A DNA stretch of 64,000 bases from assembly GCA_021776095.1 (NCBI GenBank), contig JAJFGO010000098.1, positions 23,094 to 87,093 of the forward strand. The letters are read 5' to 3'. This DNA comes from Kiloniellaceae bacterium. GTDB taxonomy: Bacteria; Pseudomonadota; Alphaproteobacteria; Kiloniellales; J153. Each line of letters begins with the position of its first letter. Positions within the stretch are counted from its first letter, which is position 1. Both the position numbers and the translations under genes were made by a program. Below the pieces are notes generated by a model, which was given only the letters and a program-made list of their open reading frames with translations, searched no databases and had not been told where the DNA came from. This document shows positions 1 through 64,000 of the stretch, in pieces.

Positions 1-161
1 TGATGCGCGAGGGCCAATTGAAGTCCCCGGGCGCGCCGGCACGGGTCAAGGCACGGGCGCCAGCCAAGTCGGCGCGCGCCGCCGAGGGCGCGCTCGACCT
101 GCGGGCCGTCATTACGGAATTGAGCGAATTGCGCGATATCCTGCGTGGCGCCGCCGGCTAG
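1..161 (+). CDS. 3' end of an unidentified protein-coding gene (partial, runs off the window start)
   Basis: Frame 3 is open from the window edge to TAG at 159-161 (...LDLRAVITELSELRDILRGAAG*). Third codon positions are GC-rich like neighbouring genes. No recognisable domain in the visible codons. Confidence 0.3.
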   Translation, partial: MREGQLKSPGAPARVKARAPAKSARAAEGALDLRAVITELSELRDILRGAAG

Positions 162-263
162 GTCCGGAGCTTCCAAAAACAGCACCAGGGCCGCATTGCC
201 AGGGCCTCCGGCCGCAGTTATATAGTGGCCTCGATCGGCTCGGGCCCAGGCCCGGCGGCGGGG

Positions 264-340
264 CGGAGCGTGGCGCAGTCTGGTAGCGCACTTGGCTGGG
301 GGCCAAGGGGTCGCAGGTTCGAATCCTGCCGCTCCGACCA
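264..340 (+). tRNA. tRNA-Pro (anticodon GGG)
   Basis: 77-nt cloverleaf folded by hand. Acceptor CGGAGCG/CGCTCCG, D-stem GCGC/GCGC, anticodon stem CTTGG/CCAAG. Anticodon loop is CT-GGG-GG with G37. T-arm GCAGG-TTCGAAT-CCTGC, discriminator A, encoded CCA. Confidence 0.93.
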
Positions 341-341
341 A

Positions 342-363
342 TTCGGCGAAACCCGCAGCCGAA
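342..363. terminator. Short hairpin between the tRNA 3' end and the convergent kinase gene; possible bidirectional terminator
   Basis: TTCGGC (342-347) and GCCGAA (358-363) form perfect 6-bp arms around a 10-nt loop, directly after the tRNA CCA. The U-tracts are weak, so confidence is low. Confidence 0.3.
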
Positions 364-402
364 ATCCCTAAAATAGACAATATTCAGATCGCGTGCGTGC
401 GC

Positions 403-2025
403 TCAGCCGGCCGGCTTTCTTTTGCGCCTCGCTTGTCGCTTCACTTGGCTGACCGTTTCACCTGGGGGATTGGGTCCGCACTCGCTCTTCGCCTCCGGCA
501 CTGCGGTGCGCGACCGGTCGAAACGGACAGTTACTGTCGTGCCTTCGCCCAGTGTACTCTCGATATCCAAGGTTGCCCCGTGTAGATCAGCGAAGCGCTT
601 GGCGAGCGGCAGGCCCAGGCCGGTGCCTTCGAATTGCCGGGCCAACCCGCTGTCGACCTGACCGAAGATCGCTAAGGCCTTGGGAATGTCCTCCGGTGCC
701 ATGCCAATCCCATTGTCGCAGACCTGGATTACGCAGCCTAGCGCGTTATCGCGCCAGGCCTTGATGGCGACCGTACCGCCGTTGGGCGTGAACTTGATCG
801 CGTTGGATACCAAGTTGAGCAGGATCTGCCTGAACTTTTGCGGATCAGCACGGATGGTCAGCGGGTCTTCCGGCAACTCGGTGGCTAGGTTTACTTTGGC
901 CTCTTCCGACCAACCGCGGACCAAAGCGAGGCACGAGACGATATTGTCGGCGACCACCATATCGACCTCGACCAACTCATCCTGGCCAGCTTCGATTTTG
1001 GAGAGGTCCAGGATATTGTTGATGATCGCCAGCAGATGCCGCCCGGCGCCGCTGATGTCTTTCAAATAGTCGACATACTTCCGGTTCCGGATCGGGCCGA
1101 AGATCTCCTGCAACATACTGTCCGAGAACCCAATCACTGCGTTTAGGGGCGTGCGCAGTTCGTGGCTCATGTTGGCCAGGAATTCTGATTTGGCTTGATT
1201 GGCGGCCTCGGCGGCCTGGCTGGCGGATATCAAGGCCTTTTCGACCCGTATCCGCTCTGCGATCTCGCGCTGGAGTTCTTGATTTCGGGCCTGGATGCTC
1301 TCGCGGCTGGCCAGGAGGTCCTTGTACTGGACCTTCAGGATTCCATCGGCTCGGCGTGCGATCAAATAAAGCGCCCCGTAAAGCGAAGCGAAGGCGATCA
1401 GGATCACCACGACCATGCCGGAAATGGTCTCGCGGATGCCGACCATCAGCTCGGTCACGTCGGTGTGCAATTCGAAGATACCTTCGACCTCGCCGTCGTC
1501 GCTGCGTATGGGCAGGTGGGTCTCGACCAGGTAGCGATCGCGCGCGTCGCCCGAGGGCATGAGGTATTCGGGCCGCCGCTGCAGGTCGCTGGATACGGTG
1601 CCGTCGATCGCTTCGGTGACCGCCTGGCTTTGTTCCGCTACCTCTTGGCCGATTTCGTCGATCAGCGAGGAGAACGCCAAATGTCCCTGGGCGGTATAGA
1701 TGCGAACCCGCAGGACCGGCAGGCCCCGGGTCAGGCCCTCCGTGGAAAGCTGCAAGGCATGAGTCTCGACGCTGGTTCGCAAGGCCGGCAGGTCGGTGCC
1801 GTCCACGGAGCGGAAATGAGTTTCGAAAGCGGGCCAAATCTGATCGGCAAACGACTGGGCGAGCCCGGCGTTCTCGTGCTCGGCGGCGGCGACCACCTCG
1901 TCCACCGCGACATAGCGATAGGTCGCGATCACACAGGCCGTGGCGATCACCACGACGACAGCGCTGGTCAGAGAAAAGTAGCGAAGCAGATTGAACATTC
2001 GAACCAGTCGTTCTTGCCGGACCAA
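403..2025 (-). CDS. Membrane sensor histidine kinase (two TM helices around a periplasmic domain of roughly 165 aa, then coiled coil, HisKA and HATPase_c)
   Basis: 540-aa ORF. H-box [20 protein letters not shown]-box LLNLVSNAIKF, G-boxes DNGIGM and [11 protein letters not shown]. Hydrophobic segments at about aa 20-36 and 200-222. The start may be the internal MFNLL. Confidence 0.9.
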   Translation of the reverse strand: MVRQERLVRMFNLLRYFSLTSAVVVVIATACVIATYRYVAVDEVVAAAEHENAGLAQSFADQIWPAFETHFRSVDGTDLPALRTSVETHALQLSTEGLTRGLPVLRVRIYTAQGHLAFSSLIDEIGQEVAEQSQAVTEAIDGTVSSDLQRRPEYLMPSGDARDRYLVETHLPIRSDDGEVEGIFELHTDVTELMVGIRETISGMVVVILIAFASLYGALYLIARRADGILKVQYKDLLASRESIQARNQELQREIAERIRVEKALISASQAAEAANQAKSEFLANMSHELRTPLNAVIGFSDSMLQEIFGPIRNRKYVDYLKDISGAGRHLLAIINNILDLSKIEAGQDELVEVDMVVADNIVSCLALVRGWSEEAKVNLATELPEDPLTIRADPQKFRQILLNLVSNAIKFTPNGGTVAIKAWRDNALGCVIQVCDNGIGMAPEDIPKALAIFGQVDSGLARQFEGTGLGLPLAKRFADLHGATLDIESTLGEGTTVTVRFDRSRTAVPEAKSECGPNPPGETVSQVKRQARRKRKPAG

Positions 2026-2240
2026 TCCGCAGGAGATGGTTAATAGGCCGTGAATATTTCAATATATTGTAGTTGTAGTAATATTAATAACTTGATAATA
2101 AAATTACTTATGCTTCAAATGTCACAGCAAAAGACACTAAGTGCTGCCTTTGTATTCAAAAATACAATATTATTGACATTTTGATTCCAAATTGCATCTC
2201 GGATCCTACGTTGCCCTGTGGTCCGGTGGATCAAAGCGGT

Positions 2241-2254
2241 TTGATCCAAATCAA
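2241..2254 (+). promoter_or_regulatory. FNR/FixK (anaerobox) binding site upstream of ccoN
   Basis: TTGATCCAAATCAA is a perfect match to TTGAT-N4-ATCAA. It lies 131 nt upstream of the ccoN ATG, the classic position for fixNOQP/ccoNOQP promoters. Confidence 0.8.
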
Positions 2255-2276
2255 AACATTGCTGCATTGCGGCATT

Positions 2277-2282
2277 TAATAT
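2277..2282 (+). promoter_or_regulatory. Candidate -10 hexamer of the FNR-dependent ccoN promoter
   Basis: A TAATAT hexamer. A transcription start about 7 nt downstream would put the FNR box centre (2247.5) near -41.5, which is class II geometry. Confidence 0.4.
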
Positions 2283-2384
2283 CAGATAAGTGACGCCCGC
2301 AGCGACGATGGGCGAGGCGGCGAGCCTTTGTCGGCTGACGGCCGCCGTATTGGGGGATTAGATTTCTAGCAAGGATCGGGACGC

Positions 2385-4043
2385 ATGACCGACGGACATA
2401 CGCGAGCCGTGGCCGGGACAACCTATGGGACGGGCGCGCTTTTGGTATTGGGGGCCATACTCGGCCTGTTCCTAGTGGCCGGGGCAACCGATTCCGTCAT
2501 GAGTTTTCATGGCGTCCTCTTCGTCGCGTTTTGCGTCCTAGGGGTCTATTGGCTGATAGCCAGGCAATTCGGTGGCGAGAAAGACGCCGGGCGGGCGGCG
2601 ACCGAGGACGCCCGCTACAACGATGGGGTGGTTCGCGCCGGGGTGATCGCCTCGACCTTTTGGGGCGTTGTCGGTTTCACCGTCGGCCTGGTTATCGCCT
2701 TGCAGTTGGCCTTTCCGGTCCTCAACCTCGACCTGCCATGGACCACCTTTGGGCGCTTGCGACCTTTGCATACCTCGGCGGTGGTTTTTGCCTTTGGCGG
2801 CAACGTCCTAATTGCAACCTCATTCCACGTGGTGCAACGGACCTGCCGGGCGCGCTTGGCCGGCGACTCAGCGTCTTGGTTCGTGTTCTGGGGCTACAAC
2901 CTCTTCATTGTGATCGCGGCCAGCGGCTATGTTCTGGGGGTCACGCAGGCGAAGGAATATGCCGAGCCGGAATGGTACGCCGATCTCTGGCTAACGGTGG
3001 TCTGGGTGGTCTATCTGCTGGTCTTCCTGGCGACCCTGTGGAAGCGCAAGGAACCGCATATTTACGTCGCCAACTGGTTCTATCTCGCCTTCATCGTCAC
3101 CGTCGCCATGCTGCATATCGTCAACGGCCTGGCCGTGCCGGTATCCTGGACCGGGACCGCGAGTTATTCGCTCTTCGCCGGCGTGCAAAGCGCACTGACC
3201 CAGTGGTGGTATGGGCATAACGCGGTCGGCTTCTTTCTGACCGCCGGCTTCCTGGGCATCATGTACTACTTCATTCCCAAGCAGGCCGAGCGTCCGGTCT
3301 ATTCGTACCGCCTGTCCATCGTCCATTTCTGGACCCTGATCTTCCTCTACATCTGGGCGGGGCCGCATCACTTGCACTACACCGCCCTGCCGGACTGGGC
3401 GCAGACCCTGGGCATGACCTTTTCGATCATGCTTTGGATGCCGTCCTGGGGCGGCATGATCAACGGCTTGATGACCCTTTCAGGCGCTTGGGACAAGCTG
3501 CGCACCGACCCGGTGATCCGCATGCTGGTCATTTCCGTCGCGTTCTACGGCATGAGCACCTTCGAAGGGCCGGTTATGTCGATCAAGGCGGTCAATTCGC
3601 TCAGCCACTACACGGACTGGACCATCGGGCATGTGCATTCCGGCGCACTCGGCTGGGTCGGATTCGTGAGCTTCGGGGCGATTTACTTCCTGACCCCGGT
3701 CTTGTGGCACCGCCAGCGCTTGTATTCGCTGAAGCTGGTCAACCTGCACTTCTGGGTCGCGACCATCGGCATCCTGCTCTACATCACGGCCATGTGGGTT
3801 TCGGGTATCCTGCAAGGCTTGATGTGGCGGGCCTACGATTCACTCGGCTTCCTCGAGTATTCCTTTGTCGAGACGGTTGAGGCCATGCACCCCTTCTATG
3901 TCATCCGCGCGGCCGGCGGGGCGCTGTTCGTCGTTGGCGGTCTGATCATGGCTTATAACGTTTGGCGGACCATACGCGGCGATTTGCGCGACGAGGCCCC
4001 CGTCTCCTCCCAGCCGTCGCTCGCCGCGACGCCGGCCGAGTAG
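2385..4043 (+). CDS. ccoN: cbb3-type cytochrome c oxidase subunit I (CcoN/FixN)
   Basis: 552-aa polytopic heme-copper oxidase. Motifs [23 protein letters not shown] and [15 protein letters not shown] lies upstream of the ATG. Followed by ccoOQP. Confidence 0.97.
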
Positions 4044-4054
4044 GGGAGGGCATC

Positions 4055-4780
4055 ATGATCAAGCACGCAACCATCGAGAAGAACTCCATCCTCCTCACCG
4101 TTTTGACCTTGATCGTGGTGTCGATCGGCGGCCTGGTCGAAATCGCGCCCCTGTTTTATTTGGAAAGCACGATTGAGAAGGTCGAGGGCATGCGCCCGTA
4201 TACGCCGCTCGAACTCGCTGGACGCAAGGTTTATATCCGCGAGGGTTGCTACAACTGCCACAGTCAGATGATCCGGCCCATGCGCGACGAGGTCGAGCGC
4301 TACGGCCACTACAGCCTGGCGGCAGAGAGCATGTACGACCATCCCTTCCAATGGGGTTCGAAGCGTACCGGACCGGATCTCGCACGCGTCGGCGGGCGCT
4401 ATTCCGACGACTGGCACGTCGCTCACATGATCGACCCGCGCGCCTTGGTGCCCGAATCGGTCATGCCGGGTTATCCCTTCCTGGCCGAGACGCCGCTCGA
4501 CTTCTCGCTCATCGAGGCCGAATTAAAGGCCAATCGGACCGTCGGCGTGCCCTATGACGACGTGATGATTGAAAATGCAGCGGCGGACCTGAAGGCGCAG
4601 GTCGATCCCGATGGCGAAGGTGTCGACGAAATGTTGGCGCGCTATCCGAAAGCGCAAGTGCGCGATTTCGACAGTAATCCCAGCATGATTTCGGAACTCG
4701 ACGCCATGATCGCCTACCTGCAAATCCTTGGCACTCTGGTCGATTTTGAGGCCTACCAAGCCGACGAAAACTTGCGTTAG
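4055..4780 (+). CDS. ccoO: cbb3-type cytochrome c oxidase subunit II, monoheme (CcoO/FixO)
   Basis: N-terminal TM anchor and heme-c motif [12 protein letters not shown] chose the ATG at 4055 ([10 protein letters not shown]) after GGGAGGG rather than the ORF-track start at 3962, which overlaps ccoN. Confidence 0.95.
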
Positions 4781-4794
4781 AAAGGGCCGATTGG

Positions 4795-4944
4795 ATGACC
4801 TACGACGACGTTGTGTCCTTTTCAGGCTCGGCCGGCCTGATTTTTTTCATGGTGCTGTTCGCGGTGGTGCTGATCTACGCCCTGAGGCCGGGCAACAAGC
4901 GCAAGTTCGACGATGCGGCGCGCATCCCGTTTAAGGAGGACTGA
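4795..4944 (+). CDS. ccoQ: cbb3 oxidase small subunit CcoQ/FixQ (49 aa, single TM)
   Basis: Below the ORF-track size cutoff; translated by hand as MTYDDVVSFSGSAGLIFFMVLFAVVLIYALRPGNKRKFDDAARIPFKED*. One TM helix followed by a basic tail. It fits exactly between ccoO and ccoP. Confidence 0.8.
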   Translation: MTYDDVVSFSGSAGLIFFMVLFAVVLIYALRPGNKRKFDDAARIPFKED

Positions 4945-4945
4945 A

Positions 4946-5815
4946 GTGGCGGGAGATAAGCATATAGACGACCACAGCGGCGTCGAAACCACCGGGCACG
5001 AGTGGGACGGCATTCGGGAGCTGAACAACCCATTGCCGCGCTGGTGGCTGTGGACATTCTATATCTGCATCGTGTGGTCGGTCGGATATTGGGTCGTCAT
5101 GCCGGCTTGGCCTTTGGTCAGCAGCTACACGACCGGCGTCATCGGCTATTCCAGCCGGGCCCTGGTGGCGACGCGCATAGACGAAGCCAAGGCTGCCCAG
5201 GCACAGTATGTGGCGCGAATCGCCGATGCCACCCTGGAAGATGTTGAAGGCGATCCGGAGCTTCTGGAATTCGCCCTCGCCGGCGGCCGCTCGGCCTTCG
5301 CGGTCAATTGTTCGCAGTGTCATGGACGCGGTGCGGCCGGCGCGATCGGCTACCCGAACCTGAACGACGATTCCTGGTTATGGGGCGGCACCCTGGAGAA
5401 TATCGCCCACACCATTACCTACGGCGTGCGAAACGGCCACGACGAGGCGCGGTTCGGCCCCATGCCCGGGTTCTTGAGCGACCAAATCCTGGACCGGGCG
5501 CAGATTGACGATGTCGCCGAATACGTACTGTCCCTGGGCGGCCGCGCCGAGGACAGCGCCGCCGCCGAGCGAGGCGCCGCCGTCTTTGCCGAACAATGCG
5601 TGGCCTGCCACCAGGAGGGTGGCCTTGGGAACACGGAGCTCGGCGCGCCTAATATTGCCGACGGCATCTGGCTTTACGGTGGCGAGAGGGAGGCCATCGT
5701 CGAGACCGTCATGGCCGGCCGTGCCGGTGTCATGCCGACCTGGGGCGATCGCTTGAGTCCGGCCACCATCAAGCAGCTGGCGGTCTACGTTCACGCGTTG
5801 GGCGGCGGCCAGTAG
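4946..5815 (+). CDS. ccoP: cbb3-type cytochrome c oxidase subunit III, diheme (CcoP/FixP)
   Basis: Two CxxCH motifs (CSQCHG and CVACHQ) after an N-terminal TM segment. A GTG at 4946, 1 nt after the ccoQ stop, is preferred to the ORF-track start at 4913. Confidence 0.92.
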   Translation: MAGDKHIDDHSGVETTGHEWDGIRELNNPLPRWWLWTFYICIVWSVGYWVVMPAWPLVSSYTTGVIGYSSRALVATRIDEAKAAQAQYVARIADATLEDVEGDPELLEFALAGGRSAFAVNCSQCHGRGAAGAIGYPNLNDDSWLWGGTLENIAHTITYGVRNGHDEARFGPMPGFLSDQILDRAQIDDVAEYVLSLGGRAEDSAAAERGAAVFAEQCVACHQEGGLGNTELGAPNIADGIWLYGGEREAIVETVMAGRAGVMPTWGDRLSPATIKQLAVYVHALGGGQ

Positions 5816-5881
5816 GCTCTTGTCCGCAAGTCTTTTGTATTAGTCTTGCCTTATGGATGAGATGGGCCAAATTAACGCTAG

Positions 5882-7402
5882 ATGGAACAGATCGTCAGCG
5901 CGCAGAAACCGGCCCCGGCGGCCGGAGCAGACGCCTCTCCGGTGCAGGCGGCGGCGGGGGTCGAGCGCGTTGACGCTGCCGCGGTCAACCGCAAGGAAAC
6001 CCGCTCGCTTTATCAAAAGCGAATCAAGATCTTTTCCAAACGGGCCCGGGGCGCGTTCCGAAAGCTGAAATGGGCGGTCCTAGCCATGACCCTGGGGGTG
6101 TATTACGTGGCGCCCTGGTTACGATGGGACCGGGGCACGAGCGCGCCGGACCAGGCAATCCTGATCGATATCCCGGCTCGCCGCTTCTATTTCTTCTTCA
6201 TCGAGATCTGGCCGCAGGAAGTCTATTACCTGACCGGCATTTTGATTCTTTCCGGCTTGGCTTTGTTCCTGGCAACGTCTTTGTTCGGCCGGGTTTGGTG
6301 TGGCTATACCTGCCCGCAAACGGTTTGGACCGATCTCTTTATCTTTGTCGAGCGCCTGATCGAAGGCGACCGCGGCGCGCGCATCCGGCTGGAAAAGGCG
6401 CCTTGGGGCGCCCATAAGATCGCGTTGCGGGTGGTCAAGCACGCCCTCTGGATCGTTATCGCGGTGCTGACCGGCGGCGCTTGGGTGTTCTATTTCGCCG
6501 ACGCACCCAGTCTGCTGGTTGCCCTGGCCACCTTGCAGGCGCCTGCCATCGCCTATATCGCCATCGGCGTCTTGACCTGCACCACCTATTTGCTGGGCGG
6601 TATCGCGCGCGAACAGGTCTGTACTTACATGTGCCCGTGGCCGCGCATACAGGCCGCGATGACCGACGTCGACTCGATGATCGTCACCTACCGGGACTAC
6701 CGGGGCGAGCCGCGTGGCCCCCATCGCAAGAGCGAACCTTGGGAAGGTCGGGGTGATTGCATAGATTGCAATGCCTGCGTCGCAGTCTGCCCCATGGGGA
6801 TCGACATTCGCGACGGATCGCAGCTCGAATGCATCAACTGCGGCCTGTGCATCGACGCTTGCGATGAGGTTATGAGTAAAGTTGGGCGGCCACTGAAGTT
6901 AATCGCCTACGATACCTTCGCGAACGTAGACCGGCGCGCGGCGGGGCAGGACGCGCGGTACAGCCTGCTGCGGACCCGGCCCCTGATCTATGTCGGCCTG
7001 ATGGTCGTCGTCGGTTCGCTCATGCTGTTCGGGCTGACGACCAGGTCGGCGCTCGATCTCAATGTCTTGCGGGACCGAAACCCGTTATTCGTCACCCTGT
7101 CGGATGGGGCGATCCGCAACGGATATACGGTCAAGGTCATCAACAAGCAGCACGAAGCCCGCGAATTTCGCTTGGACGTGGAGGGCCTTGCCGGTCGCCG
7201 GATCGATGTGGTCGGCCTGGAATCCGAGGGCCCGCCGGTGCTCAGGGTCAAGGCCGACAAGCTGGCTGCCTACCGGGTTTTCCTTAGCGCGCCACGCGAA
7301 TCCTTGATCGACGAATCTGTGCCCATTGTGTTTCGGGTGACGGACACGCTGGATGGTAGCGAGATCGTCTACGACGCGGTCTTCCGCGGACCGGGGTCGT
7401 GA
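5882..7402 (+). CDS. ccoG: cbb3 oxidase accessory protein CcoG/FixG (membrane 4Fe-4S ferredoxin-type, cupric reductase family)
   Basis: 506 aa. Cys motifs CGYTCPQ, CTYMCPW, CIDCNACVAVCP and CINCGLCIDAC, plus several TM helices. Confidence 0.93.
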   Translation: MEQIVSAQKPAPAAGADASPVQAAAGVERVDAAAVNRKETRSLYQKRIKIFSKRARGAFRKLKWAVLAMTLGVYYVAPWLRWDRGTSAPDQAILIDIPARRFYFFFIEIWPQEVYYLTGILILSGLALFLATSLFGRVWCGYTCPQTVWTDLFIFVERLIEGDRGARIRLEKAPWGAHKIALRVVKHALWIVIAVLTGGAWVFYFADAPSLLVALATLQAPAIAYIAIGVLTCTTYLLGGIAREQVCTYMCPWPRIQAAMTDVDSMIVTYRDYRGEPRGPHRKSEPWEGRGDCIDCNACVAVCPMGIDIRDGSQLECINCGLCIDACDEVMSKVGRPLKLIAYDTFANVDRRAAGQDARYSLLRTRPLIYVGLMVVVGSLMLFGLTTRSALDLNVLRDRNPLFVTLSDGAIRNGYTVKVINKQHEAREFRLDVEGLAGRRIDVVGLESEGPPVLRVKADKLAAYRVFLSAPRESLIDESVPIVFRVTDTLDGSEIVYDAVFRGPGS

Positions 7403-7893
7403 GCGCCATGGCTGCGCGTACTCTTACCGGGCGCCACGTACTGTACGGCTTGCTCGCTTTTTTCGGGGTCGTGGCCGCCGCCAATGCGGTTTTCATCTTT
7501 CTGGCGATCGATTCTTTTACTGGGCTCAGCACCGACAATCCTTATCAGCGCGGGGTCGCCTACAACGAAACCCTGAGGGCGCGCGCGGCGCAGCGTGCCC
7601 AGGGTTGGCGCGCCGAGGTCGCGTTCGAGGAGGTGAGCGATGGCAAGGGCGTGCTGCATGCCACCCTGCGCGATCGCAACGGCGCCCCTTTGGAAGACCT
7701 GCAGGTGAGGGGGCAGATCCGCCGTCCGACCCATAGCGGCTATGACCAAGACGTGACCCTGGCGCGCGCGGCCGACGGCGTTTACGCGGTTGAGTTGGCC
7801 TTGCCTCTGCGCGGACAGTGGGACGTTCGCCTGACCGCTGAGGCGCGCGACGGCAGGCGTCTCGAGATGGAGCGGCGTCTATGGCTGAAGTGA
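7399..7893 (+). CDS. ccoH: FixH/CcoH family assembly protein
   Basis: 164 aa. N-terminal TM helix (GLLAFFGVVAAANAVFIFLAI) followed by a soluble domain. Its start overlaps the ccoG stop (GTGA). It sits between ccoG and ccoI. Confidence 0.85.
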   Translation: MSAMAARTLTGRHVLYGLLAFFGVVAAANAVFIFLAIDSFTGLSTDNPYQRGVAYNETLRARAAQRAQGWRAEVAFEEVSDGKGVLHATLRDRNGAPLEDLQVRGQIRRPTHSGYDQDVTLARAADGVYAVELALPLRGQWDVRLTAEARDGRRLEMERRLWLK

Positions 7894-10124
7894 CCCTGGC
7901 GCGGCGCGATGCCTTTGATTTGCCGGAAGACTCCTGGCGCGGGTTTTCCGACCCGTCCGCCTATATCCGGGTCCGGGCCGATGGCACGGCGGAGCTCGAC
8001 CTGGTGGTCGAAAACCTGCATTGCCCCGGTTGCATTCCGAAAATCGAAGGCGCGGTGAAGCGCCTGCCCGGCGTGCTGCACGCCCGGGTCAATCTGAGCA
8101 CAAAGCGCCTACATCTGCACTGGCGGCCGGACGCCGTCGAGCCGTCGGCGTTGCTCGGCGCCGTCGCCGGGCAGGGATTCCGCCTCGCGCCCTACGATCC
8201 GGGCGCGCTCGCCAGCAGCGGCGCTGACGATACCAAGGCCCTGCTGCGTGCCCTGGCCGTGGCCGGCTTCGCGGCTGGCAATGTCATGCTGCTATCGGTC
8301 TCGGTCTGGAGCGGTCTGGTTTCCGACATGGGGCCGGCGACCCGCGACCTGTTTCATTGGGTCTCGGCGCTGATCGCTTTGCCGGCGGTCGCCTTTGCCG
8401 GGCAGCCGTTTTTCCGCTCCGCCCTGACCGCCTTGCGCGGGCACCGGCTGAACATGGACGTGCCGATCTCGCTTGCCGTCATCCTGGCCTCGGGCATGAG
8501 CTTGGTCGAAACCCTGGCCAGCGGCGATTACGTCTATTTCGACGCCGCGGTGATGTTGCTGTTTTTCCTGTTGATCGGCCGTTACCTGGACCTGCGTACG
8601 CGCGGACAGGCCCGCTCGGCGGCTGAGAACTTGATGCTCCTGCGGGCCCAGGGGGCCAGCGTCCTGACCGCCGACGGCGAAAGGCGCGCGCTGCCCATTG
8701 CGGAAATCGGCCCCGGCATGCGGGTTCTGGTGGCGGCGGGCGAGCGGGTGCCGGTCGACGGCCGGATTGCCCGGGGCCGCTCAGACCTTGATACCAGCCT
8801 GGTGACCGGGGAAAGCGTGCCCCGCGCTGCCGCGCCTGGCACGGAGATTTTTGCCGGAACGCTCAATTTAACGAGCCTCTTGGAGGTCGAAGTTACGGCA
8901 GTAGGCGAGGGTACCCTGCTGGCCGAGATTGTCCGTCTCATGGAAGCGGCTGAGCAGTGCCGCGCGCGCTACGTCCGCTTGGCCGACCGCATGGCCCGAA
9001 TCTATGCCCCGGCGGTCCATATCCTGGCCGCGGTCAGCTTTCTGGGCTGGCTCGCCTTTGGCGGTTTGGGATGGCAGGAGGCCTTGCTGATCGCGGTGGC
9101 GGTCTTGATCGTCACCTGTCCCTGCGCCCTCGGTCTGGCGGTTCCGGCGGTTCAGGTCGCCGCCGTTGGCCGCTTGCTGCGCGGCGGCGTATTGGTCAAA
9201 TCCGCCGACGGCCTGGAGCGCCTGGCCCAGGTCGATACGGTTATCTTCGACAAGACCGGGACCTTGACCCAGGGCTGGCCCGAGCCGACCAACCTCACTG
9301 AGATCGCGGTGGCGGACCAGCGCCTGGCGGCGAGTATGGCGGCTGCCAGCCGCCATCCCCTGTCCCGTGCCCTGTGTCGGACCGTGGGCCCGGTTGGGAT
9401 TCCTGAGACTGAGGTCCGTGAAGAACCGGGCCTGGGCTTGGCAATGATCTTGGATGGGCGGGAGGTTCGCTTAGGCAATCGGGAATGGTGCGGCGTTCCC
9501 ACGTCACAGAGCAGCGCCGTCGAGAGCGAGCTTTGGCTGGCGGTGCCGGGCCGGGCACCGGTGCGCTTCGCGTTCCGGGATGCGCCGCGCGCCGATGCCG
9601 CCCGCACAGTGGCCTGGCTGAAGGATCGTGGCCTGGCGGTCGAGTTATTGTCCGGCGACCGGGAACCGGCGGCACGGGAAATCGCGCGGGCCCTGGGTAT
9701 CGACCGCTGGGCTGGCGAACGCCGGCCGGCGGACAAGATCGCCCGGCTGGAAGTCCTGGCCGCCGACGGCCACAAGGTCCTGATGGTCGGGGATGGCCTG
9801 AACGACGCGCCGGCCCTGGCCGCGGCCTTCGCGTCCGCCTCGCCGGCCGAGGCGGCGGATATCAGCCAGACCGCCGCCGACTTTGTGATCCAGGGCGATG
9901 GTCTTTCGCCCCTGGCCGAAGCGATGCGGGTCGGTGTCGCTTCGCGCCGGCTGATCCTGCAGAACTTCGCCCTGGCACTGGGCTATAACGCCATCGCCGT
10001 GCCCCTGGCAATGGCTGGCTTGGTGACCCCCTTGATCGCCGCTCTGGCCATGTCGGCGTCCTCGATCGCGGTCACCCTCAATGCCTTGCGCCTGAGCCTG
10101 GCCCGCCGGGAGGCGCGACTATGA
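7881..10124 (+). CDS. ccoI: Copper-translocating P1B-type ATPase CcoI/FixI
   Basis: 747 aa. N-terminal metal-binding CPGC, TM motif CPC (VTCPCALG), phosphorylation site DKTGTLT, hinge GDGLNDAPAL. Confidence 0.93.
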   Translation: MAEVTLARRDAFDLPEDSWRGFSDPSAYIRVRADGTAELDLVVENLHCPGCIPKIEGAVKRLPGVLHARVNLSTKRLHLHWRPDAVEPSALLGAVAGQGFRLAPYDPGALASSGADDTKALLRALAVAGFAAGNVMLLSVSVWSGLVSDMGPATRDLFHWVSALIALPAVAFAGQPFFRSALTALRGHRLNMDVPISLAVILASGMSLVETLASGDYVYFDAAVMLLFFLLIGRYLDLRTRGQARSAAENLMLLRAQGASVLTADGERRALPIAEIGPGMRVLVAAGERVPVDGRIARGRSDLDTSLVTGESVPRAAAPGTEIFAGTLNLTSLLEVEVTAVGEGTLLAEIVRLMEAAEQCRARYVRLADRMARIYAPAVHILAAVSFLGWLAFGGLGWQEALLIAVAVLIVTCPCALGLAVPAVQVAAVGRLLRGGVLVKSADGLERLAQVDTVIFDKTGTLTQGWPEPTNLTEIAVADQRLAASMAAASRHPLSRALCRTVGPVGIPETEVREEPGLGLAMILDGREVRLGNREWCGVPTSQSSAVESELWLAVPGRAPVRFAFRDAPRADAARTVAWLKDRGLAVELLSGDREPAAREIARALGIDRWAGERRPADKIARLEVLAADGHKVLMVGDGLNDAPALAAAFASASPAEAADISQTAADFVIQGDGLSPLAEAMRVGVASRRLILQNFALALGYNAIAVPLAMAGLVTPLIAALAMSASSIAVTLNALRLSLARREARL

Positions 10125-10273
10125 ATGTGCTCGGCTATCTGATCCCAATCGCCCTGTTCTTGGGCTTGCTCGGCCTGGCGGCTTTTCTCTGGGCGCTCAA
10201 GTCCGGGCAATTCGACGATCTGGACGGTGCCGCCCATCGGATCCTGTTCGACGACGACGAGAGTCCCGAGTAG
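10121..10273 (+). CDS. ccoS: cbb3 oxidase maturation protein CcoS/FixS (50 aa)
   Basis: Hand-translated as MNVLGYLIPIALFLGLLGLAAFLWALKSGQFDDLDGAAHRILFDDDESPE*. ATGA overlap with the ccoI stop. The conserved W..KSGQFDDL motif is present. Confidence 0.85.
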   Translation: MNVLGYLIPIALFLGLLGLAAFLWALKSGQFDDLDGAAHRILFDDDESPE

Positions 10274-10276
10274 CTG

Positions 10277-10323
10277 CACCATGAAATTGATCTGGGAAGA
10301 GAACGACGCCCCCGGCGGCGACC
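10277..10323 (-). pseudogene. Remnant of about 47 bp from an EamA-family transporter gene, homologous to 12142-12190
   Basis: My hand alignment to the internal EamA segment at 12142-12190 gives 43 identical positions over 49 columns (4 substitutions, 2 one-nt gaps). The minus-strand reading is GASFSSQINFMV versus GASFFSQINFMV in the intact gene. Confidence 0.45.
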
Positions 10324-10466
10324 CTCAAAGATCGCCGCGAATCTTCGTCAATCCAGAGCCGCTTTGCGCCGCGTCAGGCTGACGGCGGCGTCGCTTCATA
10401 ACACTAAGCTCGGCTAGGCCTATGGTGAAATACTAGCGGGTGACCGGTTCCGTGAGCGCCGACGGG

Positions 10467-11825
10467 TCAATCGGTTCGGCCGAATCGAAGTCGCAATTCT
10501 GTGCAATTCTCGGCAATCGGCGTGAAGACGGCTGCTGGTTCTAAAAATCCGCGCACTGCGATGCGACCGATCTCGCGCACGGGAACATCGGGAAGGTGCT
10601 CGACAGTAGCCGCGTCGATCAGAAGCTGCGTGCCGTGCTCCTTGTTGAGTGCCTCTAGGCGGGCCGAGAGATTGACCGTATCGCCGTACAGCGAATAGGA
10701 CTGCCGGCCGCCCCCGCCGACGCTGCCAGCGATCACCGGTCCAGTTGCGATGCCGGCGCGGATCGCGAGATGCTCGCCACTGAAGGTTTGGTTTGCCGTT
10801 AGGTCGACGATATCGAGGGCAGCGCATACGGCCTTAGCGGCATGCTTCGGGTCTTCGGTCGGTAGATTGAAGGTTGCCATGATGGCATCGCCGATGAACT
10901 GGGTCACGACCCCGTCGTAGCGGTTGATGGTCTCAGTGGCTTGGTCGAAAAAGGCGTTCAGCACGCCGACCACACGCCGGGGTCCGCTCGCCTCGGTCAT
11001 CCTGGTGAAGTTGGCGACGTCGATGAATAACACCGTCGCCGTGCCCTCAACCGGCTCCAGCAGGCCGCGGTCGCTGATTAGCGCGTTGGCTATGGTTTTG
11101 GGGACGTAGCGGCCGAAAACGTCTGTGAGCGCGCGCCGCTCCTCGTCCAGTTCCAGCTGCCGGTGCACCGTGCGGCGCGCGCGCCACACGACCCCGCCGA
11201 TCAGCACCGCAACCAGAAGGTAGGCTAAGGACTCCTGGATTCGGCTGCCGGTGCCGACAAAGTTGGGGCTGAGGAAGATCGACAGGAACTGCTCCGTGGT
11301 CGGCGCGATGCCGATGTCGGTCCAGTCGAGGCGCTCCGACATGTCGCGAATCGCCCAGGCGAAGGCGCCGAGCCAACCGGCCGCCACCATGACCCCCGAC
11401 CAAAGCACCAGGCCCGGCGAGAAGCTGAAGGCAGCGATGCCCAGGATCAGAAAATAGAAGGGAAATATGGAATTGCGAAACAACATCGCCTGGGCCACAT
11501 CGATGGTGTCAAAGATCGGCTGCGTGGCCATGAGCAGCGACAAGATCGCGATGTCGAAGGTGATGAAGGCATATTTGAGCCAGGCTCGGTCGTAACGCGA
11601 GCCAATTAGAGCGAAATGGATGAGGCCGAGGGCGGCAAAGCCGGCGATGGCGAGACCGAGATCTAGCGCATGCTCCGGGTTCGCCAGGCGCGACAGGACC
11701 AAGAAGGCGCCGAGCAACACCAATGCCACCAGGCGACCCATGATGGCGATACGCAGGCCGGCCTGCTCGGCTTCGCGAAAGGTCTCAGTGAGATAGGCCT
11801 GCTGGTTGACGGTATCGCTTGGCAA
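10467..11825 (-). CDS. Membrane-anchored class III adenylate/guanylate cyclase
   Basis: 452 aa. About 6 N-terminal TM helices, then a cyclase domain with FIDVANFT, GDAIMATF and GDTVNLSARLE. The only start at the 5' end of the ORF is TTG (11825); internal ATG alternatives exist. Confidence 0.88.
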   Translation of the reverse strand: MPSDTVNQQAYLTETFREAEQAGLRIAIMGRLVALVLLGAFLVLSRLANPEHALDLGLAIAGFAALGLIHFALIGSRYDRAWLKYAFITFDIAILSLLMATQPIFDTIDVAQAMLFRNSIFPFYFLILGIAAFSFSPGLVLWSGVMVAAGWLGAFAWAIRDMSERLDWTDIGIAPTTEQFLSIFLSPNFVGTGSRIQESLAYLLVAVLIGGVVWRARRTVHRQLELDEERRALTDVFGRYVPKTIANALISDRGLLEPVEGTATVLFIDVANFTRMTEASGPRRVVGVLNAFFDQATETINRYDGVVTQFIGDAIMATFNLPTEDPKHAAKAVCAALDIVDLTANQTFSGEHLAIRAGIATGPVIAGSVGGGGRQSYSLYGDTVNLSARLEALNKEHGTQLLIDAATVEHLPDVPVREIGRIAVRGFLEPAAVFTPIAENCTELRLRFGRTD

Positions 11826-12012
11826 GCCATGACCTCACACATTTGGTCCGGGGTGGATCTCAACATTGGGCACTCTTCACGGCCCGCGAAGTTTAATATG
11901 GGCGGTTGACGAGCCTATGCCAATGGGCGCAGAGCAGCCAAAGGGAGCGGGACGAAGAACGGAGAAAGCGAATCCATTCAACCCGGATCTACCCTAGGCG
12001 CTAAGCGGGGAT

Positions 12013-12912
12013 CTACGCCGGGGGCTGCCTACGCCCGCGCGCGATAGCGACCCCCAGCAGGATGATCGCCAGGGCGGCGTAGGCGTTCGGCGGTGGCCGC
12101 TCCAATAACACCAAGGCGCCGAACAGCACCCCGAACAGCGGCACCATGAAATTGATCTGAGAAAAGAACGATGCCCCCTGGCGTCGGACCAGTGCGAGCA
12201 TCATCAAGGTGGCGATGGCGGTCTGAAGAACAGCGAGCACCAGGATCGAAACGAGGGACGCCGTGCTGGGCGATAGGGTCCAGGGCCGATCCAGCATGAG
12301 GCTGATTGGCAACAGCATGAGCGTCGAGGCAATCATCAGTCCGGCCGCCATGGCGCGGCGCGGTTGCTCGGTCAGGGACTTGGTGACCACCGCGTTGACA
12401 CCATAGCAAAACGCCCCGCCGGCGACTGCTAATTGACGTATCGCGTCTTCCCCCAAGGCGGCCAGATTGGCTGGGCCGATCAGGACCACCAAGCCAACGA
12501 TGCCCATGGCGACGCCCAGCGCTTTACGCGGCGTCATCTTCTCGTCCTTGGTGAAGGCGTGGGCCAGAAGCAGGGTGGTCAGGGGCATGACCGCCATGAG
12601 TATGGCCGCTAGACCGCTATCGATGTGCTCCTCGCCCCAGGCGATCAAGGTGAAGGGCAGGGCGGCGCCGAACAGCGAGGCCAGGGTGATCAGGCCCCAA
12701 AGACGTAGGCCGCGGGGCAGAGTCTGGCCGGCCATGCGCGCCACAACGATTAGCAGCACCGACGCTATGGCCAGACGCGCCAGGGTCATGGTTGCGGCCG
12801 GCACCGTTTCGACGCCGATCTTTATGAATAGGAAGCTGGCGCCCCAGATCGCCGACAGGCAAACGAGCAGCGCGTAGTCGCGGACACCGGGATGGCCTTG
12901 GGTCACGGGCAA
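12013..12912 (-). CDS. EamA/DMT-superfamily transporter (10 TM)
   Basis: 299 aa and highly hydrophobic, with two EamA-like halves (AIWGASFLFIKIG... and ...GASFFSQINFMVPLFG). TTG or GTG start. Confidence 0.88.
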   Translation of the reverse strand: MPVTQGHPGVRDYALLVCLSAIWGASFLFIKIGVETVPAATMTLARLAIASVLLIVVARMAGQTLPRGLRLWGLITLASLFGAALPFTLIAWGEEHIDSGLAAILMAVMPLTTLLLAHAFTKDEKMTPRKALGVAMGIVGLVVLIGPANLAALGEDAIRQLAVAGGAFCYGVNAVVTKSLTEQPRRAMAAGLMIASTLMLLPISLMLDRPWTLSPSTASLVSILVLAVLQTAIATLMMLALVRRQGASFFSQINFMVPLFGVLFGALVLLERPPPNAYAALAIILLGVAIARGRRQPPA

Positions 12913-12918
12913 AGCACG

Positions 12919-13488
12919 CTAGCGCGGCGCACTGGTACCGAAGGACGACAGATATGCGAACAGTGCGGTCGAGCCGCCGGTGTGCAGGAACACCGCCCGG
13001 TCGGTTTTCTCGTAGAAGCCCTTGCGGCACAAATCGATCAGGCCTGCCGCGCATTTGCCGGAGTAGACCGGGTCGAGCAGGATGCCCTCCAACCGGGCGA
13101 AAAGGTCGATAGCCGCCAGGGTGCTGGGCGCCGGAATGCCATAACCTTCACCCACGTAGTCGCTGTTCGCCGTCACGTCGTCCCGGGCGACCACGCCGGG
13201 GCAGCCGATTTTCTCGGCGGTTTTTTGGGCCAGGTTGTAGACTATCTCTTCCTGCTCGGCTTTGGGCAGGCGCACCGTAATGCCCATCAAGGGGATATGC
13301 GCGTTCATGGCCTTCAGCCCAACGACTAGGCTCGCCTGGGTGCCGCAACTGCCGGTCGCGTGCAATAAGTGGTCGATGCGCAAGTCCCGCTCGTTCGCCT
13401 GGTAGACCAGTTCCAAGGCGCAGTTGACATAGCCCAGGGCGCCGGTCGGGTTGGAGCTGCCGCCAAGGCGACGGCACGGGCGATAAAC
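12919..13488 (-). pseudogene. 5'-truncated paralog of the D-cysteine desulfhydrase / ACC deaminase / CuyA PLP-enzyme family (C-terminal half only)
   Basis: The frame is open for only 190 codons, bounded by an upstream in-frame TAG at 13489-13491. It encodes ...[13 protein letters not shown]...[13 protein letters not shown]...[13 protein letters not shown]. This aligns with the C-terminal half of the intact 355-aa neighbour. The N-terminal part with the PLP lysine is absent. Confidence 0.6.
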
Positions 13489-13611
13489 CTAGCCCATAAG
13501 CCGGACGGCGGAAAATCTTGATTTGGTGGGCAAAACGGTGGATTCGAGGCTGGAGCGGGATCGGTTCGCTGGCAATGGTCAGTTCGATGGTTGGGTCTTA
13601 ATGGTGCAAGA

Positions 13612-14679
13612 TCAGCCGGCGGCGCTATCGATCGCGGGCGGCGCTAGATCGCTCTGATAGGCGAAGATCGCCGGTGTCCCGCCGGTATGCACGAAAAGAA
13701 CCTCACTGCCCTTGGGAATGCGGCCTTGCTCGACGAAGTGCAGCAACCCGGCCATGCAACGGCCGCTGTAAACCGGGTCGAGCAATAGGGCCTCGGTTTC
13801 CGCTGCCAGGCGAATCGCTGTCCGGGTTTGTTCGTTGATTTGGCCGTAACCAGGGGCCAGGACCGAATCGTCGACTATGACGTCTTGCTCCGCAATCTCT
13901 AGGCCGGTGCCCAGCAGCCCGGCGATCTCTCGCGCGCGGCGGAGTACGCGCGGGTGCTGCTGCGCCGCGTCGCGGCGGACGCAGATGCCCAGGACCGGCA
14001 CTCGCCAGCCGAGGGCCCGGGCGCCGACCAGAAATCCCGCGTGAGTTAGGCCGCTGCCCGAAGGGATCACCACGTGGCTGGGTTCGCGTCCCATGCGTTG
14101 TAACTGCCGCCGGGTTTCACAGGCCGCCTCGACGTATCCAAGGCCGCCGGTCGGCGGATGGTCTAGACCCAGGTGAATGACATAGGGGCGGCGTCCTTCG
14201 CTCCGCAACCGCGCGGCGATCTCATCCAGATTCCGGTCCGCCGCCGCCTCATTCTCGCCCTGGGGAAAGCGGTGGATACGCGTGCCCAGCAATTGGTCCA
14301 GCAAGAAGTTGCCCGAGGCGCGATAGAACGGATCGTCCTTGGGGACCCGGTCCTCGAGTTGCACCTCGGGCTGCCAGCCCAGGCGCCGGGCCGCGGCCGC
14401 CGCCAGGCGTACGAAGTTCGATTGCACCGCCCCGGTGATTAGGACCGTATCGGCGCCCTCGGCCGCGCCGCGGCCGAGGTAGTACTCCAACTGGCGCACC
14501 TTGTTGCCGCCCATGGCCAAACCGTTGCAATCGTCGCGTTTGGCCCAGAGGGTGATACCGAGGCACGGGCCAAGGTTATTCAACTGCTCCAACGGCGTGT
14601 CGCCCTGCCAGAGCTCGACCTTGGGATGGGCCGCCAGTTCCGGCAGTGCGGCGTCCGGTTGCGGTTCAGGCTGTGACAT
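13612..14679 (-). CDS. PLP-dependent D-cysteine desulfhydrase / L-cysteate sulfo-lyase (CuyA)-family enzyme
   Basis: 355 aa. PLP-lysine motif GGNKVRQLEYY, plus [13 protein letters not shown] and FVHTGGTPAIFAY. The gene start overlaps the TauE gene end by 14 nt. Confidence 0.85.
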   Translation of the reverse strand: MSQPEPQPDAALPELAAHPKVELWQGDTPLEQLNNLGPCLGITLWAKRDDCNGLAMGGNKVRQLEYYLGRGAAEGADTVLITGAVQSNFVRLAAAAARRLGWQPEVQLEDRVPKDDPFYRASGNFLLDQLLGTRIHRFPQGENEAAADRNLDEIAARLRSEGRRPYVIHLGLDHPPTGGLGYVEAACETRRQLQRMGREPSHVVIPSGSGLTHAGFLVGARALGWRVPVLGICVRRDAAQQHPRVLRRAREIAGLLGTGLEIAEQDVIVDDSVLAPGYGQINEQTRTAIRLAAETEALLLDPVYSGRCMAGLLHFVEQGRIPKGSEVLFVHTGGTPAIFAYQSDLAPPAIDSAAG

Positions 14680-15448
14680 CCGAAACCCCTTTCCACAAGA
14701 GCGACAATCCCATGATCAGGAGCAGCGCCCTGAGTGCGACATGCAGGGTGACCTCCCCGATGTTGCGCTTGACGACGACGCCCAAGCCGATCCCCAGCGC
14801 CAGGGCCGGGACCAGGGCGGCGACCGCGCTCCAACCGCCCGTGGTCTTTTCGCCAAACCCGAAATGAATCAGAAACGCCGCGCTATAGGAGAAGACGAAG
14901 AGGGCGCGCAGGGTCGCGCGCACCAGGGCGGGCGCGACATTCTGGTGCAACAGGGCCCAGAGGGCGACCGGACCGGGGATCGCCAGGCAGCCGCTTAGGA
15001 AACCGGATACTCCGCCGCCCACCAAGGTGCGCCGTCGCGCCGCCGCACCGCTGTCGGCGACTGCCGCCCGCCGGTCCAGCAGCAGCAACTGTACGGCCGC
15101 CGCCAGCACCACCGCGCCGGCAAAGAGTTTCAGGGTAGTCGCATCGAACTGCTGCAGCACAAGCCAGCCCAATGGCACGCCGACCACGGTACCGATCAGG
15201 AGTAACCGCAGGGGCGGCCACGAGATTTCGCCCCTTTCCTGCGGCAAGAGCGCGAGGGACACCAAGAGGTTTAGGATGATGGCGACGAACACCGCCGTCT
15301 GGCTGTGCAGGGTGAGAATCAAGGCCGGTCCCGCCAGCAAACCGAGACCGGCCCCGGTCGCCACTTGCAGGGTGGTGCCGGCGCAGACCACCAACGAGAC
15401 CAAGACCAGCGCGTTCAGGCTCAAGGGCAGGTTATCAAAAAGGGCCAC
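14666..15448 (-). CDS. TauE/SafE (DUF81) family sulfite/anion exporter
   Basis: 260-aa polytopic membrane protein with the Gly/Ala/Leu-rich 4+4 TM repeat typical of the family. GTG start. Confidence 0.82.
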   Translation of the reverse strand: MALFDNLPLSLNALVLVSLVVCAGTTLQVATGAGLGLLAGPALILTLHSQTAVFVAIILNLLVSLALLPQERGEISWPPLRLLLIGTVVGVPLGWLVLQQFDATTLKLFAGAVVLAAAVQLLLLDRRAAVADSGAAARRRTLVGGGVSGFLSGCLAIPGPVALWALLHQNVAPALVRATLRALFVFSYSAAFLIHFGFGEKTTGGWSAVAALVPALALGIGLGVVVKRNIGEVTLHVALRALLLIMGLSLLWKGVSDVTA

Positions 15449-15516
15449 GCCCCGTACCTCCGGACCGAAGAGGGGCGACGATACCGCAAAGAATCACTCA
15501 TCGAAATGACGGCCTT

Positions 15517-16479
15517 TCAGGGTTTGGCGTTCACGAAACCATGACCGGAGCCGCCATAGGTCAGGCTCAGGTATTCGTAAAACACCCGGGCAGGGGCTGA
15601 GAGGTTGGAGTCCCGGCGCCAGCCGAGGCCCACGTCCATGCTCGGCACCTCGTCGCTGACCGGACGGACCTCGATCCGCTGACCTTCCAGAGACCACGGC
15701 CGATACACCATGTCCGACAGAATGGACACGCCCATGCCGGTGGCGACCATGCTGCGCACCGCCTCGACCGAGGAGGTTTCGAAGATCACTTTCGGGAGGT
15801 GCGGCGTCTTCCGCCAATACCGCATGGCTGTGTCGTCGGCCTCGTCGACCGTCAGCATGACGTAGGGTTCCGCGGCGATCTCGGCCAGCGACACGGTTTC
15901 CCGTGCCACGAGATGGTGATCGGCGCAGGCCCAGAGCCGGCGGCGCGAACGCACCAGGATTTCGGAATCGATTGACAGGCTATTCTGCAGGTTGGACACC
16001 AGCATGACCGCGATATCCAAATTGCCGTTCATGAGGCCCGACTCGATATCCTCGCGCGCCAGTTCTTGCATATGGACCGTGATGCCGGGGAAGGCCCGCG
16101 TGAAGCGGGCCAAGATTTGCGGTAGGAAATAGGCCGCCACGGTGTAGGTCAGGCCGACCCGGACCTCGCCGGTTTCGGCCGAACCGGTGCGGCGCAAGGC
16201 CCGCGTAGCCTCCGATACCGTCGCTTCTATGCTGCGGGCGTGCTGAAGAAATTGATGTCCTTCATAGGTTAAGGTAACGCCGCTGGGATGGCGCTCGAAC
16301 AGGCGAGCCTCAAGCTCGTCTTCCAAGGCCTTGATCGCGGCGGTCACGGCCGACTGCGAAACGTTGAGGTCCGCCGCCGCCGAGGAAATCTTCGCAGCAT
16401 CCGCGACCGCGATGAAATAACGCACTTGGCGAAATGAAAATGCCATCAATTTTTCCGATATCGTGTTTCTGTTTTTCAT
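15517..16479 (-). CDS. LysR-family transcriptional regulator
   Basis: N-terminal HTH FRQVRYFIAVADAAKISSAAADLNVSQSAVTAAIKALE followed by a LysR substrate-binding domain. The true start is probably the internal ATG at 16446 (MAFSFRQVRYF). Confidence 0.9.
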   Translation of the reverse strand: MKNRNTISEKLMAFSFRQVRYFIAVADAAKISSAAADLNVSQSAVTAAIKALEDELEARLFERHPSGVTLTYEGHQFLQHARSIEATVSEATRALRRTGSAETGEVRVGLTYTVAAYFLPQILARFTRAFPGITVHMQELAREDIESGLMNGNLDIAVMLVSNLQNSLSIDSEILVRSRRRLWACADHHLVARETVSLAEIAAEPYVMLTVDEADDTAMRYWRKTPHLPKVIFETSSVEAVRSMVATGMGVSILSDMVYRPWSLEGQRIEVRPVSDEVPSMDVGLGWRRDSNLSAPARVFYEYLSLTYGGSGHGFVNAKP

Positions 16480-16641
16480 ATTTTACAATAGTCTCAGCGT
16501 TCGTAAAGTGACGATACGGAGCGGAGTACAGCGTCGGAAATGCGCCACAAGGCGCCCCGACCATTGCTGGCGGGGGCCCTCACGATCTTTGGGCCTCCCC
16601 GGCGGCAAGCCGCGAAGAACACTTAACAGGGAGAACTAGCA

Positions 16642-17730
16642 ATGAAATTTCGCTGGACTGGGCCGCTTGCCGCGGCCGGTGGCGCGCTTGCCTTGGCGGT
16701 TATCCTGCCGCTTTCGGCACAGGCCGAGGAAAAATGGTTTCCCTATCCGGTTGAGGTCTGGGACCCGCCCTTTGACATGGCCAGCCCGCGCAAGACGGTG
16801 GATTATTCGCCCGTCGCCAAGGCCTCCAAGGCCTGGGATATCTGCGTATCCTTTCCGCACATGAAAGATGCTTATTGGCTGGCTGTCGATTACGGCGTGG
16901 TGGCCGAGGCCGAGCGCCAGGGCGTCAAGATGCAGTTGGTCGAGGCCGGCGGCTACACCAACCTCAACACCCAGGTATCGCAGATTGAGGACTGTGTCGC
17001 GCGCGGCTCCGATGCGGTCATCATTGGGGCGATTTCCTTCGACGGCCTGAACAATCTGGTCAAGGAGGTCCGCTCCAAGGGCATTCCGGTGATCGACGTG
17101 ATCAACGGCATGTCGTCGCCGGAGCTTTCCGCCAAGTCGCTGGTTTCCTTCGGCGAGATGGGCTTCAAGGCCGGCGAGCACATCGCCAAGCTGCATCCAA
17201 AGGGTTCGGGCGCGGTCAAGGTCGCCTGGTTCCCGGGCCCTCCGGGCGCCGGTTGGGTTGAGGCCGGCAACAAGGGCTTCCAAGAGGCTGTGGCCGGTTC
17301 GGATATTCAGGTCGTCGAGACCAAATACGGCGACACGGGCAAGGAAGTGCAGCTGAAGCTGGTTGAGGACACCTTGGAAGCCCACCCGGACATTCAATAC
17401 GTGGTCGGCACCGCGGTGACCGCCGAGGCGGCCACCGGTCTGCTGCGCGCGCGTGGCCTGACCGACAAGATCAAGATCATGTCGTACTACTTCACGCCGG
17501 GTGTGTTTCAGGGCATCAAGCGGGGCCAGATACTCGCCGCGCCCACCGATTCCGCTGTGGTTCAAGGCCGGGTCGCGATCGATCAGGCGGTCCGCATCCT
17601 GGAAGGCAAACCCTACGAGAAGCACGTCGGACCGGCCCTCTACGTGATCGATTCGAAGAACATCGATACCTTCGACCGGGGCTCTTCCTTGGCGCCGGAC
17701 GGATTCAAGCCGACCTTCACCGTGAACTGA
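16642..17730 (+). CDS. Periplasmic sugar-type (PBP1, TorT/ribose-binding-like) ABC substrate-binding protein
   Basis: 362 aa. Signal peptide ending LSAQA-EE and GGGAGAA ahead of the ATG. Alternating beta-alpha pattern (ICVSFPHMKDAYW, VIIGAISFDG, IPVIDVINGM) typical of type I sugar binders. Confidence 0.85.
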   Translation: MKFRWTGPLAAAGGALALAVILPLSAQAEEKWFPYPVEVWDPPFDMASPRKTVDYSPVAKASKAWDICVSFPHMKDAYWLAVDYGVVAEAERQGVKMQLVEAGGYTNLNTQVSQIEDCVARGSDAVIIGAISFDGLNNLVKEVRSKGIPVIDVINGMSSPELSAKSLVSFGEMGFKAGEHIAKLHPKGSGAVKVAWFPGPPGAGWVEAGNKGFQEAVAGSDIQVVETKYGDTGKEVQLKLVEDTLEAHPDIQYVVGTAVTAEAATGLLRARGLTDKIKIMSYYFTPGVFQGIKRGQILAAPTDSAVVQGRVAIDQAVRILEGKPYEKHVGPALYVIDSKNIDTFDRGSSLAPDGFKPTFTVN

Positions 17731-17750
17731 GGCCGCGGGCCTCTGCTCGA

Positions 17751-19289
17751 ATGAACGGCGAGGTTATGAATGGCGGGGGTCCGGTGGACGGATCCCCGCC
17801 ACTTCTCAAGCTTGAAAATATCACCAAGCGCTATCCGGGCGTCTTGGCGCTGGACCGGGTCGAATTCGACCTGCGGGCCGGGGAGGTGCACGTCCTCTTC
17901 GGCGAGAACGGCGCCGGCAAGTCGACTCTGATATCGATCCTGGCCGGCGCCCAGACTCCCGATGGTGGGCGGATCCAGTTCCGTGGCCAAACCATCGATA
18001 TGAACTCGGTGCATCATGCCCGCTCGCTAGGCATCAGCGCGGTGTTTCAGGAATTTTCCCTGGTGCCCCAGCTGACCATCGAGCAAAACCTTTTCCTGGG
18101 GGCCGAGGAAACGACCCTGGGAATGCTCAACAAAACCGCCCTGCACGACCGGGCCAAGGAGATCTTGGAACGGCTTGGCTTCGACCTGCGGCCGACTCAA
18201 AAGGTCGCGTTTCTGTCCCGCGCCCAGCAACAGATGGTCGAGATCGCCAAGGCGTTTCGTTCCGACCTCTCGATATTGATTCTCGACGAACCGACGGCCT
18301 CCCTGACCGACCGGGAGACCGAGCAGCTTTTCGCCCTGATCAATCAGGTCAAGGCCCGCGGCGTCGGCATCATCTATATCACCCATCGCATGAGCGAGAT
18401 CCGGCGCATTGCCGACCGGATCACGGTGCTGCGCGACGGGCGCTATGTCGCCACCGTCGACGCAAGCACGTCGGAAGGCGAGTTGGTCCGCCTCATGACC
18501 GGCCGCGTGATCGACGAACTGTTCCCCAAGGTCCGGTTCGAACCCGGTGAAACGATGCTTGAAATCGAGCATCTCGCGACCGCCGACGGAACCGTGAGCG
18601 ACGTCAGCATGACCCTGCGCCGGGGCGAGGTCGTTGGCCTCGCGGGCCTGGTGGGCTCCGGCAAGTCGGAGGTGGCGCGGGCCTGTTTCGGCCTTATTCC
18701 GGTTGCCGCCGGGCGGGTCGTGTTCGCGGGCGCGGACACCACCGGACTGTCGCCAAGCCAAATGCTCGACCGCGGATTCTTCTATGTGCCGCCCGACCGG
18801 CGCGACGAGGGGTTGATGATGATGCGCGGCGTGCGTGAAAATATCGTCCTCTCGGCCCTGTCCGAGCCGGAGTTTTCGCGCGGGCCGTTTTTGCGCCGCA
18901 AGGCGGAGGCGGCCAAGGCCCAGGAACTGGCGCAGCGCCTGAACCTGCAACCGCTCAGAATCGAACGCGAGGTCGATCATTTCTCCGGCGGCAACCAACA
19001 AAAAGTGATGCTGGCCAAGAGCCTGACTCGCGAGGTCGATCTCTTTGTCTTCGACGAGCCGACCGTGGGCGTCGATGTCGGCACCCGGGTGGCGATCTAT
19101 GAGTTCATCCGCGATCTGTGCGAGAATGGTGCGGCGGTATTGCTGATCTCCTCAGATCTGCCGGAGATCCTGCACCTGACCAAGCGGGTCTACGTGATGT
19201 GCCGCGGCGTTCTGACTGCGGAGGTGACCGGCGAGGAGATAAACCAGGAGAACATCCTGCGGCATTGCTTCGAGCGAGAGGCGGCATGA
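17751..19289 (+). CDS. Sugar ABC transporter ATP-binding protein (tandem ABC domains)
   Basis: 512 aa. Walker A GENGAGKST, signatures LSRAQQQMVEIA and FSGGNQQKVMLA, Walker B ILILDEPT and LFVFDEPT. Confidence 0.92.
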   Translation: MNGEVMNGGGPVDGSPPLLKLENITKRYPGVLALDRVEFDLRAGEVHVLFGENGAGKSTLISILAGAQTPDGGRIQFRGQTIDMNSVHHARSLGISAVFQEFSLVPQLTIEQNLFLGAEETTLGMLNKTALHDRAKEILERLGFDLRPTQKVAFLSRAQQQMVEIAKAFRSDLSILILDEPTASLTDRETEQLFALINQVKARGVGIIYITHRMSEIRRIADRITVLRDGRYVATVDASTSEGELVRLMTGRVIDELFPKVRFEPGETMLEIEHLATADGTVSDVSMTLRRGEVVGLAGLVGSGKSEVARACFGLIPVAAGRVVFAGADTTGLSPSQMLDRGFFYVPPDRRDEGLMMMRGVRENIVLSALSEPEFSRGPFLRRKAEAAKAQELAQRLNLQPLRIEREVDHFSGGNQQKVMLAKSLTREVDLFVFDEPTVGVDVGTRVAIYEFIRDLCENGAAVLLISSDLPEILHLTKRVYVMCRGVLTAEVTGEEINQENILRHCFEREAA

Positions 19290-20332
19290 TGGCGGACCAG
19301 GAGCCCAAGGAAACCGGCGCCCAGCCACCGGCCAGGACGCGCTCGCTGACTTATTGGGTGCAGCTCGGCTTTGTCCGACTTGGCGTCTTGCCGTTCCTGC
19401 TGCTGATCGCCCTGGTGGTCTTCACCTTGCTGTCCGATCATTTCCTGACCGGCCGCAACCTGATGAATGTCGTGCGTCAGTCGGCTTATCTGACCTTGGT
19501 GTCCATGGGGCAGATGTTCGCCCTGCTGACTGGCGGCTTCGATCTTTCGGTTGGCACCATCCTGGCGCTGACCTCCGTGGTCGGCGCGACGGCCATGGCT
19601 GGAACCTATGCTGCCATGCCAGATTCCGCCGGTCTGGCGATCTTGATCGGCGTCCTGGCGGGCATCGCCGCCGGCACCGCGATTGGGGTGGTCAACGGGG
19701 TCGGCGTGTCCATCTTCAACGTCTCGCCCTTCATGATGAGCCTGGGCATGGCCTCTATCGGCTTCGGGATCGCCCTCTACATGACCGGCGGTACGCCGGT
19801 TTACGGCATGCCGGTGGAATTCGGCGACACCTTCGGGTTCGGTAACACCCTGGGATTGCCGACGCCGGTGCTGGTGACCCTGGTTCTGATCGCGGCGCTG
19901 TTCTTCGTGGTCAATTGGACCCGGCTGGGCCGCTACTTCTATGCGGTGGGCGGGAACATCAAGGCGGCGCGGCTTTCGGGCATCAATACCAAGCTCACAC
20001 TATTTCTGGCCTACGTGTTTTGCGGGCTCATGGCGTCGATTTCGGGAATTCTGTTGACCGCCCGGCTCGATACCGGGGAGGCCAACATCGGAGCGACCAT
20101 GCCGCTCGAATCCATCGCCGCTTGCGTTATCGCGGGCGTCAGCCTGCGCGGCGGCGTCGGCCGGTTGGAGAACGTGGTTCTCGGCGCCCTGTTCATTGGC
20201 TTGGTGCAAAACGGCATGAACCTGGCGCGTATCGAGTCCTATCTGCAAACGGTCGTGATTGGGTCACTTCTGATCCTGGCGGTGGTAGCGGATCAATTCC
20301 GTCTGCGCTATGTCGCGAATCTTCAGGACTGA
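19286..20332 (+). CDS. Sugar ABC transporter permease (RbsC/AraH-like)
   Basis: Polytopic protein. The ATG at 19286 forms an ATGA overlap with the ATPase stop. The ORF-track start at 19118 lies inside the ATPase gene and is rejected. Confidence 0.9.
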   Translation: MMADQEPKETGAQPPARTRSLTYWVQLGFVRLGVLPFLLLIALVVFTLLSDHFLTGRNLMNVVRQSAYLTLVSMGQMFALLTGGFDLSVGTILALTSVVGATAMAGTYAAMPDSAGLAILIGVLAGIAAGTAIGVVNGVGVSIFNVSPFMMSLGMASIGFGIALYMTGGTPVYGMPVEFGDTFGFGNTLGLPTPVLVTLVLIAALFFVVNWTRLGRYFYAVGGNIKAARLSGINTKLTLFLAYVFCGLMASISGILLTARLDTGEANIGATMPLESIAACVIAGVSLRGGVGRLENVVLGALFIGLVQNGMNLARIESYLQTVVIGSLLILAVVADQFRLRYVANLQD

Positions 20333-20336
20333 AGCC

Positions 20337-21332
20337 ATGCTGCGTGCCGCATCTATAGGATTGGGTTGGTGGTCGGACGAACTGGCCGGCGCGGTTCAAG
20401 GAAAGACTGACCTCCTGCGGATTGATTCGTGCTATTCCCGGTCGCAAGACAAACGAAACGCCTTCGCGGTGAAATTCGGAACCGGGCAGCACGAGACCTT
20501 TGAAGACCTCCTGGCGGACCCGGCGCTCGACGCGGTCATCCTGTCCACACCCCATTCCCTGCACGGCGAACACGTCACCCGCGCGGCCCAAGCGGGCAAG
20601 CATGTCTTCGTGGAGAAACCCTTCACCCTAACCGCCGAGAGCGGCCGGCGCGCTGCCATGGCCTGCACGGCCGCCGGGGTGGTCCTCGCGGTTGGGCAGA
20701 ACCGACGCTTCTCCGCCGTCGGGCAGATCCTCAAGACCATGCTGGAGGCCGGCGATTTCGGCACAGTCCTGCACCTGGAATCGAACTTTTCGGTGCCCAG
20801 CGCCCTAGCCTATACGGCGGATCGCTGGCGCGCGAACCGGATCGAGAGTCCGGCCGGCGGGCTCGCCGGCCTGGGGGTCCATATGATCGACCTCATGTGC
20901 TGGCTGGCCGGGCCGGTTGTCAGCGTCTCGGCACAGGCGAAGCGGCGCGCGGTGTCGGTCGATATGGACGACACCACCTCGGCACTGTTCGAGTTCGCTT
21001 CGGGCCCGACCGGGTACCTGGGCACGTCCATGGCCTGCCCCAACACTTCGTTCCTGAACCTCTACGGGACCAAGGCCAACGCCTTTGCCAGAGTCGACGC
21101 CAACGAACTTGAACTGGAGGTCGCGGGTGGCCAAGCGCCGGCGCGCGAGGTCGCGCCAGTCGATACCTTGAAGGCGGAGCTGGAGGAGTTCGCGGCGGCC
21201 TGCACGGGCGGCCCCGCATTCCGGGTGCGCCCGGAGGAAGCCATACACAACGTCGCGGTCATGGAGGCGATCACCGCTTCGGCGGCCACGGGTATGGCCC
21301 CGGTCGTGCTGGATGCGGCGGCAGGGAATTGA
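20337..21332 (+). CDS. Gfo/Idh/MocA-family NAD(P)-dependent oxidoreductase
   Basis: N-terminal Rossmann segment (MLRAASIGLGWWS...), DAVILSTPHSLH and GKHVFVEKPF motifs, and a C-terminal alpha/beta domain. Confidence 0.88.
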   Translation: MLRAASIGLGWWSDELAGAVQGKTDLLRIDSCYSRSQDKRNAFAVKFGTGQHETFEDLLADPALDAVILSTPHSLHGEHVTRAAQAGKHVFVEKPFTLTAESGRRAAMACTAAGVVLAVGQNRRFSAVGQILKTMLEAGDFGTVLHLESNFSVPSALAYTADRWRANRIESPAGGLAGLGVHMIDLMCWLAGPVVSVSAQAKRRAVSVDMDDTTSALFEFASGPTGYLGTSMACPNTSFLNLYGTKANAFARVDANELELEVAGGQAPAREVAPVDTLKAELEEFAAACTGGPAFRVRPEEAIHNVAVMEAITASAATGMAPVVLDAAAGN

Positions 21333-21362
21333 ACACGGCGGCACAAACTGGAGGACCGTAAG

Positions 21363-22097
21363 ATGGGGACTGCGATCAACTGCGATATGGGGGAAAGCTT
21401 CGGCCTCTATAAGATGGGCGAGGACGAGATGATGATGCCGCTCATCTCGGTCGCCAACGTGGCCTGCGGCTTTCACGGTTCAGACCCGAACCACATGCGC
21501 GCGACGGTGCAGCTTGCCAAGGCGCATGGCGTTCGGGTTGGCGCCCATCCTTCGCTGCCTGATCTGCAAGGCTTCGGCCGACGGGAAATGAAGGTCGGCC
21601 GGGACGAATTGGCTAATATCGTGATCTATCAGGTCGGCGCGTTGGTTGGCTTCCTGAAGGCCGAGGGGATGGAACTCAATCACATCAAGCCGCATGGCTC
21701 GCTATATGGCATGGCCGCGCGCGACGAGAAAATCGCCCACGCCATTTGCGATGCGGCCGATATCTACCGCGTGCCGCTGTTCGGCATGAAGAACACCCTG
21801 CACGAGAAAATCTACAAGGAACGAGGCCATGATTTCGTGGCCGAATTTTACGCCGATCTGCACTATCGCGACGATGGCGGCCTGATCATCACACGGGTGC
21901 ACGATCCGGTCGATCCGGTGGATGCCGCGGCGCGCTCCCTAAGGGCAATCGAGGAGGGCAAGACCGAATCGGTCGGCGGCGTCGATGTCGAGGTCGGCTC
22001 GGACTGCATTTGTGTGCACTCCGATACGCCTAATGCCATTGAGGTGGCGCGCGCCGTGCGCGAGGCGGTAAAGCCATACTTGGAAAAGGCTGCCTAG
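21363..22097 (+). CDS. LamB/YcsF family protein (5-oxoprolinase subunit A, PxpA-like)
   Basis: 244 aa. N-terminal INCDMGESFG and ACGFHGSDP motifs characteristic of LamB/YcsF. Confidence 0.9.
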   Translation: MGTAINCDMGESFGLYKMGEDEMMMPLISVANVACGFHGSDPNHMRATVQLAKAHGVRVGAHPSLPDLQGFGRREMKVGRDELANIVIYQVGALVGFLKAEGMELNHIKPHGSLYGMAARDEKIAHAICDAADIYRVPLFGMKNTLHEKIYKERGHDFVAEFYADLHYRDDGGLIITRVHDPVDPVDAAARSLRAIEEGKTESVGGVDVEVGSDCICVHSDTPNAIEVARAVREAVKPYLEKAA

Positions 22098-22143
22098 GGC
22101 GCGGGCACACTGCAACACCACACAGACGAAGAAGGGGAAATCC

Positions 22144-22386
22144 ATGGCGAGTAAACAGGTTCTATCGCCCTTGCCGGGTGTTTTTTACCGCAAGCCGGCG
22201 CCGGACCAGCCGGTGTACAAGGAAAAGGGCGATACCGTGGCTGTCGGGGATGTGGTCGGGTTGGTCGAGGTGATGAAGTCATTCCATGAGGTGAAGGCCG
22301 ATAGCGCCGGCACGATCTCGAAATTCCTGGTCGAGAACGAGGATGCCATCATGGCCGGTCAGCCCTTGCTCGAACTGGACGGCTGA
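22144..22386 (+). CDS. Small biotin carboxyl carrier protein (biotinyl domain only)
   Basis: 80 aa with a biotinyl/lipoyl hammerhead pattern. LVEVMKSFHEV is a variant of the (A/V)MKM biotinylation motif, with Lys45. Confidence 0.85.
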   Translation: MASKQVLSPLPGVFYRKPAPDQPVYKEKGDTVAVGDVVGLVEVMKSFHEVKADSAGTISKFLVENEDAIMAGQPLLELDG

Positions 22387-22406
22387 ACCGGGTCCGGGAC
22401 GGGGTC

Positions 22407-23795
22407 ATGGCCATTCAACGCTTGCTCATCGCCAATCGGGGCGAAATCGCGGTGCGCATTATCCGTGCGGCGCGCGAATTGGGCTTGCATAGCATTCAAG
22501 TTCACAGCCAGGCCGATCGCGACTCCCTGGCGGTTCGCCTGGCGGACGAAGCTATCGATATCGGTCCGCCCCAGGCTGCCAAGTCCTATTTGAAGATCGA
22601 AGCGATTCTAGACGCCGCCCAACGGACGAGGGCGGATGCGGTCCATCCGGGATACGGTTTCCTGGCCGAGAACGCCGATTTCGCCGATGCGGTGGAGGCG
22701 GCGGGGCTAGCTTTCGTCGGACCCACGGGCGCGACGATCCGGCTTTTGGGCGACAAGGTTTCGGCCCGCGAGGCGGCGGCCAAGGCCGGTCTGAAGACCG
22801 TGCCCGGCAGCCAGGGCCGCATCGAACCCGGTGAGGCGGCGGGCGCTCTGGCGGAGGAGATCGGCTTTCCCCTTCTGATCAAGGCCGCGGCCGGCGGCGG
22901 CGGGCGGGGCATACGGATTGCTCACGACCTGGCGGAGTTCGAGCGCTTTGTGCCTCAGGCCAGCGCCGAGGCGCGGGCGGCATTTGGCGACGGGGGCTTG
23001 TATATCGAGAAGCTGATCGCGCGCGCGCGCCATATCGAGGTTCAGGTCCTGGGCGATGGGGAGCGTGTGGTGCATTGTTTTGAGCGCGAATGTTCCCTGC
23101 AACGGCGGCGACAGAAGGTTTGGGAGGAGGCTCCCGCGGCAACCTTATCGGATACCACGCGGCAGTCCCTGTGCGAGTCCGCGGTTGCCCTGGCCAAATC
23201 CGTCAACTACCGGGGCGCCGGCACGCTGGAGTTTCTCTATGACGAAGCAACCGGAAAGTCTTATTTTCTGGAGATGAATACCCGCATTCAGGTCGAGCAC
23301 CCGGTGACCGAAATGATCACCGGCATCGATTTGGTGCGTGAGATGATTCGGATCGCGGACGGCGAGCCGCTTCGCCTACGTCAGGAAGATATCCGGGTGC
23401 GCGGCCATGCTATCGAGTGCCGGATCAATGCGGAGGATCCATTGAACGGCTTCGCGCCGGATCCGGGCCAGGTCGAGGCCTTGAACATGCCGGGGGGACC
23501 GGGCGTGCGCTTCGATACGCTGCTTTATCCGGGTTACGCCATTCCGCCCTTTTACGATTCGCTTCTGGGCAAACTGATTGTGCACGACCAGGATCGCGCC
23601 AGCGCGCTAAGCCGATTGAGAAGGGCCTTACGGGAATTTAGGATCGAAGGCGTGAAGACCACGGCGCCCTTACACCGGGCGCTGGCCGAGGACGCGGCCG
23701 TCAGGGCGGGCGAAGTTCATACGAGTTTTCTGGAGCAATGGCTTGAGCGCGAAGCGCCGCGTTTAGCGCAATACGGGGAGGTGGACCACCCATGA
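22407..23795 (+). CDS. Biotin carboxylase (AccC-type ATP-grasp)
   Basis: 462 aa. Motifs LIANRGEIAVRI, HPGYGFLAEN, KAAAGGGGRGIR and EMNTRIQVEHPVTE. Confidence 0.93.
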   Translation: MAIQRLLIANRGEIAVRIIRAARELGLHSIQVHSQADRDSLAVRLADEAIDIGPPQAAKSYLKIEAILDAAQRTRADAVHPGYGFLAENADFADAVEAAGLAFVGPTGATIRLLGDKVSAREAAAKAGLKTVPGSQGRIEPGEAAGALAEEIGFPLLIKAAAGGGGRGIRIAHDLAEFERFVPQASAEARAAFGDGGLYIEKLIARARHIEVQVLGDGERVVHCFERECSLQRRRQKVWEEAPAATLSDTTRQSLCESAVALAKSVNYRGAGTLEFLYDEATGKSYFLEMNTRIQVEHPVTEMITGIDLVREMIRIADGEPLRLRQEDIRVRGHAIECRINAEDPLNGFAPDPGQVEALNMPGGPGVRFDTLLYPGYAIPPFYDSLLGKLIVHDQDRASALSRLRRALREFRIEGVKTTAPLHRALAEDAAVRAGEVHTSFLEQWLEREAPRLAQYGEVDHP

Positions 23796-24667
23796 AGACG
23801 AGATACTCCTTTGGCGGCGACGAGCATATTTTCGTCGAAGTCGACGAAGAAATGTCGCTGGACGCCTTTTTCAAGAGCCTGTCCATAACCAACGCGGTGC
23901 GGGAGAGCCAGATCAAGGGCGTGACCGAAATCTGCCCCGCGAACGCCTCGTACCAGATCAAGTACGACCCCGACGTCATCGCGCCCGACGATCTGTTGGC
24001 GGAACTGAAAAGCCTGGAAGCCGCCGCCGAAAAGTCGGAATCGATCATCGATACGCGGATTATCGAGGTTCCGGTTTTCTACAACGACCCTTGGACCCAC
24101 GAAACCCTGATGCGGTTTCGCGAGCGTCACCAGGATCCGGATAGTACCGATCTCGAATACGCCGCGCGGATTAACAAATTCACGTCGGTCGATGAGTTCA
24201 TCGCGGCCCATTCCGGCGCGCCCTGGTTCGTGACCATGGTTGGTTTCGTTTCGGGCCTGCCGTTCATGTACCAAATGGCCGAACGCACCCACCAGATCGA
24301 GGTGCCGAAATACCTGCGCCCACGGACCGACACCCCCAAACTGACCGTTGGCTACGGCGGGTGTTTTGCGTGCATCTATTCCGTGCGCGGCGCGGGGGGC
24401 TATCAGATGTTCGGCATCACGCCCATGCCGATCTTCGATCCCAAGCAGGAGATTAGTTACCTGCGCGACTTCATGGTGTTTTTCCGGCCGGGTGACATCG
24501 TCAAGTTTAAGCCGATCGACCGGCCCGCCTACGATGCGGCCGTTGCCGATGTGGAGGCGGACAAGTTCGCTCCGCGGATCCGGGAATTCACGTTCTCCTT
24601 GAAAGAGCACCATAGCGATATCGACGGCTACAACAAAAAGATCGGGGAGGTTCTCCATGGGAATTAG
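23792..24667 (+). CDS. KipI/PxpB-like protein (carboxyltransferase subdomains C-D; formerly allophanate hydrolase subunit 1)
   Basis: 291 aa. ATGA overlap with the biotin carboxylase stop. Family pattern ...EIPVFYNDPW...GFVSGLPFMY...PRTDTPKLTVGYGG... Read by eye only. Confidence 0.85.
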   Translation: MKTRYSFGGDEHIFVEVDEEMSLDAFFKSLSITNAVRESQIKGVTEICPANASYQIKYDPDVIAPDDLLAELKSLEAAAEKSESIIDTRIIEVPVFYNDPWTHETLMRFRERHQDPDSTDLEYAARINKFTSVDEFIAAHSGAPWFVTMVGFVSGLPFMYQMAERTHQIEVPKYLRPRTDTPKLTVGYGGCFACIYSVRGAGGYQMFGITPMPIFDPKQEISYLRDFMVFFRPGDIVKFKPIDRPAYDAAVADVEADKFAPRIREFTFSLKEHHSDIDGYNKKIGEVLHGN

Positions 24668-25631
24668 GGTTTTATCGCCGGGCTTAGCGACCTCCGTTCA
24701 AGACCTGGGCCGCCCGGGCTATTATCACCTGGGGATTCCGATCTCGGGTGGCATGGACCGTTTTTCGCTAAGAGCCGCCAATCTCCTGGTCGGTAACGAC
24801 GAGGGCGCCGCGGTTCTCGAGGCCGTGTTCTTGGGACCGGAACTGGAGTTCACCCAGGACGCCACGGTCGCGGTTACCGGGGCCGATCTGCCGCCCAAGT
24901 TGGACGGCGAACCGCGCGAAACCTGGGCGGCCTTCGCGGTCAAGGCAGGGCAGGTGCTCAGCTTCGATTTCCTCAAGTCCGGCGCGCGAGCCTATATCGC
25001 CATATCGGGCGGGATCGATACGCCGCCAGCGCTCGGCAGCCGCTCGACCTACACCTTGGGTGCGCTGGGTGGTCATGAGGGCCGCAACCTCATGGCCGGC
25101 GACGCCTTGCCGCTCGGTCAAGCTTCCGGCGGTGCCGCCGAGGGGCGTAGCGTGCCCGCGAAGCTGCGCCGCGCGCCCGGCACGCCGGCGGAACTGCGCG
25201 TGTTGACCGGGCTCTATTGGCATCGGATCACAGAGGACTCGGGGCGCAACTTTTTCGAGGATACATGGAAGGTCGCGCCGGAGGCGGACCGCATCGGCTA
25301 TCGTTTTCGCGGCGGTCAACCCCTGTCGTTCGTCGACCGGGTGCCGCCCTTCGGGGCCGGCTCGGACCCCTCGAACATTGTCGATAGCTGCTATCCCTAT
25401 GGCTCGATTCAGGTGCCGGGGGGAACCGAACCGATCATCTTGCATCGCGATGCGGTGTCGGGCGGGGGCTATTTCATGCTCGGCACTGTGATCGCGGCGG
25501 ATATGGATCTGATTGGCCAGTTGCAGCCCAACACGCCGACCAAGTTCGTTTCCGTCGATATGGCGGCGGCGTTGTCGGCCCGGCACGATCGTGCCGGTTT
25601 GATGCAAGAGGTACGAAACGCGCTGAGTTGA
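24657..25631 (+). CDS. KipA/PxpC-like protein (carboxyltransferase subdomains A-B; formerly allophanate hydrolase subunit 2)
   Basis: 324 aa. N-terminal VLSPGLATSVQDLGRPGYYHLGIPISGGMD is typical of the family. Overlaps the upstream gene by 11 nt. Confidence 0.87.
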   Translation: MGIRVLSPGLATSVQDLGRPGYYHLGIPISGGMDRFSLRAANLLVGNDEGAAVLEAVFLGPELEFTQDATVAVTGADLPPKLDGEPRETWAAFAVKAGQVLSFDFLKSGARAYIAISGGIDTPPALGSRSTYTLGALGGHEGRNLMAGDALPLGQASGGAAEGRSVPAKLRRAPGTPAELRVLTGLYWHRITEDSGRNFFEDTWKVAPEADRIGYRFRGGQPLSFVDRVPPFGAGSDPSNIVDSCYPYGSIQVPGGTEPIILHRDAVSGGGYFMLGTVIAADMDLIGQLQPNTPTKFVSVDMAAALSARHDRAGLMQEVRNALS

Positions 25632-25919
25632 GCCCGTCTTTGTCGGGTACGGATCGCGAGCTAGGCTTATCCAGAAGCTCCGGCCAATTATCGGCCGTGT
25701 GACACCCGCTATGCGGGTATCGACGCCGGCGCCTTAGGCCCGGCGGGTTGAACTCGGGCGCGAGAGAACACGCTCAGATAGTTAATAAGGTATTGTTAAT
25801 TCATATACTTTAGATTTGAGGGAAGACTAATACGTCTCACGCGGAGTTAGGGCACGGTCAATTGCGGAGCACTGCCAGGCCCAACCGCTGAGAGAGAAAA
25901 TGCGTTCCGCCTCCAAATA

Positions 25920-28175
25920 ATGACCGGCTGCGACGTGGCATCAAGAGATCACTCGAAGGTCATAAAGGCCGGTAGCAGTCGAATCGCGGAGCGACGTGAT
26001 TCACCAGCCGTAGACCAGGGATCCACCAACCCGGCGGCCAGCCGGCCGGACGACCTTGGTTTGTCGGCGCAGGAGATCGAGCGGCTGAAGAGCCGCTTTC
26101 TTGGTCCGGCGTCCGAGAGAACGCGGACAGACGATCCCTGGCTTCAAACGACCCCTCGGAACCTCGTCACACGGCTTCTCGAGGGTCAGACTGAACTTCT
26201 TAGGCTCAGCAACAAGGGGGGGGGCCGTGAGACACTCCTTGAGCACCTGGCTGACCTGGCGGCGCGCCTTCTGGGGCCAGCCGATTGTTTCATTGAAGTC
26301 ATCGATACCGGTGGCATTGCGCAGTGCCAAGCGATGGCACCGAATACCACTAGGGCCGCGACAGGCGGAACTGATAGTCGGGACAGAGGTCCAGGTGCGG
26401 ATGGATCCGTCGAGCTCGCCGGAGAGGACGGGATTCTCACGTGTTGGTCGCACGGCATTCTGTCATCGGAAGGCAGGCCCCAAGGCACCATAAGGGTCTA
26501 TCGTCGCAAGCCGGGGGAGCCGGAACCGGACGACCAGTGGGTCCTAGATGCCGTGGCCGAGATGGCGCAGTTCGTAATCCAATCCTCGTCGCGCGAGGCG
26601 GCGCTGAATTCGGCGCAGATGCGCTTCGCCTCATTGGCTGAATCTATACCAGGGGTCGTGTACCAACGACGGGTCACACCTGAGGGGGATATCTCTTACC
26701 CCTACATTAGCGAAAGTGCGCAGGACATGTTCGGCGTTACCGCCGAAGAGATCATGACCAATCCACAGGCGCTGTTCGATTGTTTTGGGCCAGAGTATCG
26801 GACAACTTTCCGCGAGCGCCTTCTTTCCGCTTCCCGAAACCTGGAAATGTGGGACGTCGAAGCTCAGATCATCACGGCGAATGGCGAAGAAAAATGGAAC
26901 CATGCCATTGCCCGGCCGCACATGGAAAGCGATGGTTCTGTCCTCTGGGACGGCGTCATCCTTGACGCAACGCGTATAAAACGAGCTGAGTTGGAGCTGC
27001 GCAAGACCAAAGAGGCCGCCGAGGCTGCCAACCGAGTTCAGGCCGAGCTGCTCGAAAAGTTGCGCAGCGCCAATACACGCTTTGCCTCTCTGGCGGCGTC
27101 CATACCCGGGGTCGTGTATCAGCGTCGTGTCACCCTCGAGGGGGATATCGGATATACCTACATCAGCGACGGCGCGCGGGACCTTTTCGGCGCGACGGCC
27201 GAGGAGATCATGGCGAATCCACAGGCGCTGTTCGATCGTCATGGACCGGAATATCGGGATGACTTCCGGGAGCGTCTTCTTACCGCATCTCGCAATCTGG
27301 AAATGTGGGATGTCGAGGCTCAGATCATCACGGCGAATGGCGAGGAGAAATGGACCCACGCGATTGCCCGGCCGCACTTGGAGAGCGACGGTTCTGTCCT
27401 CTGGGACGGGGTCATCCTCGATGCCACGCGCATCAAGCGGGCCGAGTTCGAATTACGCCAAGCCATGGACGCGGCCAACGCTGCGAACCGGGCCAAGTCG
27501 CTCTTCCTCGCCCAAGTCAGTCACGAACTTCGCACGCCCCTTAATGCCGTGATCGGCTTTGCAGGGATGCTCGTGCAGCAGTTTCTTGGCCCGCTGGGAA
27601 ACGACAAGTACGAGGAGTATGCGTGCGACATTGAGAAAAGCGGCCGGCAACTTCTAGATGTGATCAACAATATTCTAGAATTTACAAAAGTTGAGAGCGG
27701 TAGCGTCTCCGGCCAGAAAAGCGCCGTCGACCTGAGGGCGATTTCCGACAAAGCCATCGTTCATTCCGAGGCTATTTCGAAATCGAAAAACATAAGAGTG
27801 CACAACAATATCGGACCCGAAATCTGCCCGGTCATGGGGGACGAAGAAAAGCTTGAATATATTCTTCAAAACCTGGTCTCGAACGCTGTGAAGTTCACCA
27901 ACGATGGCGGCGAGGTACGCATAGAGGGTCGTCAAAATGGAGGTCGAACCGTCGTTATCGATGTTGTCGACACCGGTATCGGAATAGCGGCGGAGGACAT
28001 CCCGAAGGTTTTCGAGCCCTTTACTCAGATCGATTGCGAATTGAGCCGGAAGTACGAAGGGCTCGGTTTGGGGATGCCCTTGGCGGCCGCGATGGCCGAG
28101 ATGCATGGCGGTTCGATTAAGATCGACAGCGAACTCGGGCAGGGCACGAAGGTTAGTCTCTCGCTTCCGAAATAG
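25920..28175 (+). CDS. Cytoplasmic sensor histidine kinase: GAF-like N-domain, two near-identical PAS domains, HisKA, HATPase_c
   Basis: 751 aa with no TM helices. H-box [19 protein letters not shown] and G-boxes DTGIGI and GLGLGMPLA. PAS units start at aa 235 and aa 387. Confidence 0.9.
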   Translation: MTGCDVASRDHSKVIKAGSSRIAERRDSPAVDQGSTNPAASRPDDLGLSAQEIERLKSRFLGPASERTRTDDPWLQTTPRNLVTRLLEGQTELLRLSNKGGGRETLLEHLADLAARLLGPADCFIEVIDTGGIAQCQAMAPNTTRAATGGTDSRDRGPGADGSVELAGEDGILTCWSHGILSSEGRPQGTIRVYRRKPGEPEPDDQWVLDAVAEMAQFVIQSSSREAALNSAQMRFASLAESIPGVVYQRRVTPEGDISYPYISESAQDMFGVTAEEIMTNPQALFDCFGPEYRTTFRERLLSASRNLEMWDVEAQIITANGEEKWNHAIARPHMESDGSVLWDGVILDATRIKRAELELRKTKEAAEAANRVQAELLEKLRSANTRFASLAASIPGVVYQRRVTLEGDIGYTYISDGARDLFGATAEEIMANPQALFDRHGPEYRDDFRERLLTASRNLEMWDVEAQIITANGEEKWTHAIARPHLESDGSVLWDGVILDATRIKRAEFELRQAMDAANAANRAKSLFLAQVSHELRTPLNAVIGFAGMLVQQFLGPLGNDKYEEYACDIEKSGRQLLDVINNILEFTKVESGSVSGQKSAVDLRAISDKAIVHSEAISKSKNIRVHNNIGPEICPVMGDEEKLEYILQNLVSNAVKFTNDGGEVRIEGRQNGGRTVVIDVVDTGIGIAAEDIPKVFEPFTQIDCELSRKYEGLGLGMPLAAAMAEMHGGSIKIDSELGQGTKVSLSLPK
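26622..27490 (+). repeat. Intragenic tandem duplication (456-bp period) of a PAS module plus the start of the DHp helix
   Basis: Unit 1 begins RFASLAESIPGVVYQRRVTPEGDISY and unit 2 begins RFASLAASIPGVVYQRRVTLEGDIGY. Long identical stretches include RNLEMWDVEAQIITANGEEKW and ESDGSVLWDGVILDATRIKRAE. Both units end in ...AANR. Confidence 0.88.
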
Positions 28176-28253
28176 GGCACCATGACCTGACGGACCCATA
28201 TCTACTAGTATGATGGGCTTGAGGGCCCAAGGACCTTCAGCCGATCAAATCTA

Positions 28254-29771
28254 CTAACCTGTCTTGTGCGCCACCCGTTTGGCGAGAACCCGTCGGCGCG
28301 GCAAGTAGACAATTGCGTCGGTTCCCCGGCCAGGGGTGCTGTTGAGCTCGAATCGGCCGTCCAGCAGATTGGTCAGAGCCAACACCAATGGCAGCCCAAG
28401 CCCGGTCCCCGCGGTTTCGCGGCTGAACGCACTGGCGATCTGACCGAAGGGTTCTAGTGCCTTGCTCACATCTTCCGGCGCGATACCGATCCCCGTGTCG
28501 CTAACTGTCAGGCGGAGTTCGCCCTCCCCGGTTTTCTCCGCGATTATCTTGACCTTGCTGTTGGCGTCCGAGAATTTCACTGCATTGGAGAGCAAATTCA
28601 AAAGGATCTGTTTCATGGCCCGCTCGTCGGCCCAAAGATCCCCGAGGTCAGGAACGATGGTGCAATCGAACGTGATTCTGGCCGCTTTGGCTCGATCCCG
28701 AATCATGCGCAAACAACTCTTGACGATATCGGCGAGCTCCATCTGATCTTCGTGAAGCTCGAATTTGCCCGACTCGATCTTCGAGAGGTCGAGGATGTCG
28801 TTGATCAAGCTGAGCAGGTGGGTGCCGCTGTAATGGATATCGTAAGCGTAATCTGTGTACTCGTCATTGCCCATTGGCCCCCGGATCTCGTGGGTCATAA
28901 GCTCTGAAAAGCCGATGATCGCGTTGAGCGGCGTGCGCAACTCGTGACTAATGTTGGCTAGGAACTCGGATTTGGCGCGGCTAGCTAGTTCCGCCATTTC
29001 CTTGGCTCTGACCAACATGTCTTCCGACCGTTTTCTCTCGGTCACGTCGAGGCAGACCACAACGAGGCCGTCGTCGTCGGTTCGGTTATAGCGAATTTCG
29101 ATCGCACGCCCATCGTCCCGGATGTATTCTCGGTGCTTTTCTTCGGGCAGGCAGACAAGTTTCAGCGCCTTGACCGCCCGTTCGCTCAACGGGCCCATCT
29201 CGGCCTCGAACTGGCCCGAGAAACCGTCCAAATTCTCGAATCCGTCCTTGATTGCCAACATTTCCAGGAACCGGTCGTTCCATGCGATCAGCCGCATAGA
29301 CCTGTCGAACGCGGCAATTCCGGAGCCCGTGTTGTCGAGCGTCATTTGGAGCAGCATGGAGCGACTCATCGTCGCCTTGCGCGCCGCTGCGGCGCTGACC
29401 GCGTAACGAATGGATCGCTCCAGTAATGGGGCCGTCAGGCTGCTCTTTTCCAGGTAGTCGGCGGCGCCGGCCTCCATCGCGGCTAAATCGATCTCCCGGT
29501 CGCCGAGGCCGGTGAGCAGGATCATGGGTGTCGCACAGCCGGCGGCGACAGCTTCGCGCACCATCTCCACCCCTGTGGTTCCGCCAAAATAGTGGTCGAT
29601 CAAGATGACATCGTAGTACCCGGACTTGAGCCGCTCGAGGCCTGAGTCGTAATCCGGAACCCAATGCAAATTGTACTTGGTGCCCTCAATTTCGCCCAGC
29701 AGTTCGCGAGTCAGAAGATAATCGTCCTCGTCATCTTCGATCAGCAGAACTTGAAGGGTCTTCCCGGACAT
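28254..29771 (-). CDS. Hybrid response regulator-histidine kinase (REC, PAS, HisKA, HATPase_c)
   Basis: 505 aa. REC with the DD pair (IEDDEDD), phospho-acceptor D in VILIDHY and K in AADYLEK. H-box [19 protein letters not shown] and G-box GTGLGLPLV. Confidence 0.9.
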
Positions 29772-29783
29772 GGGCTTTCGTGC

Positions 29784-30248
29784 CTAGGCGACCGCCGCCC
29801 GCGCGGGCGGCAGTTCGACAATCTCGATCCAATAGGCGCCGAGCACTTGAACGACCTTGACAAGGCCCTCGAAGGTCACCGGCTTGGCGATGAACGAGCT
29901 GACCCCCAGCCCGTAGGTGCGTACGATATCTTCCTCGGCCTTCGATGTGGTAAGCACAATCACCGGAATTTGTTGAAACGCTGGGTTGGCCTTGATTTGT
30001 TTGAGCGCCTCGCGGCCGTCCATCTTCGGCATGTTGAGATCGAGCAGGATCATCCCGGGAAAAGGTGCGCGGCCCGCATCGGCGTATTCCCCTTCGCGGT
30101 TCAAATAGGCCAGTAACTGCTCGCCGTCTTCGACAAAGCGAAGATCGTTGGAAAGCCGACTTTCGTCGAAGGCGTCTTGAAGCAACATGCGGTCGTCGGC
30201 GTCGTCCTCGGCGACCAGGATCGTGATTGGTTTGGTATGCCTGCTCAT
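29784..30248 (-). CDS. Single-domain response regulator (Rcp1/CheY-like receiver)
   Basis: 154 aa starting at MSRHTKPITILVAEDDADD. Contains LLDLNMPKMDG, IPVIVLTTS and SFIAKP. The start is placed 2 nt after the upstream kinase stop; the ORF-track start at 30365 overlaps that kinase. Confidence 0.9.
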   Translation of the reverse strand: MSRHTKPITILVAEDDADDRMLLQDAFDESRLSNDLRFVEDGEQLLAYLNREGEYADAGRAPFPGMILLDLNMPKMDGREALKQIKANPAFQQIPVIVLTTSKAEEDIVRTYGLGVSSFIAKPVTFEGLVKVVQVLGAYWIEIVELPPARAAVA

Positions 30249-30250
30249 GT

Positions 30251-32434
30251 CTATGCTTCCTTCACCGTCTGATTCACTGGCAAGACGGCGGTGAACGTCG
30301 TACCTGCACCCAGTTCGCTCTTGGCATAAATTTCGCCGCCGTGCCGTTCGGCGATTTTTCGGCATGTTGCCAGACCGATGCCGGTGCCCTCATACTCAGC
30401 GCGGCCGTGCAAGCGCTGAAAGATGCTGAAGATCTGTTCTGCGTGTTTCATCTTGAAGCCGATCCCGTTATCCGAAACGTTGAGTTGGCAGACATCGCCC
30501 GGAAACGGCGACGCGAGCGATTGACGTCGCACACCCGATAAGACCTGGCTGTGGATCTTGACTATGGGTTGAGCATCTTTCTTGCGGAATTTGAGGGCAT
30601 TGCTGATAAGATTTTGCAACAGCTGGCGCATTTGCGTTTGGTCTGCATCGATCACGGGCAAATCACCGATTTCGACCGTGGCTCCAGAATCTTCGATCTG
30701 GATTTGTAGGTCGGAGACAACCTCCTCGGCGATCTGTTTAAGGGCGCAGGATTCGAAGGGCTGCGCCTTGCTGGTGACCCGGGAGTAGGACAAGAGGTCG
30801 TTGATAAGGTCACGCATGCGTCGTGTAGAGGATTGAATCCGGTTCAGGTAAAGCCCCGCCTCTTCGCCGAGTTCGTCGCTGCACTTGCGCTCCAGCCGGT
30901 CGCCGAAGGCTTCGATCTTGCGCAACGGTTCTTGCAGATCGTGGGACGCAATGGACGCGAAATCCTGCAATTCCTGATTGCTGCGCTCCAGAGCTGCGGC
31001 GCGGTCCTTCAACTCGGTAATGTCGGTGTACACCACAGCCGTGCCGCCATCGGTGGTGCGGTTCTCGTTAGTCAGGACCCAGCGGCCATTCGGCAGGCGC
31101 CATTCCGCTACGTGGTGGCGCGCGCGGTGCGACTCGATCTGACGGTTTAGTTCTTCGTCTGAGTCGGTGCCGTTGGCCTCGGCGCCGAGGCAACTTTCCA
31201 CTGTGGCCCTCGCGATGGTTTCGTAACTCACGCCGGGCTGGATCAAGTCTTTGAGTTCCGGGAAAAGGCCTCGGAAATGACTATTGCAGACCACCAGACG
31301 GTCGTCCTTGTCGTACAGCACCAGCCCTTGGGAAATGCTCTCCAGGATGACTTCTCGGGTTCGCGCCTCGGTCGCGGCGGCCTCGAGTTCCGCTTCCTTG
31401 ATCCGAGTGGCGTCCAGGATCACGCCGTCCCACATGACGGTGCCGTCGGGCTCCTTGTGCGGCCGGGCGATGGCGTGAGTGAATTTTCGCTGACCGTCCC
31501 GGCTGACAATGGTCGCCTCGACATCCCACATTTTCATTGCCCGGGTGGCCTCAAGCAGCCGGTCACGAAAGGTTTCGCGGTATTGTGCGCCGTGGCAGTC
31601 GAACAGGGCGTTGGGATCGGCTAGGATTTCTTGGGGAGCAACACCGAACATGTCCATCACGCCGTCGCTGATGTAGGTGTAGCGGATTTGACCGGCTGGC
31701 GTGACCATGCGCTGGTAAACGACGCCTGGGATGTTCGCGGCGAGGGATGCGAAGCGTTGGTCGGCGGAGCGCAATGCCTCGGCCCAGCCATCATGTTCTA
31801 TGGCGAAACGGGCGAGATCGGCGAGCGAGGCCAGGATACGTTTGTCGCCGAGCCCCGGCACGCGTGGCGTGCGGAAATAGACCGCCAGCACCCCCACGGG
31901 CGTGCCCATACGGCCCAGGATGGGATGGGCCCAACAGGACGTCAAACCATAGGATAAAGCAGTATTGGGGGACTGGGCCTCGGAAGGATGGCTCGAGGTC
32001 AGGGTTTCCGGCAAATAAATCGGCTTGCCCGTGGCCGCCGACAAGGTGCTGGGCGAGGACATTTCCACCGTGCCGGCCTGATCGACGGCCTGCAGATATC
32101 CCGGCGGAAAGTTCGGCGCGGCAGCATGGACCAGTTGTTTACTCTCGGGGTCCATCACCTGCACCGAACATATCGCTTGTTCAATAACTTGTTCGGCGAG
32201 ATTCGCAATGCGTGTGAGGGTTTCCTTGAGCGTCGCGCGCGTGGAAATCAGGCTGAGGACCTCGGTCTGCCCATGGAGCAGGGTGAGCAGGCGCTCCCGC
32301 TCCGCGGCGTCCATTTCCAAGGAAGAGCCCGTGGGCAGGGCCGCCGGCCCAACGCCATGTGGGGCCGATGCATCTCGTTGTGAATCCGCGCTCTGCTCTG
32401 TGGCGAGCACAGCCTCGTTTGGATTTGGCGTCAT
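30251..32434 (-). CDS. Cytoplasmic sensor histidine kinase: GAF, PAS (the shared module), second PAS, phytochrome-type HisKA, HATPase_c
   Basis: 727 aa. H-box FASIASHDLQEPLRKI and G-box GTGIGLATCRK. The PAS module at about 31380-31756 (RFASLAANIPGVVYQRMVTPAGQIRYTYISDG...WDGVILDATRIKEAELE) is homologous to both PAS units of the 25920 kinase. Confidence 0.9.
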   Translation of the reverse strand: MTPNPNEAVLATEQSADSQRDASAPHGVGPAALPTGSSLEMDAAERERLLTLLHGQTEVLSLISTRATLKETLTRIANLAEQVIEQAICSVQVMDPESKQLVHAAAPNFPPGYLQAVDQAGTVEMSSPSTLSAATGKPIYLPETLTSSHPSEAQSPNTALSYGLTSCWAHPILGRMGTPVGVLAVYFRTPRVPGLGDKRILASLADLARFAIEHDGWAEALRSADQRFASLAANIPGVVYQRMVTPAGQIRYTYISDGVMDMFGVAPQEILADPNALFDCHGAQYRETFRDRLLEATRAMKMWDVEATIVSRDGQRKFTHAIARPHKEPDGTVMWDGVILDATRIKEAELEAAATEARTREVILESISQGLVLYDKDDRLVVCNSHFRGLFPELKDLIQPGVSYETIARATVESCLGAEANGTDSDEELNRQIESHRARHHVAEWRLPNGRWVLTNENRTTDGGTAVVYTDITELKDRAAALERSNQELQDFASIASHDLQEPLRKIEAFGDRLERKCSDELGEEAGLYLNRIQSSTRRMRDLINDLLSYSRVTSKAQPFESCALKQIAEEVVSDLQIQIEDSGATVEIGDLPVIDADQTQMRQLLQNLISNALKFRKKDAQPIVKIHSQVLSGVRRQSLASPFPGDVCQLNVSDNGIGFKMKHAEQIFSIFQRLHGRAEYEGTGIGLATCRKIAERHGGEIYAKSELGAGTTFTAVLPVNQTVKEA

Positions 32435-32833
32435 GACACCTCAACCAATGCGTAACGCTAGTCCGTCGGGACAGACCGGGCCGTTGCAACTCAAACAGTT
32501 TGTGCAATTTCCGGTTTAAAAAGCATTAATGATTAGTGGTAAGTAAAAAAGTTTAGAGACTTTTAAAAACTGTTAGTTAATTTACTTCTATAATAATAGT
32601 TGCTTACCGATTTTTAACCGCTGCCTTAGACAATCCCTTCACCATCATTCGGCTTCTACCAGCATGGAGTGTGTATCCGGATGCCTTCGCAAGCAGCTGA
32701 AACGAATGCCCCGGCGTCCCAGGCCGGCGTAGAGGGAGTTCCTGTTGGCCCGGACTGCCGTCCGCTCCGCCAAGCGCGCCGGACGGGGCGGCTGGAACAA
32801 CTCGAGTCCCAAGTTAGCCAGTTGCTGGAGCGA

Positions 32834-33928
32834 ATGAACATTGCGGTCATTTACGGCGGGGATAAGTCTGTCGAGGGCGCAGTCATCAATCAGACCCAGA
32901 ACCCTCGCTCGTGGAAGAGTTACCAGGCCGTCGCCCAAGACATCGCGGATGCCCTAATACGGCTGGGCGCCAAAAGCGTGAGTCTGATGCCGGACGATAT
33001 GACGCTCGGCGATCGCTTGCGTCAGGACAATATTCATTTTGCCTGGCTGAACACCGGCGGCGTACAGGGTTACGATTCCATGTCCCATTGCGCCGCCATG
33101 CTCGAGATGATCGGCATTCCCTATGTTGGCCATCATCCGCTTACCGCCGGCATCTTGGACAACAAGCACACCTTCAAGCGCCAGTTGAACGCGCTGAGAA
33201 TTCCGACCGCCGACTTCATGACCTGGCATGAATTGCGCGACGAGCACGATTTCGTAAACGGTCGGCAGTTCAAGGAGGTCTTCGCGGACTACCCGGGCCC
33301 CTACGTTGTAAAGCCGGTCTGCGGTCGTGCCTCCCTGCACGTCAATATTGTAGATACGACTGCAGAATTGATGGATTGCGTGGCGGAGGTTTACCAGGCG
33401 ACCGAGAACCACGTTCTGATCGAAAAGTTTCTGCCGGGCAAGGAATACACCGTCGCTGTTTGCGGATCGATCATAGCCCAGGGAAAGAATCTGATTCAGT
33501 TGAAGGAGCCGCTCGTGTTCTCGCCGATCGAGCGTGTCCTTTTGCCGGACGAGAAGATCTTCACCTCCATGGACCTGCGCCCGATCACCAAGGACCGTTT
33601 GCGTCTGCTAGGATCGGACAGCGACCCGGATGTCTACGAAAAGTTAGTGGAGATCGCGCAAGAAGTTTTCACGCAAATGGATCTTGAGACGCTGATACGT
33701 CTAGACCTGAGGATGGATGTGGACGGCAGGTTCAACGTTCTCGAGGCCAATCCGAAACCGGACCTGAAGCGCCCCACTGGCGACAAGACCAGCATCGTGT
33801 GCGCGGGTTTGCAAGCCGTGGGCATGGACTATGACGATCTAATCTTTTCCCTGCTGGTCGATCAAATCGATTTTCTGTTTTGTCAACGTCGCGGGACGGT
33901 AACCACCCTCTCGGCCCTTTTGGATTGA
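32834..33928 (+). CDS. D-alanine--D-alanine ligase-like ATP-grasp enzyme
   Basis: Ddl-type N-domain (MNIAVIYGGDKS...), central DNKHTFKRQL and YVVKPVCGRASLHV, and C-terminal RLDLRMDVDGRFNVLEANPKP. The ORF is open from 32669, so up to 55 extra N-terminal residues are possible. Confidence 0.85.
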   Translation: MNIAVIYGGDKSVEGAVINQTQNPRSWKSYQAVAQDIADALIRLGAKSVSLMPDDMTLGDRLRQDNIHFAWLNTGGVQGYDSMSHCAAMLEMIGIPYVGHHPLTAGILDNKHTFKRQLNALRIPTADFMTWHELRDEHDFVNGRQFKEVFADYPGPYVVKPVCGRASLHVNIVDTTAELMDCVAEVYQATENHVLIEKFLPGKEYTVAVCGSIIAQGKNLIQLKEPLVFSPIERVLLPDEKIFTSMDLRPITKDRLRLLGSDSDPDVYEKLVEIAQEVFTQMDLETLIRLDLRMDVDGRFNVLEANPKPDLKRPTGDKTSIVCAGLQAVGMDYDDLIFSLLVDQIDFLFCQRRGTVTTLSALLD

Positions 33929-33945
33929 GTGCGGCACGCGGCGGA

Positions 33946-36360
33946 ATGTCAGGACCAGAAAGAATGCGTAAGGTTAGCAAAATCAGAAGGGCCATTTTCA
34001 ACGCGGTGACGATGACCTTCGTCGCCGGCTTGTCCCTGCTACTTTTGCTTTACGTTGGCCACGGCGAGGCCACGCGCACCTATCAGCAGTTCCAGGTCGA
34101 GAAGTTGGCTGCGCAAGGCCAAATCATTCAAAAGTCGATGGATACCTTCTTGCGTGGCGGCTATCCAGTTCGGCAGTTCGTCGGATTCACCACCATGGTC
34201 TCGCCGATCCTAGAGTCCGACCATACGATCGCCGCCATGACCGTGTTCGACCAGTCCGGTCGCTTGGTTTCCGCCGGCGGGGACGACTCGATACCTCTAT
34301 TGGCAAAATCGACCAGCATGAACGCCGACTCTTCGCTCATGGCAGACCTTCGCGAAGATGAACGGTATCTTCAGGTCGTTCTGCCGCTGCGCAACCGTTT
34401 CGAGCAGGTTGGCAGTCTTGCTATCAGCATGCCAAAGGCGGTCATCGTCGAGCGTATCGAGGCGAGTTTTCTGCCGCTGCTCATCGTCGTTGCCGCCTCG
34501 GCGGTCGGGTTCGGTCTTTTCGTCGGCATTGGGGCCCCCTTGCTCACGGGCAAGCGGCGGCGTTGGCTGCAGTATACCTACGCGCTGACCTTCCTGGGCG
34601 CCTCCGCCTTGGTCATTGCGACCCTCATCTCGCTGTATTCGGAAGGGGCGCAGATCAAGACCAAGGCCTTGGCCGATTCTCTTGGCCAACGCTTGACCAG
34701 CATTGTGCAGTTCGGCCTCAACATCACCGAGATTCAAGGCTTGGACCAAGTCCTCGGCGATTATCAACGTCTCAATCCGGACATCAGCGCCGCCGGTTTG
34801 ACCGTCGACCGGATTGTCACCATACATACCGACGAAGCGGCCGTCGGCAAGCCGTGGACAAGCGACGGGGGCAATTACGAATACATCGTCAATCTGACCC
34901 GTCCCGGCGGCCGAGACATCCGGATTGCCGTGGCCATGCCGGCGGACATCGTGTTTCGCCAGGTCTTGCGCAGCGTCAAGAATTTCGCGGCCTTGTTCGT
35001 GGCGTCCGCTTTCGTGGCGGGCGTCTTCCTTCAACTCGCTGGATCGGTGCGGCGCGTGCGCGCGGACGACGATTCTGCCGCTGACCCCTTGGCGCCGACA
35101 CCGGACGCTGAGGAAGCCGATTTGAAGCTAGTCAAACCGGTCTTCTTCATTGCTGTCGTGGCGGAACACCTGACATATGCGTTTCTGCCGCAGTTCATGT
35201 ATAGGGTCACCGAAAGTTCGGGTCTACCCGAAGGGTCGGCTTCGGCCTTGTTCGTAACCTATTATCTGTTCTTTGCGTTGAGCCTGGTGCCGGCAGGTCA
35301 TTTCGCTCAGCACTTTAGCCCACGCCCACTCATGTACGTCGGTATGTCCTTTGCCGCGTTGGGGCTTGGGCTTCTGTCCGTTTATCCTGACTTCTACGTG
35401 GTGCTGGGCGCCCGCGCCTTATCGGGCATTGGCCAAGGCATGCTCTTCATTGGGGTTCAGTCCTACATTTTGGCGACGGCTGCAGAAAACCGAAGAACTC
35501 AAGGTGCATCGATCATCGTTTTTGGTTTCCAAGGCGGCATGATCTCCGGCATGGCGATCGGCTCGCTATTGGTGACGCAGATGGGCCCGGAGGGGGTCTT
35601 TGCGTTGGCCGGCGGGATTGCCGTTTTCATGGCGCTCTATACTCTTGTCGTAGTGCCGAACGTCTCGACTCGGGCCTTAGTAGAGTCCCAGGGCGGTGCG
35701 TCCTTGCGCGTGCTGTTTAGGGATCTGATTCGGGCTATGCGAAGCTTCGAGTTTCTCCGCACCATGTTTCTGATCGGTGTGCCAGCCAAGGCTGTAATGA
35801 CCGGTGTGATCATATTTGCCCTGCCAGTTCTCATGACCAAGGCGCAATACGTTCAGGAGGACATTGGCCAGGTTCTTATGGTCTACGCCGGCGCCGTAGT
35901 GCTGGCGAGCGGCTATGCCTCACGCTCCGTCGACCGGACGGGACGAACCGATCAGGCGTTGTTCTTTGGGTCGATCGTCAGCGGCGCCGGTCTGGTCCTA
36001 ATCGGGGTGACGGGATGGGCGCCGCTCGCTAATCAGGCCAGCAACACCAACCTTCTGACGGTGTTGCTGATCGCAGGCGTCGCCATTGTTGGCATCGCCC
36101 ATGGTTTTATCAACGCGCCCGTGGTGACCCATGTGGCGAATTCCGAGCTTTCCGCAATAACCGGCGAATCTGCGGCGACCGCAGCCTACCGGTTCCTGGA
36201 GCGCCTGGGCCACGTCGCCGGGCCAATCATCGTCGGTCAGCTTTTTCTCTTCGGCGGGCAGGATCCGATGGTGATTGCCTGGATCGGGGGAGGGGTCGCC
36301 GTCCTGGGCGTCCTGTTCCTGATAAAGCCCACACCCACGCAGGTCAGTTACGAGCGTTAG
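33946..36360 (+). CDS. MFS-type permease with an N-terminal extension of about 400 aa containing two TM-bracketed extracytoplasmic sensor-like (Cache/PDC-like) domains
   Basis: The topology read from hydrophobic segments is TM, about 135 aa, TM-TM, about 130 aa, TM, then an acidic linker. An MFS-like core of about 400 aa follows (LTYAFLPQF..., ALSGIGQGMLFIGVQSYI...). Start at 33946 or 33964; the ORF-track start at 33880 overlaps the ATP-grasp gene. Confidence 0.78.
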   Translation: MSGPERMRKVSKIRRAIFNAVTMTFVAGLSLLLLLYVGHGEATRTYQQFQVEKLAAQGQIIQKSMDTFLRGGYPVRQFVGFTTMVSPILESDHTIAAMTVFDQSGRLVSAGGDDSIPLLAKSTSMNADSSLMADLREDERYLQVVLPLRNRFEQVGSLAISMPKAVIVERIEASFLPLLIVVAASAVGFGLFVGIGAPLLTGKRRRWLQYTYALTFLGASALVIATLISLYSEGAQIKTKALADSLGQRLTSIVQFGLNITEIQGLDQVLGDYQRLNPDISAAGLTVDRIVTIHTDEAAVGKPWTSDGGNYEYIVNLTRPGGRDIRIAVAMPADIVFRQVLRSVKNFAALFVASAFVAGVFLQLAGSVRRVRADDDSAADPLAPTPDAEEADLKLVKPVFFIAVVAEHLTYAFLPQFMYRVTESSGLPEGSASALFVTYYLFFALSLVPAGHFAQHFSPRPLMYVGMSFAALGLGLLSVYPDFYVVLGARALSGIGQGMLFIGVQSYILATAAENRRTQGASIIVFGFQGGMISGMAIGSLLVTQMGPEGVFALAGGIAVFMALYTLVVVPNVSTRALVESQGGASLRVLFRDLIRAMRSFEFLRTMFLIGVPAKAVMTGVIIFALPVLMTKAQYVQEDIGQVLMVYAGAVVLASGYASRSVDRTGRTDQALFFGSIVSGAGLVLIGVTGWAPLANQASNTNLLTVLLIAGVAIVGIAHGFINAPVVTHVANSELSAITGESAATAAYRFLERLGHVAGPIIVGQLFLFGGQDPMVIAWIGGGVAVLGVLFLIKPTPTQVSYER

Positions 36361-36369
36361 GAGTTTCCG

Positions 36370-37578
36370 ATGATCAGAATATTTTCGATACGGCGTTTTG
36401 CAGGGTTGATAGCGGCAGCGGCGGCCTTTGTGTTTGTGTCCCTAGCGGTGCCGAATTCAGTTCTTGCCAAGGCCGATTTTTCCAGCTGGTTCCGCTATGG
36501 CGAAGACGTTGAGAAGGCTTGGCGGGTCGAAGCGGTGGACGGCGATCCCAATCAGGTGCGGATCAGCACGCAAAAAAGTAATCCGTCCGGACCCAAGCGC
36601 AAGATCATGGTGGTATATCCGCGCCCGTCGTCTGCCTACGATGTGGCGATCACGAAAATTCTCGCTATCTTCGCCGAAAAAGACATTAACGCGGACATTA
36701 CCGTGGTCAATTTCCTGAAGGAAGACAAGCGCGGTAAGGCCCTGATCAAGCGCGCCGAGAAAGAAGGCTACGAGTTGATGTTCTCCATGGGCTCGGAATC
36801 GACCGATTGGCTCTTTCGGAATTATGGTGGCGGCAAGGTGCCTGTGGTCTCCGTCTGCTCCAAGGATCCGGTCATGCTAGGCCAGGCTAGTGCCTACGAT
36901 CAAGGCACTGGAACGAACTTCGCTTTCACCTCTTTGAATATGCCTGTCGACGTACAAATGGCCTATGTGGTTGATTTCATGCCGCAGGTTAAAAACTTCG
37001 CCATCCTGGTGGACAGCAAGAACGTCAGCGCGGTCGAGACCCAGGCGAAACCCATCGCCGAATACGCCCGGCAGCGCGGCATCCAGGTTCACGAGCTGGC
37101 GGTGAATAACCCGAAGAAGGCCAAGGACGAGTTAAGCGAGTTGGTCAAGTCGGCGGTCGCTACCATGCGCAAGAGCGACCCGACCTTGAGCAACAGCCTG
37201 TTCTGGATCACAGGCAGCACTGCGGTCTTTCGGGAGATCGCCACCATCAACGCCCATTCGGACCGCGTTCCGGTGCTCAGCGTGGTGCCTGAAGTGGTCA
37301 AGGCCGGCGACAATAGTTCCGTCATGTCCATCGGAATCAGCTTCGAAAGCAATGCCCATCTTGCGGCGATCTATGGTGCGGACGTGCTCGCGGGCCGCAA
37401 TCCGGGCGAAATCCCGGTCGGCATCGTGTCCCCGCCCGATATCGCCATTAATTTCCGCAAAGCGCGGGAGATCGGGCTGGAGATACCCTTCAAGTTTCTC
37501 GAGAGCGCGACCTACGTCTATGGCTATGACGGCCAGGTCGTGCGCAACTCGAGGCCGTCGGTGCAATCCGTCAACTAA
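36370..37578 (+). CDS. Periplasmic ABC_sub_bind (PF04392-like, BMP-related) substrate-binding protein, with no cognate ABC permease or ATPase nearby
   Basis: 402 aa. Signal peptide ending VLAKA and AGGAG ahead of the ATG. Family-like blocks KIMVVYPRPSSAYD, VPVVSVCSKDP, NFAILVDSKN and PPDIAINFRKAREIGLEIP. The family assignment rests on recollection of the pattern only. Confidence 0.75.
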   Translation: MIRIFSIRRFAGLIAAAAAFVFVSLAVPNSVLAKADFSSWFRYGEDVEKAWRVEAVDGDPNQVRISTQKSNPSGPKRKIMVVYPRPSSAYDVAITKILAIFAEKDINADITVVNFLKEDKRGKALIKRAEKEGYELMFSMGSESTDWLFRNYGGGKVPVVSVCSKDPVMLGQASAYDQGTGTNFAFTSLNMPVDVQMAYVVDFMPQVKNFAILVDSKNVSAVETQAKPIAEYARQRGIQVHELAVNNPKKAKDELSELVKSAVATMRKSDPTLSNSLFWITGSTAVFREIATINAHSDRVPVLSVVPEVVKAGDNSSVMSIGISFESNAHLAAIYGADVLAGRNPGEIPVGIVSPPDIAINFRKAREIGLEIPFKFLESATYVYGYDGQVVRNSRPSVQSVN

Positions 37579-37872
37579 GGCACCTTAGGATAGCCATCGG
37601 GTCTCGATCTTCAAGAATCGGGTTCCGGAACTTTGAGCCGGCCCTTCGGGAAAATCCCGCGGGGCCGGTTCTCGTTGTGCTCAGATTTCATTTGACTGCA
37701 ACAAACCAGTAACGCTCCAATCCTCAGTTCGCGAAGGGACGATGTTTCCTGACCTGCCGGGTCCCGGCGGGCTTGTGAAATGCGTCTTGGCCCTGCTAAA
37801 TCAGGTTGGCTTTCCGGCGTCCCGAAGGGCGGCGCAGGACGCGTTGAAATGGGTGTGGGATTGGGAAACGAA

Positions 37873-38736
37873 ATGATGCGGTATGAAGCTCCGGAATCCA
37901 CTAAAGCGGCGGTCAAGCTGCTAGCCGGATCCAGGGACCGGGCGCGGATCCTGGCGGGCGGGACCGACTTGCTGGTCCAAATGCGCTCCGGCATGCCCGA
38001 GCCGGCCCTGGTGATCGACATCAAGCACATCGCTGCCATGGGCGCGATTAAGCGGGAAGCGGGCGGTTTCCGGATCGGTGCGGCGGTGCCCAGCGCCGAA
38101 TTGGGAGAACACGCCGGGCTGGTCAAGGCTTGGCCCGGCGTGGTCGAGGCGGCGGGCTTGATCGGTTCGACCCAAATTCAGGGCCGGGCGACTATCGTGG
38201 GTAACCTGTGCAATGGCTCGCCGGCGGCCGATAGCGTGCCGGCCATGATGGTCGCCGGGGCGCGGGCCCGCATTGCCGGACCCGGCAGGCGACGGGACTT
38301 GCCAGTTGAGAAGGTGGTGGTTGGGCCGGGCAAAACCGCGCTCAAGAGGGGCGAACTGATCGAATCGATCTTTCTGCCCAAGCGCCCGGCGCGCTCCGGC
38401 GACGCCTATCTGCGTTTCATCCCGCGCACCGAGATGGATATTGCGGCAGCCAGTGCCGGTGTTTTCCTGACCCTCGATCGCAAGGGCATTTGTACCGATG
38501 CCCGGGTCGCCATCGGCGCGGTCGGGCCGCGGGCTATTCTGGTCAAACCGGCGGCCAAGGCCCTGATCGGCACGCCGCTTGACGAGGCGGCTCTGACCCA
38601 ACTTGCGGCCGCCTGTTCCGCCGCCGCGCGGCCGATCGACGACAAACGCGGCACCAAGGAATTCAGAACCCACGTGGTCGGCGTCCTGGCGCGCCGCGCC
38701 GCCGTGATCGCGCTCAAGCGGGCAAAAGGTGAATGA
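37873..38736 (+). CDS. Molybdenum hydroxylase FAD-binding medium subunit (CoxM/XdhB-like)
   Basis: MMRYEAPESTKAAVKLL...ILAGGTDLLVQMRSG is typical of FAD_binding_5, with a CO-dehydrogenase flavoprotein C-domain. The start is moved from 37780 to 37873. Confidence 0.88.
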   Translation: MMRYEAPESTKAAVKLLAGSRDRARILAGGTDLLVQMRSGMPEPALVIDIKHIAAMGAIKREAGGFRIGAAVPSAELGEHAGLVKAWPGVVEAAGLIGSTQIQGRATIVGNLCNGSPAADSVPAMMVAGARARIAGPGRRRDLPVEKVVVGPGKTALKRGELIESIFLPKRPARSGDAYLRFIPRTEMDIAAASAGVFLTLDRKGICTDARVAIGAVGPRAILVKPAAKALIGTPLDEAALTQLAAACSAAARPIDDKRGTKEFRTHVVGVLARRAAVIALKRAKGE

Positions 38737-39212
38737 TGTCTCAGATTCCTGTAACAACGACGATCAACGGCGACGCGACCGAATTCCTGTGCGAGGCCGA
38801 CGAAACTTTGCTCGACGTACTGCGCGACCGGCTTGAGTTGAGCGGCACCAAGGAAGGTTGCGGCACCGGCGATTGCGGCGCCTGCTCGGTTATGCTCGAC
38901 GGCCGGCTGGTTTGCTCGTGTCTGGTCTTGGGCGCGGAGGCGGAGGGCCGGGAGGTCGAAACCATCGAGGGTATGGCCGAGGGCGATACCCTCCATCCCC
39001 TGCAAAAGAAGTTTCTGGAACACGCCGCCTTGCAATGCGGCGTCTGCACCCCGGGTTTTCTGATCGCTGCGAAGGCCCTGCTGGAAACCAACCTCGATCC
39101 GACTGAAACCGAGGTCCGCTATTGGCTGGCCGGCAATCTGTGCCGCTGCACCGGCTATGACAAGATCGTGCGCGCCGTGCTGGACACGGCCGCCGAGATG
39201 AGGAGCGCGTAA
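38733..39212 (+). CDS. Molybdenum hydroxylase [2Fe-2S] small subunit (CoxS-like)
   Basis: 159 aa. Cluster motifs CGTGDCGACSV and CGVCTPG...CRCTGY. ATGA overlap with the upstream gene. Confidence 0.93.
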   Translation: MMSQIPVTTTINGDATEFLCEADETLLDVLRDRLELSGTKEGCGTGDCGACSVMLDGRLVCSCLVLGAEAEGREVETIEGMAEGDTLHPLQKKFLEHAALQCGVCTPGFLIAAKALLETNLDPTETEVRYWLAGNLCRCTGYDKIVRAVLDTAAEMRSA

Positions 39213-39215
39213 GCT

Positions 39216-41480
39216 ATGCCTGACCAAGGCCAGATCGCCACCAAACGCAAATTCAAGCTCGTCGGCACCCGGCCGGTACGGCCCGACGGGGTTGACAAGG
39301 TCACGGGCCGGGCGCGTTTCGGTGCCGACATGACCGCGCCGGGCATGCTGCACGCCTTGATTCTGCGCTCGCCTCACGCCCACGCCCGGATCAAGTCGAT
39401 CGATACCTCAAGGGCCGAGCGGTTGCCTGGGGTCAAGGCGGTGGTGACCCGCGACGATTTCGCCCTGCCCGAGCGCCGCGACCTGGTCGATATTTGCTAC
39501 AACGTCATGGCGCGGGAAAAGGCGCTCTACGACGGTCACGCGGTCGCCGCGGTGGCGGCGGTCTCGAAGCCGGTCGCGCGCGAGGCGTTGCGCCGGATCA
39601 AGGTTGTATACGAGATCCTGCCACACGTGACCGACGTTGACGAAGCCATGAAGCCCAATGCGCCGATCCTGCATAAAGACATGCGCACCAAGGGGATCGA
39701 CCCGAAACCGAGCAAGGCGTCCAACGTGGCGCGGCAGTGGGAATTCGGCCATGGCGACGTAGACAGGGGCTTCACCGAGGCCGACATCGTCGTGGAGCGC
39801 ACCTTCAAAACCGCGGCCACGCACCAAGGCTACATCGAGCCGCACGCCTGCCTGGCTAGCGTCGGGTCGGACGGGCAGGGTGATCTGTGGTGCTGCACCC
39901 AAGGTCACTACATGGTGCGCAATGCCTGTGCCGGCCTGCTGGGCATGAAGGTTTCTCAGTTGCGGGTGACCGCCTCGGAAATCGGCGGCGGCTTTGGCGG
40001 CAAAACCACGGTGTTTATTGAGCCGGTCGCCCTGGCGTTGTCCCGCAAGGCCGGGCGGCCGGTCAAGCTGGTCATGTCGCGCAACGAAGTGTTCCGCGCC
40101 ACCGGCCCGACCGCCAGCTCCAGCACTGATGTCAAGATCGGCGTCAAAAAGAACGGCCAGATCACGGCGGCCAAGGCGGTGCTGCGCTATCAAGGCGGTG
40201 CCTTTGCCGGCTCGCCGGTTCAGTTTGGCGCCATGACCGCCTTTGCCTGCTATGATTTGAAGAACGTGCAGACCATCGGCTACGACGTGGTCACAAACCG
40301 GCCGAAGCAGGCCGCCTACCGGGCGCCCGGCGCGCCCTTGGCGGCCTTCGCCATCGAAAGCGTGATCGACGAGCTGGCCACTAAGATCCGCATGGACCCG
40401 CTGGAATTCCGGCTGCTCAACGCGGCGCGCGAGGGTACCAAGTCATCTTACGGGCCGACCTTCGGCCCGATCGGCCTGGAGGCGACGCTCGAGGAATCTA
40501 AGGGCCATCCCCATCATCTGGCGCCGCTTGGGCCCAACCAGGGCCGGGGCGTGGCCTGCGGCTTCTGGTTCAATTTCGGCGGCAATACTTGCGTGTCGCT
40601 CAACATCGGCGAGGACGGCACGGTTTGTCTCTCGGTCGGCAATCCGGACATCGGCGGGTCGCGCGCCTCCATGTGCCTAATGGCGGCTGAGGAACTGGGC
40701 GTTCCCTACGAGCGGGTGCGCACCATCATCGCGGATACGGCGGCGCTCGGTTACAACGAAGTAACCGACGGCAGCCGGGTCACCTTCGCGGTCGGTATGG
40801 CGACGATCAAGGCGGCCCAGGCCGCCAAGGTCAAGTTATGCGAGCGCGCCGCCAAGATCTGGGATATCTCGCCGGAGGCGGTGGTTTGGGAAGACGGCCA
40901 CGCCAGGCCGGCCGGTGCCAACGCCGGTACCTTCAAGCCCATGTCCTTGGCCGATATCGCGGCCGTGGCCGGGTCGACCGGTGGGCCGATCGCCGGCCAT
41001 AGCGAGGCGAACGCCGACGGCGCCGGGGTCAGTTTTGCGACCCACATGGTCGATGTGGAGGTCGATCCGGAAACCGGCCGGGTGACGGTGCTGCGCTACA
41101 CGGTGTTCCAGGACGCCGGTAAGGCGATCCATCCCAGCTATGTGGAGGGGCAGTTCCAGGGCGGGGCGGCCCAAGGCGTCGGCTGGGCGCTTAACGAAGA
41201 ATACATCTATGGCGAGGACGGCCGCTTGCAGAACGCCGGATTCCTAGATTACCGGATTCCAGTTGCATCGGACCTGCCCTTTATCGATACGGTGATCCTC
41301 GAGATCCCGAACCCTGGCCATCCCTATGGCGTGCGCGGGGTCGGTGAGACCTCGATCGTGCCGCCCCTGGCGGCCATCGCGAACGCGGTTTCGGCGGCTG
41401 CCGGTGTGCGGCACACCCAACTACCCATGTCGCCGCCACGGATTCTGAAATCCATCATGGAGAAGCGCGACGGGGTCTAA
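39216..41480 (+). CDS. Xanthine dehydrogenase/aldehyde oxidase-family molybdopterin-binding large subunit (CoxL-like; not a form I CO dehydrogenase)
   Basis: 754 aa. Motifs GGGFGGK, AAYRAPGAP and GVGETSIVP. The active-site loop lacks the VAYRCSFR signature of genuine CODH. Confidence 0.92.
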   Translation: MPDQGQIATKRKFKLVGTRPVRPDGVDKVTGRARFGADMTAPGMLHALILRSPHAHARIKSIDTSRAERLPGVKAVVTRDDFALPERRDLVDICYNVMAREKALYDGHAVAAVAAVSKPVAREALRRIKVVYEILPHVTDVDEAMKPNAPILHKDMRTKGIDPKPSKASNVARQWEFGHGDVDRGFTEADIVVERTFKTAATHQGYIEPHACLASVGSDGQGDLWCCTQGHYMVRNACAGLLGMKVSQLRVTASEIGGGFGGKTTVFIEPVALALSRKAGRPVKLVMSRNEVFRATGPTASSSTDVKIGVKKNGQITAAKAVLRYQGGAFAGSPVQFGAMTAFACYDLKNVQTIGYDVVTNRPKQAAYRAPGAPLAAFAIESVIDELATKIRMDPLEFRLLNAAREGTKSSYGPTFGPIGLEATLEESKGHPHHLAPLGPNQGRGVACGFWFNFGGNTCVSLNIGEDGTVCLSVGNPDIGGSRASMCLMAAEELGVPYERVRTIIADTAALGYNEVTDGSRVTFAVGMATIKAAQAAKVKLCERAAKIWDISPEAVVWEDGHARPAGANAGTFKPMSLADIAAVAGSTGGPIAGHSEANADGAGVSFATHMVDVEVDPETGRVTVLRYTVFQDAGKAIHPSYVEGQFQGGAAQGVGWALNEEYIYGEDGRLQNAGFLDYRIPVASDLPFIDTVILEIPNPGHPYGVRGVGETSIVPPLAAIANAVSAAAGVRHTQLPMSPPRILKSIMEKRDGV

Positions 41481-41514
41481 GGTCATGGGGTCCGAGCCGC
41501 GGGAGGCCTGAGCC

Positions 41515-41760
41515 ATGGTCAAGGTTGTGCTCTGGGGGTCGCTCAAACAAGCCGCTGGGGGCAAGACCGAACTCAACCTCGAGGCTAAGAACGTGCGTGA
41601 ACTCCTTGATAGACTGGTGGAACAATACCCTAAACTTGAGGGACACCTGGACCAGGGCGTCTCGGTCTCGATCGACGGCGTGTTGTTCCGCGACGCCTGG
41701 TTCGCTCCGATAAAGCCCGACAGCGAAGTTTACCTCCTGCCCCGCCTTGCTGGGGGGTAG
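41515..41760 (+). CDS. MoaD/ThiS-family ubiquitin-like sulfur-carrier protein (C-terminal GG)
   Basis: 81 aa ending ...EVYLLPRLAGG* immediately before the stop. GGGAGG lies upstream of the ATG. Length and beta-grasp pattern (MVKVVLWGSLK...) fit MoaD. Confidence 0.75.
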   Translation: MVKVVLWGSLKQAAGGKTELNLEAKNVRELLDRLVEQYPKLEGHLDQGVSVSIDGVLFRDAWFAPIKPDSEVYLLPRLAGG

Positions 41761-42089
41761 AAAGGCCTGAATTTCGCGCCGGGCCGCTCACGATATGGGG
41801 AAAAATGGTTCGGGCCTACCCTGATTTTACCGAGCCAAGGTGACACGATCTCCCCGCCTCACTTTTCGCCTGATCGAACCTGGGCAGGGAAGGCGGTCCA
41901 TCCTGGTACCTTCTGTGCGGCCAGCGAAACCCACACGCCCGAACCACGTATAATTGCTAACATATCGCCTTTGAAATTGCTTTGACGTGGGTCAAAACGC
42001 TAAAGAAATGACGGCATTAGGCCAGCCTCTGAGGGCTTTGAGCCGCCAATCTAGGGCCTGGCTTTGTTCCTGCAGGGCTCTTCGGGTCA

Positions 42090-42118
42090 TTGACATCTCT
42101 GGGATATCCTCTGATTAT
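42090..42118 (+). promoter_or_regulatory. Candidate sigma-70 promoter of cspA (TTGACA-17 nt-GATTAT)
   Basis: A perfect -35 at 42090-42095, a 17-nt spacer and a -10-like GATTAT at 42113-42118. This predicts a leader of about 140 nt, as is common for cold-shock genes. Confidence 0.45.
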
Positions 42119-42267
42119 CGGCCTATACGTGCCGCATTTGTTTGGTGTTACCTAGATAACCGGTGCATCGATTTGCTTAGTTATCCCCTGACGATGTGAG
42201 CGTTATACCGACCGGGCCATCGCGTGGTGCGAGGTGCGAGATCAAGATTCTTGTTGAGGACGTGACT

Positions 42268-42477
42268 ATGGCTACTGGTACTGTGAAGTGGTTCAACCCG
42301 ACCAAGGGCTACGGATTTATTGAGCCGGAAGACGGCTCAAAGGACGCATTCGTCCACATTTCGGCGGTTGAGCGCGCTGGGCTAAGCTCGCTGACCGAAG
42401 GGCAGAAAGTTTCCTACGAACTTCAGCCCGGGCAGAACGGCAAGTCTTCGGCCGAGAACCTTTCGGTCATAAAGTAA
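42268..42477 (+). CDS. cspA: Cold-shock protein (CspA family)
   Basis: 69 aa, [34 protein letters not shown], with RNP1 KGYGFI and RNP2-like DAFVHI. The ORF-track start at 42196 is rejected. Confidence 0.94.
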
Positions 42478-42537
42478 CCACACCTTGCGCCGCCTCCAAG
42501 CGACCTTGGGGGCGGCCGATCCGGTCTAGGGTCGAAA

Positions 42538-42569
42538 ACGGCGGTCCCTCGGGGCCGCCGTATTTCTTT
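42538..42569 (+). terminator. Intrinsic terminator of cspA
   Basis: ACGGCGGTCC/GGGGCCGCCGT forms a 10-bp stem with one G-U pair around a CTCG loop, followed by ATTTCTTT. Confidence 0.6.
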
Positions 42570-42612
42570 GTGCGCGCCAGTCTTCGGGGCGGCCCAAGAT
42601 CTGCCGCGTCCA

Positions 42613-43266
42613 TTAACCGAGCGCCGCTCGTAGGCGTGCCATGAGCTCGTCCGCGGTGATGACACCTGATGGCGAGAGATCAACCCCGCCGGCGCGCAAC
42701 ATGCGCCCTGTCCAGGTATTGCAGGTATTGAATAGGTGGAAAGTGCCGCGCGCGCGATAGAAGCGGCTATTGGCATAAAGTCCGCGCGATACCGGCGCCG
42801 CACGACCGTTATCCGCGCGCTCGAAACTCTCCGCGATGGCTCCGATCAGGGCCCGGAGTCCGGCTTGGCTCAGCCCGACCGGCTCGACGTCAACATCCCC
42901 TTTGCGTCGTTCCGGCGGCCGGTCGAGGCCGGCCAGGTGCATAACCGCAGGGGTTTCGGTGAAGGCAGCGGCCAAGGTCATGCCGATGGTTTTTTCCCGG
43001 GCCGGATAGTAAACCCGATCGCCCCAACCGAACTCGAGGACCGCCGCAACTGGGAAATCGGCCACCTCCGGCAACAGGCCGGTGGCTGCCACATCGGCGC
43101 GCTCGACCACAATGGCGGTGTGCCAGCCATTGCTGACCACGCGCACTGTGTGGGCATGGGGCTCCGGCTCGGCCGGGGGCAGGGGGGCCACCTCCGTACA
43201 GCCGGCCAATCCGGCCGCCAAAATCGTACAGACAAACCACGCCAGGGCGCCAAGTGCCGGTCTCAT
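42613..43266 (-). CDS. Lipoprotein of the DUF2459 / TIGR02117 family (conserved hypothetical, seen near urea-metabolism genes)
   Basis: 217 aa. Signal peptide with lipobox LAG-C, and family-like motifs SNGWHTAIVV and EFGWGDRVYYP. The family name is recalled, not searched. Confidence 0.65.
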   Translation of the reverse strand: MRPALGALAWFVCTILAAGLAGCTEVAPLPPAEPEPHAHTVRVVSNGWHTAIVVERADVAATGLLPEVADFPVAAVLEFGWGDRVYYPAREKTIGMTLAAAFTETPAVMHLAGLDRPPERRKGDVDVEPVGLSQAGLRALIGAIAESFERADNGRAAPVSRGLYANSRFYRARGTFHLFNTCNTWTGRMLRAGGVDLSPSGVITADELMARLRAALG

Positions 43267-43324
43267 GGCGGCAGGTTAACACCGGCGCGCAGGATCGGAA
43301 AAATAGGCAGCAAAGGGGATGCCT

Positions 43325-44245
43325 TTACGCCTTGGGGGCGGCGATGGGGCCGTAGTTCTCCGGCTGGCGGTGCAGGGCGAAATTGAAGATATTGTCCTTG
43401 ATCTCGCGGCAACGGTCCAGATCGCAATCGTGGACGATCACTTCGTCGGCCAGGGTTTGACACTCGGCGACGATTTCGCCGGTCGGGGCGATGATGCAGG
43501 TGCCGCCGATCAAATCGCAGCCTTCTTCCAGGCCAGCCTTGGCGACCCCAACCACCCAGGTCCCGTTTTGGTAGGCTCCGGCCTGCATGACCAGATGGTT
43601 GTGGAAATCCTGCAAGTGGTCGTGCTCGGGCGCCGACGGATAGTGCTGCGGCGTGTTGTAGCCCAGCATCACCATCTCGGCCTTGCGCAGCCCGAGCACG
43701 CGAAAGGTCTCCGGCCAGCGCCGATCGTTGCAGATACACATGCCCATGGTTCCGCCGAAGGCCGGGAACACGGGAAAGCCCAGGTCGCCCGGCTCGAAGT
43801 AGCGCTTTTCCAGGTGCTGGAACGGCCGCCAGGGTTCGGGCTCCGAATGACCAGGCAGATGCACCTTGCGGTATTTGCCCACAATGGCGCCGGTGCCGTC
43901 GACCAGGATCGCGGTATTGAAATGGCGGTCGCCGCCTGCCGTTCGGATCCGCTCGGCATAACCCAGGCAGAAACCGACGCCCAGACCGGCGGCGGCGTCG
44001 AACAGCGACCGGGTCTCGGGCCCGGGCATTTCGGTCTCGAAGAAGCTGTCGATGTCGGCCTGATCCTCGAAATACCAACGCGGGAAAAACGTCGTCAGGG
44101 CCAGTTCTGGAAAGACCACCAACTTCGCGCCCTGATCCGCTGCCTGGCGCAGCAGTGCGATCAGGCGCGCGACCGCCGAAGTGCGCGGTTCATCCCGCGC
44201 GATCGGGCCCAACTGGGCGGCGGCGACCCTCAAATCCCGCGCCAT
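43325..44245 (-). CDS. N-carbamoyl-D-amino-acid hydrolase (D-carbamoylase, nitrilase superfamily)
   Basis: 306 aa. It is very similar along its whole length to my recollection of the Agrobacterium D-carbamoylase. Shared motifs are VFPELALTTFFPRW (Glu), GKYRKVHLPGH (Lys), CICNDRRWPE (Cys) and HRQPENYG. Confidence 0.9.
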   Translation of the reverse strand: MARDLRVAAAQLGPIARDEPRTSAVARLIALLRQAADQGAKLVVFPELALTTFFPRWYFEDQADIDSFFETEMPGPETRSLFDAAAGLGVGFCLGYAERIRTAGGDRHFNTAILVDGTGAIVGKYRKVHLPGHSEPEPWRPFQHLEKRYFEPGDLGFPVFPAFGGTMGMCICNDRRWPETFRVLGLRKAEMVMLGYNTPQHYPSAPEHDHLQDFHNHLVMQAGAYQNGTWVVGVAKAGLEEGCDLIGGTCIIAPTGEIVAECQTLADEVIVHDCDLDRCREIKDNIFNFALHRQPENYGPIAAPKA

Positions 44246-44248
44246 GGC

Positions 44249-45508
44249 TCAAGCCGCTCCAACGACCGACGCCGCCTGGGCGCTCTGGCGGACCGATGCC
44301 GCCGGCCGGCCGACGATCGCTTCGTAGACTTCCGGGTCGGTGTCGCCCTCGGTGCCGAACAACAGAATCCGGCTGTCCGCGTTCAGGCCGAAATCGCGGC
44401 GCGCATCGGCGTCACCGGCGGCGGCCAGCAGCCCGGCCAGCCCGGCCACGGCCGATTCCCCGGCGACCAGCGGCGGGTCGCCGAAGCGGCCATCGGCCAG
44501 GATCCGCATGCAATCGGCGGCCGCGTCGTCGTCCACGGTCATGGCGGCCAGGGTAGCCGGCGCCAGTATCGCCCAGGCCAGCAAGGAAATTTCGCCGCAG
44601 GCCAGGCCGGCCATGATGGTATCCAACTCGCCCTCGACCCCGGTCGGGCGGCCGGCCTTGATGCTCTCGAGCCAGCAGGCCGAATCCTTGGGGTCGACCA
44701 GGACCGTGGCCGGCCGCGCAGCACCCAGATCCTGCCAGAACTGGGCGACCACGGCGGCGGCCATGCCGCCGACCCCGGTTTGCAGAAACAGGTGGCTCGG
44801 TGGACCCGACGCACCCAATTGCTCGGCCGCCTCCGCCGCCATGACTGTGTAGCCCTGCATGACGTCGCGCGGCACGTCCATGTAACCCTCGTAGGAGGTA
44901 TCGGAGACGACAAACCAGACTTCGCGCTCGGCGGCTTCTTGCGCCACGCGGACACTGTCGTCGTAGTTGCCGTCGGTTCTCACGACCTGTGCGCCGAAAT
45001 GCTCGATGGCGTTCTGGCGGCCTTGGCTAACGGTGGCGTGGATGAAGATGACGCAGGCACAGCCGAAGGTCTGGGCACCCCAGGCCACCGAACGTCCGTG
45101 ATTGCCGTCGGTTGCGCAACATACCGTAATGCCGCTTGTGATCTCGCGGTAACGCCCGGCCAGAATATCCGGCAATTCGATCTGCGTCCCGGGCAGGCGC
45201 GCGGCCACTTGTGCCAGCAACAGGCGGGCAACCGCATAGGCGCCGCCCAGAGCCTTGAAGCTGCCGAGCCCGAAACGTCCGGATTCGTCCTTGTAGTGGA
45301 CGCTGGCGACGCCGGCCGCGGCGGCGACGCCGGGCAGGGCCACCAGCGGTGTCGGGGCGTAGCCGGGCCAGGCGGAAATGGTCTCGCGGGCCAGGCGGTA
45401 GCCGGCTTGATCGAGCACCGCCGCTTGTTCCGTTCCGTAGACCGCTGCCGGGTCGTGCCGTCGGTTAAGGGCCAGTTCGAACGGAAAGTGGGGCAATGGG
45501 GTCGTCAT
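44249..45508 (-). CDS. dpaL: Diaminopropionate ammonia-lyase (YgeX/DpaL family, PLP)
   Basis: Motifs YKDESGRFGLGSFKALGGAYA (PLP Lys), ATDGNHGRSVAWGA, MQGYTVMA, IMAGLACGE and GTEGDTD. The start is placed at MTTPLPHF (45508). Confidence 0.88.
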   Translation of the reverse strand: MTTPLPHFPFELALNRRHDPAAVYGTEQAAVLDQAGYRLARETISAWPGYAPTPLVALPGVAAAAGVASVHYKDESGRFGLGSFKALGGAYAVARLLLAQVAARLPGTQIELPDILAGRYREITSGITVCCATDGNHGRSVAWGAQTFGCACVIFIHATVSQGRQNAIEHFGAQVVRTDGNYDDSVRVAQEAAEREVWFVVSDTSYEGYMDVPRDVMQGYTVMAAEAAEQLGASGPPSHLFLQTGVGGMAAAVVAQFWQDLGAARPATVLVDPKDSACWLESIKAGRPTGVEGELDTIMAGLACGEISLLAWAILAPATLAAMTVDDDAAADCMRILADGRFGDPPLVAGESAVAGLAGLLAAAGDADARRDFGLNADSRILLFGTEGDTDPEVYEAIVGRPAASVRQSAQAASVVGAA

Positions 45509-45544
45509 GAGTGAACCGATGCAAGATTGTGACACGAGCCGAAC

Positions 45545-45572
45545 GACCGGGCCCCGGCGAAGGGGCCCGGTC
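45545..45572 (-). terminator. Strong GC hairpin between dctP and dpaL (intra-operon attenuator or mRNA stabiliser)
   Basis: GACCGGGCCCC-GGCGAA-GGGGCCCGGTC has a perfect 11-bp stem. There is no clear U-tract, so it is probably not a full terminator. Confidence 0.45.
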
Positions 45573-45600
45573 CACGGACCAGAGGTCGTGAGGCCTCTAC

Positions 45601-46641
45601 TTACTGGGCTTTCTTGATGGCGTCCAACATGGCGTTCAACATGTCGGTGCCTTCCGCGCCCAGCTTCTCGTCGATCAGCTTGCGTACCGCAGGCTGGGCG
45701 ATGGCGGCGAACTTGGTCAACTCGGCGGGTGACACCGCGTTGACTTCCATCTTCTCCGCCAGCTTGGGCAGACCGCGCTCGGAGGCTTCGATGACGCGGG
45801 AGACGCCGCGCCCGGCTTCGGTCGCGACCTCCGAGGCCCAGTCGACGATCGCCCGGTGTTCGGGCGTCAGGCCTTTGTAGAAATCGCCGTTCATGGTCCA
45901 GATGTAGGGTGTGATCACATGATTGGTGATCGAGAGATACTTCTGGACCTCGTCGAACTTGGCGAAGGCAATGATCGGGATCGGATTCATTTGCCCGTCG
46001 GCGACGCCGGTTTGCAAGGCGGTGTAGACCTCGGCCCAGGGCAGGGGGGTGGGCTGTGCGCCGAGCGAGCCGACCATGGTTTGATGGGTCGGCAGGGTCA
46101 TGGTGCGGATGCGCAGTCCCTCCATGTCCTTGACGCTGGTGATCGGCCGCTTGGAGTTGGAGAACGCGAAGAAGCCGCCGCTATCGATCAGGCCGAGGAC
46201 CTTGAGTCCGGTCGTCTTCTCCAAGTCGGTGGAGAATTTGCGGCCGAAGTCGCTGCGCTGATCGATTACCCGGTTCGCGACCGCGATGTTGGGGAAAGCG
46301 AAGGGTATGTCGAACACGCCGACCAGCGGGTAGTGCTGCGCGATCCCGCCGGCCGAGGAAATGACAGATTCCACGATACCGTCGCGGACCTGCTGGATGA
46401 CCTCGTTGTCCTTACCTAATTGACCGTTGGGGAATAACTGAACTTCGATTCCGCCGCCGCTGGCTGTTTCCACCAGGGACTTGAAGATCGTGGTCATGGC
46501 GCCGGAATGGCTTTCGAAAGCGTCGGCCGGGTTGAGGTGGGCGATCCGGATGGTCACGTCGGCGGCCTGCGCGCTGGCGCTCATGAGGCCGGCCGCCGCC
46601 ATCCCGGCGGCCATCTTGGCTGCTGTACGAAGTAGAGTCAT
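45601..46641 (-). CDS. dctP: TRAP transporter substrate-binding subunit (DctP family)
   Basis: 346 aa. Signal peptide ...SASAQA, then a typical DctP pattern (IRIAHLNPAD..., LRIRTM..., PWAEVYTALQTGVADGQ). Confidence 0.92.
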   Translation of the reverse strand: MTLLRTAAKMAAGMAAAGLMSASAQAADVTIRIAHLNPADAFESHSGAMTTIFKSLVETASGGGIEVQLFPNGQLGKDNEVIQQVRDGIVESVISSAGGIAQHYPLVGVFDIPFAFPNIAVANRVIDQRSDFGRKFSTDLEKTTGLKVLGLIDSGGFFAFSNSKRPITSVKDMEGLRIRTMTLPTHQTMVGSLGAQPTPLPWAEVYTALQTGVADGQMNPIPIIAFAKFDEVQKYLSITNHVITPYIWTMNGDFYKGLTPEHRAIVDWASEVATEAGRGVSRVIEASERGLPKLAEKMEVNAVSPAELTKFAAIAQPAVRKLIDEKLGAEGTDMLNAMLDAIKKAQ

Positions 46642-46697
46642 GTCAGTTCTCCTAGCCGTTAGAGGTTGTTACAGGTCTCAGTACCAGCACGGCCGCT

Positions 46698-47978
46698 TCA
46701 CAGGCCGAGCCAGCGCGGGATGGACATGGTCAGTCCCTCCCAGTACGCGATCACGATCAGCACAAGCGTTTCGGCCAGGAGGAACGGCCAAAGCGACTTG
46801 GTGATGTCCTCGATCTTGGTCTTGGTGACCGAGGCCAGAACGAAGAGGCAGGCGCCAACGGGCGGGGTCATCAGCGAGATATTGAGCGCCAGGATAATCA
46901 TGATCCCGGCGTGGACCGGTTCCATGCCGATTTTCAGCAATAACGGTGCCAGCACCGGCGCCAAGATGATCAGGGTCGCGTTGATGTCCATGAATAGCCC
47001 GATGAACAGCAATAGCGCGATGATCATGCCGATGATGACGTTCGGGTTGGTGGAAAACGCCAGGAACGCGGCCGCGATCGCCTGGGGGATCTGATTGAAG
47101 GTCATCCACCAACCCAGGATGCTGGCCGAGGCGATGATCAGGAAGATAATCCCGGTCAGCCGGGTGGTGCGCACCAGCATCTCGTAGAGATCGCGCCAAG
47201 TGAGTCCGCGATAGATGACGCCGCCGACGATCAGGGCATAGAACACCGCGATCGAGGCGGCTTCGGTCGGGGTCGCGATCCCGCCCAGGATCGAGCCCAG
47301 GATGAAGACCGGCAAAACGATGGCCAGGAAGCTCTGCTTGAAGGCGATCAAGATCGCCATCAGGCTCGGCCGCGAGTCCGATTTCGGCAGATTGAGGCGC
47401 CGCGCCGAGGCTGCGATCACCGCCATGCAGATCAGGCAGATCAAAATGCCGGGCAGGATTCCGGCGGCGAACAGCCCGGCGATGGAAACGCCCATGATCG
47501 AGCCGTAAATGACCGCCAAGGTCGAGGGCGGAATGGTCGGTCCGATGATCGAGCCGGCCGCCGTGACCGCGCAGGCATAGGGCTTGGTATAGCCTTGGCG
47601 CACCATGGCCGGCACCAGGGTGTTGCCGAAGGCGGCGGCGTCGGCCGTCGCCGATCCCGTGATGCCGGCGAACATGACCGAGGCGACCATATTGGAGTGG
47701 GCCATGCCGCCGCGCAGCCAGCCGACCAAGGCGTCGGCGAACTTGACCAGGTTGGTGGTAATCCCGGAGCGGTTCATGATCTCGCCGGCCAGAATGAAGA
47801 ACGGCATGGCGAGGAAGGGAAAGAGGTCCAAACCGGCGAACATGCGGTCGGGTGCCATGGCGATAAAGCGCCCGCCGCCCATTTCGAAGATGCCGACCAG
47901 CCCGGCGACGCCCAGGACCATGCCAACCGGCATGCCGAGCAGCAGCAAACCAAAGAAGGTGATTGCCACGATCAACAT
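46698..47978 (-). CDS. dctM: TRAP transporter large permease (DctM family)
   Basis: 426-aa, 12-TM protein with a DctM-like sequence throughout. Confidence 0.93.
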   Translation of the reverse strand: MLIVAITFFGLLLLGMPVGMVLGVAGLVGIFEMGGGRFIAMAPDRMFAGLDLFPFLAMPFFILAGEIMNRSGITTNLVKFADALVGWLRGGMAHSNMVASVMFAGITGSATADAAAFGNTLVPAMVRQGYTKPYACAVTAAGSIIGPTIPPSTLAVIYGSIMGVSIAGLFAAGILPGILICLICMAVIAASARRLNLPKSDSRPSLMAILIAFKQSFLAIVLPVFILGSILGGIATPTEAASIAVFYALIVGGVIYRGLTWRDLYEMLVRTTRLTGIIFLIIASASILGWWMTFNQIPQAIAAAFLAFSTNPNVIIGMIIALLLFIGLFMDINATLIILAPVLAPLLLKIGMEPVHAGIMIILALNISLMTPPVGACLFVLASVTKTKIEDITKSLWPFLLAETLVLIVIAYWEGLTMSIPRWLGL

Positions 47979-47982
47979 AGGC

Positions 47983-48501
47983 TCAGATCTCCACCCGGTG
48001 GGCGGCGGTCACACCGTCTTCGGCATAAATGTCGTGCAGGCTGACCAGGAAGAGCTGGATGCACGCGATCGCACTGGCCAGAGGCACGGTAATGAAGGGA
48101 TATGCCTTGGGAATTTGGTAGATCATGGTGTAACGGGAAAACCCGCGCTCGACGAAATCTAAGCCATAGAAAAACAATACCGCGAAGAAGCCGAATGCGA
48201 TCACGTCGAAGGCGACCGCCAGCCATTTGCGCACTTCTCGCGGCAAGCGTTCGATGACCACCAAGACGCCGATGTGTTCGCGGTGGCTGATGCCCGAGGA
48301 AACCGCCAGCAAGGCCATCCAGATCATCAGGTAGCGCGCCAGTTCCTCGGTGAAGGTCAGGGGCAGGGGAATGACGTAGCGGGCCAGGACACCCAGCCAC
48401 ACGTCCAGAACGAGTAAGACCATGAGCGCGACACAGAACCGCTCCACATAGCGGTTGAGCCGCCGGCTCGCGACGATCGCCTTCTCGGCTATCGGCTTCA
48501 T
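47983..48501 (-). CDS. dctQ: TRAP transporter small permease (DctQ family)
   Basis: 172-aa, 4-TM protein located 4 nt upstream of dctM. Confidence 0.88.
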   Translation of the reverse strand: MKPIAEKAIVASRRLNRYVERFCVALMVLLVLDVWLGVLARYVIPLPLTFTEELARYLMIWMALLAVSSGISHREHIGVLVVIERLPREVRKWLAVAFDVIAFGFFAVLFFYGLDFVERGFSRYTMIYQIPKAYPFITVPLASAIACIQLFLVSLHDIYAEDGVTAAHRVEI

Positions 48502-48588
48502 GGTTGCCGTCCCCCGGCCTTTTCGGCCGTTGCATCCCTCTTGCCGCGTGGCGGACTGTCGCCGCCTTTTGACACTCTATCTCCATAC

Positions 48589-48635
48589 TGAAACTCGTGT
48601 TTCTCTATGTCAATATATTAAAACTTGAGTTTTAA
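48589..48635. promoter_or_regulatory. Two AT-rich palindromes in the dctQ / rpiR-like divergent promoter region (candidate operators)
   Basis: GAAAC-TCGT-GTTTC at 48590-48603 and TTAAAACT-TG-AGTTTTAA at 48618-48635 (perfect 8-bp arms). They lie in the 173-bp gap between divergent genes. Confidence 0.35.
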
Positions 48636-48674
48636 AATGCCGAATCGTAACCTTGCGGACCGAGGAAAGGACAT

Positions 48675-49586
48675 ATGGCAAAAGGCGGCCAAAGATTTAG
48701 CGCAAGCATCGCACGCGCGCCGCGCGCTGGCGGGCGCGGCGCGCGGACGCGATCCCTAGAGGCGCATGTGCGCGGCCACTACGGCGCCCTGCCCGAAAGC
48801 GAGCGCAAGGTCGCCGACCTCATCCTGGATTTCCCTGGGCAGATCGCGGCCTATTCGGCGACCGAGCTGGCGCAGCTTTCCGGTGCCTCTAAGGCAGCGG
48901 TAACGCGCCTAGTCCGGCGTTTGGGATTCGAGAGCTTCGAGGACGCGCGCCGCGCGGCGCGGGATGCGCAAAGCTGGGGTTCGCCGGTTTACCTGCTGCA
49001 CAAGGAGGACCGGAAACAGGATTTCGCCGGCCGGGTCGAGGCCCATATCGCCCAGGACATGGATGTTATCCGGCGCACCTTCGAGGGGCTGGGCGAGGGC
49101 CAATTCGAGGCGATCGTCGAGGCTATCTGCGGCGCGCGACGGGTCTGGCTGTTCGGCCTGCGCAACAGCCGCTACCTGGCCGGCTACCTGCGCTGGCAAT
49201 TGATGCAAGTGCGCGGCGACGTGCACCGGCTGCCGGAGGCGGGCGAGACCTTGCCGGAGTACATCGTGGATCTGGAGAAGGATGACCTTTTTATCGTCAT
49301 TGGGTTTCGTCGCCGGATGCCGGAGGTCCACCGCGCGCTCGACGCCGCTCGGGCCATGGGGGTGAAAACCCTGCTGATCACCGACCCGACCTCGCGTAGC
49401 GAGGACGGCGCGACCTGGACCGTGCGCTGCGAAACCCGCGGGGCCGATGTTTTCGACCGCTACGCCGGCGCCATGTCGTTTCTCCATTTCCTCAGCGTCG
49501 CCGTGGTGGCCAAGGCCGGCGGCCAGGGTCGGAAGCGCTTGGCCGCGATCGAGGCGCTGCACGAGGACTTCGAGGATTTCGGCTAA
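48675..49586 (+). CDS. MurR/RpiR-family transcriptional regulator (HTH_6 plus SIS domain)
   Basis: LPESERKVADLILDFPGQIAAYSATELAQLSGASKAAVTRLVRRLGF forms the HTH, followed by a SIS-like C-terminal half. The start codon is uncertain. Confidence 0.87.
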   Translation: MAKGGQRFSASIARAPRAGGRGARTRSLEAHVRGHYGALPESERKVADLILDFPGQIAAYSATELAQLSGASKAAVTRLVRRLGFESFEDARRAARDAQSWGSPVYLLHKEDRKQDFAGRVEAHIAQDMDVIRRTFEGLGEGQFEAIVEAICGARRVWLFGLRNSRYLAGYLRWQLMQVRGDVHRLPEAGETLPEYIVDLEKDDLFIVIGFRRRMPEVHRALDAARAMGVKTLLITDPTSRSEDGATWTVRCETRGADVFDRYAGAMSFLHFLSVAVVAKAGGQGRKRLAAIEALHEDFEDFG

Positions 49587-49597
49587 ATGCCCCGGCG

Positions 49598-50356
49598 TTA
49601 TGACTCGGCGGGCGGCCCGAGGATCGTCTTGAGGTCGACCAGCGGGTCGGCTTCGGTAACGAAATTCAGAGGCTCCTCAATAAAGCGCAAATGTTGATTC
49701 ATGTGGGCTATGGCGGCTGCCGCGTCGCCATCCCGCAGAGCCCTCGCGACCGTCCAATGGTCATCGTGAGAACACCCCGAATCGCTGGTCATGCCGTAGG
49801 CGGCGATGATCAGCGATGTGCGCGATACCAATTCCTGCAGGAAGGACGAAAGCACCTCATTGCCGGCGATCTGTGCCAAACGCAGATGGAAATCGCCGGA
49901 CAGGCGAATTGCGGCCTGTTTGTCGCTGCGCTCCTGGGCCTTGTGCTCCTCTCGAACAATCGCCGCCAGAGACTCGAACATTTCTTCGGTCATGCGGTCT
50001 GCCGCCCGCTCGACCACCGCCGCTTCGACCGCGCGGCGGGCCTCGAAGACGTGGCGCGCCTCGCGCACCGATGGCTGGGCGACATAGGCGCCGCGGTTCG
50101 GGCGCAACTCGACCAGCTTGGCGTGGGCCAGATTGAGCAGAACCCGCCGGATCTGAGCCCGGGATACGCCGAAGGTTTCGCACAGGGCTTCTTCGCCAAG
50201 CTTGGTGCCGGGCTCAAGGCGGCGCTCCACGATGGCGCCGTACACCCGGGCGAAAATCGTCTCGTCGGCGACCGGCTGACCGCGCCCACCACGACCTAAG
50301 GTCTGTGAAGTGGCGGTTGCCGTGGCTGTCTGTCTGGCGTTTGGCAATTTGGCCAT
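49598..50356 (-). CDS. GntR-family (FadR/FCD subfamily) transcriptional regulator
   Basis: Winged-helix block YGAIVERRLEPGTKLGEEALCETFGVSRAQIRRVLLNLAHAKLVE, plus an all-helical FCD-like C-domain. Confidence 0.9.
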   Translation of the reverse strand: MAKLPNARQTATATATSQTLGRGGRGQPVADETIFARVYGAIVERRLEPGTKLGEEALCETFGVSRAQIRRVLLNLAHAKLVELRPNRGAYVAQPSVREARHVFEARRAVEAAVVERAADRMTEEMFESLAAIVREEHKAQERSDKQAAIRLSGDFHLRLAQIAGNEVLSSFLQELVSRTSLIIAAYGMTSDSGCSHDDHWTVARALRDGDAAAAIAHMNQHLRFIEEPLNFVTEADPLVDLKTILGPPAES

Positions 50357-50419
50357 GGCTATGGGGCCTGCGATTTGGCGTTTGGAACGGTTATGTCGAT
50401 CCTCGGTTGTCCGGATTAT

Positions 50420-50464
50420 TATACAATAGAATTGTATATGATCGAGAAAAAGATTGTTGACAAT
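50420..50464. promoter_or_regulatory. Candidate GntR operators in the GntR / ABC divergent promoter region
   Basis: TATACAAT-AGA-ATTGTATA at 50420-50438 (perfect 8-bp arms) and ATTGT-TG-ACAAT at 50453-50464. Both carry the GT...AC core typical of GntR/FadR sites. Confidence 0.45.
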
Positions 50465-50611
50465 TCAATGAAGGATTGTCGAATATGCTTAACGTCGTGC
50501 CTTCAAGGCGGGCTGGACCCGCCGCCAAGGAACCATGGCGCCGGAATTATAAAGGCCGAAATCGAACGGCTGAAATCGACATAACAAGATCGACACCACA
50601 TGGAGGTTTGG

Positions 50612-51808
50612 ATGAACAAGCGCAACTTTTTGAAATCGTCCGCGGCCGCGCTGGCGATTAGTGCGTTGTCTTTGGGCGCCGCGGGCGGTGCCCTGGCGGC
50701 CAATAAGGTCCTGAAAATTGGGTTTGTCGGCGTGACCAGCGGCCCTGCTGCGGCTTGGGGGACCTCGAACGTGCGGTCCATGCAGACCCGCGCCGCCTGG
50801 ATCAACGAAATCGGCGGTGTGAAGATCGGTGGCGACACCTACGACATCGAAATTGTCACCTTCGATGACCAGAAAGATCCAAAGCGCGCCATTGCCGGCA
50901 TGGAAAAGATGGCCCAGGAAGGCATCCACTATGTTGTCGGCCCGAACGTCGATGACGGCGCGGCGGCGGTGCGCCCGGTCGCCGAGTCCAACGGCATCAT
51001 GTATTTTCCTTATGCCTTCCCCAAGAGTCTCTACCAGAAGCCGGCATCCAATGCCGTCCTGGGGATGATCGCCAACTATCAGTCCGGCCCAGCGATCTAT
51101 AAGTTTCTTCGCGACAAGAAGGGTGTGAAGAAGGTCGCCTTCATAGCCGCCAATGAGTCCGATCCCTTGAGTCAGCGCGACGGCGGGGTGGCTGCCGCCA
51201 ATGCCTTGGGGTTGGAGGTCGTTGCCGACAAAGATACCTATCAGAACGACACCCGCGATTTCGTGCCGGTTCTGACACCGGTTCTGCGGTCCAAGCCTGA
51301 CCTTCTGGTGCTCTCGGGCGTTGCGCCGGGTAATGCGCCGCTGCTGATCCGCTCGGCCCGCGAGTTGGGTTACACCGGTTTCATCTCCACCGAAACCGCT
51401 CAGGATGCGAAGGTCTTGGAAGAAGGCGCCGGCGATTTGGCCAACGGCTTCATTTCCGTCGGTGGCGCCTCGACGCCGGAGATCCGGTCTAAGGCCATGG
51501 AGGAATTCATCGATCGCTACACGAAAATGTTCGGCGAATACAACGATGAGTCCAACACCAAGGTCTATGCCCTGGAATACATCATCGAAACCTTGAAGAT
51601 GAACCCAAAGGGCATTGACGATATTGGCGAATTCAAGAAGACCATGGACAACTTCTCGGCACCGAATCCCTATATGAAGGGAGATGCCACGCTGAAGTAC
51701 GTTGGCATGACCTCGTTCGGACAGAAGCGGCAAGTGGCCGTGCCCATGGTCGTGAACGAATATCGCGACGGCAAGTTCGACACCTTGTTCATTGCCGAAG
51801 TCGATTGA
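50612..51808 (+). CDS. Liv/amide-urea type (PBP1) ABC substrate-binding protein
   Basis: MNKRNFLKSSAAALAISALSLGAAGGALA signal peptide, with GGAGG 7 nt upstream of this ATG. LKIGFVGVTSGPAA and further LivK-family pattern follow. Confidence 0.9.
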   Translation: MNKRNFLKSSAAALAISALSLGAAGGALAANKVLKIGFVGVTSGPAAAWGTSNVRSMQTRAAWINEIGGVKIGGDTYDIEIVTFDDQKDPKRAIAGMEKMAQEGIHYVVGPNVDDGAAAVRPVAESNGIMYFPYAFPKSLYQKPASNAVLGMIANYQSGPAIYKFLRDKKGVKKVAFIAANESDPLSQRDGGVAAANALGLEVVADKDTYQNDTRDFVPVLTPVLRSKPDLLVLSGVAPGNAPLLIRSARELGYTGFISTETAQDAKVLEEGAGDLANGFISVGGASTPEIRSKAMEEFIDRYTKMFGEYNDESNTKVYALEYIIETLKMNPKGIDDIGEFKKTMDNFSAPNPYMKGDATLKYVGMTSFGQKRQVAVPMVVNEYRDGKFDTLFIAEVD

Positions 51809-51831
51809 TCTTACCTCCCTGTCCGACGACT

Positions 51832-51868
51832 GGGGCTCAGAGTCGAAGCTCTGAGCCCCATTTTTCTT
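51832..51868 (+). terminator. Intrinsic terminator/attenuator between the binding-protein gene and the permease genes
   Basis: GGGGCTCAGAG-TCGAAG-CTCTGAGCCCC has a perfect 11-bp stem and is followed by ATTTTTCTT. Confidence 0.65.
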
Positions 51869-51882
51869 GAGAAGCAAATTCA

Positions 51883-52752
51883 ATGGAACAGGTCCTCGCC
51901 AACGGGCTCTATCTAGGTGCGCAATACGCATTGATTGCGCTGGGCCTGACCCTGATCTTCGCGCTCATGAATGTGCTGAACTTCGCGCACGGCCAGCTCT
52001 ACGTGCTCGGCGGGTTTGTGACCTACACCATCTACGGGCAACTGGAGATGCCGTTCGTGGCGGCCTTGTTCGCGGCGGCGGTGACCCTGGCTTTGGTCGG
52101 CGGACTGATGGAACGGTTCTTGTTCAGGACGGTGCTGAAACGCAGCGTCCGTGAAGAAAGCACCATGCTCTTGGCGGCAGGCACCGCGTTCTTCCTGGAT
52201 GCAATTATCCTGTTGATTTTCGGAGAGAAGCAGCGCGGCGTACCGAAAATCGTCGACGGTGTTTTCAATTGGGATTTCCGGCTGATCATGCCCTACGACC
52301 GGATATTGATCGGCTTTCTGGCCATCTTCGCTATCGCGGCTTTCGTCCTCTATATGCAATACAGCAAGACCGGCCGGGCCCTGCGGGCGCTGGCTCAGGA
52401 CCGTGTCGCCGCCCAATTGATGGGCGTTAACGTCGACCGCTATTCGATGATCGGCTTCGCCTTGGGGGCCATGCTGGCCGGAGTGGTGGGCGGCCTTTTG
52501 GTTACCATTACCGGGGTCAATTCAGGCATCGGCGGGCCGATATCCATTAAGGCCTTCATGATGGTGATGATTGGCGGCGCCGGGGTTATTTCCGGGGCCA
52601 TCGCCGGAGGGTTCATTCTGGGAATGTTGGAATCCGTGGGCCTTTCGGTCCTGCATTCCTATGGCGACATAACCTACCTGATGATCTTCGCCTCCTTGAT
52701 GGTGTTCCTGAGCATCCGGCCGCAAGGCTTGATGGGCAAGCCCTGGGGATGA
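51883..52752 (+). CDS. Branched-chain-amino-acid-type ABC permease (LivH-like)
   Basis: 289-aa polytopic protein. MEQVLANGLYLGAQYALIALGLTLIFALMNVLNFAHG is a typical LivH N-terminus. Confidence 0.92.
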   Translation: MEQVLANGLYLGAQYALIALGLTLIFALMNVLNFAHGQLYVLGGFVTYTIYGQLEMPFVAALFAAAVTLALVGGLMERFLFRTVLKRSVREESTMLLAAGTAFFLDAIILLIFGEKQRGVPKIVDGVFNWDFRLIMPYDRILIGFLAIFAIAAFVLYMQYSKTGRALRALAQDRVAAQLMGVNVDRYSMIGFALGAMLAGVVGGLLVTITGVNSGIGGPISIKAFMMVMIGGAGVISGAIAGGFILGMLESVGLSVLHSYGDITYLMIFASLMVFLSIRPQGLMGKPWG

Positions 52753-52756
52753 TGCC

Positions 52757-53746
52757 ATGACCCGGACAACCAAGATCGTGGGAGTCGGGGCCGTTCTCGC
52801 CATATTGCTGGTCGGCATTCCGGCGCTGATCAACATCAGCGGACGATGGGATCTCTACTACACCTTGACCTCGGTGGCGCTGCTCAGCATTGCCAGCGGC
52901 GGGGTATGGCTGACCTTCTACATTGGCCGAATCAACATTGGCCAGGGTGCCTATGCGCTGATGGGCGGCTATGTTTCCGCCATCTTGGTGGTGAAGTACG
53001 GCGTCTCGTTCTGGTTGACCTTGCCCATCGCGGGCCTGTTTTGCGGCGCCGTGAGTGTGTTGATCGGGATCCCCATCCTGCGCTTGCGCGGGGTTTACTT
53101 CGCCATGATCACCTTGGTCCTGACCGAGGTCGCTAGGCTGTCGATGCTGGCGTTGCCGATCACCAACGGCGCGAAGGGCATTACCAACATTCCCTTGCCG
53201 GGGGCCGTGGAGGTATTCGGCCTTACCCTGATTCCGGATTTCGCCACGCTCTCCAACGCGAAACCGGCGTTCTATTACCTCTCGATCGTTTTGATGATTC
53301 TCTGTTTTGCCGGGCTTTACCGCCTGGTCAATTCGCGTCTCGGAAAGCTGTGCCGTTCTCTACAACAAAACGAGGAACTGGCATCGTCCATAGGCGTCAA
53401 CATCGCCTACCTGCGCGTTGTTGCCTATGTCATATCGTCGTTTCTGGGCGGTATCGGGGGCGCGACCTTCGCTGCAATCTCGCAATCGGTTTACCCATCC
53501 AGCTTCACCATCGCCGATTCCATCAATTTCATGCTGAATTGTTTCCTGGGCGGCCTTGGTTACGTCTTTGGCCCGATGCTTGGCACCTTGGTTCTGTATT
53601 TCGGCTGGGACCTGTTGTTTCAAACCGGCGAGTTCCAGCTTCTTATCTTTTCGACGGTGCTGATCGCGTTGATTCTGGCCTTACCGAACGGCCTCTTGAG
53701 CCTGCGTTTCAGCAAGGCCGGGAAGGAGTCGGTGGGCCGTGAGTGA
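52757..53746 (+). CDS. Branched-chain-amino-acid-type ABC permease (LivM-like)
   Basis: 329-aa polytopic protein with INIGQGAYALMGGY and LRGVYFAMITL motifs. Confidence 0.92.
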   Translation: MTRTTKIVGVGAVLAILLVGIPALINISGRWDLYYTLTSVALLSIASGGVWLTFYIGRINIGQGAYALMGGYVSAILVVKYGVSFWLTLPIAGLFCGAVSVLIGIPILRLRGVYFAMITLVLTEVARLSMLALPITNGAKGITNIPLPGAVEVFGLTLIPDFATLSNAKPAFYYLSIVLMILCFAGLYRLVNSRLGKLCRSLQQNEELASSIGVNIAYLRVVAYVISSFLGGIGGATFAAISQSVYPSSFTIADSINFMLNCFLGGLGYVFGPMLGTLVLYFGWDLLFQTGEFQLLIFSTVLIALILALPNGLLSLRFSKAGKESVGRE

Positions 53747-54518
53747 GCTTTTGCAAGTGATCGGGTTGACCAAGCGCTTCGGCGGTCTGACGGCCGTGAA
53801 CAATGTGTCATTCTCGGTCCAGGAGCACGAAATCCTCTCGGTGATCGGACCGAACGGCGCCGGCAAGTCGACCCTGTTCAAGCTGATCGCCTCGTTTCTG
53901 CGGACCAGCGGCGGGGAGGTGCGGTTTCGCGGCGAGCGCATATCGAACCTGGCGCCGCATATCACGGCCCGGAAAGGGATTGTGCGGACCTTTCAGGAAA
54001 CGACCATCTTCAAGGGCATGACCGTGCGTGAAAATGTGGTGATTGCCCACCACTTGCGCTCGAAAGCCAGCCTGTTCGGCTTTTTCATAGAATCCCCGGC
54101 CGCAGCGCGCGACGAGCAGGAATTCGGCCGTTCCGCAGATCAAATTCTGGAATTCCTCGACCTCGGCGAGATCAAGAATGAGGTCGCCAGCAATTTGCCC
54201 CAGGGACACCTTCGGGCCTTGGGTATCGCCATTGGCTTGTCGACCGATCCTACGGTACTGCTGCTGGATGAGCCTTTTGCCGGCATGAACCATGACGAGA
54301 CCCGGCGCGCGGTCGAGATGGTCCGCTCGGTCCGCGATCGCGGGGTTACCTTGCTGCTGGTCGAGCATGACATGTCGGCGGTCATGAAGATTTCGGACCG
54401 GATCGTCGTGTTGAACTTTGGGGAGAAAATCGCCGAGGGCACGCCGGAGGAGATTCAGAGCAACGAGAGTGTCATCGAAGCGTATTTAGGCATTGAAGAT
54501 GAATCGATCGGACTGTGA
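53739..54518 (+). CDS. ABC transporter ATP-binding protein (LivG-like)
   Basis: Walker A GPNGAGKST, Walker B LLLDEPFAGM, and the C-terminal LivG-type tail VIEAYLG. The GTG start overlaps the upstream stop. Confidence 0.93.
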   Translation: MSELLQVIGLTKRFGGLTAVNNVSFSVQEHEILSVIGPNGAGKSTLFKLIASFLRTSGGEVRFRGERISNLAPHITARKGIVRTFQETTIFKGMTVRENVVIAHHLRSKASLFGFFIESPAAARDEQEFGRSADQILEFLDLGEIKNEVASNLPQGHLRALGIAIGLSTDPTVLLLDEPFAGMNHDETRRAVEMVRSVRDRGVTLLLVEHDMSAVMKISDRIVVLNFGEKIAEGTPEEIQSNESVIEAYLGIEDESIGL

Positions 54519-54521
54519 ACC

Positions 54522-55250
54522 ATGAGCCAGTTGCTGCGATTCACGGATGTGGAATTGTATTACGACCACGTCTACGCCCTCAAAGGCGTGTCGATTGAGC
54601 TCAACGAGGGTGAGACGGTGGCGCTAATCGGCGCGAATGGCGCCGGAAAGTCGTCGATTCTGCGCGCCATCACGGGATTGCAGGGCATCCGCAAGGGCGA
54701 GATTGTCTTCGACGGAAACCGGATAGACCGGGGCTTCGGCCCCGACGCGATCGTCAAGATGGGGATCGTCATGGTGCCGGAAGGCCGGCGGGTGTTTCCC
54801 TTTATGTCGGTCAAAGACAATTTGCTGATGGGCGCCTTTACTCGGACCGACAAGGGGGGGATCAATGCGACCTTGGAGATGGTCCTGGGCCGCTTCCCCA
54901 GGCTGAAAGAGCGCTATACCCAAGCCGCGGGGACCATGAGCGGCGGCGAACAGCAAATGCTGGTGATCGGCCGGGCCTTAATGGCCAAGCCGAAGCTTCT
55001 GCTTTTGGATGAGCCGTCCCTCGGCATCGCCCCGAAGTTGGTGCAGGACATCGCCCGTTCCATCGTTGCCATCAACCGGGACGAAAAGGTGAGCGTTTTG
55101 CTGGTCGAACAGAACTCGCGCATGGCCTTGCGGATTTCTCATCGGACCTATGCGCTGGCCACGGGCTCGGTGGCCCTGAGCGGCGAGTCCACGGCGCTGC
55201 TTGAGGACGAACGGGTCAAATCCCTTTATCTGGGCGGGGAGGTTTCATAG
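54522..55250 (+). CDS. ABC transporter ATP-binding protein (LivF-like)
   Basis: Walker A GANGAGKSS, signature MSGGEQQML, Walker B LLLLDEPSLG. Confidence 0.93.
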   Translation: MSQLLRFTDVELYYDHVYALKGVSIELNEGETVALIGANGAGKSSILRAITGLQGIRKGEIVFDGNRIDRGFGPDAIVKMGIVMVPEGRRVFPFMSVKDNLLMGAFTRTDKGGINATLEMVLGRFPRLKERYTQAAGTMSGGEQQMLVIGRALMAKPKLLLLDEPSLGIAPKLVQDIARSIVAINRDEKVSVLLVEQNSRMALRISHRTYALATGSVALSGESTALLEDERVKSLYLGGEVS

Positions 55251-55255
55251 GAGTT

Positions 55256-55963
55256 ATGGCGCCGATGCGTATTCATGTCGTCAATCCAAATTCGACCAGT
55301 TCCATGACTGACAAGATTGGCGCCTGCGCGCGCTCCATCGCCAGTCCGGGGACCGAGATCGTTGCGACCAATCCGGGCTCGGGGCCGGCCAGCATCGAAG
55401 GCCAATACGATGAAGCCATGTCGCTCGCCGGGCTCTTGGCGGAAGTCGAAACGGGAGAGCGGGCCGGCGCCGACGGCTTCGTTGTGGCGTGTTTCGACGA
55501 CGTGGGGCTCGGTGCGTGCCGTGAAATTGCCAGTGGACCTGTGCTGGGGATTTGCGAGGCCGCCATGCACGCCGCCAGCATGATCGCCACCGGATTTTCT
55601 GTTGTGACGACGCTGGAGCGATCGGTGCCGATCGTCCAGGATCTAGCGTTGCGTTATGGCATGGAACGGCGATGCCGGCGGGTGCGCGCCGCCGATATTC
55701 CGGTCTTGGCGCTCGAGGAGCCGGGCAGCAACGCGCGCCAGAAGGTCTTGGAAGAAATCAAACGCGCGGTTCGCGAGGACCGCTGCGACGCCGTGATTCT
55801 AGGCTGCGCCGGCATGGCCGACTTGACCGCTTGGCTGACGAAGGAGACCGGCGTGCCGGTCATCGATGGTGTCGCCGTGGCGGTCAAGATGGTCGAGGCC
55901 CTAATCGGCGCCGGCCTCTCTACCAGCAAGGTCGGCGCCTACGCCCGGCCTCTGGTGAAATGA
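55256..55963 (+). CDS. Asp/Glu/hydantoin racemase-family enzyme (allantoin/hydantoin racemase-like)
   Basis: 235 aa. The two catalytic-Cys motifs are VVACFDD and ILGCAGM. AGGAG lies upstream. Confidence 0.87.
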   Translation: MAPMRIHVVNPNSTSSMTDKIGACARSIASPGTEIVATNPGSGPASIEGQYDEAMSLAGLLAEVETGERAGADGFVVACFDDVGLGACREIASGPVLGICEAAMHAASMIATGFSVVTTLERSVPIVQDLALRYGMERRCRRVRAADIPVLALEEPGSNARQKVLEEIKRAVREDRCDAVILGCAGMADLTAWLTKETGVPVIDGVAVAVKMVEALIGAGLSTSKVGAYARPLVK

Positions 55964-55973
55964 GGGCAGGCTC

Positions 55974-56891
55974 GTGACCGACCGGCCTTATCCACGCGAC
56001 ATGACCGGCTACGGCGCCCGGCCGCCGGACCCGCATTGGCCGGGTGGGGCGCGGATCGCCGTCCAGATCGTGCTCAATTACGAGGAAGGCGGCGAGAACT
56101 GCATCTTGCATGGCGATCCCGCGTCGGAGGCTTTTCTGTCCGAGACCGTCGGCGCCCAGCCCGTGCCGGGTGCGCGTAACATGAGCATGGAATCGATCTA
56201 CGAATTCGGCAGCCGGGCCGGCTTCTGGCGCCTCCACCGCCTGCTCGGCGAGCGCGGCATCCCGGTCACGGTGTTCGGCGTCGCCATGGCTTTGGAGCGC
56301 AACCCGGAGGCGGTCGCATCCATGCTGGAGGCCGAGTGGGAGATCGCCAGCCACGGCTATCGTTGGATCGACTACCAATTCATGAGTGAGGCTGAGGAAC
56401 GGCGGCACATCGAAACCGCGATTGAGATACACACCCGGGTCACTGGGGCCCGGCCGTTGGGCTGGTACACCGGGCGGGTCAGCCCGAACACCCGGCGGCT
56501 GGTTCAAGAGACAGGCGGTTTCCTCTACGACGCGGACAGCTACGCCGATGACTTGCCCTATTGGGTAGACGGGGCCAAGGGGCCGCACTTGGTCGTCCCC
56601 TATACATTGGACGCCAATGACATGCGCTTCGCCACCGCCCAGGGCTTCAATTCGGGCGATCAGTTTTTCGCCTATCTGCGCGACAGCTTCGATCAACTTT
56701 ATGCCGAGGGCGCGCGGTGGCCTAAGATGATGTCGATCGGGTTGCACTGCCGCCTGGCCGGCCGGCCGGGACGGGCCGCCGCCCTGGCGCGGTTCCTGGA
56801 TCACGTACAGAACCACGAGCGGGTCTGGCTGTGCCGCCGGATCGATATCGCCCAGCACTGGCACGCCCATCACCCGAGCGCGCCGTCGTGA
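55974..56891 (+). CDS. puuE: PuuE-type allantoinase (polysaccharide deacetylase fold)
   Basis: 305 aa. YPRDMTGYGARPPDPHWPGGARIAVQIVLNYEEGGENCILHGD closely matches my recollection of the PuuE N-terminus. Confidence 0.87.
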   Translation: MTDRPYPRDMTGYGARPPDPHWPGGARIAVQIVLNYEEGGENCILHGDPASEAFLSETVGAQPVPGARNMSMESIYEFGSRAGFWRLHRLLGERGIPVTVFGVAMALERNPEAVASMLEAEWEIASHGYRWIDYQFMSEAEERRHIETAIEIHTRVTGARPLGWYTGRVSPNTRRLVQETGGFLYDADSYADDLPYWVDGAKGPHLVVPYTLDANDMRFATAQGFNSGDQFFAYLRDSFDQLYAEGARWPKMMSIGLHCRLAGRPGRAAALARFLDHVQNHERVWLCRRIDIAQHWHAHHPSAPS

Positions 56892-58165
56892 TGGATAGCG
56901 GCGCCCTTACCTTGGGCCCCAATCTGGGTCCAGAGATCATGTCACAAATCGACCTTCTGGCGGCCTGCAGCGAATCTGCCGAATGCCTGACCCGGTCCTA
57001 TCTGACCGACCAACATGCCCGGGCCAACGACTTGGTATTAGGCTGGATGGGTAAGGCCGGAATGGACTGCGGCGTCGATCCGGTCGGCAACGCGCTTGGC
57101 CGTTATGAGGGCCGGCGCCCGGGCCTGCCGGCCTTGATCCTGGGTTCGCACCTCGACACGGTGCGCGACGCCGGGAAGTACGACGGCATGCTGGGCGTGG
57201 TCACGGCGATTGCCTGCGTCAAGGCACTCAAGGATGCTGGCGAGCGTCTGGATTTTGCCATTGAGGTGGTCGGCTTCGGCGATGAGGAAGGGGTTCGGTT
57301 CCAGTCCACGCTGCTGGGCAGCCGGGCCCTGGCCGGCACCTTCGACATGAGTCTGCTGGATAAGCGCGACGTTGATGGAATGACCATGGCGCAGGCCATG
57401 CGCGACTTCGGCCTCGACCCGGCGCGGGTGCCCCAAGCGGCCAAGCGGCCCGACCAGGTTCTTGCCTATGTCGAGTTGCATATCGAGCAGGGTCCGGTCC
57501 TTGAGGCCGAGAGCTTGCCGCTTGGTGCCGTCACCTCGATCGCCGGGGCGACCCGACTTGAGGTCGCGATTTCCGGGACCAGCGGCCACGCCGGGACCGT
57601 GCCTATGGTGGGCCGCAAGGACGCGCTCGCGGCGGCGGCCGAGGCAGTGATGGCGGTCGAGACCATTTGCTGCGGGGCGGACGAGTTGGTCGGCACGGTC
57701 GGACGGCTCGAGGTTGCGCCCGGCGCGGTCAATGTCATCCCCGGCGAAGCCCGCTTCAGCGTCGACATTCGCGCCGCCGAGGATATGCCTCGGCATCGGG
57801 CGGTTAATGCGGTCATCGGCGAGATTCGGGAGATTTGCGCCCGCCGTGGCCTGACCCTCGAGTTGGAACGGAATCACGAAAGCCCGAGCTGTCCCTGCGC
57901 GCCTTGGTTGATCGAACAAATCGCCCGCGCGATTGCGGCCGAGGGGATTGCGCTTCGCCGTCTGCCGAGCGGCGCCGGGCACGACGCCATGGCGATGGCC
58001 GCCTTGTGTGACGTCGGCATGCTGTTCGTGCGCTGCGCCGGCGGTATCAGCCATAATCCGGCCGAGGCGATTACAATGGAAGACGCGGCCAGCGGCGCGC
58101 GCGCCCTATTGCGCTTTATTCGGGATTTTGAGCCCGAGGCGCGGCGCGCCGTCGCGGCCCTATAG
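56891..58165 (+). CDS. allC: Allantoate amidohydrolase / N-carbamoyl-L-amino-acid hydrolase family M20 enzyme (AllC-like)
   Basis: GSHLDTVRDAGKYDG, VELHIEQGPVLE, GHAGTVPM, SGAGHDAM and ISHNPAE motifs align with E. coli AllC as I recall it. The ATG overlaps the puuE stop. Confidence 0.84.
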   Translation: MDSGALTLGPNLGPEIMSQIDLLAACSESAECLTRSYLTDQHARANDLVLGWMGKAGMDCGVDPVGNALGRYEGRRPGLPALILGSHLDTVRDAGKYDGMLGVVTAIACVKALKDAGERLDFAIEVVGFGDEEGVRFQSTLLGSRALAGTFDMSLLDKRDVDGMTMAQAMRDFGLDPARVPQAAKRPDQVLAYVELHIEQGPVLEAESLPLGAVTSIAGATRLEVAISGTSGHAGTVPMVGRKDALAAAAEAVMAVETICCGADELVGTVGRLEVAPGAVNVIPGEARFSVDIRAAEDMPRHRAVNAVIGEIREICARRGLTLELERNHESPSCPCAPWLIEQIARAIAAEGIALRRLPSGAGHDAMAMAALCDVGMLFVRCAGGISHNPAEAITMEDAASGARALLRFIRDFEPEARRAVAAL

Positions 58166-58171
58166 AATACC

Positions 58172-59479
58172 GTGTCTATGTTGTTGAAAGGGAAACCCCG
58201 CGTGCTCGAGACGTCTTTCACCGCCATAGGCCGCTACCTCGATAGCTGCCGCCGGGATCAGGCTGCCTTCCTGGCCGAGTTGGTTCGCACGCCGTCGGAC
58301 AATCCGCCGGGCGATTGCGTCGTGCACGCCGCCTGCGCCGCCGCTTTGCTCGAAGGACTCGGTTTTGCGGTCGAGCGCCATCCGGTGCCTGAGGCCGACT
58401 GTCGGGCCCACGGCATGATCGGCGCGACCAACTTGATCGTGCGCCGCCGTTTCGGTGCCGGCCCGACCGTGGCGCTCAATGCCCACGGCGACGTGGTCGC
58501 GCCGGGCGAGGGCTGGACCGGCAATCCCTATGGGGCCGAGGTGCGCGACGGCATGATGTACGGGCGCGGCGTGGCCGTGTCCAAGTCCGACTTCGCGACC
58601 TATGCCTATGCCTTGCGGGCGCTGGAGGAATCCGGCGCCCCCCTGTCCGGCACTGTGGAGTTGCATTTCACTTACGATGAAGAGGTCGGCGGCGCGATCG
58701 GCCCCAAACGGATACTCGATAGCGGTCTGAGCAAGCCGGACCTGGCCATTTCGGCCGGGTTTTCCTATGCCGTGGTCAGCGCCCATAACGGCTGTCTGCA
58801 CCTGGAGGTCGAGGTCGGCGGCCGTTCGGCCCATGCCGCGCAACCCGCCACCGGTCACGATGCGCTGGAGGCTGCCACCGGCATTCTTTCCGCGCTTTAT
58901 GCCGAGCGGTCTGGCTATGGCGCGACAACGTCCCGGATCGCGGGCATCGCCTCGCCGACCTTGGTCGTTGGCTTGATCGAGGGCGGAATCAACACCAACG
59001 TGGTGCCTGATCGCACGACCTTCCGCCTGGACCGCCGCTTGATTCCCGAGGAGCAGCCGGCGGAGGTCGAGGACCGTTTGCGCCACGTCATCGCTGCCGC
59101 CGCGGCCGACCATCCGGGCATCAAGGTTGAGGTGCGGCGGATCATGCTGGCCGAGTCCCTGAAACCGCTACCTGGCGTGGAACGCTTACTTGGGCCCTTG
59201 ACCCGGCAGGCGAGCCGGGTGTTCGGCATGCCTGTCGAGGCCACGGGCAGTCCGCTTTATACGGACGGTCGCCACTACGCCGCGGCCGGTGTTCCCACCG
59301 TGCTTTACGGAGCCGGGCCGCGCACAATCTTGGAGGCGAACGCCCACGCCGCCGACGAGCGCCTTGTCTTGGACGATTTGCGGCGGGCGACCGAGACCGT
59401 GGCGGCGGCCCTTGCCGAAATTTTGGCGCCGGGCGAACCTGACGAGCTTCGCAGACACAACGAAACAGGACCGAGATGA
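58172..59479 (+). CDS. ArgE/DapE/ACY1-type M20 metallohydrolase (substrate unknown)
   Basis: 435 aa with LNAHGDVVAPGEGW, GRGVAVSKSD and HFTYDEEVGG metal-ligand motifs. It is clearly a different M20 subfamily from the preceding gene. Confidence 0.85.
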   Translation: MSMLLKGKPRVLETSFTAIGRYLDSCRRDQAAFLAELVRTPSDNPPGDCVVHAACAAALLEGLGFAVERHPVPEADCRAHGMIGATNLIVRRRFGAGPTVALNAHGDVVAPGEGWTGNPYGAEVRDGMMYGRGVAVSKSDFATYAYALRALEESGAPLSGTVELHFTYDEEVGGAIGPKRILDSGLSKPDLAISAGFSYAVVSAHNGCLHLEVEVGGRSAHAAQPATGHDALEAATGILSALYAERSGYGATTSRIAGIASPTLVVGLIEGGINTNVVPDRTTFRLDRRLIPEEQPAEVEDRLRHVIAAAAADHPGIKVEVRRIMLAESLKPLPGVERLLGPLTRQASRVFGMPVEATGSPLYTDGRHYAAAGVPTVLYGAGPRTILEANAHAADERLVLDDLRRATETVAAALAEILAPGEPDELRRHNETGPR

Positions 59480-60732
59480 GCAGCCAGAAGCCGTCGCCCG
59501 GAGGCCTATTCGAAGATCTCGACCCCGCGCCCCGATTACTCATGGGGCCGGGTCCCGTGGACGTCTATCCACGTGTCTTGCGGGCGATGTCGACCCCGAT
59601 GCTGGGGCAGTTCGATCCGCAATTCACCGACTACATGAATCAGGTCATGGCGCTGTACCGCCAGGTCTATCGGACTGAGAACCACTGGACCTTGCTGGTT
59701 AACGGCACCGCGCGGGCCGGGATCGAGGCCTGCATGGTGTCGCTCATTTCTCCGGGCGACCGGGTTCTGGTACCGATCTTCGGGCGCTTCGGCCACCTAC
59801 TGCACGAGATCGCCTCGCGCTGCGGCGCGGAGGTCGTGACTATTGAAGCCGAGTGGGGCCGCGTGTTCGAGAGCGATGCCCTGCGCGATGCCATGCGCCG
59901 TCACCGGCCCAAACTCGTCGCCATGGTGCACGGCGATACCTCGACCACAATGGTCCAGCCCTTGGACGAAATTGGCGCGATCTGCCGCGAGTTCGATGCG
60001 CTGCTCTATGTGGACGCGACCGCGACCCTTGGCGGTATGCCGGTCGAAGTCGACGCCTGGAACCTCGACATAGTTTCATCCGGACTGCAGAAGTGCATGT
60101 CGGGGCCGCCAGGCTCCTCGCCCGTCACCTTCAACGAACGGGCCACCGCCGTGGTCGCGCGCCGCCGGCACGTCGAGGCCGGCATTCGCTCGGAAGGTAT
60201 GCTCGATGCGGCCGGGCCGCGCATCCAATCGAACTACCTCGATTTGCCCATGCTGATGGATTACTGGAGCCCGCAACGCCTGAACCACCACACCGAATCG
60301 ACCTCCATGCTCTATGCGGCGCGCGAATGCGCGCGGGTTGTGCTGGGCGAGGGACTTGAGAAGGGCTTCGTCCGCCATCGGACCGCGAGCAACGCCTTGC
60401 GCGCCGGGCTCGAGGCCATGGGCTTGAGCCTCTATGGCGACCCCGCGCACCGCATGACCAACGTGACCGGGGTTCATATCCCGGATGGTGTCGAGGCCGA
60501 TAAGCTCCGCGGCGAATTGCTCAATGACTTCGGTATCGAAATCGGCACCTCCTTCGGTCCCCTGCACGGCAAGATCTGGCGGATCGGCACCATGGGCTAC
60601 GTCTGCCGCAAGGCGAATATCCTGCGCTGCCTGACCGCCATGGAAGCGGTCTTGCGACGCAACGGATACGCATGCGAAGCGGGCGCGGCGGTCGATTCCG
60701 CCTACGCCGTCTACGATGACGCGACGGCCTGA
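59476..60732 (+). CDS. Class V aminotransferase (AGXT/PucG-like; candidate (S)-ureidoglycine--glyoxylate aminotransferase)
   Basis: 418 aa. Motifs LLMGPGPVDVYPRVLRAM, NGTARAGIEA and DIVSSGLQKC (PLP Lys). ATGA overlap with the upstream stop. Confidence 0.87.
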   Translation: MSSQKPSPGGLFEDLDPAPRLLMGPGPVDVYPRVLRAMSTPMLGQFDPQFTDYMNQVMALYRQVYRTENHWTLLVNGTARAGIEACMVSLISPGDRVLVPIFGRFGHLLHEIASRCGAEVVTIEAEWGRVFESDALRDAMRRHRPKLVAMVHGDTSTTMVQPLDEIGAICREFDALLYVDATATLGGMPVEVDAWNLDIVSSGLQKCMSGPPGSSPVTFNERATAVVARRRHVEAGIRSEGMLDAAGPRIQSNYLDLPMLMDYWSPQRLNHHTESTSMLYAARECARVVLGEGLEKGFVRHRTASNALRAGLEAMGLSLYGDPAHRMTNVTGVHIPDGVEADKLRGELLNDFGIEIGTSFGPLHGKIWRIGTMGYVCRKANILRCLTAMEAVLRRNGYACEAGAAVDSAYAVYDDATA

Positions 60733-60741
60733 GCCTAAGAA

Positions 60742-60936
60742 ATGGATGGATCCACCATGAGCGATGACATCGGTAAAACCCTTCTGAACACGCCTCCGAA
60801 AGTCGTGAACCTCGGGCTCGAGAGCTTCGCGTTGGAGCTTTCCCAGCAAGGCGTGGCGGTTGTCCATGTGGATTGGACGCCGCCGGCCGGCGGCGATCCA
60901 GCGCTCGCCGATCTATTGTCCAAACTGGGCGCCTAG
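60742..60936 (+). CDS. 64-aa ORF resembling the C-terminal tail module of long FdrA proteins
   Basis: GC-rich third positions, and it begins 10 nt after the aminotransferase stop. ...TLLNTPPKVVNLGLESFALELSQQGVAVVHVDWTPPAGGDPALADLLSKL resembles my recollection of the last ~50 aa of E. coli FdrA. Unverified. Confidence 0.5.
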   Translation: MDGSTMSDDIGKTLLNTPPKVVNLGLESFALELSQQGVAVVHVDWTPPAGGDPALADLLSKLGA

Positions 60937-60956
60937 GCACAGGCCCGGCCGCGCCC

Positions 60957-62207
60957 ATGGATCTCATCGAACGCGCCAACAAAGAAGCCGTCCGCCGCAT
61001 GCTGGCGGGCGATCCCGTTCTGGTTGACGTGATCCCTGCCGAACAGGCGATTCCCACCTTGGGGGAGCGCATGATCCTGCATGCAGGACCGCCGATCGAC
61101 TGGGCGCGGATGTGCGGTCCCATGCGCGGCGCGGTAACCGGCGTTGCCTGCTTCGAAGGCTGGACCGCGAATCTGGAAGCGGCGGCGGAGCAAGCTGCCG
61201 CCGGCGCCTTCGCCCTGCATCCCAACCACCATTTCGATGCGGTGGGCCCCATGACCGGCATAACCACGCGCAGCCAGCCGGTGATGGTGGTCGAGAACCG
61301 AGCCTTCGGCAATCGCGCCTACTGCACCATCAACGAAGGCCTAGGAAAGGTCATGCGCTTCGGCGGCAACGACGAGGAGGTCCTCAATCGCCTGCGTTGG
61401 TTGCGTGATGATTTCGGCCCGGCCATGGGGGCGGCCTTGCGCGAGATGGGCGGTATCCCGCTGAAAAGCCTGGTCGCGCGGGGTCTGACCATGGGCGACG
61501 AGATGCACCAGCGCAACGTTGCCTGCTCGGGCCTGACCCTGCGCCACCTCGCCCCCGCCTTGGCGCGTGTTACACAGGATCGCGACGCCTTGGCGCGGGC
61601 CCTGGCCTTTATCGGCGGCAACGATCAGTTCTTCCTCAATATCGCCATGGCCCTGGGCAAGGCGATCATGGATCCGGTGCGCGGCATCGAAGGCTCTAGT
61701 GTCGTTACCGCCATGGCGCGCAATGGAACCGACTTCGGCATCCGGGTCAGCGGGACCGGAGATACCTGGTTCACCGCCCCTGTGGAAATGCCTGAGGGCT
61801 TGTACTTTCCTGGATTCAGCGCCGCGGATGCCAATCCGGACATGGGCGATTCGACCATTGTCGAGACCATTGGATTGGGCGGCTTTGCCATGGGTGCGGC
61901 ACCGGCGGTTGCCGGATTTGTCGGTGCTGGTGCTGCCTCGGAGGCCGGCAATTTTACCCGGACCATGGCCGAGATCACCCTCGGCGAAAATCCGGAGTGG
62001 ACCATCCCGGCCCTTGATTACTTCGGCGTGCCCACCGGCATAGATATCCGTCTGGTGGTCGAAACCGGACTGGCCCCGACCATCAACACCGGCATTGCCC
62101 ACAAGGAACCGGGTATCGGCCAGGTCGGGGCGGGGGTTGTGCGCGCGCCGCTCGCCTGTTTTCGCGAGGCCTTGTTGGCCTTTGCCGAGACCTTGGGGGT
62201 GTTATGA
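60957..62207 (+). CDS. DUF1116 protein (YlbE/AllG-like)
   Basis: 416 aa from MDLIERANKEAV. Blocks ILHAGPPIDW, NRAYCTINEGLGKVMRFGG, GDEMHQRNVA, NPDMGDSTIVET and TGIAHKEPGIGQVGAGVVRAPL match YlbE as I recall it. Confidence 0.85.
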   Translation: MDLIERANKEAVRRMLAGDPVLVDVIPAEQAIPTLGERMILHAGPPIDWARMCGPMRGAVTGVACFEGWTANLEAAAEQAAAGAFALHPNHHFDAVGPMTGITTRSQPVMVVENRAFGNRAYCTINEGLGKVMRFGGNDEEVLNRLRWLRDDFGPAMGAALREMGGIPLKSLVARGLTMGDEMHQRNVACSGLTLRHLAPALARVTQDRDALARALAFIGGNDQFFLNIAMALGKAIMDPVRGIEGSSVVTAMARNGTDFGIRVSGTGDTWFTAPVEMPEGLYFPGFSAADANPDMGDSTIVETIGLGGFAMGAAPAVAGFVGAGAASEAGNFTRTMAEITLGENPEWTIPALDYFGVPTGIDIRLVVETGLAPTINTGIAHKEPGIGQVGAGVVRAPLACFREALLAFAETLGVL

Positions 62208-63733
62208 GCGGCCTGGTGATCAATGAGGTGCGCCGGGGCTTCTATTTGGATTCCGTTGCGCTGATGCGCCTGTCGCGCGGTATCGCGGAGCGGGACGGAG
62301 TCGAGGAGGCGGCCTTGATGATGGGAACCCCGGCCAACAAGCGGATCATGGACGATGCCGGGCTGCTGACGGCAACGGGGCAGGCGGCGGAAGGCGGCGA
62401 CTTGGTGATCGGTATTCGGGCCGACTCCCATGCCCGGGCGAAGGAGGTCCTTCAAGAGGCGCTCAGCGAGTTGGACAAGCCCGCCGGCCATGGTGGGGCG
62501 GCGGTGCAGTGGCGGCCGCGCACGACCCGCGCTGCCCTGAAGCAGGCGCCGGACTCGAACCTGGCGCTTATTTCCGTGCCCGGCGATTTCGCCGCTGCCG
62601 AGGCGCGTAAGGCGCTACGTCGGGGCCTGCATGTGATGATGTTCAGCGACAATGTCAGCCTGGCCGCTGAGGTCGCCTTGAAACAAGAGGCCAAGACCCT
62701 GGGCCGCCTGGTCATGGGGCCGGATTGCGGTACCGCGATTATCAACGGTGTGCCGCTTGCCTTCGCCAACGCGGTGCCACGGGGGTCCGTCGGACTGATC
62801 GGCGCTTCGGGTACCGGTCTGCAGGAAGTTAGCTGCCTGATCGCTCAAGGCGGCGGCGGACTCTCCCATGCGATTGGGGTCGGTGGCCGTGACCTCAAGG
62901 AAGAGGTGGGCGGCATGACCACCTTGATGGCCCTCGACGCACTCGATGCCGATCCGGGCACCAAGCACATCGTTTTGATCTCCAAGCCGCCCGCGGCCGG
63001 GGTCGCGGCGCGCCTTCTCGAACGCATCGGGGCCAGCGGGAAGAGCTTCACGATCTGCTTCATTGGCGCCTCGGACCTGACGCTGCCAGCGAATGCGCGT
63101 TCGGTCGACACCCTCAAGGCGGCGGCCGAAGATGCCCTGGGCGGCGTCGCGCTTGGCGTCGGTTTCGATCCGGTGATGATGGCGGCGCGTGCGCCGGCGG
63201 GACGCGGCGCAGTGTGGGGACTCTTCACCGGCGGCACCTTGTGCGCCGAGGCACAGGTGATCTTTCAGGCGGCAGGTCAAGTCGTGGCGTCGAACGCGCC
63301 GATCCCCGGTGCGAGTCCGCTCGATCCAGGCGGAAGCGGCCACCAATTAATCGACCTTGGCGCCGACGAATTTACGCGCGGCCGGCCCCATCCCATGATC
63401 GATCCGACTGTGCGCGACGACGCCCTGGTAGAGGCACTCGCGTCGTCGCGGGTCGGCGTAATCCTCTTGGACGTCGTCGTCGGTTTTGGCGCGCACGCGG
63501 ACCCGGCCGGTCATCTGGCCCCTGTCCTTACGGCCCATCGGCGCGCTGATGGCCCGGTGGTGATTGCCTCGGTCACCGGGACCGACGCGGACCCGCAGGG
63601 CCGTACCGCGCAGGCCGCCAAGCTGGAAGCGGCCGGGGTTATGGTCGCGCCCACCAATGCCGATGCAGCCACCTTGGCCTTAGCGTGCCTGGGCTGTGTT
63701 CCGGGTCGCGATCCAACCAATAGATCCGCGTGA
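62204..63733 (+). CDS. fdrA: FdrA-family protein (succinyl-CoA-synthetase-alpha-like fold; AllF-like)
   Basis: 509 aa. Blocks FYLDSVALMRLS, MMGTPANK, MMFSDNV, MGPDCGTAIINGVPLAFAN, GASGTGLQE, RPHPMIDP and LLDVVVGFGAHADPA. It lacks the ~50-aa tail present in the 555-aa E. coli protein. Confidence 0.85.
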   Translation: MSGLVINEVRRGFYLDSVALMRLSRGIAERDGVEEAALMMGTPANKRIMDDAGLLTATGQAAEGGDLVIGIRADSHARAKEVLQEALSELDKPAGHGGAAVQWRPRTTRAALKQAPDSNLALISVPGDFAAAEARKALRRGLHVMMFSDNVSLAAEVALKQEAKTLGRLVMGPDCGTAIINGVPLAFANAVPRGSVGLIGASGTGLQEVSCLIAQGGGGLSHAIGVGGRDLKEEVGGMTTLMALDALDADPGTKHIVLISKPPAAGVAARLLERIGASGKSFTICFIGASDLTLPANARSVDTLKAAAEDALGGVALGVGFDPVMMAARAPAGRGAVWGLFTGGTLCAEAQVIFQAAGQVVASNAPIPGASPLDPGGSGHQLIDLGADEFTRGRPHPMIDPTVRDDALVEALASSRVGVILLDVVVGFGAHADPAGHLAPVLTAHRRADGPVVIASVTGTDADPQGRTAQAAKLEAAGVMVAPTNADAATLALACLGCVPGRDPTNRSA

Positions 63734-64000
63734 ACGCGGTCCCCCAAATACCCGGCCGTCTGCTGGTTGCGATCGGCGGCAATGCGACCCATCCCGAGGA
63801 CATCGAGGGCACCTCCCAGGAGCAAAAGACCATCGCCGCCAGAACCGCGCAGGCCCTGCTGCCCCTGGCCATGCTCGACAACGAACTGATCGTCACCCAC
63901 GGCAACGGCCCGGTGGTTGGCAAGATCCTCATGCGTCAGGCCCTGACCCGGGACCGGATCGTGCCCATGCCGCTCGATATATGCGTCGCGCACAGCCAAG
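63730..64000 (+). CDS. arcC: Carbamate kinase (5' part; continues beyond the window)
   Basis: Not in the ORF track because it has no stop. The GTG at 63730 overlaps the fdrA stop (GTGA). Translation is VNAVPQIPGRLLVAIGGNATHPED...LIVTHGNGPVVGKILMRQ, with the GGNA and THGNGP motifs of carbamate kinases. Confidence 0.8.
   Translation, partial: MNAVPQIPGRLLVAIGGNATHPEDIEGTSQEQKTIAARTAQALLPLAMLDNELIVTHGNGPVVGKILMRQALTRDRIVPMPLDICVAHSQ

Follow-up and report, generated by a model that had tools for sequence, protein, structure and literature searches.

What could a D-carbamoylase do in nature when it is encoded beside a TRAP transporter and a diaminopropionate ammonia-lyase? D-Carbamoylases are industrial enzymes. 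Their physiological role was still described as unclear in 2026 (PMC13011192). In the window, i.e., the whole 64-kb stretch of DNA that was analysed, an earlier note made from the sequence had listed six minus-strand genes, and profile and phmmer identities bear this list out: (i) dctQ (47983-48501), the TRAP small membrane subunit (PF04290, 90.7 bits), (ii) dctM (46698-47978), the large membrane subunit (PF06808, 379.9 bits; TIGR00786, 403 bits versus a cut-off of 268), (iii) dctP (45601-46641), the periplasmic solute-binding protein (PF03480, 252.7 bits), (iv) dpaL (44249-45535), the diaminopropionate ammonia-lyase and YgeX orthologue (NF006058, 500.9 bits versus a cut-off of 276), (v) the D-carbamoylase, or N-carbamoyl-D-amino-acid hydrolase (43325-44245), a CN-hydrolase-fold protein matched by phmmer to 1FO6, and (vi) a DUF2459 lipoprotein (42613-43266; PF09601, 124.6 bits). 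Gene identities in dctQMP-dpaL-carbamoylase are secure. The RpiR/MurR-type regulator (HTH_6 and SIS domains, PF01418 and PF01380; 48675-49586, plus strand) is divergently transcribed, as had been noted, at a spacing of 173 nt from dctQ. From dctQ to the DUF2459 gene, the intergenic gaps measure 4, 56, 65, 3, and 58 nt, so that the previously given range of 3-60 nt is nearly right and is exceeded between dctP and dpaL, where the 65 nt become 92 nt with the shorter of two dpaL starts (45535, GTG, or 45508, ATG; the public gene call is 44249-45508).

The last of these genes was set apart from the others. The N-terminus of the DUF2459 protein closes with an L-A-G-C lipobox, and the protein scores above the PF09601 cut-off (27) and just below that of TIGR02117 (120.7 bits versus 131); its AF2 model (pLDDT 85.6) gave no Foldseek match against the PDB below E=0.1. 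The gene was found in none of 80 loci selected by the carbamoylase, in none of 80 selected by the binding protein and not in a 93%-identical relative, and its homologues are located in unrelated gene contexts. It is a same-strand neighbour, not part of the conserved unit, contrary to its former inclusion in the operon.

The carbamoylase aligns with the Agrobacterium enzyme 1FO6 in a full-length, gap-free alignment of 302 residues (442 bits, E 8e-132, phmmer), and 1FO6, 1ERZ, and 1UF4 all score 437-442 bits on these terms; PF00795 is matched at 187 bits. Its catalytic Glu47-Lys127-Cys172 is identical to that of 1FO6 and invariant in 20 homologues, and the family alignment shows no variation at E47, K127, C172, N173, R175, R176, T198, or H144. 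Also kept are Asn173, Arg175, Arg176, and Thr198, which bind the substrate α-carboxylate (PMC13011192), and the motifs 'CICNDRRWPE' and 'GYNTP'. D-specific hydrolysis of N-carbamoyl-α-amino acids is the predicted activity of the window enzyme. The reported lack of a hydantoinase holds for the whole window, in which tblastn with E. coli HyuA (E<=1e-8) found no homologue and a Pfam scan of most larger ORFs found no hydantoinase-type cyclic amidohydrolase. This had been presented as an oddity, whereas absence is the rule: HyuA homologues occur in only 2 of the 80 carbamoylase-selected loci, and coexistence of the two enzymes is rare (PMC13011192).

DpaL lies above the cut-off of the TIGR01747 subfamily model (312.5 bits versus 274) and below that of the TIGR03528 equivalog model (336.6 versus 532); it shares 38% identity with E. 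coli YgeX and matches PDB 5YGR and 4D9G with E values of about 1e-73. In pairwise alignment, the residues matching YgeX K77, which we take to be the PLP lysine, and D120 and D189, presumably the diaminopropionate-specific catalytic/substrate aspartates, are all conserved. The earlier note had considered DpaL to lack a physiological role, which is outdated now that one has been assigned in the urate pathway (PMC12990295).

The TRAP transporter is complete, with DctQ, DctM, and DctP encoded in adjoining genes. Among solved structures, the best relatives of DctP are 4N8G, 4NGU, 4NQ8, and 4P47, with only about 32% identity to the nearest of them; Csal_0660 (4N8G), the top match by both sequence and fold, and Enzyme Function Initiative relatives share with it the DctP fold and the carboxylate-binding arginine. 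This residue, R179 ('GLRIRT'), aligns with the 4N8G arginine ('GLRFRA') and is invariant in 24 homologues; the conserved TRAP arginine selects carboxylate ligands (PMC4646407). DctP homologues 80-96% identical to that of the window are spread across Alpha- and Gammaproteobacteria and Desulfocapsaceae.

Neighbourhood conservation was approached from two sides. On the carbamoylase side, 71 loci were informative, having at least 3 kb upstream, and 34 of them encode DpaL no more than 4 kb from the carbamoylase; the adjacency of the two genes in relatives, which had been put forward as a check, is conserved. The arrangement is more than chance and is shared by numerous unrelated genomes and metagenomes. 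Because roughly one in two close homologues of the carbamoylase has no DpaL nearby (e.g., all Bradyrhizobium loci), the carbamoylase family is not tied throughout to the DpaL role. The same TRAP genes are present in 21 loci, 20 of which have DpaL. An M20 hydrolase of the AmaB/AllC type, passing two allantoate-amidohydrolase subfamily models (NF006769 and TIGR01879), separates dpaL from the carbamoylase in 28 of the 34 DpaL-bearing loci and is absent from the window operon and its lineage; DctPs of M20-containing clusters do not differ systematically from that of the window. Since most relatives have this second ureido-hydrolase, the ancestral substrate probably carried two ureido groups. The M20-less dpaL-carbamoylase form, found in the window and in loci L083/L084, L029, L118, L120, L128, L015, L035, L041, L046, and L065, looks functional because it recurs independently.

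On the binding-protein side, 80 metagenome loci were picked by DctP similarity alone. Of these, 28 have the carbamoylase and 27 the M20, while seven have YgeW and/or YgeY (49-85% identity to the E. coli enzymes), and no locus combines the two enzyme sets. DpaL (21 loci) and a ThrC-like (threonine-synthase-like) PLP enzyme (17 loci) never occur together, and HyuA and SsnA occur in none of the 80. In a Desulfocapsaceae contig, a DctP 87% identical to that of the window adjoins YgeW (66%) and YgeY (72%), and a SAR324 contig has ygeW-ygeX-ygeY-yqeA beside M20-carbamoylase. The ygeY gene of locus L087 has an in-frame TAG and may therefore be a pseudogene or reflect a sequencing error.

At least 15 related loci likewise have a divergent RpiR homologue (33-60% identity) beside dctQ. 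A candidate promoter/operator (48590-48634, minus strand) consists of two GAAA-N6-TTTC-type palindromes (48619-48634 and 48590-48603), with a minus-strand TTGACA (48608-48613) between them. Of 15 RpiR-dctQ intergenic regions, 13 contain such a palindrome and 8 contain it twice, versus a mean of 0.4 loci with at least two in base-shuffled controls; the starts of the two copies are separated by 31 bp in the window and in five related loci.

What would such a module take up? In 2025, YgeW, YgeY, and YgeX (DpaL) were found in vitro to convert (R)-2,3-diureidopropanoate (DUPA) via mono-ureido-diaminopropionate to diaminopropionate and then pyruvate. The DUPA-branch intermediates are assigned (R), i.e., D, and were found in culture supernatants of Clostridium sporogenes pathway mutants; the intermediates of this reductive ('2,8-dioxopurine') urate pathway were called new to biology that year. 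Two 2025 studies are at odds on whether YgeW attacks the 2-ureido group, i.e., on the order of ureido cleavage. Both DUPA and 3-amino-2-ureidopropanoate are obtainable by heating diaminopropionate with urea (10.1101/2025.04.24.650524).

We consider it reasonably probable that dctQMP-dpaL-carbamoylase is an RpiR-controlled module for uptake and catabolism of a D-configured 2-ureido derivative of 2,3-diaminopropionate, which is also the ligand predicted for DctP, purely from gene context. The candidate substrates are (R)-3-amino-2-ureidopropanoate and/or DUPA, which are the final open-chain intermediates of reductive urate degradation. In the route that we infer, with its ligand, order of steps, and stereochemical match, the carboxylate would be bound by periplasmic DctP and imported via DctQM, the D-carbamoylase would release the 2-ureido group by hydrolysis as CO2 and NH3, and DpaL would eliminate both amino groups of diaminopropionate to give pyruvate and 2 NH3. 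The core of the scheme put forward by the earlier note (import, decarbamoylation, DpaL elimination) is supported by the adjacency in relatives and the exchange with YgeW/YgeY, and it was incomplete in omitting the second hydrolase of the relatives. In most of these, the intervening M20 would remove the second, 3-ureido group. This M20 would have been lost in the lineage of the window, which would therefore use a mono-ureido compound or borrow another amidohydrolase; were DUPA the ligand, one step would be unaccounted for, there being no second hydrolase in the operon. No upstream DUPA-making enzymes are linked to the operon. Among the substrates suggested before, N-carbamoyl-D-diaminopropionate is the (R)-3-amino-2-ureidopropanoate (UA-6) of the 2025 uric-acid work; N-carbamoyl-D-serine and L-albizziine are less favoured, the latter because the enzyme family takes N-α-carbamoyl-D-amino acids and the ureido group of albizziine is on the β carbon. 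More tentatively, the long-sought function of D-carbamoylase in nature may be that of a hydrolytic, non-homologous counterpart of YgeW, in a widespread module with which marine, sediment, and soil Proteobacteria scavenge the DUPA and (R)-3-amino-2-ureidopropanoate given off by anaerobes that degrade purines. The swaps of D-carbamoylase for YgeW and of AmaB-type M20 for YgeY would favour attack of YgeW on the 2-ureido group.

SsnA, YgfK, and YgeW (E. coli queries, tblastn, E<=1e-8) have no match in the 64 kb, nor does YqeA, and the XdhD/YgfM urate reductase of the reductive uricolytic cluster is absent; a weak 25% YgeY match is an ArgE/DapE-type M20 (58172-59479). The latter belongs to a separate allantoin cluster about 7 kb off, with an Asp/Glu/hydantoin-racemase-family gene (55256-55963), PuuE allantoinase (55974-56891), and allantoate amidohydrolase (56831-58165). 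Convergent to the operon is a three-subunit molybdenum enzyme of the XDH family (37780-41480), only 26% identical to XdhD. It is unlikely, we think, that the module handles a different, aerobically made ureido compound, perhaps via this XDH-like enzyme, with the likeness to urate breakdown due to shared chemistry. The host fits such a reading in having a cbb3 oxidase, by which it looks aerobic or microaerobic, and an aerobic-type allantoin cluster, and in loci L008 and L012 the carbamoylase is immediately preceded, on its own strand, by a 68-69% identical XDH copy. However, the XDH link is confined to 3 of about 80 loci, L008 and L012 are without DpaL, and the presence, beside the module's transporter family, of YgeW and YgeY with 63-85% identity to their E. 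coli counterparts points to a shared substrate.

General scavenging of N-carbamoyl-D-amino acids (e.g., of D-serine or D-alanine), in which DpaL would be a D-serine or other β-eliminating dehydratase, is somewhat more doubtful still. It would draw on the weak D-serine activity of DpaL and on the D-Ala-D-Ala with which 4N8G was presumably solved. Characterised D-carbamoylases do accept many N-carbamoyl-D-amino acids (PMC13011192), but neither the second ureido-hydrolase of most relatives nor the YgeW/YgeY replacement would be explained, and DpaL keeps both aligned aspartates. Catabolism of L-albizziine (2-amino-3-ureidopropionate), a natural amino acid of plants and natural products whose decarbamoylation yields diaminopropionate, would need the CN-hydrolase to act on the 3-ureido group like a β-ureidopropionase. 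Enzymes of that kind exist within the fold, as PDB matches show, yet they score only 45-88 bits against the window enzyme, versus 442 bits for the strict N-α-carbamoyl-D-amino-acid hydrolases, all α-carboxylate-binding residues are conserved, and albizziine has a free α-amino group with no N-α-carbamoyl; we hold this route to be very improbable. That independent genes are merely packed together, their adjacency functionally meaningless, is scarcely credible. Counted in its favour are that no promoter or terminator signal within the operon rises above shuffled expectation and that the DUF2459 gene is indeed an unrelated neighbour, but the order of the genes, with junctions of 3-4 nt, is kept across Alpha-, Beta-, and Gammaproteobacteria and metagenomes, and the operator palindromes are conserved.

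If a module for D-configured ureido-diaminopropionates does feed on reductive urate intermediates, it would provide (i) a natural substrate for a D-carbamoylase, (ii) a new predicted ligand for a TRAP binding protein whose conservation is very high, (iii) an exchange between anaerobes and aerobes of late purine-breakdown products as nitrogen and carbon source, and (iv) independent evidence, from the gene swaps, in the dispute over the order in which the ureido groups are cleaved.

Several known systems resemble this module in part. The D-hydantoinase-D-carbamoylase (hyu) system of Agrobacterium and Pseudomonas, used for D-amino-acid production, has the same catalytic triad and carboxylate-binding residues; there, a D-hydantoinase is present, whereas the window carbamoylase has DpaL and a TRAP importer as its partners and its substrate would come in as an open-chain ureido acid. 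Aerobic purine catabolism offers another parallel, since DUPA has one carbon more than its analogue allantoate (diureidoacetate) and the intervening M20 of the relatives fits the allantoate amidohydrolase models, although the window's own allantoate amidohydrolase is only 34-39% identical to that M20. In Clostridioides difficile, UacY, a D-specific hydrolase of the D-aminoacylase family, stands in place of YgeW/YqeA; its irreversible, D-specific 2-ureido hydrolysis without phosphorolysis is what we propose for the window carbamoylase, while UacY is a member of the amidohydrolase superfamily (PF07969), unrelated to the CN-hydrolase fold, and is located in a full urate cluster without the transporter that accompanies the window enzyme. 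Compared with the lower urate branch of E. coli and C. sporogenes (YgeW, YgeY, and YgeX, with YqeA), the window is without YgeW, YgeY, YqeA, HyuA, SsnA, YgfK, and XdhD, its host looks aerobic or microaerobic, and what enters would be an acyclic acid, through a TRAP importer and not a urate permease. Ureido removal by a CN-hydrolase would be hydrolytic and would therefore bring no gain of carbamoyl phosphate/ATP, unlike in that branch. Nonetheless, the final enzyme is shared (DpaL is YgeX), the transporter family of the window adjoins genuine YgeW/YgeY in other organisms, and the proposed logic is the same, i.e., a D-diaminopropionate skeleton would lose its ureido groups and then be converted to pyruvate.

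Six minus-strand genes and a divergent RpiR-type regulator lie where the earlier note had put them, as family matches and the public gene call both indicate: dctQ (47983-48501), dctM (46698-47978) and dctP (45601-46641), each with a TRAP family match, are followed by dpaL (44249-45535; 428 aa; NF006058 equivalog, 500.9 bits versus a cut-off of 276), a D-carbamoylase gene (43325-44245; 306 aa; gap-free alignment to the Agrobacterium enzyme 1FO6, 442 bits) and a DUF2459-family gene whose product carries the lipobox L-A-G-C (42613-43266), with the regulator at 48675-49586. From dctQ to the DUF2459 gene, the intergenic gaps are 4, 56, 65-92, 3 and 58 nt, and promoter/terminator signals within the operon show no excess over shuffled expectation. 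DpaL shares 38% identity with E. coli YgeX, and its counterparts of K77, D120 and D189 in the E. coli enzyme are conserved; the carbamoylase conserves the Glu47-Lys127-Cys172 triad as well as the carboxylate-binding Asn173, Arg175, Arg176 and Thr198. The nearest relatives are MAGs of Kiloniellaceae, Rhodobacterales and Hyphomicrobiales. The reported lack of a hydantoinase also held: tblastn with E. coli HyuA, SsnA, YgfK, YgeW and YqeA gave zero matches in the window, and no hydantoinase-type cyclic amidohydrolase appeared in Pfam scans of most other large ORFs.

Adjacency of dpaL and the D-carbamoylase gene in relatives, a check that the earlier note had proposed, was confirmed by a genome scan returning 80 loci with a carbamoylase 65-79% identical to that of the window; upstream counts were restricted to the 71 loci with at least 3 kb of upstream sequence. 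DpaL is encoded no more than 4 kb away in 34 of these 71, TRAP genes are found in the order of the window in 21, and a divergent RpiR gene is usual. Between dpaL and the carbamoylase gene, 28 of the 34 DpaL-bearing loci encode an M20 hydrolase of ~410 aa that passes TIGR01879 (hydantoinase/carbamoylase family amidase) along with two subfamily models for allantoate amidohydrolase, NF006769 and NF006771. The M20-less state of the window looks derived, since neighbour-joining (tree without support values) places its carbamoylase among those of M20-containing loci; the industrial Agrobacterium enzyme belongs to the same family. M20-less dpaL-carbamoylase pairs are recurrent in several lineages, and a 93%-identical relative from sediment metagenomes keeps the dctP-dpaL-carbamoylase order and lacks both M20 and DUF2459. 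A HyuA homologue is encoded in only 2 of the 80 carbamoylase-selected loci. Candidate cultured carriers among the related loci are Limimaricola pyoseonensis DSM 21424, Hongsoonwoonella zoysiae, Halomonas sp. ML-15 and Vibrio hangzhouensis. On two metagenome contigs (L098 734-2700; L100 4875-6800), the carbamoylase gene comes straight after dctP with no dpaL between, and L100 has no dpaL in ~7 kb of further downstream sequence.

Seen from the transporter, the binding protein DctP stands out for its conservation, with homologues in Rhodobacteraceae, Gammaproteobacteria and Desulfocapsaceae sharing 80-96% identity, and a metagenome scan with window DctP as the sole query returned 80 loci. D-carbamoylase is encoded in 28 of these, AmaB-type M20 in 27, and YgeW and/or YgeY (49-85% identical to the E. 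coli proteins) in 7, with no locus holding the carbamoylase/M20 and YgeW/YgeY sets together; DpaL (21 loci) and a ThrC-like PLP enzyme (17 loci) likewise never co-occur, and neither HyuA nor SsnA is found in any of the 80. From this gene content, the module therefore comprises the transporter, one of two ureido-cleaving pairs and one of two PLP enzymes. On a Desulfocapsaceae contig (L087) with a DctP 87% identical to that of the window, dctP is adjoined by genes for YgeW and YgeY (66% and 72% identical, respectively, to the E. coli proteins) and for two PLP enzymes of fold type II; on a SAR324 contig, ygeW-ygeX-ygeY-yqeA are linked to M20-carbamoylase. The Desulfocapsaceae YgeY homologue has an in-frame TAG (L087 3099-3101) immediately 3' of the conserved 'GRGASD', for which a nonsense mutation, recoding or an error in the assembly could account.

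Two fold-type-II PLP enzymes accompany the module in relatives (L003 1930-3402, L085 3615-5102, L086 2761-4233, L045 10962-13611 and L087 4105-6673). The first, CysK-like and 490 aa long, is often encoded after the carbamoylase; the second, a ~390-aa threonine-synthase-like protein encoded only where DpaL is missing, may degrade diaminopropionate as a non-orthologous enzyme. The window encodes neither. YqeA-like carbamate-kinase genes (41-47%) lie near TRAP genes at L099 5866, L104 555, L101 1793, L110 7114 and L167 2467; two of these five loci carry the hydrolytic carbamoylase/M20 set, with no YgeW in the sequence examined there.

Downstream of the operon and separate from it lies a complete-looking allantoin/ureide catabolic cluster (50600-63733, plus strand) with a GntR/FCD regulator (49598-50356, minus strand), the window thus holding two ureide-degrading modules side by side. 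This cluster encodes an ABC importer of the branched-chain type, a member of the Asp/Glu/hydantoin-racemase family, PuuE allantoinase (545 bits), allantoate amidohydrolase (56831-58165; 566 bits), an ArgE/DapE-type M20 protein (58172-59479), a class-V aminotransferase, and the oxamate carbamoyltransferase components AllG and FdrA. Upstream and convergent to the operon are plus-strand genes for the FAD, 2Fe-2S and Mo subunits of an XDH-family molybdenum enzyme (37780-41480), followed by a small ThiS-family ORF (41515-41760); the host also encodes a cbb3 oxidase. In two Rhodobacteraceae loci without DpaL (L008 6148-9745; L012 6146-9743), genes for an XDH-family enzyme 68-69% identical to this one lie immediately upstream of the carbamoylase gene on the same strand. 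Elsewhere in the window, the plus-strand group at 21363-25631, encoding LamB/YcsF (PxpA-like), biotin carboxylase and two carboxyltransferase-domain proteins (PxpB/PxpC-like), is a 5-oxoprolinase or urea-amidolyase-related cluster. A 165-aa minus-strand ORF (12919-13416), whose match to the PALP domain is confined to the C-terminal half, adjoins a full-length PALP gene (13612-14679, minus strand) and may be a gene fragment.

In reductive urate degradation, as described in two 2025 studies and a commentary, urate is converted via 2,8-dioxopurine and a ureidomethyl-hydantoin to (R)-2,3-diureidopropanoate, the last step by HyuA. One ureido group is then taken off by YgeW (phosphorolysis) or by C. 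difficile UacY (a D-aminoacylase-family hydrolase) and the other by YgeY, after which YgeX (DpaL) yields pyruvate; in C. sporogenes pathway mutants, intermediates were recovered from culture supernatants. For the diureidopropanoate skeleton (R) is the D configuration, and a strictly D-specific N-alpha-carbamoyl hydrolase would therefore suit the 2-ureido group. From genomic context we infer every step of the operon's mechanism beyond gene identity, i.e., that DctP would capture a ureido acid via the conserved R179, DctQM would import it, the carbamoylase would hydrolyse the 2-ureido group, and DpaL would convert diaminopropionate to pyruvate and ammonia.

For the window, without a second hydrolase in the operon, three readings remain: the ligand may be the mono-ureido compound (R)-3-amino-2-ureidopropanoate; DctP may take both this compound and diureidopropanoate; or another amidohydrolase may fill the step, e.g., the allantoate amidohydrolase or the ArgE/DapE-type M20 protein ~10 kb away. 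A binding-protein comparison revealed no DctP positions systematically separating M20-less from M20-containing clusters, and no separate DpaL clade was found for M20-less clusters; there is thus no sequence evidence for a changed specificity of the window variant. Alternative amidases were sought in M20-less loci, and none was found. The DctP AF2 model is poor (pLDDT 62, shallow alignment). The nearest solved binding protein is 4N8G, the ligand of which we take to be D-Ala-D-Ala; 4NGU is from Desulfovibrio alaskensis.

Two GAAA-N6-TTTC palindromes bracket a TTGACA in the RpiR-dctQ intergenic region (48590-48634), forming a candidate RpiR operator and promoter. The palindrome is present in 13 of 15 such regions, with the pair also found in L001, L016, L032, L053, L061, L074 and other related loci, and the copies start 31 bp apart in the window and five related loci. 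RpiR would probably repress the operon via both palindromes. The DUF2459 protein, listed by the earlier note as part of the operon, is missing from all related loci and has homologues in three unrelated contexts; we treat it as a neighbour of the module, not a member. Its AF2 model is confident (pLDDT 85.6) with no PDB match in Foldseek (best E 0.1), and the invariant His49 and Cys182 (in 'NTCNTW') would suit a Cys-His hydrolase.

A 2026 paper (PMC13011192) calls the physiological role of carbamoylase unclear and its coexistence with hydantoinase rare. Literature searches found nothing pairing carbamoylase with diaminopropionate ammonia-lyase or albizziine with diaminopropionate, no mention of carbamoylase or a TRAP system in the diureidopropanoate literature, and no published description of a TRAP-dpaL-carbamoylase operon. 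Lacking a hydantoinase, the operon is not a hyu system. Nor does it belong to the reductive uricolytic cluster: among the proteins of that cluster, YgeX alone has a clear homologue in the window, and the XDH-family enzyme of the window is a distant, convergent relative. Judged from its context, the operon would resemble the lower urate pathway in how it works, with another fold cleaving the ureido group and with a dedicated importer.

Follow-up and report, generated by a model that had tools for sequence, protein, structure and literature searches.

Gene content and organization of the locus

The 64-kb stretch of DNA analysed here (the window) carries on its forward strand the genes for the allantoinase PuuE (55974-56891; TIGR03212, 545 bits, above the cut-off) and for an allantoate amidohydrolase (ORF 56831-58165; NF006775, 566 bits, above the cut-off), followed by a translationally coupled operon in the order aminotransferase, small gene, allG, fdrA, and carbamate kinase. 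The first of these genes codes for a class-V aminotransferase (59476..60732; PF00266, E 2e-23) that scores below the equivalog cut-offs of all NCBIfam aminotransferases and is kept at the same position in three other loci (L085, L086, and L023); by its gene context, it is putatively a ureidoglycine-type enzyme that would supply oxalurate.

The allG gene (60957..62207, forward strand; DUF1116, PF06545, E 2e-91) codes for a 416-aa AllG-type subunit without an N-terminal module, 53% identical to YlbE and 45% identical to the core of YahG, and starts at the ATG at 60957, 20 nt past the end of the small gene; the TTG at 60873 given by mechanical ORF listing is not its start. Its stop overlaps the start of the fdrA/allF-type gene (ATGA; 62204..63733, forward strand), whose short-form product of 509 aa contains the CoA_binding and Ligase_CoA domains. 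The stop of fdrA is, in turn, overlapped by the GTG start (GTGA) of an allK/ybcF-like carbamate kinase gene, of which only the 5' part (63730..64000, forward strand) is present since it runs off the end of the window. The first 89 codons of the latter were recognized by tblastn (YbcF, E 4e-8; YahI, E 1e-7), the 89-aa fragment gives a weak AA_kinase match, and the closest relative, L085, has a full-length AA_kinase gene in the same position.

A gene for DUF2877 (AllH) is not detectable anywhere in the 64-kb window by tblastn or by an iterated HMM. The earlier note had remarked on this absence, which is correct for the window but does not mean that the partner is missing: the window ends 267 nt into the kinase gene, and in L085, whose AllG is 90% identical to that of the window, AllH (PF11392) comes directly behind the kinase, as it does in 15 of the 16 loci that share this gene order. 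The absence therefore probably has no biological meaning, and allH very probably lies directly past the window end, after the kinase, as judged from these related loci.

Between the aminotransferase gene and allG lies the small gene (60757..60936, forward strand, 59 aa), recognized through BLASTP, the NCBIfam model NF004760, and clusters of homologues as a free-standing copy of a module that also occurs as the tail of FdrA and the head of YahG. The 64-aa frame reported earlier (60742-60936) exists, with the ATG at 60742 as an alternative upstream start, but its length has to be corrected: the second ATG, at 60757, is the conserved start and yields 59 aa; a purine-rich, Shine-Dalgarno-like stretch lies in front of it here and in relatives, one of which lacks the upstream ATG. 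No Pfam family matches the product, neither Pfam nor NCBIfam has a model of the module on its own, and the homologues are labelled hypothetical protein in RefSeq and MAG annotations.

Homology of the small protein to the FdrA tail and the YahG head

E. coli FdrA is 555 aa long, with a tail that reads ...VINIGLRSFALELQSASKPVVHYQWSPVAGGNKKLARLLERLQ, while the FdrA-like protein of the window ends in ...LALACLGCVPGRDPTNRSA and matches residues 6-493 of E. coli FdrA only; the precomputed annotation of an identical protein gives PF27530 (HMA_AllF_N). That the 509-aa protein lacks the final ~50 residues of E. coli FdrA/AllF, and that their pattern recurs in the small ORF, had both been proposed earlier, and both proposals are borne out. 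Specifically, the small ORF is identical to E. coli FdrA 513-554 at 23 of 42 positions (55%; BLASTP, E 2e-13) and finds the chain 3dmy_A in a phmmer search of the whole PDB (E 7e-8). Moreover, the NCBIfam FdrA model NF004760 is split across the two genes, with positions 6-491 of 555 only on the 509-aa protein (483 bits, cut-off 433) and positions 505-554 on the small ORF (E 1e-11). By homology, the small ORF evidently encodes the residues that are missing from the C-terminus of the window FdrA. The N-terminal extension of similar size that the earlier note attributed to YahG is likewise found: YahG has 472 aa, carries at its N-terminus 57 residues that neither YlbE nor the AllG of the window has, and is homologous to the small ORF over residues 1-53 (32% identity over 53 residues; BLASTP, E 3e-10). 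The small ORF is also conserved in orthologous loci.

The module follows the family motif V-[IV]-N-[IVL]-G-L-x-x-F ... W-x-P-P-A-G-G-[DN] ... L-L-x-x-L, and the window copy (VVNLGLESF...DWTPPAGGD...LLSKL) agrees with the 75-sequence alignment, in which residues G, F, W, and P are invariant and N, L, A, and G exceed 90% conservation. This conservation spans Proteobacteria, Bacillota, Chloroflexota, Spirochaetota, and Fusobacteriota. A search of the PDB with the module profile matched only 3DMY (3dmy_A, E 4e-19) and no succinyl-CoA synthetase chain. A reading of the module as a fragment of a succinyl-CoA synthetase beta/CoA-ligase domain, suggested by NGAGLA...GGGA motifs, found no support (hhalign probability 0.1% against SucC and 0.2% against the FdrA core), and hhalign against the AllG core was not significant.

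Coding status of the small gene

The gene was compared across a set of fetched loci comprising 78 loci from GTDB, two E. coli operons, the window, and one identical assembly. Free-standing homologues of 43-79 aa form 109 clusters, mostly of 59 aa; 45 free-standing copies from the fetched loci have a median dN/dS of 0.29, and the variability of the free-standing copies at the three codon positions is 0.27/0.19/0.55. The mean pairwise identity of the module (0.45) equals that of the FdrA core (0.46) and is far above that of AllH (0.24). The same small gene is called in L085. The small gene is real and under purifying selection. A nonfunctional ORF, either an FdrA tail in decay after an operon rearrangement or the outcome of an assembly frameshift that split a module-AllG fusion, might be suspected from its shortness, its lack of a Pfam family, and its annotation as hypothetical protein, and true module-AllG fusions do occur in close relatives, with AllG parts 84-86% identical to the window AllG. 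Such a reading is extremely improbable, however, and both a pseudogene and an assembly artefact were rejected, as the 59-aa length is kept in more than 100 clusters with evident purifying selection, an independent assembly has the small gene in identical form, and the gene is set apart from allG by a genuine TAG stop, 20 nt of spacer, and a switch of reading frame. A programmed frameshift joining the module to AllG was also considered and discarded: although the allG frame of the window is open over ~60 codons upstream, most relatives have this frame closed at 2-6 codons upstream, and such a frameshift is therefore not conserved.

Arrangements of the module and association with its partners

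The module occurs in four arrangements, namely as a free protein, at the C-terminus of FdrA, at the N-terminus of AllG, and inside FdrA-module-AllG chains of ~1000 aa, such as the single 1017-aa ORF of the isolate Propionivibrio dicarboxylicus. Among isolates, Microvirga massiliensis JC119 has the free form (WP_046868473.1). The three forms envisaged in the earlier note (fused to FdrA, fused to DUF1116/AllG, and free) are thus all found, and the survey of fused and split forms across the fetched loci counts 46 free modules, 18 module-AllG fusions, 4 FdrA-module fusions, and 8 triple fusions. Among 109 representatives at 50% identity, AllG stands alone in 61, carries the module in 29, and belongs to an FdrA-module-AllG chain in 15 to 18. 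The Rosetta-stone idea is hence supported more strongly than when it was first proposed.

The module and fdrA co-occur: 64 loci have both, 8 have neither, 7 have the module only (3 of these on truncated contigs), and 1 has fdrA only. Fisher's test gives p = 2e-6 for this association and p = 3e-4 when the strict set is used. The exceptions include L019, where allG-fdrA-CK-allH is present and the module undetectable, and four Hyphomicrobiaceae loci with module and allG and no fdrA nearby. In mirror-tree analysis, the partial correlations of the module with its two partners show no preference for either (0.30 vs 0.29).

A structural role confined to FdrA, for example in dimerisation or capping, with the place next to allG being a legacy of an ancestral fdrA-module-allG order in which stop and start codons drifted, would account for the absence of the module from solo allG loci without fdrA and for L057, where the free module neighbours fdrA and 2.8 kb separate it from allG; the tail is, moreover, ordered in a crystal of FdrA alone, in which FdrA is a homodimer (PMC11326118). 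Nonetheless, this role is improbable in light of the arrangements themselves. In loci with the order allG-fdrA, the module lies 5' of allG in 37 of 37 classified cases; at least 29 representative clusters show a module-AllG fusion with a separate FdrA; and in natural fusions, the spacer from the module to the AllG core has a median of 1 residue (range -4 to 7), whereas the linker from the FdrA core to the module is long and variable (median 15 residues, P/A/S/K-rich).

Predicted structure of the module

The isolated module is predicted by AF2 to form helix-strand-helix-strand-loop-helix, with moderate confidence (pLDDT 71). Foldseek with this model returns 3dmy_A and 3dmy_B on top, over 43-50 columns at 50-53% identity, so that in this crystal, which contains only FdrA, the tail has coordinates and is ordered. 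The real conformation of the module is uncertain because the isolated model superposes on the 3DMY tail at an rmsd of 7-8 A. The AF2 model of the natural module-AllG fusion P0166 has a mean pLDDT of 53, too low to show whether the module packs on AllG, as only homologues with at least 78% identity were usable in its alignment. On the AllG side, the match between YahG and the solved DUF1116 structure 3CLQ (421 aa) begins only at YahG residue 58; the crystallised chain thus lacks the module, which is therefore not needed for AllG folding.

Proposed role of the small protein

The small protein is probably a separate subunit placed where AllF and AllG meet. In the proposed mechanism, the 59-aa product would be the fourth polypeptide of oxamate carbamoyltransferase (AllF-AllG-AllH), an enzyme of purine breakdown, and the module would sit at the AllF-AllG interface with its C-terminal end abutting the AllG N-terminus and its body packed on FdrA, a position from which it would hold both large subunits together non-covalently. 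The invariant W-x-P-P-A-G-G loop may be part of a shared site. That the module physically bridges AllF and AllG is suggested by how the genes are arranged, by the lengths of the linkers, by the co-occurrence, and by the order of the tail in 3DMY; activity may also need the module. In E. coli, His-AllF co-purifies untagged AllG, and with only AllH tagged, AllF and AllG wash off (PMC11326118). The stricter version, in which the module is obligatory, forms the AllF-AllG interface, and places its W-PPAGG loop in the active or phosphate-binding site, is only tentatively entertained and leans towards unlikely.

A rather unlikely alternative is that the module is mainly a catalytic or ligand-binding element, with the W-x-P-P-A-G-G-[DN] loop in a phosphate/carbamoyl-phosphate or oxalurate site at the junction of FdrA and AllG. 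The near-invariance of this glycine-rich loop, which is followed by a helix, would fit such a role, as would a degree of conservation on a par with the FdrA core. The same holds for the survival of function on uncoupling from either partner, which argues that the module is not a mere covalent tether. Conversely, no likeness of the module to a known phosphate-binding domain was detected, the PDB profile search returned 3DMY only, and the hhalign comparisons with E. coli SucC and with the FdrA and AllG cores were not significant. The catalytic reading overlaps with that of an interface subunit, the two differing in emphasis alone.

If the small protein is an interface subunit, many Alpha- and Gammaproteobacteria would possess a four-polypeptide enzyme with a smallest subunit that is now labelled a hypothetical protein, hundreds of such 59-aa entries would have to be reannotated as enzyme subunits, and short FdrA proteins would not be truncated. 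The interchangeable placement of the module constitutes direct genomic evidence for a physical partnership of AllF and AllG, and its arrangements point to which of their ends meet. The natural single-chain FdrA-module-AllG enzymes offer targets for structural work.

Comparison with known systems

PurS, a protein of ~80 aa, is a structural part of the multi-subunit FGAM synthetase and, depending on the bacterium, is either free or forms the N-terminal domain of the large PurL. The resemblance to the module is an analogy only, as sequence, fold, and pathway differ and PurS is known in two arrangements where the module has four, including fusion to either neighbour.

In E. coli, the tail of FdrA/AllF (~505-555, ordered in 3DMY) is the same module with the same motif, likewise encoded just before allG; there, a short P/A/Q-rich linker attaches it covalently to FdrA, and the genes run fdrA-allG-allH-allK. 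In the window, by contrast, the module is a separate 59-aa polypeptide, fdrA is downstream of allG, and allH probably comes after the kinase. In the paralogous yahEFGI cluster of E. coli, the head of YahG (1-57) is the same module fused to DUF1116 with no spacer, and YahF (515 aa) lacks the tail, as does the window FdrA.

Oxamic transcarbamylase had spent 60 years as an orphan enzyme before its genes were assigned in 2024 (PMC11326118). The reaction, oxalurate + Pi <-> carbamoyl phosphate + oxamate, has been demonstrated only for the E. coli enzyme; the AllFGH paper does not mention the tail module, and its authors could not model the complex (PMC11326118). Neither the tail module nor a complex structure is described in the literature searched, and the PDB copy searched contained no structure of an oxamic transcarbamylase complex. 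Compared with the published AllFGH and AllK (Kim and Kim 2024, PMC11326118), the window encodes subunits of the AllF and AllG types next to a carbamate kinase, a set that sits in an allantoin-degradation cluster and whose oxalurate, judging from gene content, would come from the aminotransferase route rather than from AllD. The published enzyme is described as consisting of three gene products; as the AllF polypeptide is divided in the window, its counterpart here would be expected to consist of four.

A detached FdrA tail encoded in front of allG

The small ORF of the window (60742/60757-60936, plus strand, with alternative starts) corresponds to a piece of larger proteins in Escherichia coli K-12, whose fdrA-ylbE-ylbF-ybcF and yahE-yahF-yahG-yahI operons served for comparison. 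Specifically, it aligns with residues 513-554 of the 555-aa FdrA (23/42 identities, E 2e-13) and with residues 1-53 of YahG (E 3e-10), a protein that has a 57-residue N-terminal extension compared with YlbE and the window AllG. The window FdrA aligns with FdrA residues 6-493 only and, like YahF (515 aa), has no tail; NCBIfam model NF004760 (555 positions) is split over two window proteins, with positions 6-491 in the 509-aa FdrA-type protein and 505-554 in the small ORF. The earlier note had stated that the FdrA-like protein lacks the E. coli tail, that the tail pattern lies in a separate ORF before the DUF1116 gene (allG), and that YahG carries an N-terminal extension of about the size of the small ORF, and all of these statements on sequence are confirmed.

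No Pfam model lies over the FdrA tail or the YahG head, the small ORF has no Pfam match, and neither Pfam nor NCBIfam has a separate model for the module. Precomputed annotation places a newer Pfam family, PF27530 (HMA_AllF_N), on the window FdrA N-terminus (62204-63733; 3746-5275 in fetched locus L003), a match that is absent with the local Pfam copy; Pfam thus names the AllF head but nothing for the AllF tail. When tested, the idea that the module might be a piece of a succinyl-CoA-synthetase-beta-type domain found no support.

The earlier proposal was made to depend on conservation of the small ORF in orthologous loci, which is indeed found. Among 5.8 billion proteins searched, its homologues form 109 clusters of free-standing proteins of 43-79 aa, most of them 59 aa long, without any Pfam domain. 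In the loci compared, 45 free-standing copies are under purifying selection, with a median dN/dS of 0.29 and third codon positions varying twice as much as the other two. The second ATG (60757), after a purine-rich stretch, is the conserved start, one relative has no upstream ATG at all, and an independent assembly with the identical locus has the gene called as 59 aa. The Microvirga massiliensis orthologue is labelled "hypothetical protein" by RefSeq, and some copies carry the JGI label "FdrA protein".

Module sequence and structure

Aligning 75 sequences yields the consensus LL-x5-V[IV]N[IV]GL-x2-F-...-W-x-PPAGG[DN]-x2-L-x2-LL-x2-L, with invariant G, F, W, and P; mean pairwise identity is 0.45 for the module, 0.46 for the FdrA core, and 0.24 for AllH. 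AF2 models the free module, with a modest pLDDT of 71, as helix-strand-helix-strand-loop-helix, and Foldseek places 3dmy_B and 3dmy_A on top (43-50 columns, 50-53% identity), indicating that the crystal of FdrA alone (3DMY, residues 82-555) shows the tail in ordered form, in a conformation that differs from the isolated model (rmsd 7-8 A). 3CLQ (421 aa), a solved structure of DUF1116, matches YahG from residue 58 only, so its chain is without the module.

Operon and pathway setting

All operon genes lie on the plus strand: a class-V aminotransferase (59476-60732), the small ORF, allG (60957-62207, 416 aa from the ATG at 60957; PF06545, E 2e-91), the FdrA-type gene (62204-63733; CoA_binding and Ligase_CoA, NF004760 at 483 bits), and a carbamate kinase gene with a GTG start (from 63730, incomplete at the window end). 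The first two gaps measure 24 nt and 20 nt, and the next two junctions are 4-nt overlaps (ATGA, GTGA), so that the genes from aminotransferase to kinase look translationally coupled. Allantoinase PuuE and allantoate amidohydrolase, each exceeding its NCBIfam cut-off, are encoded 5' of the operon, as are a second M20 hydrolase and an ABC transporter. Judged from gene content, the setting is allantoin catabolism, with oxalurate phosphorolysis as the predicted final step. Directly 5' of the allantoinase, an Asp/Glu-racemase-family gene (55256-55963), without a significant NCBIfam match and assigned by synteny with the closest relative, L085 (PF01177 there), is possibly an allantoin racemase gene. 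The second M20 hydrolase gene, of the ArgE/DapE family (58172-59479), lies between the allantoate amidohydrolase and aminotransferase genes, where L085 has a single M20 gene.

The earlier note also saw no DUF2877 (AllH) gene, and none is detectable in the window, which stops 267 nt into the kinase gene; this is almost certainly a window-edge effect. Of the relatives with a long contig, GCA_021776115.1 is the closest (AllG 90% identical); gene calls there run Aminotran_5, a 59-aa gene, AllG, FdrA, AA_kinase, AllH (PF11392), and a gamma-glutamyltranspeptidase-family gene. AllH directly follows the kinase in 15/16 GTDB loci ordered allG-fdrA-kinase with >1 kb of sequence past the kinase. The gamma-glutamyltranspeptidase-family gene immediately 3' of allH (L085 12233-13258), which we take to be a candidate HpxW-like oxamate amidohydrolase, would finish the pathway to oxalate and ammonia, and probably lies just past the window end too.

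Architectures across genomes

A GTDB scan (one genome per species) yielded 80 loci around allG relatives, classified by HMMs for the module, FdrA core, AllG core, AllH, and kinase; the counts take in both E. coli operons, the window, and its identical assembly. The module is free in 46 loci (module-allG-fdrA in 32, fdrA-module-allG in 4), fused to the AllG N-terminus in 18, in both gene orders, fused to the FdrA C-terminus in 4, and part of a single uninterrupted FdrA-module-AllG frame in 8, as in the isolate Propionivibrio dicarboxylicus DSM 5885 (1017 aa, followed by allH). With a natural fusion as query, HMMER run exhaustively over 1.84 billion representatives returned 4225 relatives, the best 109 of which with an intact AllG N-terminus comprise AllG alone (61), module-AllG (29), and FdrA-module-AllG (15 to 18). 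Fusion and fission recur inside one clade, since true module-AllG fusions (P0119, P0166, P0190, P0195) occur among proteins that share 84-86% identity with the window AllG in their AllG part.

Individual loci vary further: the free module is inverted on the minus strand downstream of the kinase (L054) or lies right after fdrA, 2.8 kb from allG (L057 5017-5214, Dehalococcoidia), the fdrA and module-allG pair is in tandem duplicate in Clostridiaceae BRH_c20a (L064 3221-9300), and in two Casimicrobiaceae loci (L036, L040) allG is present a second time, a few kb away from the operon.

A proposed small interface subunit

Module and fdrA occur together in 64 loci and are both missing from 8, against 7 with the module only (3 on truncated contigs) and 1 with fdrA only (p = 2e-6). 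The latter, the sole module-less locus among 65 with fdrA, is allG-fdrA-kinase-allH in a Geminicoccaceae MAG (L019 7000-9245), where no module ORF was found 5' of allG, even by relaxed HMM search. In four Hyphomicrobiaceae MAGs (L023, L024, L030, L043) an aminotransferase gene is followed by the module, free or fused, and then by allG, and the next 3.6-8 kb downstream contain no fdrA; either these genomes carry fdrA at another site or the module acts without FdrA. "Solo" allG genes, ~70% identical to the window AllG (L041, L046, L048, L049, and short contigs L042, L044, L047, L060), have neither the module nor a gene for FdrA, AllH, or carbamate kinase within 8 kb, and AllG may have a second, FdrA-independent role. 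In L046, allG (7998-9251) overlaps the stop of an Amidohydro_3 gene 5' of it and is followed on the opposite strand by a TPP-dependent enzyme gene. The co-occurrence with fdrA and the lack of a module beside these solo genes indicate that the module serves the FdrA-AllG partnership, not AllG folding.

Moreover, the module keeps its position 5' of allG in permuted gene orders, and in natural fusions its spacer to the AllG core has a median of 1 residue, whereas that to the FdrA core is long, varies in length (median 15 residues, maximum 44), and is rich in P, A, S, and K. Purifying selection on the free form implies a function independent of attachment to either partner. In the published biochemistry, His-AllF pulls down untagged AllG on purification, and when only AllH is tagged, AllF and AllG both wash away (PMC11326118). 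Taken together, co-occurrence, gene order, linkers, independence from covalent linkage, and this biochemistry lead us to favour the module as a small interface subunit between FdrA and AllG, whose body would pack on FdrA and whose C-terminal end would sit at the AllG N-terminus. Its glycine-rich loop, which is strongly conserved, may also take part directly in a shared ligand site. Mirror-tree statistics on the module were uninformative. As an interface subunit, the split-off AllF piece would be a mobile mini-subunit.

Relation to the AllFGH system

The system to which these genes are assigned is that of the AllFGH oxamic transcarbamylase and its kinase AllK, published in 2024 (PMC11326118); the FdrA tail is unmentioned in that paper and in the other literature found, which likewise reports no structure of the complex. 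Small domains often undergo fusion and fission; in this case such events bear directly on the quaternary structure of a recently de-orphaned enzyme. The locus in the window departs from the published system in its split AllF polypeptide.
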